DNA from: a virus
Lineage: Duplodnaviria; Caudoviricetes
DNA length: 53,233 nt
Direction: 5' to 3' (one strand)
IMG/VR virus record: IMGVR_UViG_3300030060_002588
Span: 1-53,233 of that record
Positions 1 through 53,233 of the stretch are shown here, in pieces. Under the pieces are notes generated by a model. The model saw only the letters and a list, made by a program, of their open reading frames with translations. It did no database searches and had not been told where the DNA came from. Position 1 is the stretch's first letter. The number at the start of each line of letters is the position of its first letter. A program made the translations under genes and the position numbers.

Positions 1-99
1 CAATCCTAAATCTTTAGAAACTTTAGAAAATTTATCATTAACAATATTATCAAATACTTTTTGTTCTCCACTTACACCATATTTCTTTTCAAATATTCT
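1..99. repeat. Terminal overlap, left copy (circular assembly)
   Basis: Bases 2-99 are identical to 53136-53233 (98 bp). Base 1 is C versus T at 53135, a synonymous TTG/TTA Leu change in the gene crossing the junction. Confidence 0.97.
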
Positions 100-717
100 T
101 TTGCCTTTTTCAAAATCACCAGCACCTAATGTAAGTATTTCTTTTTCTTGTAAAATTCTATATTGGTCTGCACTAGTAGTTAAATTTCCTGGACTTTGAC
201 TTTCTAATTTTTCTATTAATGGTTTATTTAATCCGTCTACTGCTTCAGGACTTGTTTTAGATTCTAAGCTAAAATCACCTGTTCTAAAAACATCTTTATC
301 ACCTAATATATTTGCTATATCTTTATCTTTAATTCCATTATCTTTTAAATCTTTAGCAATACCTTTATAAAAATCTATAGGACTTTCTTGTTTCATATGT
401 GCAACATAGTCAGGATTTAGTTCAACTCCCTTAGACCATCTGCCTAAATTTAATCCAGACTTTGGTTTAAAATATTGTAAAACTTTAGAAGTTCCTTCTT
501 GTTCTCCTGGAATTATTGTAGCAAATTTTTGATTATTAAAAACTTGAGAATTTTTAAGCAATCTATTTTGAACTTTTGCATACCAAGGATAAGCTTTAGT
601 GCCAAGAGATAATGCTGCTGCAGCTACACTTCCGTCATCGCTATAAGCTTCTTTTTGTTTTCTTAATCTTTCTTCGTCTGATTTAGTAACATATTCGCTT
701 CTTATCATTCTTGCCAT
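1..717 (-). CDS. 5' part of an origin-spanning 620-aa putative internal virion/ejection protein (continues 53134 to 51989)
   Basis: ATG at 717 (MARMIRSEYV...). No stop down to base 1, and the frame continues through the terminal overlap into the 51989..52894 ORF. Upstream AAGGA and a sigma70-like promoter. Confidence 0.9.
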   Translation of the reverse strand, partial: MARMIRSEYVTKSDEERLRKQKEAYSDDGSVAAAALSLGTKAYPWYAKVQNRLLKNSQVFNNQKFATIIPGEQEGTSKVLQYFKPKSGLNLGRWSKGVELNPDYVAHMKQESPIDFYKGIAKDLKDNGIKDKDIANILGDKDVFRTGDFSLESKTSPEAVDGLNKPLIEKLESQSPGNLTTSADQYRILQEKEILTLGAGDFEKGKRIFEKKYGVSGEQKVFDNIVNDKFSKVSKDLGL

Positions 718-749
718 AATAAATAAATCCTTATCCTTTTTATCTCTTA

Positions 750-778
750 AATATAATTACGACTGGTTATTTATCCAA
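750..778 (-). promoter_or_regulatory. sigma70-like promoter TTGGAT-N17-TATATT for the putative ejection-protein operon
   Basis: -35 at 778-773, -10 at 755-750, 17-nt spacer, just upstream of ATG 717. Confidence 0.65.
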
Positions 779-882
779 TCAATAATTTCATTAATCTTAG
801 TTATTAAATCCTTTATAACAACTCCATTTACCGTTGACTCTAAATCTTTATTTGTATCTTCTGTTATTTCTATATTATCCAT
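757..882 (-). CDS. 41-aa hypothetical protein (MDNIEITEDT...WINNQS)
   Basis: Manually translated; starts right after the tail-fibre stop (TAATAATG) with GGAG upstream. Confidence 0.65.
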   Translation of the reverse strand: MDNIEITEDTNKDLESTVNGVVIKDLITKINEIIDWINNQS

Positions 883-884
883 TA

Positions 885-3164
885 TTACTCCATTGTTATA
901 TATGCACTAAATTCACAATAAGCATAACTTGAATCATTGTCAGTTGTTCTTCGTGTAAAAAAAGCAAGCATATCATTTTTAGTTACAGATACACTTAAAC
1001 CTGTTTGCTCCCATTTATATAAAATGTTTGCTGTTCCTCCTGCTGACTGGGTAGCTCCTATTTGCGACAATGTCCAGTTTCCAGCACTTCCAAATGTTGG
1101 TTGAGCTCCTTTCATGCATATCCATTCAAATGTGTCTGTTGTATTAATATTACCTATAATTGTATATCCTGTTATTGTACCATCTCTAGGAACTAAAAAA
1201 GATGGAGCTAATGAATCAACCCAAGAACCTGGAATAGAGCTACTACCAGTAGTGTTAAAAAAATAAAAATAATTATGACCATAAGTTGTGCTAGCACCAT
1301 AATACCAATTATTATATTGAACTCTTGCTCTACCACCGTATTCAAAAACATGAGGATTTTGAGCTGTTGCAATTTTACCATTATTAGTTATAGGTATATC
1401 AGTTCCTGCATCATCTGTAAAATATAAATTATTAGGTGTATCGTTTTTAACCCAAATTTGCCCATACGCTGCTGAATCAGAATGTGCAGATGATTGCTCT
1501 TTTACGTTAAATGAACCTCCTCTAACAAAAGCATTTGATGTAATGCCTGTATTAAAAAAGAATCTACCTGAACCTGCATCAAGCACTATATCACTTCCTG
1601 CTCCTGATGCTTCTATTTCTAAATCAGTACTTGCAACTATTTTGTCTAAATTTGTTATAGTTAAATCACCACTTGAATATGTTACGTCTGATAAATCATT
1701 TAATGCTGAAGCACCTCCTGAAGCTGCTAAACTTCCATCATTAGTTATTTGAACGTCTTGCCCTGTGTCATCTGTAAAGTATAAATTGTTAGGGCTATCA
1801 TTTTTAATCCAAATTTGTCCATATCCTGCCGCATCACTACCTGCTGAACTTCTTTCTTTTATTAAAAATTTATTTTGCCCAAATTCTATTTTATCATCTG
1901 TAATTGCTATCTTGTCTTCCCCATCTACTCCTATACCTAAATTTGAACCACTTGATGCATAAATATAAGCACTTTCTCCAGCACCATCTAAATATAAAAA
2001 TCTTGAATTGTTACCATCTATATGAACATTTGCATTAAATGTTTTTACACCTGTAATTGTTTGAGTACCTGCTAAAGTTACATCGCCTGCATTTGCAGTA
2101 GCTCCATCTGCTACGTTTAAAAAAGTTAATACGTTTGCTTTTGTCATTTCAGTTACAACACCATCTGAACCTGCATTATTACCAAGCATTCTTGCATTAG
2201 TAACATTTTGCAATTTAGCATATGTAACACCATCATCTTTTATTCTTAATGCATCGCTATTAGTTTCTATTGTAGAATCATCTACATTTACATTTAAAGT
2301 TGCATCTCCTGACGTAGCACCACCTGTTAAACCATCACCAGCTACTACAGATGTAATATCACCATCACCTGTACCTGCACCAATATATGAACGTAAATTA
2401 GCACCTGTAACTCGTTTAACTGTAGTACCATCTAGCATTAAAAACTTATCAGTATCTGAGCCAATTGTTGCAACATCACCAATATCTAATGTACCTAATA
2501 TTTCTAAATTACCAGCAGTATCTAGTATCATTTTTCTGTGATTTGCATCTGTAGTTGATGGCGTTAATGGTGATGCTGAAACAGCTCTGCAAAATTTTAA
2601 TTTATCAGAATCACTATTATCTATACCAACAACCCATTGATTTAAATCAGGCGTTTCTCCACCTCCTCTATATGATAATAATAAATAAGGGTCTGCACTA
2701 GCATTAGTAGTTTGAACGTGTATAAGAGCTCTTCCTGAGCCTGAATTGCGAATTAATAAATCTTCAGTAGATGCACTTCCACTATCTTTACTTCTAGTTA
2801 AAATAATTTCTTCTGTATCTAAAGTTCTATTAGAGTCTATTCCTACTACTTGTTTATTAGAAGTATTTCCAGTACCAACTCTTAATTTTGTAGAAGGGTC
2901 TAATGTTAATTCTCCTGTTCTTTTAGGGCTTCTGCTTATAGGTAAAACTACTGGTTCATTATTTTCAGAACCTTTAGGTCTAAACAAAGATAATCTTGTT
3001 TGATACCATTTTGTATTAATTTTTACAAAAAGAAATAAGCCTTGACCTGAAACAATTCTAATAGTAATATCACCATCTTCTCCTTCTCTGTTTCCAGGAA
3101 AACCCTTACCATATGATATTTTTTTTTGTTTATTTAATATTTGAGATTTTTTAATCATCGTCAT
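885..3164 (-). CDS. Tail fibre / receptor-binding protein
   Basis: Gly/Ser/Thr/Asp-rich beta-strand segments (GDITSVVAGDGLTGG, VTLAGTQTITGVKTF), an internal 42-aa repeat, an aromatic-rich C-terminal domain, located at the end of the tail module. Confidence 0.75.
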   Translation of the reverse strand: MTMIKKSQILNKQKKISYGKGFPGNREGEDGDITIRIVSGQGLFLFVKINTKWYQTRLSLFRPKGSENNEPVVLPISRSPKRTGELTLDPSTKLRVGTGNTSNKQVVGIDSNRTLDTEEIILTRSKDSGSASTEDLLIRNSGSGRALIHVQTTNASADPYLLLSYRGGGETPDLNQWVVGIDNSDSDKLKFCRAVSASPLTPSTTDANHRKMILDTAGNLEILGTLDIGDVATIGSDTDKFLMLDGTTVKRVTGANLRSYIGAGTGDGDITSVVAGDGLTGGATSGDATLNVNVDDSTIETNSDALRIKDDGVTYAKLQNVTNARMLGNNAGSDGVVTEMTKANVLTFLNVADGATANAGDVTLAGTQTITGVKTFNANVHIDGNNSRFLYLDGAGESAYIYASSGSNLGIGVDGEDKIAITDDKIEFGQNKFLIKERSSAGSDAAGYGQIWIKNDSPNNLYFTDDTGQDVQITNDGSLAASGGASALNDLSDVTYSSGDLTITNLDKIVASTDLEIEASGAGSDIVLDAGSGRFFFNTGITSNAFVRGGSFNVKEQSSAHSDSAAYGQIWVKNDTPNNLYFTDDAGTDIPITNNGKIATAQNPHVFEYGGRARVQYNNWYYGASTTYGHNYFYFFNTTGSSSIPGSWVDSLAPSFLVPRDGTITGYTIIGNINTTDTFEWICMKGAQPTFGSAGNWTLSQIGATQSAGGTANILYKWEQTGLSVSVTKNDMLAFFTRRTTDNDSSYAYCEFSAYITME
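1377..1859 (-). repeat. Two 42-aa repeats in the tail fibre (1734-1859 and 1377-1502)
   Basis: KERSSAGSDAAGYGQIWIKNDSPNNLYFTDDTGQDVQITNDG versus KEQSSAHSDSAAYGQIWVKNDTPNNLYFTDDAGTDIPITNNG; 31 of 42 identical. Confidence 0.9.
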
Positions 3165-3597
3165 GTGTAGATGTAGAAGTGTCTCTTACAACTCTATATA
3201 GTAAACCAAAGTCATTAACATTAAAATCACCTTGTATAAATGGAGACTTTAATCTTAGTTGTATTTGCAATATATTTTTAATAGGCTCACTAAATAAAAC
3301 AATTTTATTAATACTTTTTTTTGTTTCTAATGTTTCATTAGGATTAGTATTACTTATATTATTAAAGCCATGCAATTCTTTAAACTGTTCAGTTAAGTTA
3401 GTTCTATAATCAAAACTTAAAATAAAACTAGAAGGAGTAGAAACACTATAGCTAGTATTTTGCCTTATATTAACAAAATAACCTAATATAGTTTTCATTG
3501 TATCAGGAGTGCCTAAAGTTGTTAATTTAGTTTGTAATAAAAAATTTTCAGTTAAAGAAGATTCATAGTCCCATTGTCTTAAAGATACTGTTGCCAT
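3151..3597 (-). CDS. Tail-associated protein, possibly the separated C-terminal domain of the nozzle protein
   Basis: TAATG-coupled to the 1517-aa gene; LQTKLTTLGTPDTMKTI and IQLRL segments resemble nozzle C-termini. Confidence 0.5.
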   Translation of the reverse strand: MATVSLRQWDYESSLTENFLLQTKLTTLGTPDTMKTILGYFVNIRQNTSYSVSTPSSFILSFDYRTNLTEQFKELHGFNNISNTNPNETLETKKSINKIVLFSEPIKNILQIQLRLKSPFIQGDFNVNDFGLLYRVVRDTSTSTHDDD

Positions 3598-6500
3598 TAA
3601 TTAGTACTCCCATATGGTTTTATATCAGGTTTAAGATGAGGTTTTTTAGGCCTTGTTTCGTTAATATCTCCTTCATTTATATATGACATAATTCCATTAT
3701 TACCCATATTAATTATATTAGTTATAGAATTATTTGCACCTGCAAAAAACTTTTCTTTAGATAAAACCCAAGAGTCAGATATAACATTAAATACATATGC
3801 ATCTCCATCAGAAGGAATAACATGGTGTGTTTTTTTAATAACAAATATTTCTTTTGATTTAGGATTATAACCACATATAGAATCTTCAGATATAAAATTA
3901 TTCCATATAGATAAATCTATTCTTTCTCTATTATCTTCATTTAACTCACCACCTTTTATAAACAAATTAAAAACAGATTCACCTGTATATAAAAATGCTC
4001 CATTTTCATTAAACCAAAAAATAGAATCACCTATATCACAAGCATGATTTTTATTTAATATGCCTTTATATTGATGTTTAGCTTCTACAAAAAAATCTTT
4101 TGCTATACCTGTAGATATATCAATTATATAACATACTTTTTCTTTAAATTGCAATACTTTGTCACCAAGATTATGCAATGAAACTATTCTATCTCCATCA
4201 TCTATATCCAAGTCTAAGACATTATCTGGATAAGGGAATGTATCTAATTGATTAATATTACTTATAACCATTCGGTCGTTATGCAATTCTGTTGCACCTC
4301 CTGGTAACGTAGCCTGTATATTTCCTATAAATGCTCTTCTTCCTGCTACAGTTACTGCTTTATATCTAAGATTTGTAGATGTAGAGCGAGGCGATGTACC
4401 TGTAATAGTTTCATACATTTCACCACCTTTTTGCATTGTATTAACTTGGAATGTATTTATTTTTAAAGAAAGAGGGTTAGCAGTATTATTTACAACCCAA
4501 GGATAGCTTCCTTCATTACCAGTTGTATCACTAAATGTAGTTACGTCTCCTGTTTTTACAAAGCCTTGTTTAAAATCTACTCGGCCTAAAGACCATAAAC
4601 TTTCATAGCTTTCTTCTGCACTTGAAAAATATATGTGTATACCTATAATTCTAGGGTCATCAAAAGCCATATCTCCTGATGCATTTGCAGGCTGTATATA
4701 GGTATTTACTTCTAATCTTTTTGTTCCTACAGAGTCTTCTCCTCCAAAAGAAAAAATAGTGTTATCTGCACCACTTTGAAAAACATGACCTGGTAATGAT
4801 TGACTTTCATCATCATATACAGCTGCAGCATAAAATTTAACATCTCCTGCCCAATTAGAATTAATATTTGCATCTGCATTTACTACCTTAAGTTCCATTC
4901 TCATTCTTGCAAATTCTGAAGTAGTTTGGTCTGTTGTACTTATATTATCTGCACGTACATGTAATCCTTTTATATTTGCATCTGTTTTATTGTCTTCAGT
5001 AACACTATAGCTCCAAATTTTATCGTTGTTTCCAATCATTATACCTGCAGTTTCAGTACCTTCTGGCCATTTAAAATTAGTAGGCTCATCTAATGTTCCA
5101 TAAAACCAATCATTAATAAATCTAAATCCTATAAATTTAGTTGGATTAGGTAAATTAAAATTACCTTCTGAAAGTCTAAGTCTATTGCCTTCATTCCACA
5201 TAACAATATCATTATCTTCATTTCTTTCAACATTAATACTAGCTACTGTTACTGTTACCGTAGCAGAGCCACTAGCTCCTTCAGTAAATACTATTATATC
5301 TCCTACATTATAACCTGTACCGCCATTTACAATTTGTACATTTACTGTATCATTTCCTGAAATAGTTGTGCTAGGAGTTATATTAACTGCTATTCCAGCA
5401 CCACTTGATGCTCCACCACTTGCAGAAGTAACTGAAGTTTGAGTCACATTGTAATCAGGATTAGCATCTCCCCAATCTGCACTTAGCAAAGATTCTGTTA
5501 CACTACTTGGGTCATTAAGTATATCGTGGTAAACAAAGGATGTTACAGATTGATTACCTTTACTATATGACCAATTTAATTTTTCTAAATATTGATTTTG
5601 CCAAGAGTTTAAAATTTTAGAATGAAAATATAAATAATTTTTATAAAGAGAAATACTATTTTCTGTATTAGGAATACTATATATACCATTAGACTCATCA
5701 GTTTTAGTGATTAAAGCCATATGCTCATCTTCTTGTCTAAACCTATTTTCAGCTATAACACTAGTATTTAGCACATTAACAAAAAAAGCACCTCCAGTAC
5801 TAAATGCGTCTAATTCAACAACTCTAGCTCCAGAAAGATGAGGCACACGTGCATATGTATCACTAATTCTACTTTCAATTGTTAAATCAGTACCAGCAAT
5901 AGCACTAATTCTAAGCACTTCTAAATCTATTAAAATATAACTTCCTACTGAAAAATTACTTGCTGAAGTTACAGGTATTGTTGTAGTTGTACTATTTATA
6001 TTAGCACTTAATGTTGTGTCTCCTACTCCTGAAGAAGGAATTCTAAATGCAGATAAAAAAACTGTAGAATTACCTGAATAATATTTGTGCATTCTGCTTT
6101 GACCACTATTAAAAGTAGCAACAATAGAATCAGCTAATGCGTCTACGTCTCCATTAGAATAAAATGTATTAGTTATTGCTCCCCAGTTAATTGTAATTTT
6201 ATCTCCAGGGCCAGTTCCTTCTAATTTTAATTTTTTTAAAAATACATTTGAACCACCTAATCCTCTTGTAAATCCATCACCTTTAACAACTAATGGTCTT
6301 AATGGTACTTGTCTTTCTGAAGTAGGAGAAACAGATTCTCCACTAAATGTAGAAGTTTCTTCTGATAAAGTAGAATGTTTTCCTATATATATACTAGCAT
6401 CATCTGAATGAGATGCTGTAGTACCTGTGCATCTATTACCCCAAGTTTTTCCTCTTTCTACTAATATTTTTTGTACACCACTAGCACCTATTTTAGTACT

Positions 6501-8150
6501 TTTAACTCTCATTATTTCACTATTAATTTTTATAAACAAACCAGGTATAAATATTGCTCTTTTAGCTGAATTTCCATAAGGATTAGCGTCAGTTCCATTA
6601 ACTCCATATTCAGTCCATGCTTCTAATGCAATCCATGTATCAGCAGAAGTATTAGCTACACTCCCTTCTATATCCACAAAAGAATCAATCCAACTACCTG
6701 CATCATTACCATGCTCAGTAGATATAAAACTTGGAGCAGGACTATCAGGTTTTAAACTAGAAGCTGTTAAAATAGCACTAATCTCTCTATTTTCTAATTG
6801 GCTATCATTACCATTAGCGTCACTAAAAACTGTTATAAAAGGCTGTTCAAAGGGCAAAAACCCAATGTCTAAGCTTTGGCCACTAGTTATTTGTGCACTC
6901 CATTGATTATATTTATCACTACCTGAAAAAGTATTAACAGCTTTTGCTAACTCTAACATTAAACAAGCGGCCATATGTCTATGCATATTTTTAGCAGAAG
7001 TTACTATTGAACCTGGCATATAAAAATTTTCAACAGAAACACTTGGCTCTGGATAATAATCTTCGCCACCAGCATCTATCCATTCTACTTTTATTGGAGT
7101 TAAATTTTCCCATTGAGTAGCAAAAGCTTCGCCTCCCCAAATACCCATAGCCCATCTAGCATTTAATGCACCTGCACTACCTCCATTTGCTATTAAATCT
7201 TCTTCAAAATCATGTCTGCCCATTTTTGGTATTTCTAAATTAGAAGTTGCACCTGCAACGCCACCCATAACAAATTTAGCTTCATTAAATATTGCAGGCC
7301 ATTCTTCATTTTCTTCTTGTAATGTTTTATTATACTGCTCAACCATAAATGGATTAAATGGTGCACTATCTTGACTAATTGTTTCTTCAAATCCTACAGG
7401 AGAATTATCATCTAATTTCCATGGCAATAAAAATGATTGCGAAACACTAGCATCATACGTATTAAAATCAGTATCATCTTCTTCCCATATATAATTTGGA
7501 GTTTCATCTACAATTTCTTCTCCATTTGGAAGAAGAGTTGATGTTCCATATGGATTTTGATTATAAATATTAACACTAGTGCTATCTTCACCAAAAATAC
7601 CTTCATCTTGAGTATCAGGTAATATTTGATTAGTTATATCTCCTCCATCATTTGTAAACCAATTAGTACCAGACAAAACAGTTACCTCATCAGATATAGG
7701 CACAACATCATCACTAGGTGAGCTAATACATAACTGTATTTTTAAAGTTCCGCCTGTAGGAAATTGGTTTTCAAAAATCCACATTACTGTAGAAAAATAA
7801 AATATAGCATAAGCACTTGGAAAATTAGCAGCACTTCCTGCTTCCCAACCTGAATTAGGCTGAGATATACTTTGTAAAATAGCAGATAAGTTTCCACTAC
7901 TAAGACTTTGGCTAAAAGTATAGTTACTATTGTAGTTATATAATCCCATACCTGGAATTAAATCACCTTCAATTTCTGTAGGGGGTACTTCTAAACTAGA
8001 TTTAGAACTTCCTATTGGTTTTATGATTCCAGACTTTCCAACATAAATATCTTGAAATTCTGCAAATTCATCGACTTGTAAGTCTTTAGGGTCTGTATAG
8101 TTATTAAGACCCCCCTCAAATTTTCCTAGCTTCCATGCTTTTCTAGCCAT
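3597..8150 (-). CDS. Large tail nozzle/stabilisation protein (P22 gp10/T7 gp12-like) with inserted domains
   Basis: N-terminal FEGGLN motif, C-terminal beta-propeller-like segments (GRRAFIGN, IFWFNENGAFLYTG, YVFNVISDSW), position in the tail module. Confidence 0.6.
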   Translation of the reverse strand: MARKAWKLGKFEGGLNNYTDPKDLQVDEFAEFQDIYVGKSGIIKPIGSSKSSLEVPPTEIEGDLIPGMGLYNYNSNYTFSQSLSSGNLSAILQSISQPNSGWEAGSAANFPSAYAIFYFSTVMWIFENQFPTGGTLKIQLCISSPSDDVVPISDEVTVLSGTNWFTNDGGDITNQILPDTQDEGIFGEDSTSVNIYNQNPYGTSTLLPNGEEIVDETPNYIWEEDDTDFNTYDASVSQSFLLPWKLDDNSPVGFEETISQDSAPFNPFMVEQYNKTLQEENEEWPAIFNEAKFVMGGVAGATSNLEIPKMGRHDFEEDLIANGGSAGALNARWAMGIWGGEAFATQWENLTPIKVEWIDAGGEDYYPEPSVSVENFYMPGSIVTSAKNMHRHMAACLMLELAKAVNTFSGSDKYNQWSAQITSGQSLDIGFLPFEQPFITVFSDANGNDSQLENREISAILTASSLKPDSPAPSFISTEHGNDAGSWIDSFVDIEGSVANTSADTWIALEAWTEYGVNGTDANPYGNSAKRAIFIPGLFIKINSEIMRVKSTKIGASGVQKILVERGKTWGNRCTGTTASHSDDASIYIGKHSTLSEETSTFSGESVSPTSERQVPLRPLVVKGDGFTRGLGGSNVFLKKLKLEGTGPGDKITINWGAITNTFYSNGDVDALADSIVATFNSGQSRMHKYYSGNSTVFLSAFRIPSSGVGDTTLSANINSTTTTIPVTSASNFSVGSYILIDLEVLRISAIAGTDLTIESRISDTYARVPHLSGARVVELDAFSTGGAFFVNVLNTSVIAENRFRQEDEHMALITKTDESNGIYSIPNTENSISLYKNYLYFHSKILNSWQNQYLEKLNWSYSKGNQSVTSFVYHDILNDPSSVTESLLSADWGDANPDYNVTQTSVTSASGGASSGAGIAVNITPSTTISGNDTVNVQIVNGGTGYNVGDIIVFTEGASGSATVTVTVASINVERNEDNDIVMWNEGNRLRLSEGNFNLPNPTKFIGFRFINDWFYGTLDEPTNFKWPEGTETAGIMIGNNDKIWSYSVTEDNKTDANIKGLHVRADNISTTDQTTSEFARMRMELKVVNADANINSNWAGDVKFYAAAVYDDESQSLPGHVFQSGADNTIFSFGGEDSVGTKRLEVNTYIQPANASGDMAFDDPRIIGIHIYFSSAEESYESLWSLGRVDFKQGFVKTGDVTTFSDTTGNEGSYPWVVNNTANPLSLKINTFQVNTMQKGGEMYETITGTSPRSTSTNLRYKAVTVAGRRAFIGNIQATLPGGATELHNDRMVISNINQLDTFPYPDNVLDLDIDDGDRIVSLHNLGDKVLQFKEKVCYIIDISTGIAKDFFVEAKHQYKGILNKNHACDIGDSIFWFNENGAFLYTGESVFNLFIKGGELNEDNRERIDLSIWNNFISEDSICGYNPKSKEIFVIKKTHHVIPSDGDAYVFNVISDSWVLSKEKFFAGANNSITNIINMGNNGIMSYINEGDINETRPKKPHLKPDIKPYGSTN

Positions 8151-8159
8151 TATACTTTC

Positions 8160-8303
8160 CTATTTTTTAAATTTATCAAATATAGGTTTAAGTATCATAT
8201 CAAAAACTACATCATCTTTTTTAGATGGACTTAGCTTTACTACTTTTTCTACTATATACATTGCTAGTAAAATCCATTCCCAATTACTTGTTATTAATGA
8301 CAT
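8160..8303 (-). CDS. 47-aa small membrane protein, holin-like
   Basis: MSLITSNWEWILLAMYIVEKVVKLSPSKKDDVVFDMILKPIFDKFKK; AAGGAG SD; near the endolysin. Confidence 0.6.
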   Translation of the reverse strand: MSLITSNWEWILLAMYIVEKVVKLSPSKKDDVVFDMILKPIFDKFKK

Positions 8304-8587
8304 CATTTTTTATCTCCTTTTTTTTTAACTCTTTTTGCTTTACATCCACAATCTGTACAAATCCAATCAGCTTTAGGATGAGAATCTTTTCTTAATATTG
8401 CAACATCTTTTTCAAGTTCTTCTATATACTTTCCTTGTTTTGATATACTTTTTTGCATTTGCTTAACTTGTATATCAAGTTCGTTTTCTTCTTCTACATA
8501 CTTTTTAAGTTTATTTAACTTGTGCTTAGTTTCTATTTTTTTAAAAACTACTTTAAGTACTTGTTTAATTATTATTGCTTGTAACAT
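8303..8587 (-). CDS. Hypothetical coiled-coil protein with CxxCxC, in the lysis region
   Basis: 94-aa ORF coupled to its neighbours. Confidence 0.6.
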   Translation of the reverse strand: MLQAIIIKQVLKVVFKKIETKHKLNKLKKYVEEENELDIQVKQMQKSISKQGKYIEELEKDVAILRKDSHPKADWICTDCGCKAKRVKKKGDKK

Positions 8588-8588
8588 A

Positions 8589-9356
8589 TTATTTATTTCC
8601 GTCTATTAGTTGACCCCATACTCTAGCTTTACCATCTATAATTTGCACTACATCAACAGTAAATTTTCCATCATCATAATAATCTACTATAGCAAATGCA
8701 TGTGCCCAGTTAATTTTTCTATGACCTAACCAAGAATTAGCTTCATCAGACATATCTTTTAAACATCCAATACTCCAAGCTCCTATTGGTCCATCTTTAT
8801 GAGTTGCAGACATATGCTGTAAATCATGCCAATGTCCATACATTACATTACATCCTAACTTTCTAAGATGATTAGCAGTATGATATTGACCTCCATAATG
8901 GTTACCATGATAAAAACTAAGTTTTCCAATATCTAAATATTTTCCATTAGGATAATACTTGTAACCTCTTTCTTCTAATTTTAATGCATTAGGTACTAAA
9001 TATTGAGGCAGGTATGGATGTTCTTGTACTGTAAAATTAAGCCATAATTCATGGTTACCTTCTACAAAATGTTTTTCTTTACAATTAACTTTATCTAATG
9101 CTTCATCTATTATGTCCATTCCAGAATTAACATTTGTAACATCTCTATCAAAATCATCAACAAGATATTCTAATGGTGGTTTTTGTTTGCCTTTCCACTT
9201 ATGTTTAGAAAAAGCTTCCCATTCTCCAGTATCACCTAAGTCTACATATATATTAGGTTTTACTAATTCTATTGCTTTGCAAACTGCTTTTATAGCAGGT
9301 ATATCTGCACATGGAAAATGTTTGTCAGGCGTAACTATAGCTCGTTTTTTTAACAT
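8589..9356 (-). CDS. Calcineurin-like metallophosphoesterase
   Basis: Ordered motifs DxH (PDKH), LGD, GNHE, HG, GHWH. Confidence 0.9.
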   Translation of the reverse strand: MLKKRAIVTPDKHFPCADIPAIKAVCKAIELVKPNIYVDLGDTGEWEAFSKHKWKGKQKPPLEYLVDDFDRDVTNVNSGMDIIDEALDKVNCKEKHFVEGNHELWLNFTVQEHPYLPQYLVPNALKLEERGYKYYPNGKYLDIGKLSFYHGNHYGGQYHTANHLRKLGCNVMYGHWHDLQHMSATHKDGPIGAWSIGCLKDMSDEANSWLGHRKINWAHAFAIVDYYDDGKFTVDVVQIIDGKARVWGQLIDGNK

Positions 9357-9373
9357 ATATTGTCCTGTATTAT

Positions 9374-9766
9374 TTAGTTAGTTAATTCAAAATGTGGAAA
9401 GTCATCAAACTTATTATCATCTACTTCAAAATTCATATTCCAGTCTCCACCCCATCTTAATGATATATCCATGCTATATGCTATTCCTAAAACAAATCCT
9501 GCAAATAAATGGAAACGTTCTCTGTCATTCCAATCAACAGGATAAGGAACCACATCAACAGCCCTAGATGGATTACTGTTATGACGGCCTTTTGGGTACT
9601 TAAGTTTAGTTTTTCCTTCGTCAAACAATTTATTCTGTCTTTCCTCACTTCTATGTCCTTCCAATACAGAGCAATCAACATAATTGATTACTTCATTAAA
9701 TACTTTTTGCAATCTTTCATCACAAGTTGCAAGTCTTTCTCTTGATTTTTTTCCAAATCTTGGCAT
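9374..9766 (-). CDS. Endolysin, peptidase M15 family (L-Ala-D-Glu type)
   Basis: GHRSEERQ, RHN...AVD, WGGDW, DFPHFEL zinc-peptidase motifs. Confidence 0.9.
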   Translation of the reverse strand: MPRFGKKSRERLATCDERLQKVFNEVINYVDCSVLEGHRSEERQNKLFDEGKTKLKYPKGRHNSNPSRAVDVVPYPVDWNDRERFHLFAGFVLGIAYSMDISLRWGGDWNMNFEVDDNKFDDFPHFELTN

Positions 9767-9774
9767 AATTTCTC

Positions 9775-10248
9775 CTATCCTGTTTCTTCTACTTTAATTG
9801 AATCCCAATACTGAATAGTGGATGAATTTGGAATTATAAAACTAATCCAAAATGTTGTTTGGTTTCCAACCGTAAAAGTTTTTTCAATTGTTTCCTCACT
9901 ACTATTTCTAGTAGCTACAGTAGTATCAACTGCAGTATTACCAGCACTAACACCAAATCCAACAGTACCATTTCCACTACCACCTACAGTAGCAGTTAAT
10001 ACTCCTGTAAATTTATAGGTAGAGTATGGTATGCAAGTATATTCTACTGCAGCATATGCATCACTAGCTGTTGATTGTAAAGTTAAATATGTAGTACCTG
10101 AAGATAAATAACTTACATTCATATCTCTTACATTATCATCCCAAACTCCAAGACCACCTGCTAAATAAAATGGTTCATCTGTAATAAGTGTTGTTCTTTT
10201 AGTATCTCTAGCTTTTGCTACACCACTTGATAAACTTAAACTAGGCAT
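9775..10248 (-). CDS. Putative virion protein with a beta-sandwich (CBM-like) domain
   Basis: Thr/Ser-rich; PYSTYKF...YWDSIKVEE pattern. Confidence 0.45.
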   Translation of the reverse strand: MPSLSLSSGVAKARDTKRTTLITDEPFYLAGGLGVWDDNVRDMNVSYLSSGTTYLTLQSTASDAYAAVEYTCIPYSTYKFTGVLTATVGGSGNGTVGFGVSAGNTAVDTTVATRNSSEETIEKTFTVGNQTTFWISFIIPNSSTIQYWDSIKVEETG

Positions 10249-10250
10249 GA

Positions 10251-10532
10251 TTAACCTTTATAAGCTATTACTTTACCACTAGCAAGTGACATTACTTCAA
10301 ATCTACCAAATATAGTGACACCTTTTGGAATTGTAAAATCAGCAGCATCTTCCATAGTATCTTCTATATTTGTACAATCACTTTTATCAACTATAGAATC
10401 TTCAAGAGCTGTAACAGCTACATAAGGACCTGTGTGTTGTGCAGTATCATCTATATATATTGAACCAGCTTGTCCAAGTGCAGCATTTTGTGCTTCTTGT
10501 ACGGTTAATTTACTTAAACTTCTTTTTGCCAT
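10251..10532 (-). CDS. Small structural protein
   Basis: 93-aa ORF with AGGAGG SD in the structural module. Confidence 0.65.
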   Translation of the reverse strand: MAKRSLSKLTVQEAQNAALGQAGSIYIDDTAQHTGPYVAVTALEDSIVDKSDCTNIEDTMEDAADFTIPKGVTIFGRFEVMSLASGKVIAYKG

Positions 10533-10543
10533 ATTATCCTCCT

Positions 10544-10572
10544 GCCCTAAGCTTTGGCTAGCGTGAATGGGC
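10544..10572 (-). promoter_or_regulatory. Small RNA hairpin abutting the SD of 10251..10532
   Basis: Minus strand GCCC-ATTCAC-GCT-AGCCAA-AGC-TTA-GGGC followed directly by AGGAGG. Confidence 0.35.
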
Positions 10573-10584
10573 TATTTGTTATTA

Positions 10585-11235
10585 TTATCGTATTGCATGT
10601 GCACCAGGAGTCATTATCCTTAGTCCACTAATTCTTGATGTTTCATATTTTTCTATCATTTTTTGAAACTCTCTTAATGCAAACTGCCTTACATCTAATT
10701 GACCTGCATCTTCTGCCATTTTAGCTTTAACATAATACACTAAAGCTTTTTGTAAATAATTAGGTAAATCAAACTCAAAAGATTCATCTTCTAATACGCT
10801 TACATCTTGCGATAATGTTGATGCTTCTGTTACTGAGTCACCATTATATTTAGTTTTTAGTATTAATGTAGTAGCTCCAGATATAGCAGCATTTACTTGA
10901 TGCAATCCATTCCATTTATCAGAACCAGTAATTAATATCCATTGGTCTTCAGATGCACTCATAGATGCAACAGTAAGAGACAACAAGCCATTTGATTCTG
11001 TATATGCAGATATAGCTATTGTATCATCTAAATCATTTATTCTATATGTAGGGGAATAACTATATTTTATTTCTATTCCATCTGTTACAGTTGTTATTGG
11101 AGATTCCCATCTATGCTTTGTAGCACCTGGCCCAAAATCTTTATTAGTTACATTATTATCAAATGATACATCTTTTTCTATAATAGCAACTTTATTACCA
11201 TCTAAATAATATGCATATTGTTTACTTGCTGCCAT
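10585..11235 (-). CDS. Head-tail adaptor/ring-type protein (C-terminal part)
   Basis: IEIKYSYSP and LPNYLQKALVYYVKAKM helix typical of podovirus adaptor proteins. Confidence 0.5.
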   Translation of the reverse strand: MAASKQYAYYLDGNKVAIIEKDVSFDNNVTNKDFGPGATKHRWESPITTVTDGIEIKYSYSPTYRINDLDDTIAISAYTESNGLLSLTVASMSASEDQWILITGSDKWNGLHQVNAAISGATTLILKTKYNGDSVTEASTLSQDVSVLEDESFEFDLPNYLQKALVYYVKAKMAEDAGQLDVRQFALREFQKMIEKYETSRISGLRIMTPGAHAIR

Positions 11236-11516
11236 TATACTGCATCTCCATCTTTAACTACAGGTTTATTTATCATTCTAGGTATAGACCTATATTCATC
11301 TCTTGAATTTAAATGATTCTTTACTCTTATATCAAGCATCTTAATCATCTCATTTGGAAGAGTATAAAATCTTTTATCTTTTTCTAAGTCTATTCTCTCT
11401 ACTTTTGTGTGAACTTCTGTTAACATTTGTATTTCTTCTAAACCATCTTTGATATAAGCAATAGCCCTACCAGTTTGATTTAAACCTGCTCTTTCCATTA
11501 ATTCTTTAACTGTCAT
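11235..11516 (-). CDS. Adaptor-like protein (N-terminal part)
   Basis: MTVKELMER start and YTLPNEMIKMLDIRV motif; TAATG-coupled to the next gene. Confidence 0.5.
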   Translation of the reverse strand: MTVKELMERAGLNQTGRAIAYIKDGLEEIQMLTEVHTKVERIDLEKDKRFYTLPNEMIKMLDIRVKNHLNSRDEYRSIPRMINKPVVKDGDAV

Positions 11517-11524
11517 AATATCTC

Positions 11525-12040
11525 CTAAGCTACATTATTTAATATTGCAGATACAATTAATCTTACATTGTCTCCAGATGATGTTGCTGATGACGGAACT
11601 CCATTTACCACATTAACTGTTACGCCATGTAAATCTGCTATTGTTGTGTTAGGGCATTTAATTGCTATAATTTCATTTGGCCCTAAAAATATACCATCTC
11701 CTAAATTATAAGCAGCTGTACCTGCATCTAAACATATTACTACTCCTTTTGTAGTAGAAGAATTTCCATCGGAAGTTCCAGTATGTTTAATAACTATCCA
11801 TTTAATTTTATCTCCAGTTGCTACTGCTCCTGCACCAGTTGTAGGTCCTAAATAATCTTCAGTAGTTCCAAGTATATCTCCAGAACTATGCGTTACAGTA
11901 GGTTCAGCATATATCCAGCCATCACCACTACTAGATGTTAATTGGTTTGAAATATCAAAGTCTAAAGTACCTTTTAATTTTCTTTTTATATTATCAGGCA
12001 TTATAGTTGCTGATAATCCACATAAAGCTTTATCTGACAT
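11525..12040 (-). CDS. Structural protein, unknown function
   Basis: 171-aa Gly/Ser/Thr-rich ORF in the head-tail module. Confidence 0.6.
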   Translation of the reverse strand: MSDKALCGLSATIMPDNIKRKLKGTLDFDISNQLTSSSGDGWIYAEPTVTHSSGDILGTTEDYLGPTTGAGAVATGDKIKWIVIKHTGTSDGNSSTTKGVVICLDAGTAAYNLGDGIFLGPNEIIAIKCPNTTIADLHGVTVNVVNGVPSSATSSGDNVRLIVSAILNNVA

Positions 12041-13071
12041 TATTCTTCCCTTTCGTTTTCTTCAGCAGACTTAGTCATAGTTAAGCCTATTGACTCATTA
12101 TATTTTGACATTAATTTCATATATTCATCCATATACCATTTATATTCTGCAGCTTTTACTTGTAATTCAGCTGAATAAGTACCTATTTCGGCTTGATACT
12201 TATTTACTTCAGCAGTATACTCTCCAGCAATAATTTGCGAATCTCTATCTTTATTTGCTGTTTCTACTTCTATAGTAGATTTAAAAACTTCAAGCTCTCT
12301 ATTATATTCACCAATAGATAGTTCTAAATTTTTTGAATATATTTCTAACTCTTTACTAATTACATCAAATTCTTTTGAAGCTTTATCAAAATCTTCTTTA
12401 TTTATAGATTGATTTACTTTATTAAAACTAGCATTAAAATCTAATGGATTAGTTAATACTGGCAAAGGAGGTAGATTAACATTATCTACATCAAATATTG
12501 CAGGTTGTGGTGCTGTAGGCTTTACAGGCATATTATTATGTATATTATTAGCAGCTGCTTGACAACTCATAGCTGCCGCATATGTCATAATTAAATCTTC
12601 ATATTCATCTGGAAAATCTTCAATAGAACTGTCGCTATATAAAACATCTTTATAAGTTACATGACTTATAATGCCTCTTGTAACACTACTAGTAGGCTTA
12701 GGTAATACAAATAATTTTTGGTTAGATGTATAAAAACATGGATTAAAAGCACTTCTATAATACAAACTAGTTTTATCAGTTGCTAAATATTTTATAGCAG
12801 AAGGTATTTGTGCTGCTGGTCTTACATCATCAGAATTACCATTTTCTCTAACAACAGATAATACAACACCATTTACAGTTACACCTGTTCCATTATCAAT
12901 AGCCTGAGATGCAAACTTATAAGATTCTTGCGGATTTATTCTTATTAATTTATTAATTAAATCTTTAACTGCATCAGTCAAAAAATTACTAACTTCAGTT
13001 TGAGTAGGTGCAGAAGAATCTGTAATATCTATTTGCGTAATACCTTCTATTTGTTGTTCAAATGTTGCCAT
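12040..13071 (-). CDS. Head-tail adaptor/ring protein with a C-terminal coiled coil
   Basis: KLFVLPKP and FPDEYEDLIMTYAA motifs, long helical C-terminus, downstream of the capsid genes. Confidence 0.55.
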   Translation of the reverse strand: MATFEQQIEGITQIDITDSSAPTQTEVSNFLTDAVKDLINKLIRINPQESYKFASQAIDNGTGVTVNGVVLSVVRENGNSDDVRPAAQIPSAIKYLATDKTSLYYRSAFNPCFYTSNQKLFVLPKPTSSVTRGIISHVTYKDVLYSDSSIEDFPDEYEDLIMTYAAAMSCQAAANNIHNNMPVKPTAPQPAIFDVDNVNLPPLPVLTNPLDFNASFNKVNQSINKEDFDKASKEFDVISKELEIYSKNLELSIGEYNRELEVFKSTIEVETANKDRDSQIIAGEYTAEVNKYQAEIGTYSAELQVKAAEYKWYMDEYMKLMSKYNESIGLTMTKSAEENEREE

Positions 13072-13079
13072 AGTTTATC

Positions 13080-13544
13080 CTATACGCTAGCTACAAATAC
13101 TTCAACATCAATAGCGTTACCATCAGGATTTACTTGTATTGAAGCTAAATCAGCCATTGTTCCAAAACTTGGACTAGTGTCTGCTTCAGATAACATTAAA
13201 GCTTCAGGATTGCCTAGTATATGACTTTCACCTGCTGCTAACTCTACTTGATATAAAGTAGCTGCTCCAACAACTGCTAGTTCTAATGCATTGGTATCAT
13301 CTTTATTTGTAATTCTTATATATTTGGCATCTTGTAAATCTATTGCACCTGCGGCACCATGCACATCAGCATTAAAAGTTAATACTGTAGTTGTTTGACT
13401 AGCTGGGCATGTAACTATTCTTTTAAATACTTCATCTATAGCTGATATAGAAAGAGTGTTTGTTCCACCTTGTTGTTGACCATTTAGTGTTACACTTTCT
13501 GTAATAGTTACAGTCATAGTAGCATTTGTTATTGTTGTTGCCAT
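13080..13544 (-). CDS. Structural protein (beta-rich)
   Basis: 154-aa ORF, AAGGAG SD. Confidence 0.65.
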   Translation of the reverse strand: MATTITNATMTVTITESVTLNGQQQGGTNTLSISAIDEVFKRIVTCPASQTTTVLTFNADVHGAAGAIDLQDAKYIRITNKDDTNALELAVVGAATLYQVELAAGESHILGNPEALMLSEADTSPSFGTMADLASIQVNPDGNAIDVEVFVASV

Positions 13545-13566
13545 TTATTTAAATCTCCTTAGTTTT

Positions 13567-13613
13567 GAGCCTACCCTCCTTTTTGGAGAAACAACCAATA
13601 GGAGAGTAGACTC
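13567..13613 (-). promoter_or_regulatory. Long intergenic stem-loop after the capsid genes (mRNA stabiliser, processing site or partial terminator)
   Basis: Minus strand GAGTCTACTCTCCT...AGGAGGGTAGGCTC, 14 bp including two G-U pairs that work only on the minus strand; no U-tract on that strand. Confidence 0.6.
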
Positions 13614-13634
13614 TTTTTATTCTTATTTAACTTA

Positions 13635-14018
13635 CTAGCTTAAAGCTACTGAGCCAACGTTTTCTACAATAGTTCCATTTCCTGCTGAGTCAAATACACA
13701 TATTATGCATTCATTTGCAGCATTTAATGTTACTACAGTATTACTACCGTCCCAAGTACCTTGAGATAAAGTTACAGTATGAGCTTGAGTACCAGAAGCA
13801 CTAGTATTTTTTATAATAACTACTTGTCCTTTCCAGTCTAAGCCTCTACATCCAGTAATCGCACAAACACCGTCAGTTCTAGCAACTTCAATAAACCTAA
13901 CTACTGTGCTATCTACTGCACCACCTGCATCTGTAAACTTTACCATATAGGAGCTAGCATCTGCTGACAAAGCTATTTCATTATCAGCTTTATTTTGTCC
14001 ATACATTGGATTTGCCAT
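13635..14018 (-). CDS. Putative capsid decoration/auxiliary protein
   Basis: 127-aa beta-rich ORF immediately after the major capsid gene. Confidence 0.5.
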   Translation of the reverse strand: MANPMYGQNKADNEIALSADASSYMVKFTDAGGAVDSTVVRFIEVARTDGVCAITGCRGLDWKGQVVIIKNTSASGTQAHTVTLSQGTWDGSNTVVTLNAANECIICVFDSAGNGTIVENVGSVALS

Positions 14019-14029
14019 ATTCTATCTCC

Positions 14030-15580
14030 TTATAGCCAGACAGCATGAGATTCAGGCATTGACCATTCCATCCCAGCTTCTGTTAAAATTAAATCTACTC
14101 TTCTGTCGACACCTGAGTTCTCTAAAGTTTGAACTCCAACGTAGATTGATGTATCTCTGTTAATACCATTACCAACAAGAGGTCTGTATGCACAGTTTTT
14201 CATATCAATACCAAGCATTTTGATATTAGTACCGTCTAAGTGAATATTTCTAGCAACATTCATATCACCGTATGGTGTTGAGAATGTAGTAATATCTACA
14301 CCTAGAACTTTTTTCTTGCCAGTCATAGCAAAGTCAGCTGTGTACATAGCACCTCTATTATCAGCAGCATTACCTATTGATAAGTTGTTGTGTATGTATC
14401 CACCTAATTTATGCATCCAGTTATAAACTGCTGTACTAACAAAAAATACAGTTGCAGTACTTGAGTTATATCTTGGGTCTAGGTAATTAGACATATCATC
14501 TAAGAAATCATCAGCAGTTTTAGTTGCTGTGTCTAAGCTAAACTGGTTACCATATCCTAAGATATAATCTACAGCACCTTGTGTTGTATAGTATGTATCA
14601 CTCTGAGTACCAAACAAGAGAGAAGCTTCCATATCAAACTTATGTTCAATCAACTTCTCTTTCCAAACTCTAGCCCACTCATTACCTTCATATTTTAATG
14701 ACGTTGCTCTAGCTGTATTAGTCATTGCACATGTAGTTTTGAATATTTGAGTTCTACCAAAGTTTGTAGAGTATGGTTGGTCTTTCCATGTTTCAGGATA
14801 ACCTTCTCCTTCACCATGAGCTGTACCAACAACATATGAACGAGAGCCTTCTAAAACACTAGAAATAGATTGGTCTGCAACTACTTCATCACCAGCAGCT
14901 CCGCCAGGACCAAAGTTATTTGTATGAAAAGAAGCAAGTTCATTTTTGCCTGATTCAAATTTAATAACTTTTCCATCAACTCTAGCACATTCTTTACTAT
15001 CTTTGCTTAGTCCTGTAACAACATTTGTTACTTTTACTAAGTGATAACCAGTAGGAGCACCATCTCCACCGCCTGTAGCATTTACAGGTATTTTTACTAT
15101 TTGTCCTGGTAGGAAAAACTCAGGAGATGTTCCTGTGCCACCTACACTAACATCAGTAGCTGTGTTACCATACACGTTTTGAATGTTACCAGAAGATTTC
15201 CAGTCAGTAGCCATGTATAATTGAACATTATGTCCTACTTGACTAACTGCTGCTCCAGCATCTGATTGGTCTAGTTCTGCATCTGCAAACTCGTCACTTC
15301 CATTAGAAACGAATCCCATTACATATGCGTATCTTTTGTGGTATGAACCTCTTTTTTCAGTAAATTTAAACTGAGGGTCATCCGTTGGTTTTTTACTTAC
15401 TTTACTAACAAAACGAAAGAAAGGGTCCTGAGCTATTGCTAACTCAGAAACTCGGTCACCAAAATTATACTTACGCCTTAAGTCACCAGTATTCAGGGAA
15501 TTTCCTGCTCCTGGTCCCATACCGTTATCAAAATCGGTAACCCCTAATTCGCTCAGTTGAACGTAATCATTTAAAGCCAT
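14030..15580 (-). CDS. Major capsid protein
   Basis: Order portal-scaffold-MCP; GRTQIFK, EHKFDMEASLLFG, TPYGDMNV, ILTEAGME segments typical of HK97-fold podovirus capsids; strong AGGAGG SD. Confidence 0.85.
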   Translation of the reverse strand: MALNDYVQLSELGVTDFDNGMGPGAGNSLNTGDLRRKYNFGDRVSELAIAQDPFFRFVSKVSKKPTDDPQFKFTEKRGSYHKRYAYVMGFVSNGSDEFADAELDQSDAGAAVSQVGHNVQLYMATDWKSSGNIQNVYGNTATDVSVGGTGTSPEFFLPGQIVKIPVNATGGGDGAPTGYHLVKVTNVVTGLSKDSKECARVDGKVIKFESGKNELASFHTNNFGPGGAAGDEVVADQSISSVLEGSRSYVVGTAHGEGEGYPETWKDQPYSTNFGRTQIFKTTCAMTNTARATSLKYEGNEWARVWKEKLIEHKFDMEASLLFGTQSDTYYTTQGAVDYILGYGNQFSLDTATKTADDFLDDMSNYLDPRYNSSTATVFFVSTAVYNWMHKLGGYIHNNLSIGNAADNRGAMYTADFAMTGKKKVLGVDITTFSTPYGDMNVARNIHLDGTNIKMLGIDMKNCAYRPLVGNGINRDTSIYVGVQTLENSGVDRRVDLILTEAGMEWSMPESHAVWL

Positions 15581-15629
15581 TATAGCCTCCTATTTATTTC
15601 AAGGGTTAAGTCAGGCTATGGCTATGCCA

Positions 15630-16523
15630 TTAACCTAACAGTTCTTCGATATTTCCATCTGAACTAAGTAACGCATCAAAAACAGAATCACTAGGATTCG
15701 CAGGCTTACCTGCATTGTTTGCATTACTAGCACTAGTAGGTATGTTACGTACATTTTTCATTTGATTAAGCATATCAGATTTAGTAGCGTTAGCAACATT
15801 TTCAGTTACCCTATTTTGATTTAAAATAAGATACATATCATCAAATGTCATTCCTTGTTTAGAAAATCTTTCTTGAGCTTCTGCAACGAAGTTTTCAAAC
15901 TCCTGAACAGTTAAACCGTTTTTTTGCATAAACTCATTAGCAGACTTACTAACTTGATTTTTATAAGCCATTTGTTGATTTTGTTGTTGTTGCTGTGCCA
16001 TAATTTGAGAAGCTTTTTGATTGACAGCATTTCCAATCATTTTGTCAAAAACTTTTCTAGAATTAGACTCAGGATTATTGACCATTTCATCAGGGTCAAA
16101 TACAAAGTCTTCAGGTAGATTTAAGTTATTTTTAACATCACTTGGAACATTGCCACCTTCTTCAAAATAGTTACGAACATGACTCACTAGATTTCCATCT
16201 TTTTTCATCGCATCTAACACAGGCATGAAAGGTTGCAGCTCATTAAGCTGGGCTCTCATTTTTTGTGCTTCACGACTGGAATCACTATACCTCTTTTTTA
16301 AAGTTTCTATTTCAGAGGGTTGTGCACCATCAGTTACAGACTGTTGAGCTTGTGAGGGGTCCACTTGTGGAGTTTCCTGAGCTTGTGTCTTAGGCGTAAC
16401 TTCTTTGTCTTGAACTAGTCCATTTACGTCTTGTTCAAGAGCTTCAAAGAAATTGTCACTATCGGAGCCAAATACACCATCTTCTAGTGCTTTTGGGTTA
16501 CCTTGTGCGTTTTCTTCATTCAT
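15630..16523 (-). CDS. Capsid scaffolding protein
   Basis: Acidic, Gln-rich coiled coil with KKRYSDSSREAQ, between portal and MCP. Confidence 0.75.
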   Translation of the reverse strand: MNEENAQGNPKALEDGVFGSDSDNFFEALEQDVNGLVQDKEVTPKTQAQETPQVDPSQAQQSVTDGAQPSEIETLKKRYSDSSREAQKMRAQLNELQPFMPVLDAMKKDGNLVSHVRNYFEEGGNVPSDVKNNLNLPEDFVFDPDEMVNNPESNSRKVFDKMIGNAVNQKASQIMAQQQQQNQQMAYKNQVSKSANEFMQKNGLTVQEFENFVAEAQERFSKQGMTFDDMYLILNQNRVTENVANATKSDMLNQMKNVRNIPTSASNANNAGKPANPSDSVFDALLSSDGNIEELLG

Positions 16524-16551
16524 AATTAATTTCTCCTTATAATTAACATAT

Positions 16552-16580
16552 AATATAGTTTAGTCAGAGCTTTCCTGCAA
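16552..16580 (-). promoter_or_regulatory. sigma70-like promoter TTGCAG-N17-TATATT for the scaffold/capsid operon
   Basis: -35 at 16580-16575, -10 at 16557-16552, 17-nt spacer. Confidence 0.65.
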
Positions 16581-18836
16581 ACGTTTATTACGTTGCTGAA
16601 TAGTCTCTTTGGTTGTTTTTACTTCATTTTCCATTGTCTTTCTAAAATTCTTTTGAGCAAAGACACTTTCAAATTCTTGTTTTGCAATGCTTGTTTTAGC
16701 ATCATTAGTTCTTTTATTAATCTCAACATCGCCTTGCATAATTTTATTTTTAATACCTGCTTGTACTAGTTGTCTTTCAAGTGTTTCAATTGTACCATCT
16801 TTATCTTTAATCGACTCTTCTAGATTTTGAAGCTGACTTGTTAATTGAGCATATGTACTCTTACGTTTAACAATTTGTTCTTTATTTCTAATATCAGTTT
16901 CAGCAAGTACAGCTATATCGTCAACAACTCCAAGATTCATAAGTTGTTTTAATTCTTCTAAATATGCCCATCTATTAACAGGTAGTGTAGAGCCTGATAC
17001 TATTCTAATATCAAATTTTGCAGCTTCATAGTCTCTCCATTTTCCTATAGCTTTTCCAAAGTCATTATATATAGGAACATTTATCTCTACTTGTTTTTCT
17101 TCTTTTATTCCGTTAGGTTGTATAATTTTAAATACTTTGTGAGCAGTATAAACTGCTTGAGAATATTGTTTTACTATAATACCTAATTGTTTTAATCCTG
17201 GCTCAATACAATGTTTTAACCAATATTTAATTCTTCTTGTACCATACTCATCCATTGCAAGCATACCTTTGTAAGGCATTTGTTGATTAGATGCAGCGTC
17301 TCCCATTTGAGAAGAAAATATACCAGCTAAGTATTCCATATCCTGTTTACCAGTTTGTGTTAAACTGAAAAATGCATTGTTTAACTGAAAAGGTTGTACA
17401 GGTGTAGGAGGTGTATATCCTTGCCTAATAGGAAGTAAAGCTCCAGGGGAGCTAGAATATTTTTCCCAGTAATCTGTATCAACACTACCTTCTTCATACA
17501 TCCATCTTAAACTACTACCAAGCGATGCATTATGTATCATTAGCTGATGTGCTTTATTCATTTCTCTTTGCTTACCTATTAATGGAGATACAGCACTCAT
17601 AGGGAATGGTGTTCCTGTCCACTTATAATGAAATGGAACTATAGGATAATCTTCTAATGGTAAATATTTTTGATATAATGTTTTATCTCCAACTACACAA
17701 CAAAGCTTTACAACAGTTTTATGAAAAGGTATAGCATCTATTATTTTAGGAGCAAACCCTTTATCTTGCAATAATAAATCGTATTCTTTTTTAGAAATAG
17801 CTTTATTATCTGTTCTAGACGCTTCTTGTTGTAATCTGTTTTCTACTTCAATAGCATAAGATTGTAATTGCTGTGCAATCATTTCCTGTTCTTTTTTTAA
17901 TTCTAATTGCATTCTTTCAGGAAGCATTTTACCTTCTTCTACAGCCTTACCTAAACTTGCTTGTAATTCCATAAACTTAACTTCCATTTCAGACCTCATT
18001 TTAGCAACTGCTTCATCTGCTGTTCTTTTTATATCTGCAATCTTTTTTCTATCAGGAGGTATTCTGTAAAATAAATTAATATAAGGAACTTTTTCTTTTT
18101 CGTATAATTCATATAACTCTACAAGTTCATTTTCTTTTTCGCTATAAACAGAATTAGTATGCGTCATTTCTTTATACCCAAAATCTTTTTGAGTTAAGTC
18201 AGCTGTTTTTTCTGAATAATTTTCATACTCCGATTCATTTGAAGATGCTGCCATAATCTTTCTTTTGCTGTCAGGGAATAGTTGAACTAGGTGTCCTTTG
18301 GGGAGTATTTTGCGGATAAGAATATAAGCAGCATCTCTAAATAATAAATCTCTTGATTTGTTGTCGACATATATATCAAATGGTTCTGGTTGTTTTAAAA
18401 CTACTTCTCCCATACCTCTATCTGCATCATGGTCTACAGTTACCATCATATATCCTACAGATTTTGTTACAGCATCATTAACTGCATTAGAATACAAACT
18501 ATCTCCATCTGAACTACTCCATATATAACTAGCTATATCTGAATATACTGCAGCTATATCAGTATCACTACCCTCTGCTCCAACTGCTTGCCATCTAGGT
18601 GTTTGAGCTGTAGCATAAAAATTAAGCATTTCTACTACAGGTGTAATTCTATTAATAGTAAATGTAGGCATACCTTGTTCTTCCAAAGCTACCTTTTCAT
18701 CGTATGTTAATTGATTGTCATTTGCAAAATCAAAGCCTTTTTGATTTATATATTCCCATTGTATTCTATTATCTGTTTTTGAATATTGAAAAAGTTGTTG
18801 AACTCTTTCAGCTATTTTATCTTTTCTTTTGGCCAT
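16560..18836 (-). CDS. Portal protein, P22 gp1-like
   Basis: PTFTINRI, YPIVPF, QREMNK, FDIRIVSG motifs and a C-terminal coiled coil; 758 aa. Confidence 0.88.
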   Translation of the reverse strand: MAKRKDKIAERVQQLFQYSKTDNRIQWEYINQKGFDFANDNQLTYDEKVALEEQGMPTFTINRITPVVEMLNFYATAQTPRWQAVGAEGSDTDIAAVYSDIASYIWSSSDGDSLYSNAVNDAVTKSVGYMMVTVDHDADRGMGEVVLKQPEPFDIYVDNKSRDLLFRDAAYILIRKILPKGHLVQLFPDSKRKIMAASSNESEYENYSEKTADLTQKDFGYKEMTHTNSVYSEKENELVELYELYEKEKVPYINLFYRIPPDRKKIADIKRTADEAVAKMRSEMEVKFMELQASLGKAVEEGKMLPERMQLELKKEQEMIAQQLQSYAIEVENRLQQEASRTDNKAISKKEYDLLLQDKGFAPKIIDAIPFHKTVVKLCCVVGDKTLYQKYLPLEDYPIVPFHYKWTGTPFPMSAVSPLIGKQREMNKAHQLMIHNASLGSSLRWMYEEGSVDTDYWEKYSSSPGALLPIRQGYTPPTPVQPFQLNNAFFSLTQTGKQDMEYLAGIFSSQMGDAASNQQMPYKGMLAMDEYGTRRIKYWLKHCIEPGLKQLGIIVKQYSQAVYTAHKVFKIIQPNGIKEEKQVEINVPIYNDFGKAIGKWRDYEAAKFDIRIVSGSTLPVNRWAYLEELKQLMNLGVVDDIAVLAETDIRNKEQIVKRKSTYAQLTSQLQNLEESIKDKDGTIETLERQLVQAGIKNKIMQGDVEINKRTNDAKTSIAKQEFESVFAQKNFRKTMENEVKTTKETIQQRNKRLQESSD

Positions 18837-19759
18837 TACATTCCTTCTGACATTTTATTATTATTTCTAGCCCTATTAGGAAATGGTTGTGTTATATAGT
18901 CCATTTCAGATGCAGGCCCAAATTGTCCATCAATATATGGACCACTATCTTTGTAAGGCTTGCCGCTTAATGGGTCTATATTAGAAACCATTGTAGCACC
19001 AATTGGTCTAGACTCAGGAGTAGAAGATACTTCTAATGGGTTATCAGGTATAGTGCTTACTGTATCAACATCTTCAAACCCTAAACCTCTTCCATGTCTT
19101 CTATACTTAGCTAATCTTTCTTCTCTGTCTCTAGTAGCTATCATATCCATTACAGAGTTCCATTCATCTTTTTCTTTTTGAGTAGATGGATATTCTAAAA
19201 TATCTCTAGCTTGTGCTAGTTTGTTTAAGGTTAATCCTAACATTTTATGAAAATTATCTATAGCTTGCCCTCCAATTCCTTGAAGTTTATCCATAGTAAA
19301 TTTCTTTATGTCTAAAGCATTTTTAAATAAAGGGTTGTCTGGACCTATAGCATTTTCATATGGACCTCCTGTACCTGCTAAATCGAAAGGAATATCATTT
19401 TTTAATATAGGGTCATCTTTTTCTAAATTATCCATAAAATCATTCCAACCTAATCTTAAATTTTCAGCTCCATCTTGAATGTTTTTTCCTAAACCAAATA
19501 AAGTTTTTCCTACTACTTTTCCAACTCCAGGAGCAAATGCTCTTTCTAATATAAAATCAGAAATATTATTTAAGTTTGATAATTGGTCAGTAGGTATTGG
19601 AACTTCTGCGTCCGTTAAACTATTGTTAATTTCTAAAGCTTTAGATGCCATAGGTCTATCTTCATAATATTCGTCTATAAGTTCTTTTGCTGTATCTAAC
19701 TCAAATTGGCCTGGCATAGCCTCATTTGGGTCCATAATATTATTAATTTTTTCTGCCAT
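18836..19759 (-). CDS. Hypothetical acidic protein
   Basis: 307-aa ORF with AAGGAG SD, TAATG-coupled to the portal gene. Confidence 0.7.
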   Translation of the reverse strand: MAEKINNIMDPNEAMPGQFELDTAKELIDEYYEDRPMASKALEINNSLTDAEVPIPTDQLSNLNNISDFILERAFAPGVGKVVGKTLFGLGKNIQDGAENLRLGWNDFMDNLEKDDPILKNDIPFDLAGTGGPYENAIGPDNPLFKNALDIKKFTMDKLQGIGGQAIDNFHKMLGLTLNKLAQARDILEYPSTQKEKDEWNSVMDMIATRDREERLAKYRRHGRGLGFEDVDTVSTIPDNPLEVSSTPESRPIGATMVSNIDPLSGKPYKDSGPYIDGQFGPASEMDYITQPFPNRARNNNKMSEGM

Positions 19760-19769
19760 AATAACTCCT

Positions 19770-19958
19770 TTATTTAAAATCTTCTAATTTAAACCAACCT
19801 AATAAAGCAATAAACAATGTAGCTAATGTTCCACCTATTCCTTTTATTCTAGAAATAGCAGATTCATTCTTTCTTACTCTACCGTTTATATCATCTACTC
19901 TTTTTCTAATATATTCTAGATGACTTATTATTAATTCGTCTGTATTTTTTTTATTCAT
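19770..19958 (-). CDS. 62-aa coiled-coil protein with a C-terminal TM helix
   Basis: More likely start is MNKKNTDEL at 19958, overlapping the upstream small ORF, than 20024. Confidence 0.55.
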   Translation of the reverse strand: MNKKNTDELIISHLEYIRKRVDDINGRVRKNESAISRIKGIGGTLATLFIALLGWFKLEDFK

Positions 19959-20070
19959 CTTTCCAGTCATTTTCTTCAAGCATATCAAACAACTCCCACT
20001 TTGATAAATATAATAAACCACCAAAAAAGACTACTATAAACCCTAGTATAAAGTAGCCTAAATAAATCAT
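19951..20070 (-). CDS. 39-aa single-TM membrane protein
   Basis: MIYLGYFILGFIVVFFGGLLYLSKWELFDMLEENDWKDE; ATGA overlap with the upstream gene. Confidence 0.55.
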   Translation of the reverse strand: MIYLGYFILGFIVVFFGGLLYLSKWELFDMLEENDWKDE

Positions 20071-20384
20071 CTGTTTTCATCATTGTTTAACATGTTTAAA
20101 AATTTATGCTTTAATCCATTACCACTTAATTTAGCAATAATTTCTACTAATGTTTTATAACTTCTTTCTAATCCTTTTTGTTCTATCTGCATTAATTTTT
20201 GCTGGTCTATTAGTTTTATTATTATTAACTCTACTCTATTAAATGATTCTCTTAATTCTTTTTGCAACTCATCTTGTATAAATCTATTTTGTTTCCATAT
20301 AAAAAATCCAAAAGCTAAAGCTACTGCTACAGGGATTCCAAAGGTTTCTAATATATTTAAAATATCCACTAGGCTATTACCCAA
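20067..20384 (-). CDS. Holin-like membrane protein (N-terminal TM plus coiled coil)
   Basis: FGIPVAVALAFGFFIW helix followed by heptads. Confidence 0.5.
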   Translation of the reverse strand: MGNSLVDILNILETFGIPVAVALAFGFFIWKQNRFIQDELQKELRESFNRVELIIIKLIDQQKLMQIEQKGLERSYKTLVEIIAKLSGNGLKHKFLNMLNNDENR

Positions 20385-21925
20385 GATTTACTAGATGGTC
20401 TTCTTTTATAAAATCTTTTATCCTTTTTTTCTTCATGTATTCCTATAGGTGGGTTTGCATATTTACATGCATATGCTAATGCATCTATTGCATCATCGTG
20501 TCCCATCCTTGGTCCAAATGTAATAATTTCATGCTCTAAATCATACTGTTCTTTTTTTAAATGTATTTGACCTATTGCAAATCTTTGAGCAAGTATTTCT
20601 TGTATTCTGTCTCTTTTACTTTGCCTTGTACCAGGTTTCTCTTCTTTAAACCTAACAGAAAAATCGTTTCTTCTTCTTGTTTCTGCTCTTAGTGACTGAA
20701 AGACAGGTTTAGACATTGTTGTGTCTTCTACTACAAATAAACTGGGGTGATAAATAGAAGAATAATCAAACATATAATCTACTATGCCTTTATTCTTTTC
20801 TCCTGGGATACCTAACACAGGTATGCCTCTTTTTCTCAAATAGTCTAATACATATATATTATTATCAGAGTCCACCCCAACTACTAATAATACACTATAA
20901 TCAGCATCTCTTCTTTGACTATCTGTTGCTGGGTCAACTCCAGCAAATACATTTATAGGTTTAAGTTGTCCATCTATATTCAAAAAGCAAATATCTGCAT
21001 CCTTATCATATTTAAATTGGCCTTCCCAGTATTTGATGTGGTCTCTAGTAAACATAGAGTCATCTGCAGATTGCACTTCCATCATATACTCTTGGTAAAA
21101 TTTATATGGTTGTCCAGAATCAGCATAAAACTTTTTCTTTCTTTCCATTTCCTTTTTACCGAACCAACTGTTCCATAACATGGTACCATCAGGTTCTATA
21201 GCTTTTTTAAGAACTACATCCCAAGAAAAGTCTTCGCCCTGTTTAGAAGCTTTTTCATAATTAACAATAAGATTATTAATAAAGCTATCATAATGTACAG
21301 GAGTACCATTAATCCTAAGCCTACCACTCCCAGGCTCAAGAGCAGGGAATACCACAGCAGTAATAAGATTTGAGTTCTTGCTTCTAGCTTCTGGAGTAAT
21401 TGTGTTATTCTCGTCTTCAAAGTCATCTAGTATAACAAGGTCATATCTTTTATGTAGTTTTGCTCCTCCTCTAATACCAGAAATATTAGACTTAGATATT
21501 AGCTTACAGCCATTTTTAGTTTCAACATCTGTTTCAGTCCATTTTTGGCCCTTTAAACTACCAAAATAATACAAAATTCTTTCATTAAATTCCAAGTGGT
21601 ATTTTACGTAGTCCATATTACCAGTCGCCAATTTAGCTGTTGCAGATACCCATCCATAAAATAAAGGTTCCTTTGCAAAGCAAAAAGACTGAAGTATATC
21701 AGCCTTTGTTAATACAGTTTTACCATGACCTCTAGGCAGTATAATTGCTACCTGTCTTTTATCTGTATCTGTTATAGCATCTGCAATCTCATAATGAAAA
21801 GGAGGAGTTTCAGAACGCAAGTAATCGTCAGGTAAAAATAATTTACCAAATGCAATTAAATCTTTTTTAGCAAGTTCTAGAGCCTCCTCCTGTTTAGAAA
21901 CATTATGAAAATTGACGTTAGCCAT
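20369..21925 (-). CDS. terL: Terminase large subunit
   Basis: Walker A PRGHGKT, Walker B LVILDD, coupling motif GTP, QEYM, nuclease GVDPA and HDDAIDALAY. Confidence 0.95.
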   Translation of the reverse strand: MANVNFHNVSKQEEALELAKKDLIAFGKLFLPDDYLRSETPPFHYEIADAITDTDKRQVAIILPRGHGKTVLTKADILQSFCFAKEPLFYGWVSATAKLATGNMDYVKYHLEFNERILYYFGSLKGQKWTETDVETKNGCKLISKSNISGIRGGAKLHKRYDLVILDDFEDENNTITPEARSKNSNLITAVVFPALEPGSGRLRINGTPVHYDSFINNLIVNYEKASKQGEDFSWDVVLKKAIEPDGTMLWNSWFGKKEMERKKKFYADSGQPYKFYQEYMMEVQSADDSMFTRDHIKYWEGQFKYDKDADICFLNIDGQLKPINVFAGVDPATDSQRRDADYSVLLVVGVDSDNNIYVLDYLRKRGIPVLGIPGEKNKGIVDYMFDYSSIYHPSLFVVEDTTMSKPVFQSLRAETRRRNDFSVRFKEEKPGTRQSKRDRIQEILAQRFAIGQIHLKKEQYDLEHEIITFGPRMGHDDAIDALAYACKYANPPIGIHEEKKDKRFYKRRPSSKSWVIA

Positions 21926-22062
21926 TATCTCATTTTTTTCTTCATCTTTGGCATACCTTTTTTAGCCATGACTTTTTTAGTCATTTTTTTTCTACCAGCT
22001 GCTTTAGCTTTGGCTGAAGGTCTACCTCTTTTTTTACCGTATGTACCTTTTCCGTATGGCAT
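21925..22062 (-). CDS. 45-aa Lys-rich basic protein
   Basis: MPYGKGTYGKKRGRPSAKAKAAGRKKMTKKVMAKKGMPKMKKKMR; AGGAGG SD; TAATG-coupled to terL. Confidence 0.75.
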   Translation of the reverse strand: MPYGKGTYGKKRGRPSAKAKAAGRKKMTKKVMAKKGMPKMKKKMR

Positions 22063-22063
22063 T

Positions 22064-22117
22064 TTATTTATCCTCCTTTTTAGGTTCTAAGTCATCTAAT
22101 GTAATTATGTCATCCAT
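22064..22117 (-). CDS. 17-aa acidic micro-ORF
   Basis: MDDIITLDDLEPKKEDK; TAATG-coupled to the upstream gene and fills the gap. Confidence 0.35.
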   Translation of the reverse strand: MDDIITLDDLEPKKEDK

Positions 22118-22437
22118 TATTTCTTTTTTTTATTTCGAGCACTAATTGCTTTAGCTTTTTTTCTAGCGTCTGCTTTAGAAGATGCACCCCAGCCTCTTAA
22201 AGATAATAATAATCTAGTAGGTTTACCTTTACTATCTCTTTCAGGACCTTTCATATTTCCCATTCTTGCTAGAAAACTAGCTCTTCTAGGATTGTCACCT
22301 TTTTTAACAGGAGCTTTTAAATTACTACCTTGTTTTTTAGCAGAAGCTCTACCTTTAGCATTTAATCCACCTTTAGGATTTTTACCAGCTTTTCGCTGCC
22401 ATGCAGGTGACTTATATGTACGTTTCTTTTTAGGCAT
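22117..22437 (-). CDS. Basic protein, DUF6321-like
   Basis: SPAWQRKAGKNPKGGLNAKGRAS...RRASFLARM...LSLRGWG, recalled family pattern. Confidence 0.7.
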   Translation of the reverse strand: MPKKKRTYKSPAWQRKAGKNPKGGLNAKGRASAKKQGSNLKAPVKKGDNPRRASFLARMGNMKGPERDSKGKPTRLLLSLRGWGASSKADARKKAKAISARNKKKK

Positions 22438-22586
22438 TATTTTTTCTTCTTTCTTTTTTTAGCTTTTCCTTTTTTAGGAAATCCAGCTTTCATATTAGCA
22501 TATGCTTTTGCTGAAATAGTAGATTTACTTTTAGGTCTACTAGTACCAGCTTTTTTTCTTTTATTTATATTTTTATATAAAGACAT
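22437..22586 (-). CDS. 49-aa Lys-rich basic protein
   Basis: MSLYKNINKRKKAGTSRPKSKSTISAKAYANMKAGFPKKGKAKKRKKKK; AAGGAG SD; TAATG coupling. Confidence 0.75.
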   Translation of the reverse strand: MSLYKNINKRKKAGTSRPKSKSTISAKAYANMKAGFPKKGKAKKRKKKK

Positions 22587-22587
22587 A

Positions 22588-22806
22588 TTATCTCCTTACT
22601 ATTAATTCACCATCAAACATTTCAATAATTCTTTGTGCGTTTTCATCTCTCCAAAATTTACAACCCCTTTCAACAACCTCTTTAGGTATTTGTTTAGGGA
22701 GTTCCCACCACATGCACACTTCCGTTGCATTTTCTCCACCCTTCTTGTAGAGAGCACAATATCTGCAATTATTCAGATTTAATTTCTTTTGGTCTTTCTG
22801 CGGCAT
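22588..22806 (-). CDS. Small Cys-containing hypothetical protein
   Basis: CRYC...C...C pattern; start position uncertain. Confidence 0.55.
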   Translation of the reverse strand: MPQKDQKKLNLNNCRYCALYKKGGENATEVCMWWELPKQIPKEVVERGCKFWRDENAQRIIEMFDGELIVRR

Positions 22807-23494
22807 CTATCATATCATTTGTTAAACCTTGAAATGCAATGCCTGTTACTTGTTGAACTTTAGCAGAACCTTTATCTTCTAAATCTAATATATCAGACAG
22901 TTTAAATAATGCTTTAAGTTTAGTGTCATCTTTCTCAGCAGTCTGAGCTACTATCTTAATATTTTCAAGCACCATTCTTTCATCTATGTCTAATTCTTGT
23001 AATATAGGTTTTAACTCTTCTTTCACAGCAGTTTTTATCCTTTCTGTTTTAATTAAATTAACAGCTTTCATTCTAGCATAACGTTTATTATTTGTAGGAA
23101 ATGCTTTTACATATGCATCTTCAGGAGATAATCCTTGAGATATATAAGTAACAAACAATTCTTCATTAGCAGTCATGCTTTTTCTATTAACAACAATTTC
23201 TTCAGGCGTACGATTACCACCAAAAGAATATATATTAGTTCTTTTGTCTGTATCCATTATTGTTGATTTTAAATTTATAAAAGTACCTGTGCAAGTACCT
23301 ACATACCCACGTTCACCATTATGTCTAAGCATATTACCTTTTCTAAGTATTTGAATAATGCAATCATCATCTGCTATTACCCAATCTCCTATATTAGCTT
23401 TACGCCAGTCCTTTAATGGTTTTATGTTAGAAGGGACTTCTTCTATAGTGTCGTAAACAGCATGCTTCATTTTATTTACTTTATAATAACGCAC
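22769..23494 (-). CDS. terS: Putative terminase small subunit with an extra N-terminal domain
   Basis: NEELFVTYISQGLSPEDAYVKAF...AVNLIKTERIKTAV HTH plus KLKALFKL helix, upstream of terL; GTG start. Confidence 0.65.
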   Translation of the reverse strand: MRYYKVNKMKHAVYDTIEEVPSNIKPLKDWRKANIGDWVIADDDCIIQILRKGNMLRHNGERGYVGTCTGTFINLKSTIMDTDKRTNIYSFGGNRTPEEIVVNRKSMTANEELFVTYISQGLSPEDAYVKAFPTNNKRYARMKAVNLIKTERIKTAVKEELKPILQELDIDERMVLENIKIVAQTAEKDDTKLKALFKLSDILDLEDKGSAKVQQVTGIAFQGLTNDMIDAAERPKEIKSE

Positions 23495-23703
23495 TATGCT
23501 TCTCCAACAATATACAACTCATCAAGCATCTTTAATGTATCTAAGTCAAAGTAGTCATCTAAAAATTCAAAATTAGAATCTATAGGTCCTACTGGATTTA
23601 CAGTAGCTATGCCTTCAGCAATATGTTCTACTGTACCTTCTTCGACATTATAAATTATCTCAAGAGTGTAAATAAGATTTCCCTTTTTGTTTTTCTTTGA
23701 CAT
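23494..23703 (-). CDS. Hypothetical protein, first gene of the late arm, probably leaderless
   Basis: 69-aa ORF with no SD; ATG lies 5 nt downstream of a -10 box. Confidence 0.65.
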   Translation of the reverse strand: MSKKNKKGNLIYTLEIIYNVEEGTVEHIAEGIATVNPVGPIDSNFEFLDDYFDLDTLKMLDELYIVGEA

Positions 23704-23708
23704 GCATA

Positions 23709-23738
23709 AATATAAAACAATGTGAGCAAATTTCCCAA
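23709..23738 (-). promoter_or_regulatory. sigma70-like promoter TTGGGA-N18-TATATT
   Basis: -35 at 23738-23733, -10 at 23714-23709. Confidence 0.5.
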
Positions 23739-23748
23739 AAAAATTTGT

Positions 23749-23986
23749 GAACCACTACCAAATTAGACGTAGGTTCCCCCTGATATAAGCAAAAATTTAA
23801 TTTTAAATTTCATTAAAGCCAGTACTCCGAGGACCCATACTTTAACTTATATTAAAACAATTTGCGGAACTATTGGGGACAAACTCTTTATCCTATTTGG
23901 AGAGCAACCCAACTTCTGAACCTCACAGCAGAACCATTGCAGGGGTACTGGAAGGCTGATAAATCTAAGTAACTGATTTGTTCCTG
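23749..23986 (-). ncRNA. Candidate structured RNA (about 240 nt) or long structured leader of the packaging operon
   Basis: No long ORF; own promoter; helices CCAGTAC/GTACTGG, CCCTG/CAGGG, TTCTG/CAGAA, TTGGG/CCCAA enclosing CTCT/AGAG; 3' GAACC/GGTTC hairpin before a T-run. Confidence 0.5.
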
Positions 23987-23992
23987 AACTAT

Positions 23993-24021
23993 AAATTACT
24001 GTAGCTTAATTCTAAAAACAA
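23993..24021 (-). promoter_or_regulatory. sigma70-like promoter TTGTTT-N17-TAATTT
   Basis: -35 at 24021-24016, -10 at 23998-23993, pointing into the structured region. Confidence 0.45.
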
Positions 24022-24177
24022 ATAAAAAAGGTTAACTTTCAAAAATTGTAGGATTTTAGTGGAGACCCCAATTTATAGGGTAGGCCCCCTGACAATTCCT
24101 TTTCCTATTTATGGTTTTGGTTATTTTTCAATCGAAAATAGGTTTCAATCAATTAGTTATATGAAAGGATATACGTT

Positions 24178-24531
24178 ATGATTATCAAAATGTATTTACA
24201 GAAAATATATGTACAGTCTCAACAAAAAGAACTATGGCAATATTCAAGCAAAGAAAGAAAAGCAGTTGCCATCTTTGGACAAGCAATGCAAGGCGTGAGC
24301 ATTAGCAAATATACTCCAGGTGTTACACAGAGTGCTAGCCCTGATATATATTCTTGCTTTGTACCACAATATACTGATGAGATAGCACAAGAAGTCATAG
24401 ACGCAAATGGTAGCAATGTGTTCTACTATGCAACAGATGACGCAGGCAACGAGGCTATCATCACAGAAGAAGAAGGCTTAGCAAAGATGAAAGAATCAAT
24501 GCAAGCAAGTACTGCACAGCCTTCAGTATAG
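24178..24531 (+). CDS. Hypothetical protein, first gene of the plus (early) arm
   Basis: 117-aa ORF with AAGGA SD. Confidence 0.7.
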   Translation: MIIKMYLQKIYVQSQQKELWQYSSKERKAVAIFGQAMQGVSISKYTPGVTQSASPDIYSCFVPQYTDEIAQEVIDANGSNVFYYATDDAGNEAIITEEEGLAKMKESMQASTAQPSV

Positions 24532-24545
24532 TATCAAAAGAACTT

Positions 24546-24753
24546 GAGAGTATTGGGAATGATTTTGGAACGCAATGCGTAGATAGTGCACATGTCTATG
24601 TCCTTGATGAACCATTGTAGCCATTAGTACATACGCAAAGGAAAGCCTATGTAGTCATTCTATACCAAACAATACTCTCTTGAAAGACATTGGATAGCCT
24701 TTGGCTATGTTTGTTGATGTGTACGTAGTCATATCTCTTGATGTATGTACACA
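24546..24753 (+). ncRNA. Structured non-coding module(s)
   Basis: GAGAGTATTG/CAATACTCTC (24546-55/24670-79) enclosing GAATGAT/GTCATTC and TACATA/TATGTA; hairpins at 24694-24708 and 24718-24753. Confidence 0.5.
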
Positions 24754-24800
24754 ATAAAACAGAATTATATAAATAAACGTCACATAAACTAGGAGTCATT

Positions 24801-24935
24801 ATGAACTATCGTAACAACAAGGCATTACAAGCCTATAAATCGTACTTATTACACACTTTATTAGCCTTTGTATGTATAACTGTAACTCTAGGTCTTATCA
24901 GCCTATTCTTACGTATTATGAGGTGGATGTACTAA
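24801..24935 (+). CDS. 44-aa single-TM early protein
   Basis: AGGAG SD; MNYRNNKALQAYKSYLLHTLLAFVCITVTLGLISLFLRIMRWMY. Confidence 0.65.
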   Translation: MNYRNNKALQAYKSYLLHTLLAFVCITVTLGLISLFLRIMRWMY

Positions 24936-24961
24936 CAAGATATAAATAGGGAGGCGTTCCT

Positions 24962-25090
24962 ATGAACGAAAAAGAGATAGACACACAAGTAAAAGCGTTG
25001 CTTGACTTAACTGACAATAGTTATGCAGCAGCAATGTTTATTGTTTGTCTTGACATTCAAGTAAAAGAGTCTAACAATTATTGCGGATGA
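24962..25090 (+). CDS. 42-aa hypothetical early protein
   Basis: GGGAGG SD; MNEKEIDTQVKALLDLTDNSYAAAMFIVCLDIQVKESNNYCG. Confidence 0.6.
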   Translation: MNEKEIDTQVKALLDLTDNSYAAAMFIVCLDIQVKESNNYCG

Positions 25091-25104
25091 TGACTCTGTC
25101 CATT

Positions 25105-25136
25105 GGGGAGACTATCTAGGAGTGGGTAGTCTCCTC
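25105..25136 (+). promoter_or_regulatory. 13-bp intergenic hairpin
   Basis: GGGGAGACTATCT-AGGAGT-GGGTAGTCTCCTC; G-U pairs favour plus-strand RNA; no U-tract. Confidence 0.6.
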
Positions 25137-25156
25137 GCAATACAAAGGAGATAAAC

Positions 25157-25411
25157 ATGGCAAAAAGAAAACAATTATATTTAGTTCACTATAACAATAT
25201 AACAGGTGAAAGTGTACAAGAAGATAACCTTTGTCCTGAGTGTGATGGTGATGGTGTCTTTGTAGGTGATTACGAAGACGGTGGTAAAGATTTAGATATA
25301 AGTCCTTGTGAGTTCTGTAACATGACAGGTGTTTCTGTACCAAACAAAGACTATAAAGTAGAAGCTTGTGATACAGAAGATGGACCATTATATAGAGTAG
25401 TAAAGATATAG
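25157..25411 (+). CDS. Small protein with a DnaJ-type zinc finger
   Basis: CPECDGDG and CEFCNMTG; AAGGAG SD. Confidence 0.75.
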   Translation: MAKRKQLYLVHYNNITGESVQEDNLCPECDGDGVFVGDYEDGGKDLDISPCEFCNMTGVSVPNKDYKVEACDTEDGPLYRVVKI

Positions 25412-25418
25412 AGTTGTC

Positions 25419-26090
25419 TGGCATACACAGGTAGAGTTTAAAGGCATCTCGAGAGCCCTCTCAAAGTATGCCAATAATTTAAAGAATTGAGTGTGATTAG
25501 CGTCATACGAAATAGTTGCCAGGTGGACAAATTACTCACGTTAGTTAAACATTGACATTCCTAGGGTGTCATAGAGTACTTCTCAAGCAAATGCCACAAC
25601 TCCTGAAACAGGATGAACTTACTATATCAAACTTATTTATAAGCGAGAACACTGGTAAGCAGTCTCTAAGCGTAGATATACGCAATCCACGGTAGATTCC
25701 TTCTTAAGACTGACTGTGGACTAGAATTATATAATTACAAGTATGTAACTAGTTTAGTAGCAGTCCTGAGAAGTTACACTAAGTTTATTCCAGGAACTCA
25801 CAATCTAGATGAAACTGTCAGCTAGTGAGCACTACTATTAAACGAAAAAAAAGCTTGTATAAATTTACAGGTTATTGCTGTAATAAGCCATGGGTCCTGT
25901 AATAAACACGCCAACGGTGAGCAGTTGGAGATACGGTTAGCATTGGTTATAAAATATGTAGCTAAGGATAAACAGTATCAATCACTTAAATAGATGTCGG
26001 AGTCTATTTATAATTATAGAGAGTCAATAACTGGTCCTGTAAGTCCTGAAACATTGGAATGAAGGCAAAGGAATATGTGAGGCTCTCTAT
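25419..26090 (+). ncRNA. Array of structured non-coding RNA modules (about 670 nt)
   Basis: No credible ORF; successive stem-closed units separated by ATAA(A)TT-like spacers; several pseudoknot-compatible pairings; G-U pairs favour the plus strand. Confidence 0.55.
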
Positions 26091-26107
26091 AAATTAAGGA
26101 GAACAAT

Positions 26108-26212
26108 ATGGAATGGACATGTATTGAATGTGAATTTCCTTATAGAGATAATGTACAAGGAGACGCTGAAGAACGTATGTGTTATAAATGTTTAAACAAG
26201 GAGAAATTATGA
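26108..26212 (+). CDS. 34-aa zinc-ribbon micro-protein
   Basis: AAGGAG SD; MEWTCIECEF...RMCYKCLNKEKL; ATGA overlap with the next gene. Confidence 0.7.
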   Translation: MEWTCIECEFPYRDNVQGDAEERMCYKCLNKEKL

Positions 26213-26496
26213 GCAATAAAAAAAGAGACTTTATACCAATTGATAAAGACCCTATTCAAATGGTTACTCAAAAATATCGCAGAAATTTGCTTTCTTATAA
26301 TATGATATTTCATTCAGATAAGTGGGAAGAAGTTCCAACAGAAGATTTATGGGAAGATGGTGAAATATCTAATACTACTTGTATGGTTAAAATTTATGAT
26401 AATGTAGTAGTAGAAGGTAAATGGAAATTAATAAGACAAGTGGAAAAAGATATAGATTATTCTACTAACAGTTCTATAAAAAAGGAGAAAAAATGA
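26209..26496 (+). CDS. Hypothetical early protein
   Basis: Start reassigned to MSNKK at 26209 because of the AAGGAG SD. Confidence 0.7.
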   Translation: MSNKKRDFIPIDKDPIQMVTQKYRRNLLSYNMIFHSDKWEEVPTEDLWEDGEISNTTCMVKIYDNVVVEGKWKLIRQVEKDIDYSTNSSIKKEKK

Positions 26497-26684
26497 TAAA
26501 TGATATGGAAAATATAGAAGATGTAGTGTTGTTATTTGACCAAGTATTTGGCAAAGATGACATAGTTGGTGAAAAAGATTTCTTTGAATTTATGAAAAGA
26601 GCTAATAGAGATTTAACAGCTAAACAAAGATATATAATATTAAGAATAACTATAAACGCATTGAGAGGAGCTAATGATGAGTGA
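26493..26684 (+). CDS. Hypothetical early protein
   Basis: 63-aa ORF, AAGGAG SD, ATGA overlap. Confidence 0.7.
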   Translation: MINDMENIEDVVLLFDQVFGKDDIVGEKDFFEFMKRANRDLTAKQRYIILRITINALRGANDE

Positions 26685-26922
26685 TGTAAAATATTGGGAC
26701 AACATGGCTAAAACAGTATTAGAAGGTAAAAAAATTATTAAAGCAGAGTATATATCAGAAGAAGAAGCTTTACGTTATGGCTGGGACTACAGAGGTGTAT
26801 CGCTTATATTAGATGATAATACTCGTATAATAGTAATGCGAGATGATGAAGGTAATAACGCTGGTGTTCTTGCTTATTTAAATGAAGGCGTAGATTCAGT
26901 ATTACCTGTGTTAAGAGACTAA
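26674..26922 (+). CDS. Hypothetical phage protein
   Basis: 82-aa ORF, GAGGAG SD, RDDEGNNAG motif. Confidence 0.7.
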   Translation: MMSDVKYWDNMAKTVLEGKKIIKAEYISEEEALRYGWDYRGVSLILDDNTRIIVMRDDEGNNAGVLAYLNEGVDSVLPVLRD

Positions 26923-26947
26923 TAATAATAAAGTAAAGGAGAGAGTT

Positions 26948-27136
26948 ATGGTAAGTGAAAGGGAATTACCAGTTAGTAAAGAAAAATGGATAGAGTTTAA
27001 AGAAATGCAAATGAGTGGTATGTTTAATATGTTTGACCCACAGGCAAGAGAAGGTACATCTTTAACTCTAACAGAATGGTTGTATGTAATGGAAAATTAT
27101 GATGAACTATCATTAATATATGAAGGGAGAAGATAA
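26948..27136 (+). CDS. Small phage protein, DUF5049-like
   Basis: SGMFNMFD...YVMENYDEL pattern (recalled); AAGGAG SD. Confidence 0.5.
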   Translation: MVSERELPVSKEKWIEFKEMQMSGMFNMFDPQAREGTSLTLTEWLYVMENYDELSLIYEGRR

Positions 27137-27639
27137 TGGGAATGGATGTGTATGGATTAAATCCAAAAGAAAATACAAAAATGGCAGATTATCCTACTTT
27201 AAATAAATACAATAAAATGGACTACGAAGAAAAGTGGAAAATTCTTGATAAAGCTAAAGGAGAGAGAGATAAATACTGGTCAGAAAAAGATAAATATAAT
27301 AAAGATAATCCAGGTGTTTATTTTCGTAACAATTGTTGGTGGTGGAGACCATTATGGAATTATTGTTATGCAATAGCAGGTGATATAATCTCTGAAGAAG
27401 TATGGGATAATGGTCATTGTAATGATGGAGCAGGTCTTGAAGCAGAAGATGCAAAAATACTAGGAGAAAGAATACTAGAGACTATAGAAAATGGAGAGTG
27501 TCTTAAATTTCAAGCAGATTATATGCAGCGTTGTGAAGACTCTGATGATGATTTTGCTAAGTCATATCCATTTGATATAGATAATGCAAAAGATTTTGCA
27601 CATTTCTGTATAAATAGTGGAGGTTTTCAAATATGTTAA
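27136..27639 (+). CDS. Hypothetical phage protein
   Basis: 167 aa; MGMDVYG...YFRNNCWWWRPLW...SGGFQIC; TAATG coupling. Confidence 0.75.
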   Translation: MGMDVYGLNPKENTKMADYPTLNKYNKMDYEEKWKILDKAKGERDKYWSEKDKYNKDNPGVYFRNNCWWWRPLWNYCYAIAGDIISEEVWDNGHCNDGAGLEAEDAKILGERILETIENGECLKFQADYMQRCEDSDDDFAKSYPFDIDNAKDFAHFCINSGGFQIC

Positions 27640-27803
27640 ATAAAAAGCAAAAAAAAGACCTTGCTCAATATACTTTACATGGCAAATATAATCCTAATAC
27701 TCAAAAACCTTATATTGAGATAAGGAAAAACGGAGAGCATTACGCTTATGCTCCTTGGAATCTATTTAAAAATCAAATGAAAATAGGAGATTTATATGGC
27801 TAA
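27633..27803 (+). CDS. 56-aa hypothetical protein
   Basis: GGAGG SD; fills the gap between neighbouring genes. Confidence 0.5.
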   Translation: MLNKKQKKDLAQYTLHGKYNPNTQKPYIEIRKNGEHYAYAPWNLFKNQMKIGDLYG

Positions 27804-28023
27804 GAGAATAAGTAAACAAGAAAAAGTATTAATGTATCTTCAAACTTATGGTTCTATTACGCCAATGGACGCTTATGAGCTCTTTCAATCTATGCGATTG
27901 GGAGCCATAATCCATACATTGAGACATACTGAACCGTATTACAATATAGAAACTAAGAATGAAGGTAAAGCAGGTTATGCAAGATATACTCTAAAACCAG
28001 GTGTTTACCCTGATTATGAGTAA
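27796..28023 (+). CDS. Winged HTH DNA-binding protein (HTH_39-like)
   Basis: QEKVLMYLQTYGSITPMDAYELFQSMRLGAIIHTLR...YARYTL. Confidence 0.75.
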   Translation: MAKRISKQEKVLMYLQTYGSITPMDAYELFQSMRLGAIIHTLRHTEPYYNIETKNEGKAGYARYTLKPGVYPDYE

Positions 28024-28027
28024 TTTC

Positions 28028-28056
28028 TTGGATAATTGTTGGAGAAATGGTAAATT
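28028..28056 (+). promoter_or_regulatory. sigma70-like promoter TTGGAT-N17-TAAATT with extended -10 TG, replication operon
   Basis: -35 at 28028-33, TG at 28048-49, -10 at 28051-56. Confidence 0.65.
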
Positions 28057-28085
28057 ATAGAGCTGTCAAATTAAGGAGAAAGTAA

Positions 28086-28832
28086 ATGAAAACATTACTA
28101 GTTGACCTAGAAAATGGCTATAAATCTATAGGTAGTAAAGAAACAATTGAACAAGAGTTTGGATTACCTCTTTTAAATTTTAATGACTTTACTTCATTTA
28201 GAACTTTTATAGGCCAATTATGGTCACGTAAAAAAATAGAAAAAAGTGTAAAAGTAGGTACTGTATCTGTCAAGCAAGCGTCTTGGGAAGTAACTGCAAA
28301 CGAAGGTGTAGAGGTAGACTGTATGGTAATAGATACAGCTAGCGAAATGGCTAAGAAGTTTGCTAGAGAACTAAAAGGCAAAGCAGAGGCATTGCAGTTA
28401 AAACAATGGGGTAAACTAAAAGATACCCTAGATAATTTCTTTTCATTTACTAACGCAATACCTTCTAATCTTATTGTTAACTGTCATTGTAAAATGCAAT
28501 TAGACGATGAGAATGGTGTAATGAGAGTTATGCCTTATATAGAAGGTTCTACTAAAGTAGATGTTGGTAAATGGTTTGATTTTGTAGTGTACACTAAGGT
28601 TCGTAAATCTAAAGATGGTAATCGTGAATATGTATGGGTAACATCAAGAGACGAACATTATTGTCATGCAAAAGATAGAACACAAGAATTACCTGCTGAA
28701 ATACCACAAGACTATAGTATAATATTCGATGCTGTTAAGAAAAAAGGATGGGATACTGCTAAAGTACTTGTGATAGGCGAGCCAGGTAGTGGTAAGACGC
28801 TTAGTCTTAAAACGTTAACGAAAGTAAGCTAA
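28086..28832 (+). CDS. Sak4/AAA_24-like ATPase recombinase, circularly permuted
   Basis: Starts at KTLLVDLENG; Walker B MVIDT; QWG; FDFVVY; AKDR; Walker A GEPGSGKT at the extreme C-terminus. Confidence 0.8.
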   Translation: MKTLLVDLENGYKSIGSKETIEQEFGLPLLNFNDFTSFRTFIGQLWSRKKIEKSVKVGTVSVKQASWEVTANEGVEVDCMVIDTASEMAKKFARELKGKAEALQLKQWGKLKDTLDNFFSFTNAIPSNLIVNCHCKMQLDDENGVMRVMPYIEGSTKVDVGKWFDFVVYTKVRKSKDGNREYVWVTSRDEHYCHAKDRTQELPAEIPQDYSIIFDAVKKKGWDTAKVLVIGEPGSGKTLSLKTLTKVS

Positions 28833-28844
28833 GGAGAAATAACT

Positions 28845-29363
28845 ATGGGAATAGTTGTAACTAAAAAAGATAGCGGTGGTGGATATGATGAAGGTTGGAA
28901 AACTGTAACTATAAATAAAGCTGTTAAAGGTGACTTTAATGGTTCTAAATATATAGATTTACATTTTGAAGGCTATCCAGAAACCGTTAAATGTAGAGTA
29001 TGGGAAGCTCGTAACAAAGATGGTGAAGAGTTTTCTGTAACAAATATGGTTAGATATTCTAATCCAACTATATTAGAAGAGATGGATAGAGATGGAACTG
29101 CTGCTGCAAGTCTAGATGACTCGCCTGCTGGTTTACAAGGTAAATCATTGCAAGTATTATTTTATAAGAAAGCAAATGGTTACTCAGAAATATCACAGAA
29201 GGTAGCTCCTGCTAGTCCGTTTCAAAACATTGTAGATAATTTTGACGAAAATAGAATTGCTCGTATAAAAGAATCTGCTGAAGCCTACCAAACCAGAAGA
29301 AATCAAGCTAATGGTGTAGTAGCTGAAACAACAGAAGGTAAATCAAGCGATATGCCTTTTTAA
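28845..29363 (+). CDS. ssb: Single-stranded DNA-binding protein
   Basis: Follows the Sak4-like gene; beta-rich; C-terminal tail ends in DMPF. Confidence 0.7.
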   Translation: MGIVVTKKDSGGGYDEGWKTVTINKAVKGDFNGSKYIDLHFEGYPETVKCRVWEARNKDGEEFSVTNMVRYSNPTILEEMDRDGTAAASLDDSPAGLQGKSLQVLFYKKANGYSEISQKVAPASPFQNIVDNFDENRIARIKESAEAYQTRRNQANGVVAETTEGKSSDMPF

Positions 29364-29376
29364 ATTAATAATCGTA

Positions 29377-29446
29377 AAATTAAATGGAGTTTATGAGCCT
29401 CACGTCAGTATGAAATAGGACTACCGAGCATAACTCCTTTTAATTT
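29377..29446 (+). promoter_or_regulatory. Structured intergenic element upstream of the primase-helicase
   Basis: AAATTAAA-T-GGAGT(T)TATG ... CATAACTCC-T-TTTAATTT long stem with a 33-nt interior. Confidence 0.5.
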
Positions 29447-29465
29447 ATAAAGAAAGGAGATAAAT

Positions 29466-31220
29466 ATGATAAGAGAATTTGCATTTGGATTATCTAATAG
29501 GCATCATTTCTTCCCAACAGATAATTCTGTTAAATGGGAGAACGTTGCTAAAGACACATTTTTATCATTGTATGGATATGATGACGATGTTATAGAATAC
29601 TTTAATAAAAAGAAAACATTGTCTGGATATGACGGTTCTATATATATGCCTAAAGAATTTGTGTTAGATGTAGATGGTGTAGAAGTAGAAGAAGCACAAG
29701 ACAAAGCAATTAAACTTGTATCTTTATTAAGCAACTTAAATGTTCCTTGTAATATTTATTTTAGTGGCAGAGGTTTTCATATAGGCATTCCAGATAAGGC
29801 GTTTAAATGGAAGCCAGGCAGAAACTTGCATTTGTGTGTAAAAGATGAGTTAGATAAAAGAGGTATATATAAATATGCTGATGTATCTGTTACAGACAAG
29901 ACTAGAATTATTAGGCTTAACAATACATTAAACAGTAAATCTAAACTATGGAAGATTTATATAAAAAGTGAAGAATTACTTGAACTAAATGCATTAGGTA
30001 TAAAAGCTTTGGCAAATAAACCAAGACAAATAGAAATACCTACACTTGAATGTGAGCCTGTTTTTGATGTAATGGAACGAGAATCTAAAAAGCAAACTAT
30101 TAAGTTTAAAGAAACTATTGGTAAAGAGCCAGACCCTATGTTATATCCATGCATACAAACAATGTTAAAAGGTGGTACGTATGGTGGTAGACATGCTATG
30201 GCTTTACGTTTAGGTGCTTGGTTAAGATGGCGTTATCCAGAAGACGTAGTAAGATTAATCATGGAAGACTGGCGACAAAGAGTATCAACTGTTGAGCATC
30301 CATTTAAGAAAGATGAGATGGACAGGCTTATTACTGATTGTTATAAAGGTCATGGTGGTAATGGTTATCGTTATGGTTGTAATGATAAAATAATGGATAA
30401 GCATTGTAATTCTACATGTACTTTATTTAAAGCTAAGAAATCACAAGGCATTATGTCTGCTAACGATATGGAAGAAAACTTAATTAGCTGGTTAAAAGGT
30501 GATGTAGTTCCTATAGATATAGGTGGTTTATATAATAAGAACTTTCTTGTATATCCTGGTGAACTTGTAGTAATTCAGGCTCCTCCTAAATCTATGAAGA
30601 CTATGTTATTGCAGAATTGGGTTAACTCATTTAAGAAAAGAACTTACTTTTTAGAAATGGAGATGTCACCAAGGCAGATATGGCAACGTTTTATACAAAT
30701 AGAACAAGGCTGGGACGAAGACCAATTAAGACAACATTATGCTAGAGAAAATTATAGCCTAGCTGATAAGTTTAAATGGTTAAACGTAGATTATCAACCT
30801 TGTTTTGCTATAGAACTAGAAAAGAAAATAAGTATGCTTCCAGAAAAACCAGAGGTAGTTGTTATCGACCATATGGGTTTATTGTTATCTAAACATAGAG
30901 ACTTAAATCTAAAGATGGAGGAGATTGCTGGTGCTTTAACTGAAGTTGCTGTAAAACATAATATAATAGTATTTGCTATATCAGAAATAACTAAAACAGC
31001 TATGACAGAAGGTATGGGTATATCTTCTTCTAGAGGTTCTTTTAGAATTGCTTACAATGCAAGTAAAATACTTTCTTTGTCTGTACAGAAGAATCTAGAA
31101 GGTGATGTACAAAACATGGTAATTAAAACAGAAGCAAATAGAGAACGTGGTTCTTTAGATGTAATACTTAAAATAAATGGTGTTAGAATAGACACATTAA
31201 GGAGTCCAAATGTCAAATAA
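29466..31220 (+). CDS. AEP primase(-polymerase) fused to a DnaB/RecA-like helicase domain
   Basis: AEP motifs LDVD, FSGRGFH and downstream D; Cys/His middle domain (PC..RH..YGC..HC..C); P-loop-like QAPPKSMKT, LEM, Walker B VVIDH. Confidence 0.8.
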   Translation: MIREFAFGLSNRHHFFPTDNSVKWENVAKDTFLSLYGYDDDVIEYFNKKKTLSGYDGSIYMPKEFVLDVDGVEVEEAQDKAIKLVSLLSNLNVPCNIYFSGRGFHIGIPDKAFKWKPGRNLHLCVKDELDKRGIYKYADVSVTDKTRIIRLNNTLNSKSKLWKIYIKSEELLELNALGIKALANKPRQIEIPTLECEPVFDVMERESKKQTIKFKETIGKEPDPMLYPCIQTMLKGGTYGGRHAMALRLGAWLRWRYPEDVVRLIMEDWRQRVSTVEHPFKKDEMDRLITDCYKGHGGNGYRYGCNDKIMDKHCNSTCTLFKAKKSQGIMSANDMEENLISWLKGDVVPIDIGGLYNKNFLVYPGELVVIQAPPKSMKTMLLQNWVNSFKKRTYFLEMEMSPRQIWQRFIQIEQGWDEDQLRQHYARENYSLADKFKWLNVDYQPCFAIELEKKISMLPEKPEVVVIDHMGLLLSKHRDLNLKMEEIAGALTEVAVKHNIIVFAISEITKTAMTEGMGISSSRGSFRIAYNASKILSLSVQKNLEGDVQNMVIKTEANRERGSLDVILKINGVRIDTLRSPNVK

Positions 31221-31701
31221 AAGAAGCTTAGGTCAAATAAGTAGTGATATTATGTTAGTTCAAAATAGCTTTGAGTTAACAGAAGAAGAAATAAATGAAC
31301 AACTAGATATATTACATACTGAATTACATGAAAAGGAAAACGGTGTTTACTGGTTCTATAAAAACCTAGATAGCAAGGTCGCTTTAGCTAAAGAGTATAA
31401 AGAAAAAGCAGATGCAGTACTTAAAAAACTTGCATATACTCAGAAAAGACTAAAGGGACTTGTTATAGAGGCTTATGCAGCTAGTGGGCAGCTTCCAGCA
31501 CATGATGAATTTAATCCAATTAAAATAATGGAAACAGGTAAGGTAGAAATATTAGATGAAACTAAAATACCTAGAGAATATTATATTGAAAAGATTGAAT
31601 TAAGATTAGACAAAAAAAGACTACTTGAGGAATTAAAAGAAGGTAAAGATATTCCTGGAGTAGTATTACAAACAAACAAACACGTCAGGGGGTTAAAATG
31701 A
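31210..31701 (+). CDS. Siphovirus Gp157-like protein
   Basis: Coiled coil, then VEILDETKIPREY...LDKKRLLEELKEGKDIPGV. Confidence 0.8.
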   Translation: MSNKRSLGQISSDIMLVQNSFELTEEEINEQLDILHTELHEKENGVYWFYKNLDSKVALAKEYKEKADAVLKKLAYTQKRLKGLVIEAYAASGQLPAHDEFNPIKIMETGKVEILDETKIPREYYIEKIELRLDKKRLLEELKEGKDIPGVVLQTNKHVRGLK

Positions 31702-32495
31702 TACATCCTTATGGAGAAATAAGAAAGGTGCCTTTGGATTACCAAGGCATCAAGTCTACAGCTTATGCTGTACAAAGGCAAGAAATAAAAGATGAAGGGT
31801 TAAAATGGAAAGAGTGTGGTGTAGTAGGTAGTAATTATCTACTAGTACCTAACTCTGAAGTAAGAGACTTGGCTAATGAAATAGCCACTGAGTCAGCATT
31901 AACTTGGGAACCAATGAAGACATTCTTTAATGGTAAACAATTTGCTTATTTTATGCAATGTAAATCAGATACTACTGAGATAGCTAAAGATGATGATATA
32001 GCTCTTGGTATGGCTTTCTGGAATAGTTATGATGGCTCAACAGCGTTACAGTTTAGAACGTTCCTTGTAAGATTAGTATGTACCAATGGTATGATAACTA
32101 AAGACTTTATGAACTTGATGAAATTCAAGCATAATAAAACGTCTGAAGGATACGATAAACAAATTATTAACGCTGCTAAAGTTGTAGATAACTGTGGAGA
32201 AGATATTGAAACAGTTGCTAAAAGAATGAGAAAGATGGTAGAAACACCAGTTGATTTAAATGAATTAGCTTATATAAGAAATAATTATTTAGGTCATCTA
32301 CCTGTTACATTATGGGGTAAAATAAGTTCACACTTCTTGCAAAAGCATGATAGAGATATATTTGATGATAATGTAAACATGTGGGATTTCTACAATGCAT
32401 GCACAGATATATTGTGGCATGATAAGAAACCAACTATGGCTTCGCTAGAACATAATCAGGTAATAACTGATAGATTGTTAGGAGCTATGTCGTAA
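31698..32495 (+). CDS. DUF932 family protein
   Basis: YLLVPN, NSYDGS, RLVCTNGM, WDFYNACT. Confidence 0.85.
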   Translation: MIHPYGEIRKVPLDYQGIKSTAYAVQRQEIKDEGLKWKECGVVGSNYLLVPNSEVRDLANEIATESALTWEPMKTFFNGKQFAYFMQCKSDTTEIAKDDDIALGMAFWNSYDGSTALQFRTFLVRLVCTNGMITKDFMNLMKFKHNKTSEGYDKQIINAAKVVDNCGEDIETVAKRMRKMVETPVDLNELAYIRNNYLGHLPVTLWGKISSHFLQKHDRDIFDDNVNMWDFYNACTDILWHDKKPTMASLEHNQVITDRLLGAMS

Positions 32496-32514
32496 TTAAT
32501 GAGGAACGCCAAAA

Positions 32515-32544
32515 GGGGGAGCAGTTACCTTTCGCTGCTCTCCC
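32515..32544 (+). promoter_or_regulatory. GC-rich hairpin upstream of the SPL-like gene
   Basis: GGGGGAGCAG-TTACCTTTCG-CTGCTCTCCC. Confidence 0.55.
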
Positions 32545-32561
32545 TAAGTTTAAGGGGGAAT

Positions 32562-33413
32562 ATGAAATTTATAACACGTAAAACAATGCAAATAAGAGAG
32601 TCAGGTCGTAGTAGTGACTTTATAACACCAAGTTTTGGTTTTGGTTGCTTATATAAATGTAGCTATTGCTATATGAGAAGACATTTGCCAAAAGGTTTAA
32701 ACATTGCAACTAATACAGACTCTATAATAGATGCAATACATCATCATTTATGGTTACTTAAATGGCCTAAAGTGCCTAACCAGACACACGAAAAGTATTA
32801 CACATATGATTTTAGTTGTAACGAAGATTATATTTTACATGCAAAGTATCACGAGTGGGATTTGTTATTTGATTATTTTAAAACAAATGATAAAGCAATG
32901 GGTACAGCTGCAACAAAATATGTTAACAAAAAAATGCTGGGGTATGATGCGAAAAGAAAAATACGCATAAGGTTTAGCATTATGCCTCAGTCATTGTCTG
33001 ATAAATTAGAGCCAGGTACATCTAAGATTATAGACAGAATAAAAGCAGTTAATGATTTTTATGAAGCAGGTTATGACGTTCATTTAAACTACTCACCAAT
33101 AATAGTTTATAAAGATTACATAGAAGATTATAAAAAATTATTTAAATTAGTTGACATGAACATTGATGATTCAATAAAAAACAAAGTTAAGGCAGAATGT
33201 ATATTTCTTACACATAATAAGAAAATGCATGCTATTAATGATAAAGAAGTAGAAGATATTTTATGGCAGCCATCTATACAGGAGACTAAAACTTCAGAGT
33301 ATGGCAATGTAAACATAAGGTATAAATATAAACTAAAACGAAAATATATAAATGATTTTCTTAATGCACATAGTCACAACTTACCATGGCAAGAAGTTAG
33401 GTATATATTTTAA
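32562..33413 (+). CDS. splB: Spore photoproduct lyase-like radical SAM enzyme
   Basis: GCLYKCSYCY cluster motif, FSCNED (position of the SplB H-donor Cys), ATKYVN, RIRFSIMPQ, EPGTS, SPII; start reassigned to MKFIT after GGGGGA. Confidence 0.8.
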   Translation: MKFITRKTMQIRESGRSSDFITPSFGFGCLYKCSYCYMRRHLPKGLNIATNTDSIIDAIHHHLWLLKWPKVPNQTHEKYYTYDFSCNEDYILHAKYHEWDLLFDYFKTNDKAMGTAATKYVNKKMLGYDAKRKIRIRFSIMPQSLSDKLEPGTSKIIDRIKAVNDFYEAGYDVHLNYSPIIVYKDYIEDYKKLFKLVDMNIDDSIKNKVKAECIFLTHNKKMHAINDKEVEDILWQPSIQETKTSEYGNVNIRYKYKLKRKYINDFLNAHSHNLPWQEVRYIF

Positions 33414-33422
33414 GGAGGAATA

Positions 33423-33638
33423 ATGGCAACTAAAAAAATAACAATAAAAGAAGCAGAGAAAAGAATAAATATACTAGCTTATAATCTTAACGTTGCGAAA
33501 GCAGCTATAGATAATATAGGACTTGCTTTTAGCCAGTATTTAAAATACAAAGGCGATGAAGAGGAGTTTAAAAAATATTTAGAAAATAAATCAAAAGTTG
33601 ATAAATTAAAGGAAAGTGTCGAAAATGATGCAAAATAA
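33423..33638 (+). CDS. Hypothetical protein
   Basis: 71 aa, AAGGAGG SD. Confidence 0.75.
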   Translation: MATKKITIKEAEKRINILAYNLNVAKAAIDNIGLAFSQYLKYKGDEEEFKKYLENKSKVDKLKESVENDAK

Positions 33639-33843
33639 GCAAGATATAGTAGAAAGACTAAAAACTTATCAAGATAAAATGTACAAAGGAGGCACTATGA
33701 AATTAGTAGATTTAAAGTTTGAATGCAGAGAATGTAAGATACATTTTACCCCAGGAGAACTTAGAGCTAAAAAATTGATGCAATCAAAAGGAGTTATAAA
33801 TGAATGTAAACAATGTGAAGACAGAAATAGTGATATGTCATAA
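33616..33843 (+). CDS. Zinc-finger hypothetical protein
   Basis: CREC...CKQC; start position uncertain. Confidence 0.6.
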   Translation: MSKMMQNKQDIVERLKTYQDKMYKGGTMKLVDLKFECRECKIHFTPGELRAKKLMQSKGVINECKQCEDRNSDMS

Positions 33844-33958
33844 TTGTGGATGCACTATGAAAGACAAGTCTAAATTTGACGATGCTATTTCTAGGGCTCT
33901 TTATAAATTAAAACAAGAAACAGGTTTTGGAATAAAGGAGGAACATGAAACCAACTAA
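33830..33958 (+). CDS. 42-aa hypothetical protein
   Basis: GTG start, CHNCGC, fills the gap between neighbours. Confidence 0.35.
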   Translation: MICHNCGCTMKDKSKFDDAISRALYKLKQETGFGIKEEHETN

Positions 33959-34133
33959 AGAAAAAACAAAAAAAGTAGTAAAAAAAGACTCTGTAAAGAA
34001 AGACTCTAGTAAAAGACTATCTGATATGGAAGAGCTGATAGTTTTAATAGATGAAAAAATTAGAGCATTAGAAAATGATATGGTAGAAATGCAAAGCATA
34101 TACAATAGAATGAGAGATAGGATAGGTATATAA
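33945..34133 (+). CDS. Hypothetical coiled-coil protein with a basic N-terminus
   Basis: 62 aa, AAGGAGG SD. Confidence 0.7.
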   Translation: MKPTKEKTKKVVKKDSVKKDSSKRLSDMEELIVLIDEKIRALENDMVEMQSIYNRMRDRIGI

Positions 34134-34327
34134 TGCTATTATCAAGAAAATATATTAGAAAAGTTTTTACAGACCTAAGTATACAACTTAGCGAAAAAGC
34201 ATTAGATGATATATGTGAGAAGTTAAAAATAGATGTTGGCAAGTACGCTTTAAATGCTAAAGACTTAGGTATAAAACGTGTAACTAAAGAAAAAGTTTCA
34301 ATAATAACAGGAGACTTCGATGCATAA
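34133..34327 (+). CDS. Putative histone-fold protein (prokaryotic/phage histone)
   Basis: 64 aa; alpha1 RKYIRKVF, L1 IQLSEKA, alpha2 LDDICEKLKIDVGKYALNAKDLG, L2 IKRVT. Confidence 0.6.
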   Translation: MLLSRKYIRKVFTDLSIQLSEKALDDICEKLKIDVGKYALNAKDLGIKRVTKEKVSIITGDFDA

Positions 34328-34544
34328 AGAGTATATGGATTTAGAAGAGAAAGCAAAGAATCTTATAGCCTTTGCTAGAAATACTAATGAAAATGAACTT
34401 GACAATGTAGTTAAAGCCATTGTAAATTTTGCTAGGGACGAACGAATAAAATTATTACAAGAACTAGCAAAACATTTAGGTATAGATGAAACCATCATCG
34501 GCAAAAGGCAAAGGCAGGAGACTGCAAAATTATTTAAAAGATAA
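34320..34544 (+). CDS. Hypothetical protein
   Basis: 74 aa, AGGAG SD; overlaps the next gene by 59 nt. Confidence 0.6.
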   Translation: MHKEYMDLEEKAKNLIAFARNTNENELDNVVKAIVNFARDERIKLLQELAKHLGIDETIIGKRQRQETAKLFKR

Positions 34545-34821
34545 GCTTTATGATTATTTCCCCTCACTAAGGAAGGGTGACGTGAAAACAGCTGTAATGG
34601 GAGAGTCTGGTGAAGACATTATTCTCTCCCCTGCAGCAAGAGATGTAATACCATTTAGCTTTGAATGTAAAAACCAAGAACGGTTAAACATATGGGAATC
34701 TTTGTCTCAAGCTGAAGACAATTGTGAAGAATACACACCTGCTGTAGTATTTAAAAGAAATAGAACAAAAACATACATAGCCCTTGAGCTAGAAGAATTT
34801 TTAAAAATAATAGGAGAGTAA
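34486..34821 (+). CDS. Holliday junction resolvase-like PD-(D/E)xK nuclease
   Basis: SAKGKGRRLQ, GEDI, FECKNQE. Confidence 0.8.
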   Translation: MKPSSAKGKGRRLQNYLKDKLYDYFPSLRKGDVKTAVMGESGEDIILSPAARDVIPFSFECKNQERLNIWESLSQAEDNCEEYTPAVVFKRNRTKTYIALELEEFLKIIGE

Positions 34822-35007
34822 ATGACTGTAGAGGAAAGACTTGCAAGAGAACAATTAATTAATGAAGTTAAATTATCAATTTACAATAGCATAATAGGTG
34901 ATAGTTTTGAAAGAAATAATTACGAAGATATGCCAGTAAATGATAAAATGAGAGTTATAACACTTATACACAAACTAGATAAATTACCTACCAAGATTGT
35001 TTCTTAA
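34822..35007 (+). CDS. Hypothetical protein, last gene of the plus arm
   Basis: 61 aa, AGGAG SD. Confidence 0.7.
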   Translation: MTVEERLAREQLINEVKLSIYNSIIGDSFERNNYEDMPVNDKMRVITLIHKLDKLPTKIVS

Positions 35008-35045
35008 CTGTTTTATAATAGGATTGTTGTATTTAATATCAATGC

Positions 35046-35066
35046 ATGATGCTACGTTTGCATCAT
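35046..35066. terminator. Possible hairpin at the convergence of the two arms
   Basis: ATGATGC-TACGTTT-GCATCAT; weak, with no adjacent U-tract. Confidence 0.25.
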
Positions 35067-35112
35067 CTATTGGGTTTTTAATATTCTATAATAAAATATT
35101 TAATTCTATATT

Positions 35113-38100
35113 TTAATCTGTAATCTCATCTATATAATCATACATAAATAAGAATGAATTTTGACCTGTATTTCTTAATAGGTCTACTAGTCTTCGACTA
35201 GGTCTTCCTGTAGAAGGGTCTGTAAATCCTGGAACTATTGGTATTTTTGGATGTCCTTGAAATGCTGTTCTGGCTATATCAAAAGCCTTCTTTTCAGTAT
35301 ATTTAGAAAAAGGTAATATTTCAGGTCTACCATATTTTAATGGACCCATCATAGACATTAGTCTTTCAGCTTTTTGTGCAGCTATTTTTTCATTTTCAAG
35401 AGCTGTTGCAAAAATTATTCCTGCCATTCCGTCTATAGTTAAAGTCCAACCTGCTCCCATCCAAGGTATTCTATAAACCCATTTATTTATAGCTTTTTCC
35501 CATTCTTCTTCATCTTCTGGAGGTTCATAACCTCTACCCCACCAAGTTCTAAGGCCTAAAGCTAAAGGCAATGTATACCAAGATAAATAATCAGAATGCA
35601 TAGCACTTTTTAAACTACCAGTTTGTCTAAAATCTGAAGCAAGTCGCATTAATTTTCTTGATATTGAAAGAGGATTTGTAAAAGCAAAGTCCATAAATAA
35701 TTGCATAGGTAATGAAAATCTTACCATAGAAACTGCAGAAGCCATTTCTGGATTAGTTACTCTTTGTCCTTGGCCTACTTTTAATCCAGCTAAAACTATT
35801 TTTAAAAACGCTCTAAAATTAGCAGTGGTTTTTCCAGACTGTTCGTCTAATTTAAAATCTTTTGGAATTTTTCTTATACTTCTTTCAGTATCACGAATCA
35901 TGGATTTATCTGAAAACATTCTTTGAATAGACCAGTATTTAAATTTAGCCCAAGGTTTAGCAGGACCATATTGATATTCTGGTAAATCTGAAGTAGACAT
36001 TCCAAAGTTAGTTTCAAAAGAATATGCTATACCTATTTGTAAAGCTTTTGCTATATCTTCCCCTTCTGTAAATTCTGACCAATGAATATCATTTCTTAAT
36101 TCTCCATTTTTCCAAGCTTGGTCAACTCCTGTTATAAATGAAATACTTCTTAAGGCCTGCTCTGTATTACTCATTGTTAAATTAAGGCTTCTAACTATAC
36201 TACCAAGACCTCCTACACCAGCAGCGTATCCTCGATTTAAAAAAGCTTTAAAAGAACTTGCATTTACTAAAGGTTTAATTACATATTTTTTTTCTATAGC
36301 AAATTGTATTAACTTTCTAGCAGCTTGCAATTTCATATCAAGTCTAACATCTCTTAAACTAGATTGTATTACATCTAAATTTCTTACATATATATCTTCT
36401 TTTTTAAGCCATGATTTAGAGTTAGATAAAATTTGCACTATTTTTTCTTCATATCTTTTAGCTGCTTTATCCATGCTAGCAGGATTTTTTTTAGTATATT
36501 TATCTTGAGTAGTTGCAACAAATACAGCCATTTCAAATAATAATTGCTCACTAACTTGACTTTCTAACTGAGCTTCAGTTATACCATTTACCATTGCATC
36601 ACTAAAAAAATCTGAAAAATTTGTTACACCTGATAAGTTTATTAGTTTTTGTATTCCTTCTTGTTTTTGAAAATATAAGTTTATTGCATCAAAAGTTTTT
36701 TTAAGACCTGCTTTAAATACAGTATTTGCTAATCCTGAAACATTAGTTATAGCAGAACTAGCTTTATTTAATGATAAACCAGACCATTGAGTTTGCAGTA
36801 TTCTTGATTTTTTCATTTGAGTATGAGGGTCTACATTTGCTCTATATAAAGTACCACTAAAACGTTTTGGAAATAATCTTTCTAATTGTTGCATTATTAT
36901 ATATGCAGGGTTCCAGCTTCTTATAAAATTTGAAAATGTAGTATAGCTTTCATAATCACCAAACATACCGCTTTCTTTAACAGAAGAATAAGTAGTTCTA
37001 TGATTATTAATACCAGCTTTAATTAATGCCATTACTTCTTTTTTACTTTTTAAAAATCTTTTTGACTCAGGTTTTTGTTGGTCTTTTTTAATTAAAATAA
37101 GTCCATCTAATAATGTAGACGCTAAATGATTTCTTTCAATTGCTGTCATTTGAGCTGTTAAAACATCAAGAAATACAGAAATACCTCTTTGACTATTTCT
37201 TAAATCATACGCATTACTAATTCTTTTAAAATGTTTATTGTCTTTTGCTAAATGCATTAAAGTATTTGTTTGAGAATCTACGTGATAATTAGATAAATTG
37301 TTAAAAGTAGTTTGAGCACTTTCTAATTTAGAATTTAAAATTTTAATTTTATCCTTAATAATAGCAATTTCTTCAACTGTATATTTTTCAGTATTTTCTG
37401 CAGCTAATGACAATTTAGATATATCTCTTTCTAATTCATTCATAAGCTTAGAAACCATTTCTCTTAAAACATTAGAATCATATCTTGTAGGATAATAATT
37501 CTTTCTAAATTCAGGCTCATCAGGATAATACGAACCACCATTAGCTAAAACCATTCCATCTGAAACTGTATTTGCAAAGTTTTCTTGTATAATTTCTACT
37601 AATTCTTTTTGGTCATCTGTTAAATGTTCTAATAAATCAACATAAGGTATTGTTTTTATCTCACCATTTGCTTGTTCTACATCTTTATATAAAAGAGTGT
37701 AGTTATCTTTAACCATCTGGCTAGGGTAATCTAATTCTGTAGTATCAAAAAAGAATATTTTCTTTATAGCCATTTCATTAAAACTTTTTCTTGTACTAGG
37801 GTCCATAATATCTTTAGCAAATACTCCATCAAATAAACTAACAAATTTATCTAAAATACCTTGTGTTACATCAGACATTTCTCCTGTAGTATAGTTAAAA
37901 ACAGTATCTAGCAATGGCCTAGCACTTTTAGTTAAATTAACAAACTTTTCTTTTTGCTTATCATTTAATTTTAAATAAAAATTAGCTTTAGGTTCTTTTT
38001 TAACATAATCTTTAAATCTTACTGGCTTTTGAAAACTGTACATAATATCTCCAGGTACTCCCTCTGTCCTACTTTCATATCTCATAGGTCTTTGTCTTCC

Positions 38101-39006
38101 TGGATTATCAGGGTCTTCTTCTAGTCTCATACTATATTCAGTATTAATCATAAACTCATTTTTATCGTTTAAAAATACCCAACCTTTCATATAAGCACCA
38201 AAAAGCTCATACATTTTTATTTCATTATCTACAGGTATTTCACCCTTTTTAACTTTTGTAGTTTTTTTAATAACTATATCTTTTAATTCTTCTGTTATTT
38301 GTTCAAATGATTTATCAAATCCTTTTACTTTATATTTTTTTTCATTTCCTGTAAGAAGATTAGGATATTGCATAAACTTTGACACTCTGTTAGCTATTCT
38401 TGATGCATGTTCTCTAGTACCTTTAGTCATTGCAAACCAAGCTCCAGTAGGGTCAGAAAAAGCAAGATTTTTAGGAGTTGTTAATGTGCCTTGAAAACTA
38501 CCAATTTTAACCCTAGTACGACCAGAAGATGTTTTTTGATTTATAATATCAGATGCTTTATTTATAAACTGAGTTAATGATGCTTCTGGATATTTTGCTA
38601 ATTCTTCAAAAGTTATAGCATTTATAGTTTCTGTTTCTTTTCCAAGTTTTGTTTTTCCTAAATATACATCTTGTGGTTTTCTAGTTAAAATATATTCATG
38701 CATCATAGGTACTATTTGTGGTTCTTGTCTAAGAATTGACATAAAGATTTGAGCAAGTCGTTCTCTTTCTTGTTTTGTACCATATGCTTTTATCCATGAT
38801 ACTTTTAAATCTTTTTCTGGAATTAATGTATGTACATCATAACCTTGTTTTAATAGTTCTTCAGACCATTCATCACTTCTTTGTTGCCATCCTGGAAAAT
38901 ATTTAGTTAAAATATTGTTATAAACCTGACCTGATATAATATCATTATTAATAATAGCACTAACGTTTTCTTTAGTTTGATTGCACTTGTTACTAGCCAT
39001 TAACAA
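35113..39006 (-). CDS. Large putative internal virion/ejection protein (about 1295 aa)
   Basis: Helical with hydrophobic C-terminal segments; likely start at 39000 by TAATG coupling to the giant gene. Confidence 0.6.
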   Translation of the reverse strand: MLMASNKCNQTKENVSAIINNDIISGQVYNNILTKYFPGWQQRSDEWSEELLKQGYDVHTLIPEKDLKVSWIKAYGTKQERERLAQIFMSILRQEPQIVPMMHEYILTRKPQDVYLGKTKLGKETETINAITFEELAKYPEASLTQFINKASDIINQKTSSGRTRVKIGSFQGTLTTPKNLAFSDPTGAWFAMTKGTREHASRIANRVSKFMQYPNLLTGNEKKYKVKGFDKSFEQITEELKDIVIKKTTKVKKGEIPVDNEIKMYELFGAYMKGWVFLNDKNEFMINTEYSMRLEEDPDNPGRQRPMRYESRTEGVPGDIMYSFQKPVRFKDYVKKEPKANFYLKLNDKQKEKFVNLTKSARPLLDTVFNYTTGEMSDVTQGILDKFVSLFDGVFAKDIMDPSTRKSFNEMAIKKIFFFDTTELDYPSQMVKDNYTLLYKDVEQANGEIKTIPYVDLLEHLTDDQKELVEIIQENFANTVSDGMVLANGGSYYPDEPEFRKNYYPTRYDSNVLREMVSKLMNELERDISKLSLAAENTEKYTVEEIAIIKDKIKILNSKLESAQTTFNNLSNYHVDSQTNTLMHLAKDNKHFKRISNAYDLRNSQRGISVFLDVLTAQMTAIERNHLASTLLDGLILIKKDQQKPESKRFLKSKKEVMALIKAGINNHRTTYSSVKESGMFGDYESYTTFSNFIRSWNPAYIIMQQLERLFPKRFSGTLYRANVDPHTQMKKSRILQTQWSGLSLNKASSAITNVSGLANTVFKAGLKKTFDAINLYFQKQEGIQKLINLSGVTNFSDFFSDAMVNGITEAQLESQVSEQLLFEMAVFVATTQDKYTKKNPASMDKAAKRYEEKIVQILSNSKSWLKKEDIYVRNLDVIQSSLRDVRLDMKLQAARKLIQFAIEKKYVIKPLVNASSFKAFLNRGYAAGVGGLGSIVRSLNLTMSNTEQALRSISFITGVDQAWKNGELRNDIHWSEFTEGEDIAKALQIGIAYSFETNFGMSTSDLPEYQYGPAKPWAKFKYWSIQRMFSDKSMIRDTERSIRKIPKDFKLDEQSGKTTANFRAFLKIVLAGLKVGQGQRVTNPEMASAVSMVRFSLPMQLFMDFAFTNPLSISRKLMRLASDFRQTGSLKSAMHSDYLSWYTLPLALGLRTWWGRGYEPPEDEEEWEKAINKWVYRIPWMGAGWTLTIDGMAGIIFATALENEKIAAQKAERLMSMMGPLKYGRPEILPFSKYTEKKAFDIARTAFQGHPKIPIVPGFTDPSTGRPSRRLVDLLRNTGQNSFLFMYDYIDEITD

Positions 39007-42000
39007 TCCTCCTTAATAATACGTTCTAATATTCTATATTTTTCTTGTTTAAGTTTTTTATCATTATTGTTTAAATCTCTTACTTGCTCATTATATAGCT
39101 TAAAGTAATTTTTAACAATTTCAGGGTCTAGCATACTAGCTTGGTCTTTTCTATCACTTACTGGAGGCATACTAAAACCCCATCTTTCTTTGCTTATTTG
39201 TCCTTCTAGAAAATAATAAGTTGCAGTTACTTGAGCTGTATTAGATAGTCCATCAAACATAGCATCGTATTGCTCCTTCCATTCTATCATTTTATCATTT
39301 CTATCTACAGATTGTGGTCCCTTAGCATTATATTCGTCACGTCTTTTTTTCCATTCATTAGACATTTTAATAGCATAATTTAAACCTTTTTGTCTTTCTT
39401 CTTGCTTTCTTTCAACAGATAGTAAATTGTCTTTGTCATATGCTTTGTTTAAATAAAACTCTTTTAGTCTATCTAATTCATTCATACTAGATACATGAGA
39501 GTTCATATGAACCATGTCGTTTACTATAAATGGTGATGCATCATATCCCATTAAATTATATTTTGCTACAGATGTCATTTCTTCTAAAATTTCACTTGGT
39601 GCAATTGCTATCATTTCTATAGGTGCTAGTTCAATACTTCCAATATTTCTAGTTTTTAATTTACTTATTATTTTAAGATTATCTGATAAGTATTTTTGTC
39701 TATTCATAATGTAAGATTTATATATACCACTCTTTTTTAATACATCTCTAAATGCAAATTGAGAACCAAATTCATAACCATTTCTAATTCTGTTAGCCTG
39801 TATATGCAATCTTACTAATGGCTGAATAACTTCATCATAGTCTTTACCTGTTTGAGATATATCAGAACCATCTTCATATGTAAATATTCTTGTCCATATA
39901 AAACTATCATTCTCATATCCCCATTGACCAAGTAATCCATATTTAGAATTATCTACAGATGCTTGCAACATTAATCTTAAAAATTCATCTACTGTTCCTG
40001 TCCATCCTTGTTTATTTTTATATGGTACATTTAAATATACTTTATCTTGTCTACCTTTTAATATTATATTTCTTCCCATTATTTCTTTAGATTCAAAGCT
40101 TTCATAAAATTTATTTATTATTCCATATACTGAGCTAGCATTAGCTATTTCACCTATAGCCATCTCTCCAGATATTAATCTATTAATTAAGCCAGCTCTT
40201 CCTTTTCTACTTAATAAAAAGTATTTTAATTTTTCGTTAACAAAATCATCTAGGTTTAAATCTCTTATTTCTAAATTATTAAAATGATTTACATAATCTA
40301 ATGTCATTTGGTCTGTAGGTAAAAATTCTATCTCTACGTGGTCACCATCAGCATCACCTTCTATTCTGTTTTTAATATCTTCTATGTTCATCATTACAAC
40401 AGCTTCTCTTTCATGCAAGAATTTTACTCTACCCATATATGTACCACCTTCATTAGCTACAGGAGACCTAGTTACCATGCCATAAACTTCATTATTTAAA
40501 AGCCATTGATTAATTTCATCGTTAGTTATTTCACTATTTGGAGCTGTTATGTTATTTGCTTCTTTATATTTGTTAAAGATATAACTAGCTTTATGTCTTG
40601 ATATACTAATTTCTTTTGGTTTTAATGTATTTGTTGCATCCATAGAGACATTGTATACACTTCCGTTTTTACCGCTTAAAGTTAAAGCAGGTTCTATTAA
40701 ATGTCCTTGTACAAGTTGGTCTATAAGCTTACCAGTTTGCTGATGAAACCCTGCACCTAATCTAGCTAATTCTAATATATGTGGTATAAAACCTATCTCA
40801 TCTACACCATGTATATCCTCTAATTTTTTAGCAATTTTTTCTGCTGCAGTTTTACCACCTTTAGTATCAGATGCAAGTCTAATAACTTCTCTAATTTTTT
40901 TCTCTACAATAGGTAAGTAATTATCTTTAAAATTGTTTATTATAACAGGATTGTCTACAAAATTGTATACTTGTTGAATATGTTTTGCATGAGGAGTGCT
41001 ACCTTCTTCAAATTTTATAAACCCAACAGAAACTCCAGGTATTACAAGTTTACCATTATTTAATAACTTACCATCTTTATCAAATAGCATTCCGTTATTT
41101 TCAGAACCAATTTTAATTTCATCACTTGTTGCTAAAAAGTCTAAATAATTTCTTTTTCCTGCTTTATAATCAGGATGTGCTTCTCCTAATACTAAATTAC
41201 CAGAATCATTAACTCTAAATAATACTTCTCTTTTTTTGTTTAATATTTTTAATCCAGGCTCAACTCTTTGATGTTGATGTTTTAATGCATAAGTATTTAT
41301 ACCATCCATCATATATTGTACAGTTTTTGCTACATTAGTACCTTTTCTTAAGCCATGCCCTTTATTTAATTTTACATTAAATGTATCTTTAGATGTCATT
41401 GTTTCTCCGTCACCTATATATTGCTTAGACTTGCCAGATACTTTTTGCATTGGAGAAAATGGCTCTCTATCTTTATATTGAAATAATACTTGTGAAGGAT
41501 TAAAATAATATGCTATTAAATTATCCATATTTTCATTTACTGTTACAGGTGTAAATGGTATTTTTAATCGCTTGTATACATTTGGTCCACCTTTTTTATC
41601 CATTAAATATTTAGGCCAAACTTCTTTCATTCCTTCATGTACTGCTATTTCTGCAGCTCTATTTGTTGCATTGTTTTTATAATCACTAGTTGCAAAAAGT
41701 TTCATAAGTTCTCTGGCTTGAGATGAAGTCATACGTTCTTCAGAAACTTCTTTACTTAAATAATCTGTAACACTTTTATTTGTTTTAGCTATGTTTTTAT
41801 GTTCTTGTTTTATATCTACAATAGCAAGCTTAGGAGAGTTTCCTCTAGAAAATGCAATAACTTTACCATGATTTTTAATTAAATAATTATCTAATGACTC
41901 TAACTCTTGTTGATTTAAAAAGTTATACAGTACGTTATTATTTATCATCATACCATTAGCAAAGATAGTTCTCTTTCTCATGTTCTTTTTAGAAAACCAA

Positions 42001-45000
42001 TTAAATAGTCCTTTAACAGTTGGTAAAAAATCTGCAAGTGTTTTCTTTTGAAAACCTGGATTGCTTCTAGATTTATCATTGTTAGCTAAAAACTTTCTTT
42101 CAGGTCCCATTAGCTCAATAGAGAAAGAACCGTCTGTATTAATTTGTACTTCATAATTTTTAATACCTGACATTTCTTTGTTGTTAGTTCTTTCCATGCT
42201 TCTTATTCTATTATAAAACTTAATCATACCTTCTTTTTTCCATTGAGGTAATGCTCCACGATATTTTATAATTTTTAAAGCTTTTGGCAACCACTTATCA
42301 AATGTATTAAATGCATCTCTTTTAGATAAAACAATCATTCTATTTAAATCTTGTTGTAATAATGTTACTCCAAAGTCTTTTATAAAAGTTAGATTATGAG
42401 AAGGTAATACTTTTTCATTTGTATTTACTAATCCCATTCTTCTAGATATGTCAAACATTGTTTCTTCGTTTTCTTCTAATTGCTCAAACATTTCATCGTA
42501 AATACTATTTTGACCTATTGGTGTTGAATTGTCACCAACTGGTTTCTTAATATTAAACTTACCTCTATACCATGTATAAAAAGTTTCTTTTACTTCAGCT
42601 CTTAATGAAGAGTCCATAATATTAAAGAAATCTTCTTTTCTAGTTTGTTTTTTAAGTGGTTTAGATATATCCCACATTCTATTAAAAAAGTCTTTTAACC
42701 AAGCTTTATCTCTAGACAATTCATCAGACATAGTAAGCTCTTGTTCTTTTTCTACATAAGCCATTAACTGAAATCTATCTGTTGGTCTAAAATCAAATTG
42801 CTCTTTTAATATAGCAGCATCAACTTTTTCTAAAGTAAATCTTCTATTTGAATTAGCAAGTAGTCTTGCAACTTCTTTAAAGCTAGTGTCTGGGTTTAAT
42901 GACCTTGCATATATATTAGTAGTCCAAGAGTTTCCAAATAGTTTAGATTTAAGCCAATCAAAAAATCTTTGTATTGCACGCATAAATACATTGTCTCTTT
43001 TTTTATGTATGTTTTCAGCAACATCTGAAATAGAATGTGCAATCAATTCATCTGATATTTCTTTATCTTTGGAATCAAATTTGTTTAAAAGCTTTACAAT
43101 GTCTTTAGGAAAAAGGTTATATCCGTCAGCTTCATGCACTAACTTATTATACTCATCAATAAAACCAGGTCTTTTCTCATCATTTTGATATGTTTCTACA
43201 ATATTATTTAATTTTTCTTGACCTAATACACTTTCTGATAATTCTTCTAATATATTATTATATAATGCTGGATTCATTTCTCTTATCTCTGTAATAAAAG
43301 GATGCATAAACTCATGGAAACCTGCGTCTGGTGTAGCTAATGCTGTATTAATAGTAACTTTTTTATCTACTTTATCATAATAAGCAGCTATATTGCCTTT
43401 ATAATTAGTTATATCATCAGATATATTGTCTGTAAATTCTAGTTCAATAGCACCTTCAAATTTATCAAACAACATTTTAGCTATCTTTTTAGTTCTTTCT
43501 TGTATTCTTTCTGGCTGTACTTCTGCTTGTCCAGATGCTATTAACATTTGCTTTTTAGATATTTTTTGAAATGCAATATCTTCTAATTCTTTTGTTTCAA
43601 CCTTAGTAACAATAGGTGTGTCTTGTATAAAAAGCCTATCTTGTGTTCTTGTTATTGCTGTATAAAACCATCTAGCTTGCAATTCTTTATCTGCAATTCC
43701 TGTGTCTCTATTTCTCATATATGCTAAATCATCTGCAACAACAAATACATTAGGATATTCCATCCCTTGTACTTTATGCCCTGTAACAGCATATCCATAT
43801 GTAAATGTAGAAATCTGCTGTCTTAGCTTAGGTCTTTTTGATGTAGGGTCTAAGTATTGCCTAAAACCTGCATCGCCTCCTACGACTATAGATTGTGGTA
43901 TTGCTGCTCTGCCTATAGTAGTAGGGAACAGTAAGCCTAATCGACCTTCATTATCTTCAAAAATATGTGCATCTACAGTTGTTGTAATAGGTGTTTTTGT
44001 TTGTGCGTCATAGGATGTTTGCAATCTAACTTTATGTGAAGATATTAGCTTAGGTTCTTTTAATATAAATTGGTCTCCATTGCTATAATCATCATTATTA
44101 GACAATGCAATAAGTCTTTCATTTTTATTAAGTGGGTTAATAGATTTACGTTCATATCTAGCATCTCTTGCAAGCCTGTTCCAACTTTCTCTAGTTTTAT
44201 TTGTATAAGTTACAGCAACTGTATTGTCTTCACCTGATAAAGCGTCAAGCCTTACCATTGTTTCAAACTCTCTTCTAAAATCAACAGGCTTAGATATTTT
44301 AACATTGTCTACATCTTCAACAGGCATTAATGCACCACTATAGCCTTTTTTATTTAAAACAGATTTCATGTTATCATTTCTAATTGCAGTAGCTAGTGTT
44401 AATACACCTCCAGCTTTTTGCCTTTGAACATCTGTCATTTGATAGTCAGTATTCTCCATTATCCTAGGGTCATCACCAACAGGTTTTAATTGAAATCCAT
44501 CACCTATATATATAACTCTAGAACCGTATGTATCTATAATTTTATTTAAATCATCTCTTAGTTTTATATCTATCATAGATGCTTCATCTACAACAATCAA
44601 TGTCTTTTTATCTGGAGTAAAGCCTGTATCTGCAAATTGTTTTGCAGTTTTTAATTCAAATCTTCCTGTTATTTTATTAGGAGGTCCGTATAAAAATTTA
44701 TGCAAAGTACTAAATTCTGCTATGTTTTTAATAGGTTGATTCTTATCTTCAATTCTTCTTACAGCTGTATTAGTAAAAGAACTTAAAACTATTTTATTAT
44801 AACCTTTATCGTTTGCTTGTCTTGCTATATTTTCTACAATAGTTGTTTTACCTGTACCAGCATAACCTGAAAAAACAAAGATATTATCATCTGTAGTATT
44901 AGGGTCGTCTGGGTTTTCTATTAAAACTTCTTTATCTATTTTAGTTAATGCTTCTGATTGTTGCTTTGTAGGTACTAATTTATCACTTCTGTTTTTTATT

Positions 45001-48000
45001 ATATTGCTAGTTTTTACCCTTGTCTTGTCTACTACTTCTTCATCTTTAAGCTCATCTTTTTTAACTCCTAATTTGTCAAGCCTTTCTTCAACTGTGTCGT
45101 CTGCTTTAATTCCAGCTTCTTCACTTCTTTTACTAAAGTCTTCTAATTTTATTTCCGACCTTTTTTGTAATATTTCATCTTCAGCTTTTCTAATATCGCT
45201 TAATTCATTTTGTATTTCAGGAGTCCCTTCTTCTCTATCTTTTTTTATAAGACTAATTTTATATTCTTCTAAGTCCGCAAGTATTTCATCTGCTTGCTCT
45301 ACAGTTAAAATTTCTTCTGATTCAGTTATTGCAATATCTTTATCATAAGTTTCTTCATCTATTTTAACCTCAGCTCTTTTGTCATCAGGTTTTTCTGGTT
45401 TATCTTCAGGTATATATTGTTTAACAGTTATTGGTTTTTCTGGAGCTTTTTCCCACACATAACCTTCTTCAAATAATTCAGGTTTGCCTTCAGGATGTAA
45501 TATGTTTTCAACATAATTTAATTGTTGTCCTTCAGGTGTTGATGATAAAACATGTTTAGCTGGTTCGTATTTAACTTTAATATATCCATCTACTTCTTCT
45601 GTCTTTGAAGGTTCAGGAACTGTAGTAGGTTTAATAATTGTTTCTTCAGTTTCTTGAGCATCAAACTCTGCTTGTACTTCATCTGTAAATTCATCTGAAT
45701 CTGTTATTTCTGGAGTAGATGCATCAAAAGCTTCTATATCACGTTCTAGTTCAGGGATATTTATTTCAGTATCATCTGTATTAACTTCTGAATTATATGG
45801 TCTGCTTAAACTTTCTTCTATAATAGCAAGATAATCTTCAACACCTTCTTGTCCAAAAAAAGACTCTTGAAAGTTTTGTTTAAATACATCTATTGGTACC
45901 TGTATTTCTTCATCTTGCAATAACTCTGGATACTCTTTAATATTTTCTACAATAACTTCAGGGTTAATAACTAAACCATCTTCTTCCATTTTTTCTAATG
46001 TACTAGAGTCTTGCGTATTTAAATTATCTACAGATACAGTATGATTTGTATCTTCATTTTTATAACCTTCCATAAAACCTTTTACTAGTATTTTAGCATC
46101 TTTATATGAAAAGACTTTTTTATTTTCTTCTACCCAGTTATATCCATCTTCATAAGGTGTTGTTGAATTTTGCTTGTCAAGTTCTTCTAAATTACCAATA
46201 GATGAGATAACATCTTCATTTGATTTATCTATTTCTTCAATACCATATTTATCTACAATTTTATTTATAGAATCAATATTTTTATCTATCTTTGTTTTTT
46301 CTCTATTAGCTTCATACTTTTGTTTTTTATTGTCAGTTATAACTTTTATAACTTCATCATTTTTATTAACAACTACAACTCTCCAAACAGGAAAGCCAGC
46401 TTCGTTGTCATATTGTTCAAGCTTAGTTTCTGCTCCTACTAGCCATTTATTAGCCCATGCTACCCTTTTTTCGCCTTCTTCTTTGTTGTAGACATTAAAG
46501 TCCATTGCAGCTTCATTAGCTGATTGAAAGTCAGGATATTCTGTTTGTATATCTTCAAGGGTTCTAGGGTCTTTGCTGTTTAATTCTACTTCATTTATTA
46601 CTTCATTGTTATTTTCATCTAAGCTAATTACTTTGTTGTATAGTTTGTATGCACCATCTTCTGTTTCTTTTACTACTACTCCACCGTTATCTAAATTGTT
46701 TAGTTGATTAACAACAGATAAATTACCTAACCTATTAGCAATACTAGAATTGTCTTGATTCATTCCAGCGATTTGGAACATTTTAGAACCAAGAGCACCT
46801 CCTGCTAAAGGCTCAAAGACTGTACCTCTCCAACTAAATCTACTAGAAAAATCTCCTCTAGGGTCCCATTTATATTCTCTTTGAAATGCAGGACCATAAA
46901 CATCTATTAAGTTTTGATTAACTGATGTAAGAACTTCTTCAAAACCTTCTGACATCATTTCGCTATTATTTTGCACAACAAATGTATTAAAAGTTCTAGC
47001 AGGTAATGTTGATAAAAAAGAATCGTTAGGGTTTATATCTATACCTTTACCTATATTCCTTATTTTATTAATTACTGGAATGTCTTTAATTTTATTTGCA
47101 AACTTATTACTAAATCTGTTGTAAAATTTTTCTCTTATAATATTAGGCGTTATTGCTTCTCTAAATCCTTTTGGAAATAAACTTATTTGCTCAATAAGAC
47201 TTGCAGAAAGTCCATGTGCTACAGCTGAATATTCAGCAGCTATTACAGCATCATAAGGATTTAAAGGTCTTGTAAATATTCTACCATCATCAGTTCGTAT
47301 AACATTTAATCGTAAATAATCTTTAACCATTTCCTCTGCAATTTGAAAATCTGGTTTAAAGTTTTCAGAGCCTCTTTCTTCTTTAATCTTTTTTATTTCT
47401 TTTGTATACTCAGCATTTTTAATTCTTATTAATTCAGATAATTCTTCAGGTTTAAGTTCCATTGGTTGTACTAAATTAGACACTGCATTAGCTAAATAAC
47501 TTGCATGCTCTAAATTATATCCAGCAACACCACTAAATAGAGCTTGTCCTAATAGTGCACCTTTTCTAGACGTTTCTGTTATAACAGCAGCATCTAAAGG
47601 GTCTGGCCCAAAACTTAAAGCTGAATATGCAGTTCCTAGCAATGCTCCTAAACTACCACCAGCTATTTTCCCTAAATATTGTTTACTTAAAATTTGACCA
47701 ACACTAATTGATGTTTGTTGTGCAAAGTTATTAATATAAGTCATTAGCTCACCACTATCGTAAAGCTCTTTCATAGTTTTGCCATTTATACTTTCTAACT
47801 TTGCTTGTATAAGTGGATTATCTTTATAAAACTGTTCTCCATACTCAATACCTTTTTTGATGTATTCAGATGCAATATAAGAATCTGCTTCATAACCTGA
47901 TTTTAAAAATTCTTTCCACATAACATCTGCTTCTTCTTCATTAAAGACACTATCAGTAAAGAAACCACTATCAAGAACTACATTTTTAAAACTTTCTTCT

Positions 48001-48632
48001 GCTTCTAATTCTGTTAAGCCAGCAAAATCTAAACTTAAAAGCGTACTAGCAGGTTCGTAAAATAGTTTAGACTGCAAAAAATTCATTTTAGTATTTTGAA
48101 AAATTCCTCCTCCAAAACCTAGTTCTTCATATTGTTTGTTAAGTTCTTCTTGAGGTGATGCTTTAATATTAGCTGATAGTATAGTCTGAATATCGTCTGG
48201 TCTAGTTACGTTTAAAAAATTAAGAATTTGACTGTCACTCATGTTAGGAAAATTATGCCTGTTGTCTTCTACATAATTTTGTAATGTGTATTGTGGATTT
48301 AATTCTGAAGAACCGTCTTCGTTAACTTTAAATGCATCTTTATTATCATACAGTTCTGTCCCTGCTTGTTCAACTGTAAATTTTGGAATAATGTCTGTTG
48401 TAAGATTTTTATGCTGCTCATACAACTTAGTTAACTCATCTAAAGCATTATTAAGTTGTTGTTTGTTAACTATGTTAGTATTATTTAATGCACTATTAGG
48501 CTTTAAATCTCCAGAATCTATAGCAGTTTTATTAGTTTTAATACTATCTTGATAGTTAGCTTTATGAAGTTTAAGCTCTTCTTCTTTTTCTTCTATAAGC
48601 TTACTAAGATTGTATAAATCTTGGTAACTCAT
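39000..48632 (-). CDS. 3210-aa polyvalent virion protein: SF1B helicase, zincin-like HExxH domain and double-psi beta-barrel RNA polymerase
   Basis: GYAGTGKT, VVDEASM, GDGFQLKPV, TGHKVQG, YTAITR; HEFMH; GDG, K..K, RSP, GDADGD, IGEIAN, ASVDNSKYG. Confidence 0.8.
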   Translation of the reverse strand: MSYQDLYNLSKLIEEKEEELKLHKANYQDSIKTNKTAIDSGDLKPNSALNNTNIVNKQQLNNALDELTKLYEQHKNLTTDIIPKFTVEQAGTELYDNKDAFKVNEDGSSELNPQYTLQNYVEDNRHNFPNMSDSQILNFLNVTRPDDIQTILSANIKASPQEELNKQYEELGFGGGIFQNTKMNFLQSKLFYEPASTLLSLDFAGLTELEAEESFKNVVLDSGFFTDSVFNEEEADVMWKEFLKSGYEADSYIASEYIKKGIEYGEQFYKDNPLIQAKLESINGKTMKELYDSGELMTYINNFAQQTSISVGQILSKQYLGKIAGGSLGALLGTAYSALSFGPDPLDAAVITETSRKGALLGQALFSGVAGYNLEHASYLANAVSNLVQPMELKPEELSELIRIKNAEYTKEIKKIKEERGSENFKPDFQIAEEMVKDYLRLNVIRTDDGRIFTRPLNPYDAVIAAEYSAVAHGLSASLIEQISLFPKGFREAITPNIIREKFYNRFSNKFANKIKDIPVINKIRNIGKGIDINPNDSFLSTLPARTFNTFVVQNNSEMMSEGFEEVLTSVNQNLIDVYGPAFQREYKWDPRGDFSSRFSWRGTVFEPLAGGALGSKMFQIAGMNQDNSSIANRLGNLSVVNQLNNLDNGGVVVKETEDGAYKLYNKVISLDENNNEVINEVELNSKDPRTLEDIQTEYPDFQSANEAAMDFNVYNKEEGEKRVAWANKWLVGAETKLEQYDNEAGFPVWRVVVVNKNDEVIKVITDNKKQKYEANREKTKIDKNIDSINKIVDKYGIEEIDKSNEDVISSIGNLEELDKQNSTTPYEDGYNWVEENKKVFSYKDAKILVKGFMEGYKNEDTNHTVSVDNLNTQDSSTLEKMEEDGLVINPEVIVENIKEYPELLQDEEIQVPIDVFKQNFQESFFGQEGVEDYLAIIEESLSRPYNSEVNTDDTEINIPELERDIEAFDASTPEITDSDEFTDEVQAEFDAQETEETIIKPTTVPEPSKTEEVDGYIKVKYEPAKHVLSSTPEGQQLNYVENILHPEGKPELFEEGYVWEKAPEKPITVKQYIPEDKPEKPDDKRAEVKIDEETYDKDIAITESEEILTVEQADEILADLEEYKISLIKKDREEGTPEIQNELSDIRKAEDEILQKRSEIKLEDFSKRSEEAGIKADDTVEERLDKLGVKKDELKDEEVVDKTRVKTSNIIKNRSDKLVPTKQQSEALTKIDKEVLIENPDDPNTTDDNIFVFSGYAGTGKTTIVENIARQANDKGYNKIVLSSFTNTAVRRIEDKNQPIKNIAEFSTLHKFLYGPPNKITGRFELKTAKQFADTGFTPDKKTLIVVDEASMIDIKLRDDLNKIIDTYGSRVIYIGDGFQLKPVGDDPRIMENTDYQMTDVQRQKAGGVLTLATAIRNDNMKSVLNKKGYSGALMPVEDVDNVKISKPVDFRREFETMVRLDALSGEDNTVAVTYTNKTRESWNRLARDARYERKSINPLNKNERLIALSNNDDYSNGDQFILKEPKLISSHKVRLQTSYDAQTKTPITTTVDAHIFEDNEGRLGLLFPTTIGRAAIPQSIVVGGDAGFRQYLDPTSKRPKLRQQISTFTYGYAVTGHKVQGMEYPNVFVVADDLAYMRNRDTGIADKELQARWFYTAITRTQDRLFIQDTPIVTKVETKELEDIAFQKISKKQMLIASGQAEVQPERIQERTKKIAKMLFDKFEGAIELEFTDNISDDITNYKGNIAAYYDKVDKKVTINTALATPDAGFHEFMHPFITEIREMNPALYNNILEELSESVLGQEKLNNIVETYQNDEKRPGFIDEYNKLVHEADGYNLFPKDIVKLLNKFDSKDKEISDELIAHSISDVAENIHKKRDNVFMRAIQRFFDWLKSKLFGNSWTTNIYARSLNPDTSFKEVARLLANSNRRFTLEKVDAAILKEQFDFRPTDRFQLMAYVEKEQELTMSDELSRDKAWLKDFFNRMWDISKPLKKQTRKEDFFNIMDSSLRAEVKETFYTWYRGKFNIKKPVGDNSTPIGQNSIYDEMFEQLEENEETMFDISRRMGLVNTNEKVLPSHNLTFIKDFGVTLLQQDLNRMIVLSKRDAFNTFDKWLPKALKIIKYRGALPQWKKEGMIKFYNRIRSMERTNNKEMSGIKNYEVQINTDGSFSIELMGPERKFLANNDKSRSNPGFQKKTLADFLPTVKGLFNWFSKKNMRKRTIFANGMMINNNVLYNFLNQQELESLDNYLIKNHGKVIAFSRGNSPKLAIVDIKQEHKNIAKTNKSVTDYLSKEVSEERMTSSQARELMKLFATSDYKNNATNRAAEIAVHEGMKEVWPKYLMDKKGGPNVYKRLKIPFTPVTVNENMDNLIAYYFNPSQVLFQYKDREPFSPMQKVSGKSKQYIGDGETMTSKDTFNVKLNKGHGLRKGTNVAKTVQYMMDGINTYALKHQHQRVEPGLKILNKKREVLFRVNDSGNLVLGEAHPDYKAGKRNYLDFLATSDEIKIGSENNGMLFDKDGKLLNNGKLVIPGVSVGFIKFEEGSTPHAKHIQQVYNFVDNPVIINNFKDNYLPIVEKKIREVIRLASDTKGGKTAAEKIAKKLEDIHGVDEIGFIPHILELARLGAGFHQQTGKLIDQLVQGHLIEPALTLSGKNGSVYNVSMDATNTLKPKEISISRHKASYIFNKYKEANNITAPNSEITNDEINQWLLNNEVYGMVTRSPVANEGGTYMGRVKFLHEREAVVMMNIEDIKNRIEGDADGDHVEIEFLPTDQMTLDYVNHFNNLEIRDLNLDDFVNEKLKYFLLSRKGRAGLINRLISGEMAIGEIANASSVYGIINKFYESFESKEIMGRNIILKGRQDKVYLNVPYKNKQGWTGTVDEFLRLMLQASVDNSKYGLLGQWGYENDSFIWTRIFTYEDGSDISQTGKDYDEVIQPLVRLHIQANRIRNGYEFGSQFAFRDVLKKSGIYKSYIMNRQKYLSDNLKIISKLKTRNIGSIELAPIEMIAIAPSEILEEMTSVAKYNLMGYDASPFIVNDMVHMNSHVSSMNELDRLKEFYLNKAYDKDNLLSVERKQEERQKGLNYAIKMSNEWKKRRDEYNAKGPQSVDRNDKMIEWKEQYDAMFDGLSNTAQVTATYYFLEGQISKERWGFSMPPVSDRKDQASMLDPEIVKNYFKLYNEQVRDLNNNDKKLKQEKYRILERIIKEDC

Positions 48633-48642
48633 TAATTATCCC

Positions 48643-50205
48643 TTATTCGTTTAAATTATCCAATGAACTGAGAACACTTCCAGGATATTGATTATTAATC
48701 CTACTCCACATTATTAATATATGATATAAGTATTGGTCAGATAGTGAAGTTCCTATATCTTTATCTTCTGTCTTTTCATTAAGGTCTAATCCTAAATCTT
48801 GATAAAATTTAGAAAACTCACTGCCATTTCCAATTCTAGGCATATTTGTTTCACTATCTTTTGATTCAGCAAAGTAATTATAAGTATTCCCATCTGCACC
48901 AACATATGATTTTGCAACACCAATAAACTTATCAAATATTGCTTGAACACCTAAATTTTGTAAATTTTTATCATTATATATTGCATAATTATTTTCACCT
49001 GTTGGTTCACCATCTTCGCCTATTATTTCTTTAAATCCTATAGACTCTCTAAATTCTTTTATAAAATTTATTTTATCTTGCTCTCCACCTATAAAAGGCA
49101 TATCGCTTCCTTTAAATAAACCTTCTAAACTAGCCATAGATTCACTAGTTGAACCATCTACAATGCTTAATATAACTTGTTCTAATTCATTTCTTAGCAT
49201 TGCTGCAGAAGTTGGGTCATCATATAGTTTTTGACCAGATTTTAAATTAGTAAACTTAGCTATTTTATATTTGTCTAAAAACTCTTTATCATCTTTATTT
49301 GCATATTCAATCTTAAATGCAGAACTGCCTATAGCTTTAGAATTTATATTTGCTACTACTTCTTGTATCATTTCAAAACTTGAATTAATATTTAATTTAG
49401 GTATTACTTCAGCAGGTGCTGTGCCTGAATACTGAGGAGCAAATCCTACCTTACCATCAACAGTCCATCTTTCTGGCGATAAAAAGGCTCTACCTAAATA
49501 GTTATTTTTATCACTTAAAATTACATTGCCATCTTTATCTGTTTGAGCTATTCTTTGCATGTTTTTATCTAATGCAAATACTGTTGGGTCATCTTTATCC
49601 ATAACATATAAGGGTTGTTTAAAGATATGTGCGTTATCAGGGTCATTAACATATGCATCAAAATCTTCATAATCTAAAACACCTACTTGACCATAGTCAG
49701 TTGATACATTTGTTAAATGGTCGTTTAATGACATAATACCTGTTTCCATAAGATTTAAACTACTATTAATATCATTTATAACTTTTGATGCTTGAGTAAA
49801 TTGTAATTGTTTATCTGCTAAACTACTAACATCGTCCATATAAAAAGTTAAATCATCATTTAATGTTAATCCATGTTCTTTAAATATATCTTCGTATGCT
49901 TGTGTTCTATATTTTTCAGTAACTTTGTCAGCATATAAATCTCTAGTTACATCATGAGCTTCTAAATAATCCATAGATTGTTTTAATCTTGTTTCTGAGT
50001 CTTCTAGTAGCTCTGTATTTCTTTTTTCTTTTATAGCTAAATCTGTTTGCAGTTTTTTATTCTCAGTATCAACCCAATTATTGTAATCATTAAGAGCCAT
50101 TGTATCTTTAACTTTTTGTTGCATTTCAAATGTATTAAATACATGATGTCCAAGGCTATCTAAAGTGTTTAATATCATTTGATATTTTTTTAATTTATCA
50201 CTCAT
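48643..50205 (-). CDS. Putative internal virion/ejection protein
   Basis: 520-aa acidic helical ORF in the large-gene cluster. Confidence 0.55.
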   Translation of the reverse strand: MSDKLKKYQMILNTLDSLGHHVFNTFEMQQKVKDTMALNDYNNWVDTENKKLQTDLAIKEKRNTELLEDSETRLKQSMDYLEAHDVTRDLYADKVTEKYRTQAYEDIFKEHGLTLNDDLTFYMDDVSSLADKQLQFTQASKVINDINSSLNLMETGIMSLNDHLTNVSTDYGQVGVLDYEDFDAYVNDPDNAHIFKQPLYVMDKDDPTVFALDKNMQRIAQTDKDGNVILSDKNNYLGRAFLSPERWTVDGKVGFAPQYSGTAPAEVIPKLNINSSFEMIQEVVANINSKAIGSSAFKIEYANKDDKEFLDKYKIAKFTNLKSGQKLYDDPTSAAMLRNELEQVILSIVDGSTSESMASLEGLFKGSDMPFIGGEQDKINFIKEFRESIGFKEIIGEDGEPTGENNYAIYNDKNLQNLGVQAIFDKFIGVAKSYVGADGNTYNYFAESKDSETNMPRIGNGSEFSKFYQDLGLDLNEKTEDKDIGTSLSDQYLYHILIMWSRINNQYPGSVLSSLDNLNE

Positions 50206-51560
50206 TATTCTCGCCCTTCCATTATATTTGCTTCAATTCTTTCAGCACCTTCTCTTACATTTGCTTGTGCAGTTTCTAAAAATTGTTCTATTTGTTGGAA
50301 TCCTGGAGCAAATTGTTCTTGATAAAATCCTCCAGTAGGAGCCCCTACCAATGTATCAGTTCTCATTACATTAGCTCTAGATTCATAATCACCCCAATCT
50401 CCTAATCCACCAAATTCAGCACCACGATTTACAGAACTTTGAACTAGTCTTGAGCCTTGTTCTCTATGAGCATCTGCAATTTGTCTAGCCATACCTAATA
50501 AATCACCTACTCTTTGATTACTTTCTTTTAATATATTTGCAACATTACCACCATACCTTAACTCTGCAGCTTTAAAATCTTTTTCTATACTTTCTTCTTC
50601 AGCTTCTAAGCCTTCTATTTCAGTATCATATGCTAGCCTAGCTCCTCTTTCCGCTTCTTCTAAATTTTCAAATGCTGCTTGACCTCCTGACCTAGTAGTT
50701 CTAGCTGCTTGTTCTCCTGGAGCACTATATGCAAACCCTGATGCTGCTTGTTCTGCTCTTAATGCTTCTTCTGCAGGTAATACTTCTCCTGACATTTGTT
50801 CTCTTTGAATATTTGTTTTTCTAAGTTGCTCTTCTTTTGCGTCTAAAGCCATTTCTTTAGCACCTTCTATAGTCTCTTGTTCTTCTATTTTAGATTGTTC
50901 GGCTATGTCTAATTCTTCTTTTTGTCTTCTAAGTTCAACAGCTTGGTCTGATGCAATATATCTTTGGTCACTATCTAATCCATACTTTTCACCACCTCCT
51001 GTTAAGCCTATATTTTCAAGTTGTTCTTCTTCTAAACCTGTAGAAAGTTCTGTAGCTTCAGTTAAACCTCTAACTGCTAATGCTTCAAAAGGTTTTTTCA
51101 ATGCAAGGTCTACATACTTGTCATAATATCCACCTTGTTTTCCAAAATCTCTAGCCATGCTCTGCATTTTTTCTACTTGACCTCCACCACCTAACCATGT
51201 TTCTCCAGAGTTTAGTCTACTTTCACTATGCTTCCAAGCGTTTAATTCATCTCTATCAACAGTCCCTAAGTCTCCTATAAATTCACCACCAATATTATAT
51301 TCTCCTGAAAATATTGCAGAATCTTCTGTACCTCTTATACTTTCATCTAAGTATTTAGGATACCTTCCTCCTGGCATACCAGCTGCCATGTATCCAGCGG
51401 AATATTCATCATCAGCAACATTCCATTCGTCAGCACCAGAGCTAGTGTGACCACCACATAAATCTACCTTACCTTTATAATCAAAAGAACTAGAAGAAAC
51501 TTCTATAAGTTTTTGTTTCTTTTCATCCCATTGCATTAAGACTTCTGTATATATTTTCAT
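50205..51560 (-). CDS. Putative internal virion/ejection (pilot-like) protein
   Basis: 451 aa; N-terminal MKIYTEV...DLCGG leader, Gly-rich region, Glu/Ala coiled coil. Confidence 0.55.
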   Translation of the reverse strand: MKIYTEVLMQWDEKKQKLIEVSSSSFDYKGKVDLCGGHTSSGADEWNVADDEYSAGYMAAGMPGGRYPKYLDESIRGTEDSAIFSGEYNIGGEFIGDLGTVDRDELNAWKHSESRLNSGETWLGGGGQVEKMQSMARDFGKQGGYYDKYVDLALKKPFEALAVRGLTEATELSTGLEEEQLENIGLTGGGEKYGLDSDQRYIASDQAVELRRQKEELDIAEQSKIEEQETIEGAKEMALDAKEEQLRKTNIQREQMSGEVLPAEEALRAEQAASGFAYSAPGEQAARTTRSGGQAAFENLEEAERGARLAYDTEIEGLEAEEESIEKDFKAAELRYGGNVANILKESNQRVGDLLGMARQIADAHREQGSRLVQSSVNRGAEFGGLGDWGDYESRANVMRTDTLVGAPTGGFYQEQFAPGFQQIEQFLETAQANVREGAERIEANIMEGRE

Positions 51561-51970
51561 AAATCTAACTCCATTTCATATCTTTTTAATTTAAACTTAT
51601 AATTTTTAATCCAAAAATCAGGATTTATTTTTGTACACATAATAACTTTAGTGCATTTATTAACTCTAAGAAAATGCCAAAAATTATCTAAGCATTCTTT
51701 TCTTTTTAGCCTAGAATCTTTGGCTTTGTAAAAGCAAATTAAATTGCATACTCTATCATTTTCAAAGTAATCTATATTTTTATCTGCTATAGAAAAAATG
51801 ACAAAACCCTTATTGAAAAAAAACGTTATATTTTTAGGCATGTAAATTAATGTTTTTAAAGTTTTGCCACCATCATTCCACACTAATTTATCAAAATGCT
51901 TAAAATCTTTTTTAGTGATAATATCTGCATTTTCCATGCAATTATCTTTTATCCAACTAGTAAAAATCAA
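51557..51970 (-). CDS. GNAT-like protein preceding the ejection genes
   Basis: 137 aa, TTG start with AGGAG SD; C-terminal FLRVNKCTKVIMCT...FWIKNYKFK pattern; typical position. Confidence 0.45.
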   Translation of the reverse strand: MIFTSWIKDNCMENADIITKKDFKHFDKLVWNDGGKTLKTLIYMPKNITFFFNKGFVIFSIADKNIDYFENDRVCNLICFYKAKDSRLKRKECLDNFWHFLRVNKCTKVIMCTKINPDFWIKNYKFKLKRYEMELDL

Positions 51971-51988
51971 TTGTTTCTCCTAAAACTA

Positions 51989-53233
51989 TTAATTTACTCT
52001 TACAAAATCTACATCTATTTTATTATAATCTACCATATCATAGCCACTAAAATCTTTTTCAACAGCTTCTTTTGGTACATCTTGAGAAATAACTCCATTA
52101 TAAGTTCCTTCTGTATCCTTGTAATTAAATTGATATATATTAATTCCAGAAGGTGATTTACCTATTTTCTTTATATTTTTCTTAAGCCTTTTATCACTAA
52201 ATATTTTACCTAGTACTGTATTCTTTTTGAATAATTTATCTCCCAATAAACCCAAAGCCATTACAGTCCATCCTGCAGGTCCCATAGATGCAAAAAGACC
52301 TGTATTACCTGCGGTTGCACCTGCTGTTGCTGCTGTAGAAGCAGCTCCAGTAGCGGCTCCTGCCGCAGCTCCTGTGGCGGCTGTACCAGTTGCTGCTGTT
52401 GCTGCAGTTCCTCCAAATAAATTTTTCATGCCACCTTTACCAATATTTTTAAATGCAGTTACTACTTCCTTTCCTCTACTTCCAGCCCAAGCCTCTTTAA
52501 CTCCACCTTTGCCAACGTTTAAAGCAGCTTTTGTAACCTTGCCAGGCATGCTTTCATTCCATTTTTGTTTTAAAAATCCATCTGCTACTACTTCTCCACC
52601 TGTTGTTGGAGCACTAAGTATTTTACCTGAAGGACTTTCATAGTCAGGTAATGGGTTAGCTAAACTGCCAGGTAGCTTGCGTGCTTTTGCTTTAAATCCA
52701 CCAGTAGCAGGGTCATATATTAAATTAGTTTTTCCTGTAGATGTAGACGCTAAATTGTAATCAATTTTACCTAGATTAGGCCCTGATAAATCTGTAGATA
52801 CTACTCCTATTTCTCCACCTAAAGCTACTTTTTTATCTAACACAGTAGCATCTCTGTCAAATTTAAATGTTCTAAATCCTTGGTCTCTTTTCATTTTTTC
52901 GTAAGATTTTTTAGCCTTACTTAATTCTGCAGCTTGTATTAAATCAGATTGCTCAGGTGTAATACCTGCTATATTTATAACTTTATCAGGGTCATAAGTA
53001 TCTGTAACTCCAGTTTGAAAAGGGTCATTATTATCTATTACTTGAGGGTCTCTTGTATAATTCCTAGTCCAAGGAGTTTCTGCTCCAGATGGTACATGTG
53101 TTGTAGAATAAAGTTTTTTATCTGCACCTTCTCCTAATCCTAAATCTTTAGAAACTTTAGAAAATTTATCATTAACAATATTATCAAATACTTTTTGTTC
53201 TCCACTTACACCATATTTCTTTTCAAATATTCT
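51989..53233 (-). CDS. 3' part of the origin-spanning 620-aa protein with a C-terminal intramolecular chaperone (peptidase S74-like) domain
   Basis: Frame is open from the junction to 51989; FSDKRLKKNI...IYQFNYK...GVISQDV...VDYNKI. Confidence 0.85.
   Translation of the reverse strand, partial: RIFEKKYGVSGEQKVFDNIVNDKFSKVSKDLGLGEGADKKLYSTTHVPSGAETPWTRNYTRDPQVIDNNDPFQTGVTDTYDPDKVINIAGITPEQSDLIQAAELSKAKKSYEKMKRDQGFRTFKFDRDATVLDKKVALGGEIGVVSTDLSGPNLGKIDYNLASTSTGKTNLIYDPATGGFKAKARKLPGSLANPLPDYESPSGKILSAPTTGGEVVADGFLKQKWNESMPGKVTKAALNVGKGGVKEAWAGSRGKEVVTAFKNIGKGGMKNLFGGTAATAATGTAATGAAAGAATGAASTAATAGATAGNTGLFASMGPAGWTVMALGLLGDKLFKKNTVLGKIFSDKRLKKNIKKIGKSPSGINIYQFNYKDTEGTYNGVISQDVPKEAVEKDFSGYDMVDYNKIDVDFVRVN
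53135..53233. repeat. Terminal overlap, right copy
   Basis: Matches bases 1-99 except the first base. Confidence 0.97.

Follow-up and report, generated by a model that had tools for sequence, protein, structure and literature searches.

The question raised by this locus is what a phage keeps in nearly 700 nucleotides of its early region where no protein-coding gene can be recognized. The source record is a complete 53,233-bp IMG/VR virus sequence (IMGVR_UViG_3300030060_002588) with a G+C content of ~31%, which was analyzed over its full length and is referred to below as the window. Genes for the terminase, portal, and major head protein are located on the minus strand, and the early and replication genes form a plus-strand block extending from ~24.2 to 35 kb, which encodes a Sak4-like protein, a primase-helicase, a Gp157-like protein, and an SPL-like radical-SAM protein. 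Because the terminase shares only 25–28% identity with its counterparts in cultured marine phages of Roseobacter, Lentibacter, and Methylophilales, the phage was considered to represent an uncultured marine lineage. The G+C content is 0.353–0.368 across positions 24001–26000, as compared with ~0.30–0.33 in the adjoining 1-kb intervals. The small proteins encoded by the two genes flanking the stretch of interest (Table 1) both have paired CxxC motifs. The 84-aa flanking protein has a weak match to a DnaJ-type zinc finger (E 0.004, under the Pfam cut-off), and a search with its gene returned zero related loci. Binding of the RNAs by these two products is conceivable.

A previous, sequence-only reading of the stretch had described a series of distinct, folded plus-strand RNA units separated by AU-rich spacers, and had proposed either a cassette of small RNAs cut at the spacers or structured single-stranded DNA (ssDNA) signals for a virion RNA polymerase (RNAP) or helicase. 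The analysis presented here indicates that the stretch is probably a cluster of independent plus-strand structured RNAs that comprises trans-acting small RNAs together with a cis-acting leader. The cluster contains at least five separate conserved elements: A, B, C, D1 together with H, and F. Each of these is self-contained: a stem closes it, its core is invariant, and a hairpin at its periphery varies.

Table 1. Positions of the elements discussed in the text, in window coordinates. Fold z values refer to units folded singly; the proportion of shuffles folding as well is given in parentheses.
Feature	Position	Strand	Description	Basis
Conserved block	23780-24160	+	within the divergent intergenic region 23704-24177	
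Flanking gene	25157-25411	+		
ORF-free array of structured RNA modules	25412-26107	+		no ORF, fold z, separate module conservation
Module A	25419-25473	+	55-nt hairpin, 8-bp closing stem	z -2.82 (0/200)
Module B	25491-25730	+	240-nt multi-branched RNA, 9 helices; 5' hairpin followed by a junction	covariance model R1
B, junction-closing helix	25512-17/25725-30	+		
B, helix H5	25553-25571	+	arm	
B, 9-nt loop of H5	25558-25566	+	contains palindrome CCUAGG	alignment A3
B, variable arm	25610-25666	+	arm	
B, helix H8	25670-25683	+	arm	
B, helix H9	25687-25719	+	arm	
Module C	25736-25859	+	~124 nt, invariant core plus one variable hairpin	z -2.74 (1/200)
Module D1	25865-25902	+	7-bp stem UUACAGG/CCUGUAA around a small AU hairpin and a single-stranded 6-nt palindrome	
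D1 palindrome	25888-25893	+	CCAUGG, in internal loop	
Module H	25906-25928	+	ACACG, then 5-bp stem with conserved 8-nt loop GGUGAGCA	
Remaining sequence	25929-26018	+	includes hairpin E	
Hairpin E	25987-26010	+		z -0.72 (49/200)
Module F	26019-26087	+	irregular long hairpin: 7-bp closing stem P1, conserved internal loops, 4-bp helix P2, variable apical hairpin	z -2.96 (2/200)
Sequence 3' of F		+	AU-rich linker, SD, then ATG at 26108	
Flanking gene	26108-26212	+	34-aa zinc-ribbon-like ORF headed by F	
Element G	29391-29432	+	small conserved element directly upstream of the primase-helicase gene, outside the stretch	
Primase-helicase gene	29466-31220	+		
3210-aa protein gene	39000-48632	-		

The stretch is non-coding and folds on the plus strand

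The longest ORF within 25412–26107 is 47 aa. All three stop codons, TAA, TAG, and TGA, are present in each of the six frames, so that stop reassignment opens no gene (the longest run under a single reassignment is 77 codons), and the original description of the stretch as ORF-free is upheld. When 25412–26095 was folded, the plus strand had an MFE z of −3.71 with 0 of 20 shuffles folding as well, versus a z of −1.10 and 3 of 20 shuffles as good for the minus strand of the same sequence, in agreement with the proposed succession of units folded on the plus strand. At the level of single units, the shuffled control divides the proposal: A, C, and F are significantly better than shuffles (Table 1), whereas B (z −0.34, 68/200), D (z −0.57, 55/200), and E are not. 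Thermodynamics alone thus gives B, D, and E no support. For B and D, however, the comparative data described below overrule the shuffle-level folding.

The linkers between the stems are single-stranded and A/U-rich (for example, AUAAUU and AUAAAUU), which confirms the AU-rich spacers seen earlier. The units are also not a repeat array, as no internal repeats occur within the stretch. The hexamer GTCCTG is nevertheless common to C, D1, and F, with four of its nine plus-strand copies in the 53-kb window falling in the stretch as compared with 0.12 expected. As for the unit limits originally given, those of A, B, C, and F were close. The unit claimed at 25865–25950 instead proved to consist of D1, H, and other sequence. 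A hairpin is indeed present in the place of the claimed unit E, but it has no homologue in any relative locus; E is window-specific and is not supported as a conserved element.

No module belongs to a catalogued RNA family. The catalogue searched was Rfam 15, whose 4227 models include ROOL, OLE, raiA, HEARO, 6S, RNase P, tmRNA, and Y-RNA-like RNAs and also cover riboswitches and self-cleaving ribozymes. At the gathering score, there were zero matches in the window. With E values up to 10, the region 23400–26500 yielded chance-level hits only (E 1.1–10, 12–21 bits), all well short of the respective gathering scores and none of them inside modules A–F, so the Rfam check suggested earlier did not connect the units to a known family. 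The hit nearest to the modules was to a 29-nt CRISPR-repeat model lacking base pairs, located at 26092–26120 on the minus strand over the SD and start codon. None of the ribozyme models matched the stretch, ARAGORN reported 0 tRNA or tmRNA genes in the window, and a blastn search of INPHARED phages with 25300–26200 gave no match. Among 20 sequencing runs listed, none was an RNA run containing the stretch.

Modules are conserved one by one and shuffled among relatives

Twenty related IMG/VR loci, designated here by L numbers, were collected via the primase-helicase. Each of the closer relatives has an ORF-free gap of ~740–1180 nt at the same place. The small ORFs flanking the stretch have almost no DNA match in these relatives, and the modules are better conserved. 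Analysis by blastn indicated that the window units are conserved individually and that their order differs from relative to relative; for C, D1, H, and F, too, conserved copies exist in marine relatives. The order is A-B-C-D-F in the window, B-C-F-D in L003 and L006, B-F-D in L039, L044, and L045, F-B-D in L026, B-D-F in L033 and L047, F-C...B-D in L035, and tRNA-B-x-F-x-D in L004. The tRNA in the last of these is a tRNA-Met (CAT) on the early strand (L004:3618–3686). It ends at 3686, with the B match starting at 3684 on the same strand. A second tRNA-Met (CAT) on the early strand was found at L020:3124–3194. The differing module order, this co-oriented tRNA in the array of a relative, and the covariation described below all favor the earlier suggestion that the units are independent plus-strand RNAs.

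Module C of the window is 99.2% identical to L008:4390–4517, whereas the identity between these phages is only 73% in B. This difference points to module exchange by recombination and is a sign of a recent event confined to a single module.

The arrays of relatives contain some further structured sequences. Within the array of L004 (4590–4660, +), a T-loop-like run, GGTTCGATTCC, is accompanied by a flanking acceptor-like stem, and the segment looks like a truncated tRNA-like element, for which ARAGORN makes no call. Another module, with no counterpart in the window, lies after B at L004:3935–4150 and L008:4268–4390; its opening arm is nearly the same as the closing-stem arm of F, and its core is different. 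Upstream of the stretch in the window itself, the plus-strand block in the divergent intergenic region (Table 1) is ~81% conserved in relatives, with invariant runs even in distant ones and one variable hairpin. Support from RNAalifold is weak (4/24 pairs compensatory, −6.2 kcal/mol), and the block may hold the early promoter and/or a further RNA element.

Module B is a large covarying RNA

The module with the strongest comparative support is B. Covariance model R1 retrieved, among the matches listed, 24 copies of which 22 are distinct. In their alignment, 95.8% of cells are paired as compared with 32–42% when partners are slid by 1–3 columns, 20 of the 53 pairs are compensatory with both sides changed (104 cells), and the covariation score was reached by 0 of 500 shuffles, all among the matches listed; with the alignment fitted to the model and the sequences related to one another, the paired and covariation figures lean high and there were fewer independent events than the cell counts suggest. 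Entire helices (H4, H5, H7, and H8) switch sequence and remain paired. B also has an arm of variable length and long invariant unpaired runs. Nine of its 53 pairs are predominantly G-U, which identifies the plus strand as the one that folds. The corresponding positions on the other strand would be C-A mismatches, and the argument from G-U pairs made in the sequence-only reading therefore holds.

The loop of helix H5 contains a self-complementary hexamer. It reads CCTAGG in all 23 rows of alignment A3 that cover the loop, and all five stem pairs of H5 are compensatory. Because the hexamer never varies, it provides no covariation evidence for pairing. Sites in the phage complementary to the invariant loop occur at chance level (2 matches including the loop itself, 0.82 expected). 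A UCCUG/CAGGA hairpin within B was also considered and was rejected since it is not conserved. When the B-loop pattern was used as a query, 10 viral stretches and 18 metagenome contigs were found among the matches listed, all of them marine by name, with 0 matches in 185,579 bacterial and archaeal species genomes.

Modules A, C, and H

Copies of A that are 88–89% identical to that of the window occur in L038, again directly before B, and in L017 and L046, where they lie between two ORFs. Its 3 distinct sequences are too few for covariation. The core of C is identical in 6 sequences, and its variable stem covaries (CUCAC/GUGAG, CUCAU/AUGAG, CCUAU/AUAGG, and CCUAA/UUAGG). The cores of C and of F (below) are nearly invariant, which places their main helices beyond covariation testing. 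For H, 7 distinct copies with the ACACG flank were found, and their stems covary (CCAAC, CCAGC, ACAGC, GUAAC, and GACAAC, each with a matching 3' arm). At 25 occurrences of the H loop octamer elsewhere, the stems are just 0–3 bp. Thus, covariation, which had been put forward as a test of the units, was found in homologues of B and, for C, H, and F, in the stems that vary.

A palindrome in D1 changes sequence and stays self-complementary

At one and the same place, a 6-nt palindrome is present in 13 of 13 distinct sequences of D1, in five forms: CCAUGG (4), CUAUAG (3), UCUAGA (3), CUGCAG (2), and UCAUGA (1). As a control, 95 unrelated sequences matching the D1 search pattern were examined, of which 15 had a palindrome in that zone. 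These come from a wide pattern scan in which 95 of the 108 distinct hits were unrelated inverted repeats and one new D1 sequence was gained. The two central bases of the palindrome are adjacent and so cannot pair inside one molecule. In 8 of 11 loci, the palindrome is single within ±1300 nt, which makes pairing between two RNA copies the simplest explanation. D1 therefore has the makings of a kissing element, namely a self-complementary single-stranded run in which adjacent central bases covary, and the switching of its palindrome is a signature of symmetric intermolecular pairing.

Two other partners for the palindrome were considered and rejected. A partner within the same molecule was discarded because the MFE pairing fails by eye in other sequences, and a second nearby copy is absent in the eight loci just mentioned.

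Module F is mainly a portable leader

An exact 20-mer of the 3' core of F served as the retrieval key and was found on at least 119 viral contigs. Among bacterial and archaeal genomes, it is present on only two contigs, both from MAGs (a Bacteroidales and a Flavobacteriales), which is too little for naming a host. The extraction gave, among the matches listed, 146 3' cores, 140 of them with a 5' arm, and from these 108 distinct copies of 64–189 nt; as the copies were fetched by the 3'-core 20-mer, that arm is invariant in part because of the way in which they were retrieved. An identical core is shared by 16 sequences, among them those of relatives with 63–65% primase identity. Among the matches listed, P1 closes all 108 copies in the MFE fold, and of its 17 variant 5' arms, 14 stay paired via G-U, and in the other 3 the terminal pair alone is lost. 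Two sites in F take variable hairpins, and the variable stems covary or always re-form. This combination of a conserved core and variable peripheral stems is aptamer-like. With model R2, a single F copy was detected in the window; among the matches listed, a diverged F lies upstream of the primase gene in L003, L005, and L006, and truncated copies are found in L013 and L014.

The sequence that follows F was classified in 116 distinct contexts among the matches listed. An SD and an ORF of at least 30 aa are present within 60 nt in 72, another module follows in 5 (4 D1, 1 B), the contig ends in 5, and something else is found in 34. A few of these 34 contexts without a detected ORF look like missed SD-ATG starts, and together with the 5 that run into another module they blur the split between cis and trans roles. 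The distance from F to the start codon is 17–42 nt in most copies (among the matches listed). The genes behind F, again among the matches listed, mostly have replication or recombination annotations or lack a functional annotation. They encode primase-helicases (10), an 89-aa family (9), two ~500-aa families without a PHROG match (7 and 5), Sak4-like proteins (3), an SPL-like family (3), a Cas4-like exonuclease, an HNH endonuclease, and many singletons. In 100 distinct contexts (among the matches listed), A/T accounts for at least 90% at the 3 positions immediately preceding F and at 5 of the first 7 that follow, and the AU-rich spacing seen in the window thus extends to the flanks of F elsewhere. 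No conserved promoter was found upstream of F, and neither a terminator nor a clear SD-sequestering helix was identified in it. Based on its contexts and the genes downstream, F is mainly a portable 5' leader of replication and recombination genes, and it is a candidate general control element for such genes in phages. The sequence-only reading had missed this widespread leader role, as it had the lack of support for E and the comparative strength of B despite its shuffle-level fold.

Several relatives carry F where the window has element G. Copies of G that are 84–97% identical are present in L011, L019, and L045, and in L006 the element lies directly after B. A G-like copy (74% identical) is located in the ORF-free gap of L012. 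Positions 29395–29403 of G are the exact reverse complement of 26077–26085 in the 3' arm of F, a match that may be due to chance.

A probable mixed cluster of RNAs and its alternatives

The following sequence of events would account for these observations. The modules would be transcribed rightward together with the early and replication operon, and host endonucleases would separate them at the AU-rich linkers, as in tRNA precursors. B, C, and D1/H would give rise to stable small RNAs acting in trans, and the single-stranded palindromic hexamers of B and D1 would allow two copies of the same RNA to pair with each other. F would act in cis as the 5' leader of the following gene, possibly as a control element binding a protein or ligand or as a stabilizing 5' structure.

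We find it unlikely that the entire stretch works in cis only, as an extended, structured leader or intercistronic segment in which the units serve the early genes downstream as processing sites, 5' or 3' stabilizers, antitermination elements, or translational operators, orphaned by the loss of small genes between them. F, A, and G do occur singly in relatives directly upstream of or between ORFs, F is followed by an SD and ORF in the 72 of 116 contexts noted above (among the matches listed), and the linkers are AU-rich. The array also lies inside a co-oriented operon with 12 promoter-like sites versus 13.0 expected and 2 terminator-like sites versus 1.3 expected. At the loci examined, however, B is followed by a module, other sequence, or a contig end, and never directly by an SD and ORF. 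It is also large, with its 240 nt and nine helices, and has many invariant unpaired bases. Loops that never vary, a palindrome that switches, and the presence of a tRNA gene among the modules would be unexpected for processing or stabilizing hairpins, and the genes behind F are diverse.

The mixed cluster of trans-acting RNAs and a cis-acting leader can be taken one step further to a reading that we consider rather improbable, in which the modules belong to a modular system of RNA-only assembly, with separately encoded B, D1, and perhaps others self-associating through symmetric palindromic contacts into dimers or larger complexes during infection. Such a system would resemble the GOLLD/ROOL cages of relatives split into pieces, with modules swapped between phages by recombination. 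Quite improbable is the idea that the array is instead a single long, ornate RNA with several domains, akin to GOLLD and ROOL, that assembles whole into a homo-oligomer. The palindromic, kissing-type elements in B and D1 would fit such an RNA, as would the array lengths of ~700–1200 nt, which are within the GOLLD/ROOL range. GOLLD and ROOL are reported to be phage-encoded, to be found often near tRNA genes, and to form RNA-only cages via symmetric kissing loops. Moreover, the close relative L004 (record IMGVR_UViG_3300030329_004093; primase 83% identical) has a true GOLLD RNA in the same early region as its tRNA-Met (RF02032, 192.7 bits, L004:1788–2208, +), 1.4 kb upstream of its module array. 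GOLLD was detected in one of the five related records searched. The window is without it: RF02032 was not matched at its gathering score (150 bits) or, over 23400–26500, with E values up to 10, L004 serving as the positive control, and no match to ROOL or another large RNA in Rfam was found at E up to 10 either. A single RNA is also at odds with the variation in module order and content among close relatives, with the lone modules that occur before genes, and with the exchange of C independently of B. In an unsystematic look, no covariation between modules was noticed.

That the stretch consists of ssDNA signals (a replication origin, loading sites for primase or helicase, or hairpin promoters for a virion polymerase) is highly improbable. 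It does lie just upstream of the replication module with the genes for the Sak4-like protein and primase-helicase, and an SF1 helicase domain is present in the 3210-aa protein of the phage. The conserved G-U pairs, however, would be weak as G-T pairs in DNA and are on the non-template strand, and the other strand would have C-A mismatches and has a z of only −1.10. These wobble pairs and the size of the units, which are far larger than hairpin promoters, tell against the virion RNAP signals offered in the sequence-only reading. A tRNA gene in line with the modules and the location of F at a fixed short distance before the start codons of many different genes are likewise difficult to reconcile with DNA signals. 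Iterons and repeats are absent, and the strand switch and skew minimum are elsewhere, at ~23.7–24.2 kb. In the 3210-aa protein, Pfam detects only the SF1 (UvrD/PIF1-like) helicase/AAA region at residues 1245–1669 and no polymerase domain, although a divergent polymerase could escape detection. Finally, decayed coding sequence or a gene under another genetic code, for which nothing speaks except the position among small ORFs, can be dismissed, as it is already contradicted by stop codons in all six frames and by the covariation of B, with substitutions that are compensatory in helices and not concentrated at third codon positions, and the remaining window reads well under table 11.

Significance and comparison with known systems

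Phage-encoded structured RNAs such as GOLLD and ROOL are a puzzle of long standing. The lineage described here supplies several compact new RNA families, with more than 100 natural variants in the case of F, and the modular arrangement reveals which parts are self-sufficient. The two self-pairing signatures, in B and D1, are within reach of short transcripts. If it is true that the RNAs are expressed early and act in trans, they would be candidates for host takeover or counter-defense by RNA. A 2023 catalogue comprises 10,006 structured RNAs predicted from viral sequences (Fremin et al., PMC10690425), and these motifs may be among them. No description of the motifs was found in the literature searched, which excluded the supplementary lists of PMC10690425.

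Like riboswitch-type or protein-binding leaders, F combines an invariant core in internal loops with variable stems and is positioned 17–42 nt before start codons in most copies. Unlike riboswitches, it has no match to an Rfam riboswitch model, the genes downstream are diverse, and another module follows directly in 5 of 116 contexts (among the matches listed).

N4-type virion RNAP promoters are small template-strand DNA hairpins that function with a virion RNAP. The modules differ from them in their size of 40–240 nt and in their G-U pairs, which demand the plus (non-template) strand. In the tRNA gene cluster of phage T4, small stable RNAs are cut from a common precursor by host RNases. Like the modules of the relative, the small stable RNAs of T4 are phage-encoded, structured, and in line with tRNA genes. 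Unlike the T4 cluster, the window itself has no tRNA, and only L004 has one inside the array; no homology is claimed.

The HIV-1 dimerization site is a 9-nt loop with a 6-nt palindrome. The H5 loop of B resembles it, as it is a hairpin loop of 9 nt whose center is a 6-nt palindrome. OLE and GOLLD have palindromic loops that are similar to D1 in that the sequence changes and self-complementarity is kept. The same argument from palindrome switching was applied to those loops and was reported to be confirmed there by cryo-EM (bioRxiv 10.1101/2024.12.08.627333). Unlike these switching palindromes, CCUAGG of B never varies. The D1 palindrome, a candidate dimerization element, differs from kissing hairpin loops in lying in an internal loop.

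The closest comparison is with GOLLD and ROOL themselves. They are reported to be phage-encoded and tRNA-associated and to have a conserved core with variable peripheral stems, as in this array, and self-complementary loops implying pairing between copies, as in B and D1. In the relative L004, a real GOLLD lies near the same kind of array. Unlike GOLLD and ROOL, each of which is one RNA of fixed architecture, the array shares no sequence or structure match with them and is built of separable units of 40–240 nt in varying order. In these respects, the array consists of phage-encoded structured RNAs of the kind found next to tRNA genes.

Follow-up and report, generated by a model that had tools for sequence, protein, structure and literature searches.

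A giant protein of an uncultured marine podophage joins an SF1B helicase, a zincin-like domain and a predicted two-barrel RNA polymerase

The one injected crAss-type RNA polymerase that has been studied needs single-stranded or denatured DNA to work well in vitro, which raises the question of how such an enzyme starts on a double-stranded genome. Relevant to this question is a gene of an uncultured marine podophage with a genome of about 53 kb, here analysed as one stretch of 53,233 nucleotides (the window). The gene product, P0001, is a stop-free translation of 3,210 amino acids (Table 1), in which a first-pass annotation of the DNA had recognized an SF1B helicase, a zincin-like domain and a putative virion RNA polymerase. 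All three domain calls hold, in the order helicase, zincin-like domain, polymerase, and the fusion proved to be both genuine and conserved.

Table 1. Features of P0001 and of the gene downstream of it; positions are those of the window.
Feature	Residues	Position	Strand	Basis or remark
P0001, whole gene	1-3210	39000..48632	minus	3,210 codons plus stop; penultimate gene of the minus-strand structural operon
N-terminal region	1-1000	45633..48632	minus	profile matches; common to 16 of 37 long relatives
Charged linker	1001-1229	44946..45632	minus	60 Asp+Glu and 39 Lys+Arg among 229 residues
SF1B (Dda/RecD-type) helicase domain	1230-1680 (profile envelope 1249-1672)	43593..44945	minus	profiles and motifs
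Helicase Walker A, GYAGTGKT	1256-1263	44844-44867	minus	motif; GTGKT is 1259-1263, 44844-44858
Helicase DEASM	1349-1353			motif
Helicase GDGFQLKPV	1377-1385			motif
Helicase YTNKTR	1476-1481			motif
Helicase TGHKVQG	1617-1623			motif
Helicase YTAITR	1657-1662			motif
Zincin-like domain	1680-1997	42642..43595	minus	invariant residues, model, BFVD matches
HEFMH	1773-1777	43302-43316	minus	motif
DELIA	1861-1865	43038-43052	minus	motif; candidate third ligand E1862 at 43047-43049
Predicted two-barrel RNA polymerase module	2020-3210	39003..42575	minus	model, Foldseek, invariant residues
DADGD	2760-2764	40341-40355	minus	motif
P0002, 1,297 aa		35113..39006	minus	downstream of P0001, last gene of the operon; position of g065 in phi14:2

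Integrity of the gene and its three domains

An artefact of assembly or gene calling was considered as an account of such a chain, misassembly having been named at the outset as what would undo the fusion; nothing was found in its favour. A contig of a second assembly (run X1, possibly the source sample itself) covers the entire reading frame of P0001 with 7 differences and 0 gaps, and error-free pieces from a different study cross both the junction of zincin-like domain and polymerase (42522-42899) and that of helicase and zincin-like domain (43349-43627); moreover, the same domain order was found in ten protein clusters on separate contigs. The fusion is genuine, and the artefact reading, which retains almost no probability, is refuted. 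In runs X2 and X4 stretches of the reading frame had no coverage, and this was not counted as evidence. Three short 'skips' relative to the reading frame, with sides of 21-23 letters and in low-depth contigs, were taken to come from other organisms or repeats.

The SF1B motifs I (GxxxxGKT), II (DExx), III (GDxxQLxP), IV, V (TxHKxQG) and VI (YTAxTR) all occur in order in P0001, each of those listed by the first-pass annotation lying where it had been placed, and motifs I-VI were invariant across 9 aligned fused helicases. Pfam searches returned AAA_30 (2.9e-21, 76.5 bits; cut-off 27), AAA_19 (62.1 bits; cut-off 25.1) and UvrD_C_2 (40.3 bits; cut-off 27.4), with PIF1 slightly below its cut-off (25.6 bits; cut-off 25.9). 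PHROG 325, 'Dda-like helicase', matched at 1.5e-61, and the helicase chain 8jx6 of the PDB matched residues 1247-1669 at 1.6e-10 (phmmer). Judged by its sequence, P0001 thus carries an intact Dda/RecD-type SF1B helicase with intact catalytic motifs, and it is the sole member of its family within the window. Enzymes of the SF1B class move along single strands in the 5' to 3' direction.

Directly after the helicase lies the zincin-like domain, with the only HExxH of P0001 (1 observed, 0.04 expected from composition). H1773, E1774, H1777 and E1862 were invariant in 23 of 23 aligned relatives. The model of this domain consists of a helix, three strands, the HExxH helix and a Glu-bearing helix, HExxH and E1862 each sitting on its own predicted helix (model residues 90-108 and 180-201). 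Against BFVD, 3 of 305 matches reached E <=0.001, one of them P0001 itself; the matches included crAss-like phage proteins (cr108_1, 6.9e-4; Tenacibaculum phage Gundel_1, 1.2e-3) and also polyvalent proteins. Against solved structures in the PDB, 0 of 69 Foldseek matches reached E <=0.001 (best 0.36); selecase, jannalysin, lethal factor and IrrE appeared in this list, all non-significant. No zincin Pfam family matched P0001 at E <=0.1, and the profile of the zincin family gave a domain E of 0.0066 on phi14:2 gp65, around the HEIMH of that protein.

In the polymerase module, the pattern E-G-D-x-D-G-D was present in 12 of 12 proteins of the first search, with R2722, P2724, E2758, D2760, D2762, G2763 and D2764 invariant in all 12. 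K2436 and K2451 were likewise invariant in 12 of 12 and lie within a beta-rich stretch; they are candidates for the two conserved Lys of the second barrel. The model of residues 2020-3210 (pLDDT 75.5, pTM 0.72) found as its top Foldseek match the phi14:2 virion RNA polymerase 6vr4_A (E 2.5e-10, probability 1.00, TM-scores 0.39 and 0.24), followed at ranks 2-3 by chains listed as the RNA polymerases of phages P32 (gp64) and P74 (gp62), and next by bacterial beta-prime. The P32 and P74 chains presumably represent the non-virion polymerases of the group of phages around P23-45. By sequence, a phmmer search of the PDB gave no match between the P0001 polymerase and gp66, the polymerase family profile matched gp66 at E 0.47 or worse, and hhalign of the polymerase family of the window with the gp66-type family was non-significant (E 0.18, probability 0.3). 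The single alignment that hhalign returned has R-x-P and the Asp triad in register. A profile of the catalytic barrel produced marginal matches to 5 of 22 gp66-type giant proteins, the best at 4.7e-6 in this set of 22 sequences. On the strength of the model, we assign the module to the single-chain two-barrel RNA polymerases of the crAss/QDE-1 kind, as a very divergent member.

The N-terminal region matched no Pfam or PHROG family; in the Atlas its matches were confined to viral clusters without names, apart from a weak lead to LPD22 (0.90, 15% of members), and its profile matched neither phi14:2 gp67 nor the giant proteins nor P0002. P0002 itself yielded a weak blastp match to phi14:2 gp65 (E 0.005) and nothing else. 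Of the 10 window proteins compared with PHROGs, 5 could be given no family, including three neighbours of P0001 at 35113-39006, 48643-50205 and 50205-51560.

Relatives and comparison with known systems

Relatives of P0001 were surveyed among the best 150 of 183 matches, and trees of polymerases and helicases were built by a quick method, rooted at the midpoint and supported by SH-aLRT values alone. The block of helicase, zincin-like domain and polymerase occurs in 10 protein clusters, which the polymerase tree places in two clades apart from each other. The helicase is present in 8 of 37 long relatives, with two further carriers from another search, and in 8 measured carriers 93-114 residues separate its end from HExxH. 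The remaining 29 of the 37 have no helicase, and the polymerase family therefore works without a fused one. The short chains of this family that hold the full block are 2,057-2,200 residues long (P0036, P0041). Other relatives carry other enzymes, namely an AlkB-like 2OG-Fe(II) oxygenase with a cpYpsA SLOG domain (P0010) and SAP and GNAT domains (P0013). In P0161 the same helicase type is joined to a protein of 1,926 aa in which no polymerase or HExxH was detected. When the phage collection was searched at the DNA and protein levels, the P0001 reading frame and its C-terminal 1,311 aa gave no match, and a scan of viral contigs gave no relative of P0001.

Related helicases are also joined to polymerases of other types. 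In 20 of 22 gp66-type giant proteins, a related helicase is fused to a crAss polymerase; these 20 have D-F/Y-D-x-D and show similarity to gp66 of phi14:2, with E-values as low as 3e-30. A clade of 33 rows in the helicase tree (support 95) joins the helicases of the window family with those of the gp66-type giants, a group that in this tree ('crAss_gp66_giant') includes P0285 and P0301, where no polymerase motif was found. This clade holds only giant proteins, a content that is provisional because stand-alone helicases were sampled thinly (7 rows). Some N4-type polymerases have a Dda-like helicase joined to them as well (P0306). In the crAss-like phages cr8_1, cr11_1 and cr127_1, a related helicase is a free gene beside that of a uracil-DNA glycosylase and, in two of them, a DNA polymerase; this position in the replication module points to a role in replication and shows that the polymerases of these phages start without it. 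The helicase-bearing join is thus conserved, yet recurrent in many other phages. In reference genomes the polymerase of such giant genes has remained hidden, since they are annotated merely as 'DNA helicase' or 'exonuclease V'.

An example is the uncultured crAss-like phage cr118_1 (Suoliviridae, MT774379.1), whose CDS of 4,946 aa, QOR58373.1, is annotated only as 'DNA helicase' and unites, like P0001, polymerase, HExxH and helicase. Its two-barrel virion polymerase (blastp to gp66 1.9e-41, DFDID) has HExxH upstream, and its SF1B helicase has the same Walker A, GYAGTGKT, as P0001. Unlike in P0001, however, the helicase comes after the polymerase and groups with the free crAss replication-module helicases, outside the helicase clade of the window, and by sequence the polymerase belongs with gp66. 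As in the window, the fused copy is the only Dda-type helicase of cr118_1.

The first-pass annotation had known of no characterized protein with the three-part architecture. As far as the literature was searched, it remains true that none has been characterized experimentally, and no publication on the helicase-polymerase join was found, in a search of text only, such that figures, tables or supplements (for instance of Yutin et al. 2018) could still show one. The novelty is narrower than had been claimed, since joins of helicase and polymerase are widespread in public data, cr118_1 included, and the zincin-polymerase part is already in print: a paper citing Yutin et al. 2018 describes a zincin and virion polymerase in a single polyprotein, and Iyer et al. 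2017 (PMC5512222) an N4-type fusion of the two.

Among the closest known systems is Cellulophaga phage phi14:2, whose gp66 is a virion RNA polymerase (PDB 6VR4) and the best structural match of the P0001 polymerase module. Both phages share the gene order terminase, portal, capsid, tail, giant proteins; as with g067-g066-g065 of phi14:2, the block stands at the end of the structural operon, adjoining the replication module, and a zincin-like HExxH protein accompanies the polymerase, gp65 having HEIMH at residue 245. The products of g065-g067 were annotated from virion mass spectrometry. The differences are that the P0001 polymerase has no significant sequence similarity to gp66; that in place of DFDID it has the catalytic motif DADGD, whose Gly is that found in cellular polymerases; that its zincin-like domain precedes the polymerase in the same chain, whereas that of phi14:2 lies in the next gene; that the proteins of g067-g066-g065 contain no helicase; and that the genome is about 53 kb as against 100 kb. 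The 15 best terminase matches listed belong to Roseobacter, Lentibacter, Erwinia, Methylophilales and Vibrio phages (25-28% identity), Roseobacter and Lentibacter podophages being nearest, and the capsid protein had one match, a non-crAss record. By terminase and capsid, the phage is not nearest to Crassvirales.

P0001 also resembles the polyvalent proteins of phages and conjugative elements described by Iyer et al. 2017 (PMC5512222), which are giant multi-domain chains with a zincin-like hub, variable enzyme domains and predicted delivery on infection. The set includes N4-type virion polymerases fused to zincin-like domains, although the N4 polymerase is T7-like, in contrast to the two-barrel type predicted for P0001; the paper mentions SF2 and UvrD-type helicases, and its text does not contain the terms SF1, RecD or Dda. 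In gp96 of Thermus phage P23-45 a virion two-barrel polymerase is likewise fused to another virion protein, but there the partner is the tape measure protein, and the paper describing it (Chaban et al. 2024, PMC10770324) nowhere uses the word helicase.

Possible roles of the fused helicase and zincin-like domain

We propose, with about equal measures of confidence and doubt, that P0001 belongs to the polyvalent proteins and most likely reaches the host by ejection from the virion, and that in it the helicase gives the polymerase its single-stranded template and the zincin-like domain cuts or regulates. The chain, ordered as N-terminal region, charged linker, SF1B helicase, zincin-like HExxH...E domain directly after it and two-barrel polymerase, would be packed in the virion and then ejected; the polymerase would transcribe the first phage genes, and the helicase would load on the entering genome and thereby yield the single-stranded template that such polymerases need. 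The zincin-like domain would either cut the chain into its working parts or hold and regulate the polymerase. That P0001 is injected is plausible from the gene order matching g067-g066-g065 of phi14:2. A helicase that opens DNA for the polymerase, or pulls it in, is plausible by analogy with gp66, which accepts single-stranded and denatured DNA as templates but shows hardly any activity on native DNA.

The helicase could instead be independent cargo, delivered with the virion and having no more than a carrier chain in common with the polymerase, that jump-starts replication or recombination or counters host defence. Consistent with this are the unrelated enzymes in the variable chain parts of P0010 and P0013, the free replication-module gene for a related helicase in three Crassvirales genomes, and P0161, which joins the same helicase type to a protein without a detected polymerase or HExxH; the fused copy may, moreover, be the only Dda-type helicase of the phage, there being no other of its family in the window, and polyvalent proteins have been proposed to jump-start replication besides transcription (Iyer et al. 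2017, PMC5512222). Yet the injected polymerases that have a Dda-like helicase joined to them represent two unrelated folds, with at least three arrangements of the parts, and within the window family the helicase always abuts the zincin-polymerase block, which leaves the cargo role rather unlikely. Less probable by a wide step is that the helicase is a motor which, as it translocates along the incoming DNA, draws the genome into the cell, transcription being secondary. This had been proposed in the first-pass annotation, and 5' to 3' translocation on single strands would suit it, but a Dda-type enzyme requires a single-stranded loading site, none is known at the genome end, and entry into cells succeeds without this helicase in 29 of 37 long relatives.

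Cleavage of the P0001 chain by the zincin-like domain is plausible by analogy. In the N4 paper, an HExxH subdomain, C1, lies within a C-terminal domain tightly complexed with the polymerase and is described as polymerase-binding, and the word stem 'proteoly' does not occur there; solved peptidases, too, gave no significant match to our model. A structural or regulatory partner that is no protease and binds the polymerase, the chain working uncut, is nonetheless rather unlikely in our estimate: the four metal or catalytic residues are invariant in 23 of 23 relatives, which argues for retained metal chemistry, and polyvalent proteins are predicted to be processed by their zincin-like domains (Iyer et al. 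2017, PMC5512222).

Returning to the helicase as a supplier of template, we suggest more tentatively that Dda-type helicases serve injected RNA polymerases as dedicated partners for opening the template and were fused to them at least three times independently, in the two-barrel family of the window, the gp66-type crAss polymerases and the T7-like N4-type polymerases; such repeated fusion would arise because all these enzymes would need single-stranded DNA. If this is true, minimal chains of the P0036/P0041 type would be self-sufficient machines that transcribe double-stranded DNA with no host factors, and the short members of the window family are small enough for expression. The crAss-type polymerase fold, as modelled here, would now extend to a marine phage lineage of about 53 kb that sequence searches do not link to Crassvirales, and a helicase that recurs in the same chain across unrelated injected polymerases would offer a concrete, testable answer to how they start on double-stranded genomes.

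Genome context of P0001

P0001, a protein with an N-terminal region, a charged linker, a helicase, a zincin-like domain and a polymerase, is encoded in a phage genome with a G+C content of approximately 31%. The operon order of the window (14030-23494 compared with NC_021806) mirrors that of Cellulophaga phage phi14:2, running through terminase, portal, capsid, tail genes and giant proteins; a 1,297-codon gene follows the P0001 ORF and closes the minus-strand operon. When the ends of the window (51989-53233 and 1-717) were joined, a single 666-codon open stretch was obtained on the minus strand. Because these ends join, the ORF open at the high end gives tail-fibre-like matches and the contig of P0001's own cluster measures 53,246 bases, the window looks like an essentially complete, circularly permuted genome, its ends spanned by one tail-fibre-like gene. 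The capsid protein matched one record only, which is non-crAss.

Coding features of the window and of the reference crAss-like phage cr118_1
Feature	Position	Strand	Remarks
Large terminase	20369-21925	-	long minus-strand operon
Portal	16560-18836	-	same operon as terminase
Major capsid protein	14030-15580	-	same operon as terminase
Primase-helicase	29466-31220	+	plus-strand module
P0001 ORF	39000-48632	-	largest ORF of window; 3,210 codons, stop-free
cr118_1 4,946-aa CDS	MT774379.1 16381-31221		'DNA helicase'; RefSeq 'exonuclease V'

Domains of P0001

The first-pass annotation had named a RecD/Dda-type motif series in P0001, followed by HEFMH and DELIA, and each motif was found where it had been placed. 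Pfam AAA_30, AAA_19 and UvrD_C_2 all exceeded curated cut-offs on residues 1247-1669, PHROG 325 ('Dda-like helicase') matched at 1.5e-61 and the solved helicase 8jx6 at 1.6e-10, and motifs I-VI were invariant across nine aligned fused helicases of this kind; at the sequence level, the predicted helicase is a firm assignment.

P0001 contains a single HExxH, where chance would give 0.04. Aligning 23 relatives left H1773, E1774, H1777 and E1862 as the sole invariant columns of the zincin segment, the last being the Glu of the DELIA sequence previously put forward as an acidic-ligand candidate. In an AlphaFold model of the segment (pLDDT 72.7), a helix and then three strands precede the HExxH helix, and E1862 lies on a subsequent helix, the same layout as is described for zincin-like domains of polyvalent proteins in excerpts of Iyer et al. 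(PMC5512222). Among solved structures no match to the model reached E 0.001 (best 0.36), and the non-significant matches were filled by minigluzincins, lethal factor and IrrE. Among viral models 3 of 305 matches reached E 0.001, namely P0001 itself (100% identity), an unnamed entry (1.9e-6) and a protein of crAss-like phage cr108_1 (6.9e-4); the next, beyond that threshold, were structural proteins of Tenacibaculum, Flavobacterium and Cellulophaga phages, with several 'large polyvalent protein' entries. Since the fold comparison of this model gives statistically weak support, the label zincin-like reflects the domain's motif and layout, no solved peptidase having been matched significantly.

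Sequence methods linked the C-terminal 1,200 residues to no named family. For a structure model computed from 12 relatives (pLDDT 75.5, pTM 0.72), the first structural match was the phi14:2 virion RNA polymerase gp66 (PDB 6VR4; E 2.5e-10, probability 1.00), followed by two chains recorded as RNA polymerases of phages P32 (gp64) and P74 (gp62) and then by many bacterial beta-prime chains; TM-scores of the 6VR4 match were low (0.39, 0.24), as large chains of several domains are expected to give. The residues invariant in the 12 relatives fit a putative two-barrel enzyme: R-x-P, then E-G-D-x-D-G-D, and, farther upstream in a beta-rich stretch, a pair of lysines. Direct profile comparison of this polymerase family with gp66 gave no significant match; the family profile matched the catalytic barrel in five giant proteins of gp66 type, at best 4.7e-6 in a 22-sequence set.

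Integrity and recurrence of the fused block

Misassembly of the fusion was argued against by several lines of evidence. In a second assembly of sequencing run X1, one 19,670-base contig covered the entire P0001 ORF, gap-free and with 7 differences; as X1 is possibly the source sample, this contig alone is not independent. Error-free contigs of run X2, from another study, bridged the zincin-polymerase border (42522-42899) and the helicase-zincin border (43349-43627), and the same domain order was present in relatives located on other contigs.

An exhaustive search yielded 183 representative proteins at E <=0.001, and the survey of homolog architectures that the first-pass annotation had proposed was carried out on the best 150 of the 183, giving 37 long relatives (polymerase-profile rows with at least 800 residues ahead of the polymerase). 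HExxH preceded the polymerase in 34 of the 37; the zincin profile was matched by 22 and the N-terminal profile by 16, and a helicase was present in eight. A later search added two further carriers, so that the helicase-zincin-polymerase block is found in ten clusters. HExxH lay 93-114 residues beyond the helicase end in the eight carriers measured, a spacing which indicates that the three domains behave as a single block. Relatives without the helicase carry other domains: P0010 has, between zincin and polymerase (aa 1538-1889), an AlkB-like 2OG-Fe(II) oxygenase and a cpYpsA SLOG domain, and P0013 has SAP and GNAT domains (aa 614-650 and 1069-1130).

On a polymerase tree of 54 rows the helicase carriers formed two separate, fully supported clades, and at least two changes are therefore needed. 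Adjoining the giant fused forms on this tree are proteins of 1,070-1,260 aa with a Met start and the polymerase module alone (P0015, P0018, P0019, P0022, P0048, P0054 and others), which may have arisen by gene splitting or may be truncated at contig ends.

Helicase joins in other phages and their possible role

The helicase and zincin segment, used as query, also retrieved 22 proteins, mostly of 4,000-5,500 residues, sharing the helicase only. Twenty of these gave blastp matches to gp66 (as low as 3e-30) and contained D-F/Y-D-x-D, and by sequence are gp66-type fusions with the predicted helicase placed after the polymerase; gp67 of the same phi14:2 block was matched by three of the 22 and gp65 by one. 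In P0001, by contrast, the order is helicase, zincin, polymerase, and the polymerase is far more divergent, retaining the cellular DxDGD motif; its family has short forms of 2,057-2,200 residues, and its phage, of approximately 53 kb, has a terminase nearest, among the matches listed, to those of Roseobacter and Lentibacter podophages (25-28% identity).

One clade (support 95) of a 58-row helicase tree held 33 rows, comprising the ten carriers of P0001's family, P0161 and all 22 giants, including P0285 and P0301, neither of which showed a polymerase motif; just outside this clade fell four stand-alone helicases of other phages, and the three free crAss helicases lay in the opposite half. P0161 (1,926 aa; 32% identity to P0041) is of the same helicase subfamily, and in the approximately 1,200 residues fused to its helicase no polymerase, zincin or HExxH was detected. 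In cr118_1, the match to the window helicase lies inside a 4,946-residue CDS that also has a gp66-type polymerase (1.9e-41, DFDID) and HExxH. Its fused helicase clusters with the free ones of cr8_1, cr11_1 and cr127_1, all of which adjoin a uracil-DNA glycosylase and two of which also adjoin a DNA polymerase; this grouping indicates a separate fusion event. In P0306 (4,126 aa) and P0307 (4,092 aa) a Dda-like helicase is joined to an N4-type virion RNA polymerase, a polymerase fold unrelated to that of P0001 with a partner helicase of the same kind; P0306, the one of the pair scanned for domains, matched N4_RNAP_helical at 5.7e-36 and also has a GNAT domain. Many proteins of 1,500-1,900 aa within P0162-P0279, on contigs of about 100 kb, combine a more distant PIF1/AAA_30 helicase with cpYpsA SLOG or DUF1768/NADAR, and by sequence appear to be a separate, abundant helicase fusion family.

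P0001 carries its domains with intact catalytic residues in a conserved, recurrent block; beyond this, we infer from the gene order matching phi14:2, whose three proteins (products of g065-g067) are annotated from virion mass spectrometry, that P0001 would be packaged in the virion and then ejected into the host. The same reading draws on crAss001, for which excerpts of the literature describe polymerase-associated proteins detected in virions and thought to traverse the tail partly unfolded. The helicase had been proposed to open or pull in the genome for the polymerase; gp66 of phi14:2 works on single-stranded and denatured DNA but hardly on native DNA, and QDE-1 likewise needs a helicase, with RPA. 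The main alternative is that a helicase serving replication or recombination may simply be delivered early: free copies lie in the replication module of other crAss-like phages, in which the polymerase has to start unaided by them, and the window and cr118_1 each have a fused copy only, which fits a single function relocated. The zincin-like domain may process the P0001 chain, a role put forward for gp65 and for polyvalent proteins; alternatively it may bind the polymerase, which excerpts describe for the HExxH subdomain of N4.

The three-part architecture had been thought uncharacterised. Its zincin-polymerase pairing is already in print: excerpts describe, in crAss-like and N4-like phages, virion polymerases that have a zincin-like protein as neighbour or fusion partner (N4-like: PMC5512222). 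In P23-45 a virion two-barrel polymerase is fused to another virion protein (PMC10770324). No discussion of a helicase joined to a virion polymerase turned up in a full-text literature search (figures, supplements and Yutin 2018 outside its scope); Yutin 2021 lists 'SF1 helicase' among conserved crAss genes, location not stated. In cr118_1, annotation of the fused CDS as a helicase or exonuclease hides its virion RNA polymerase.
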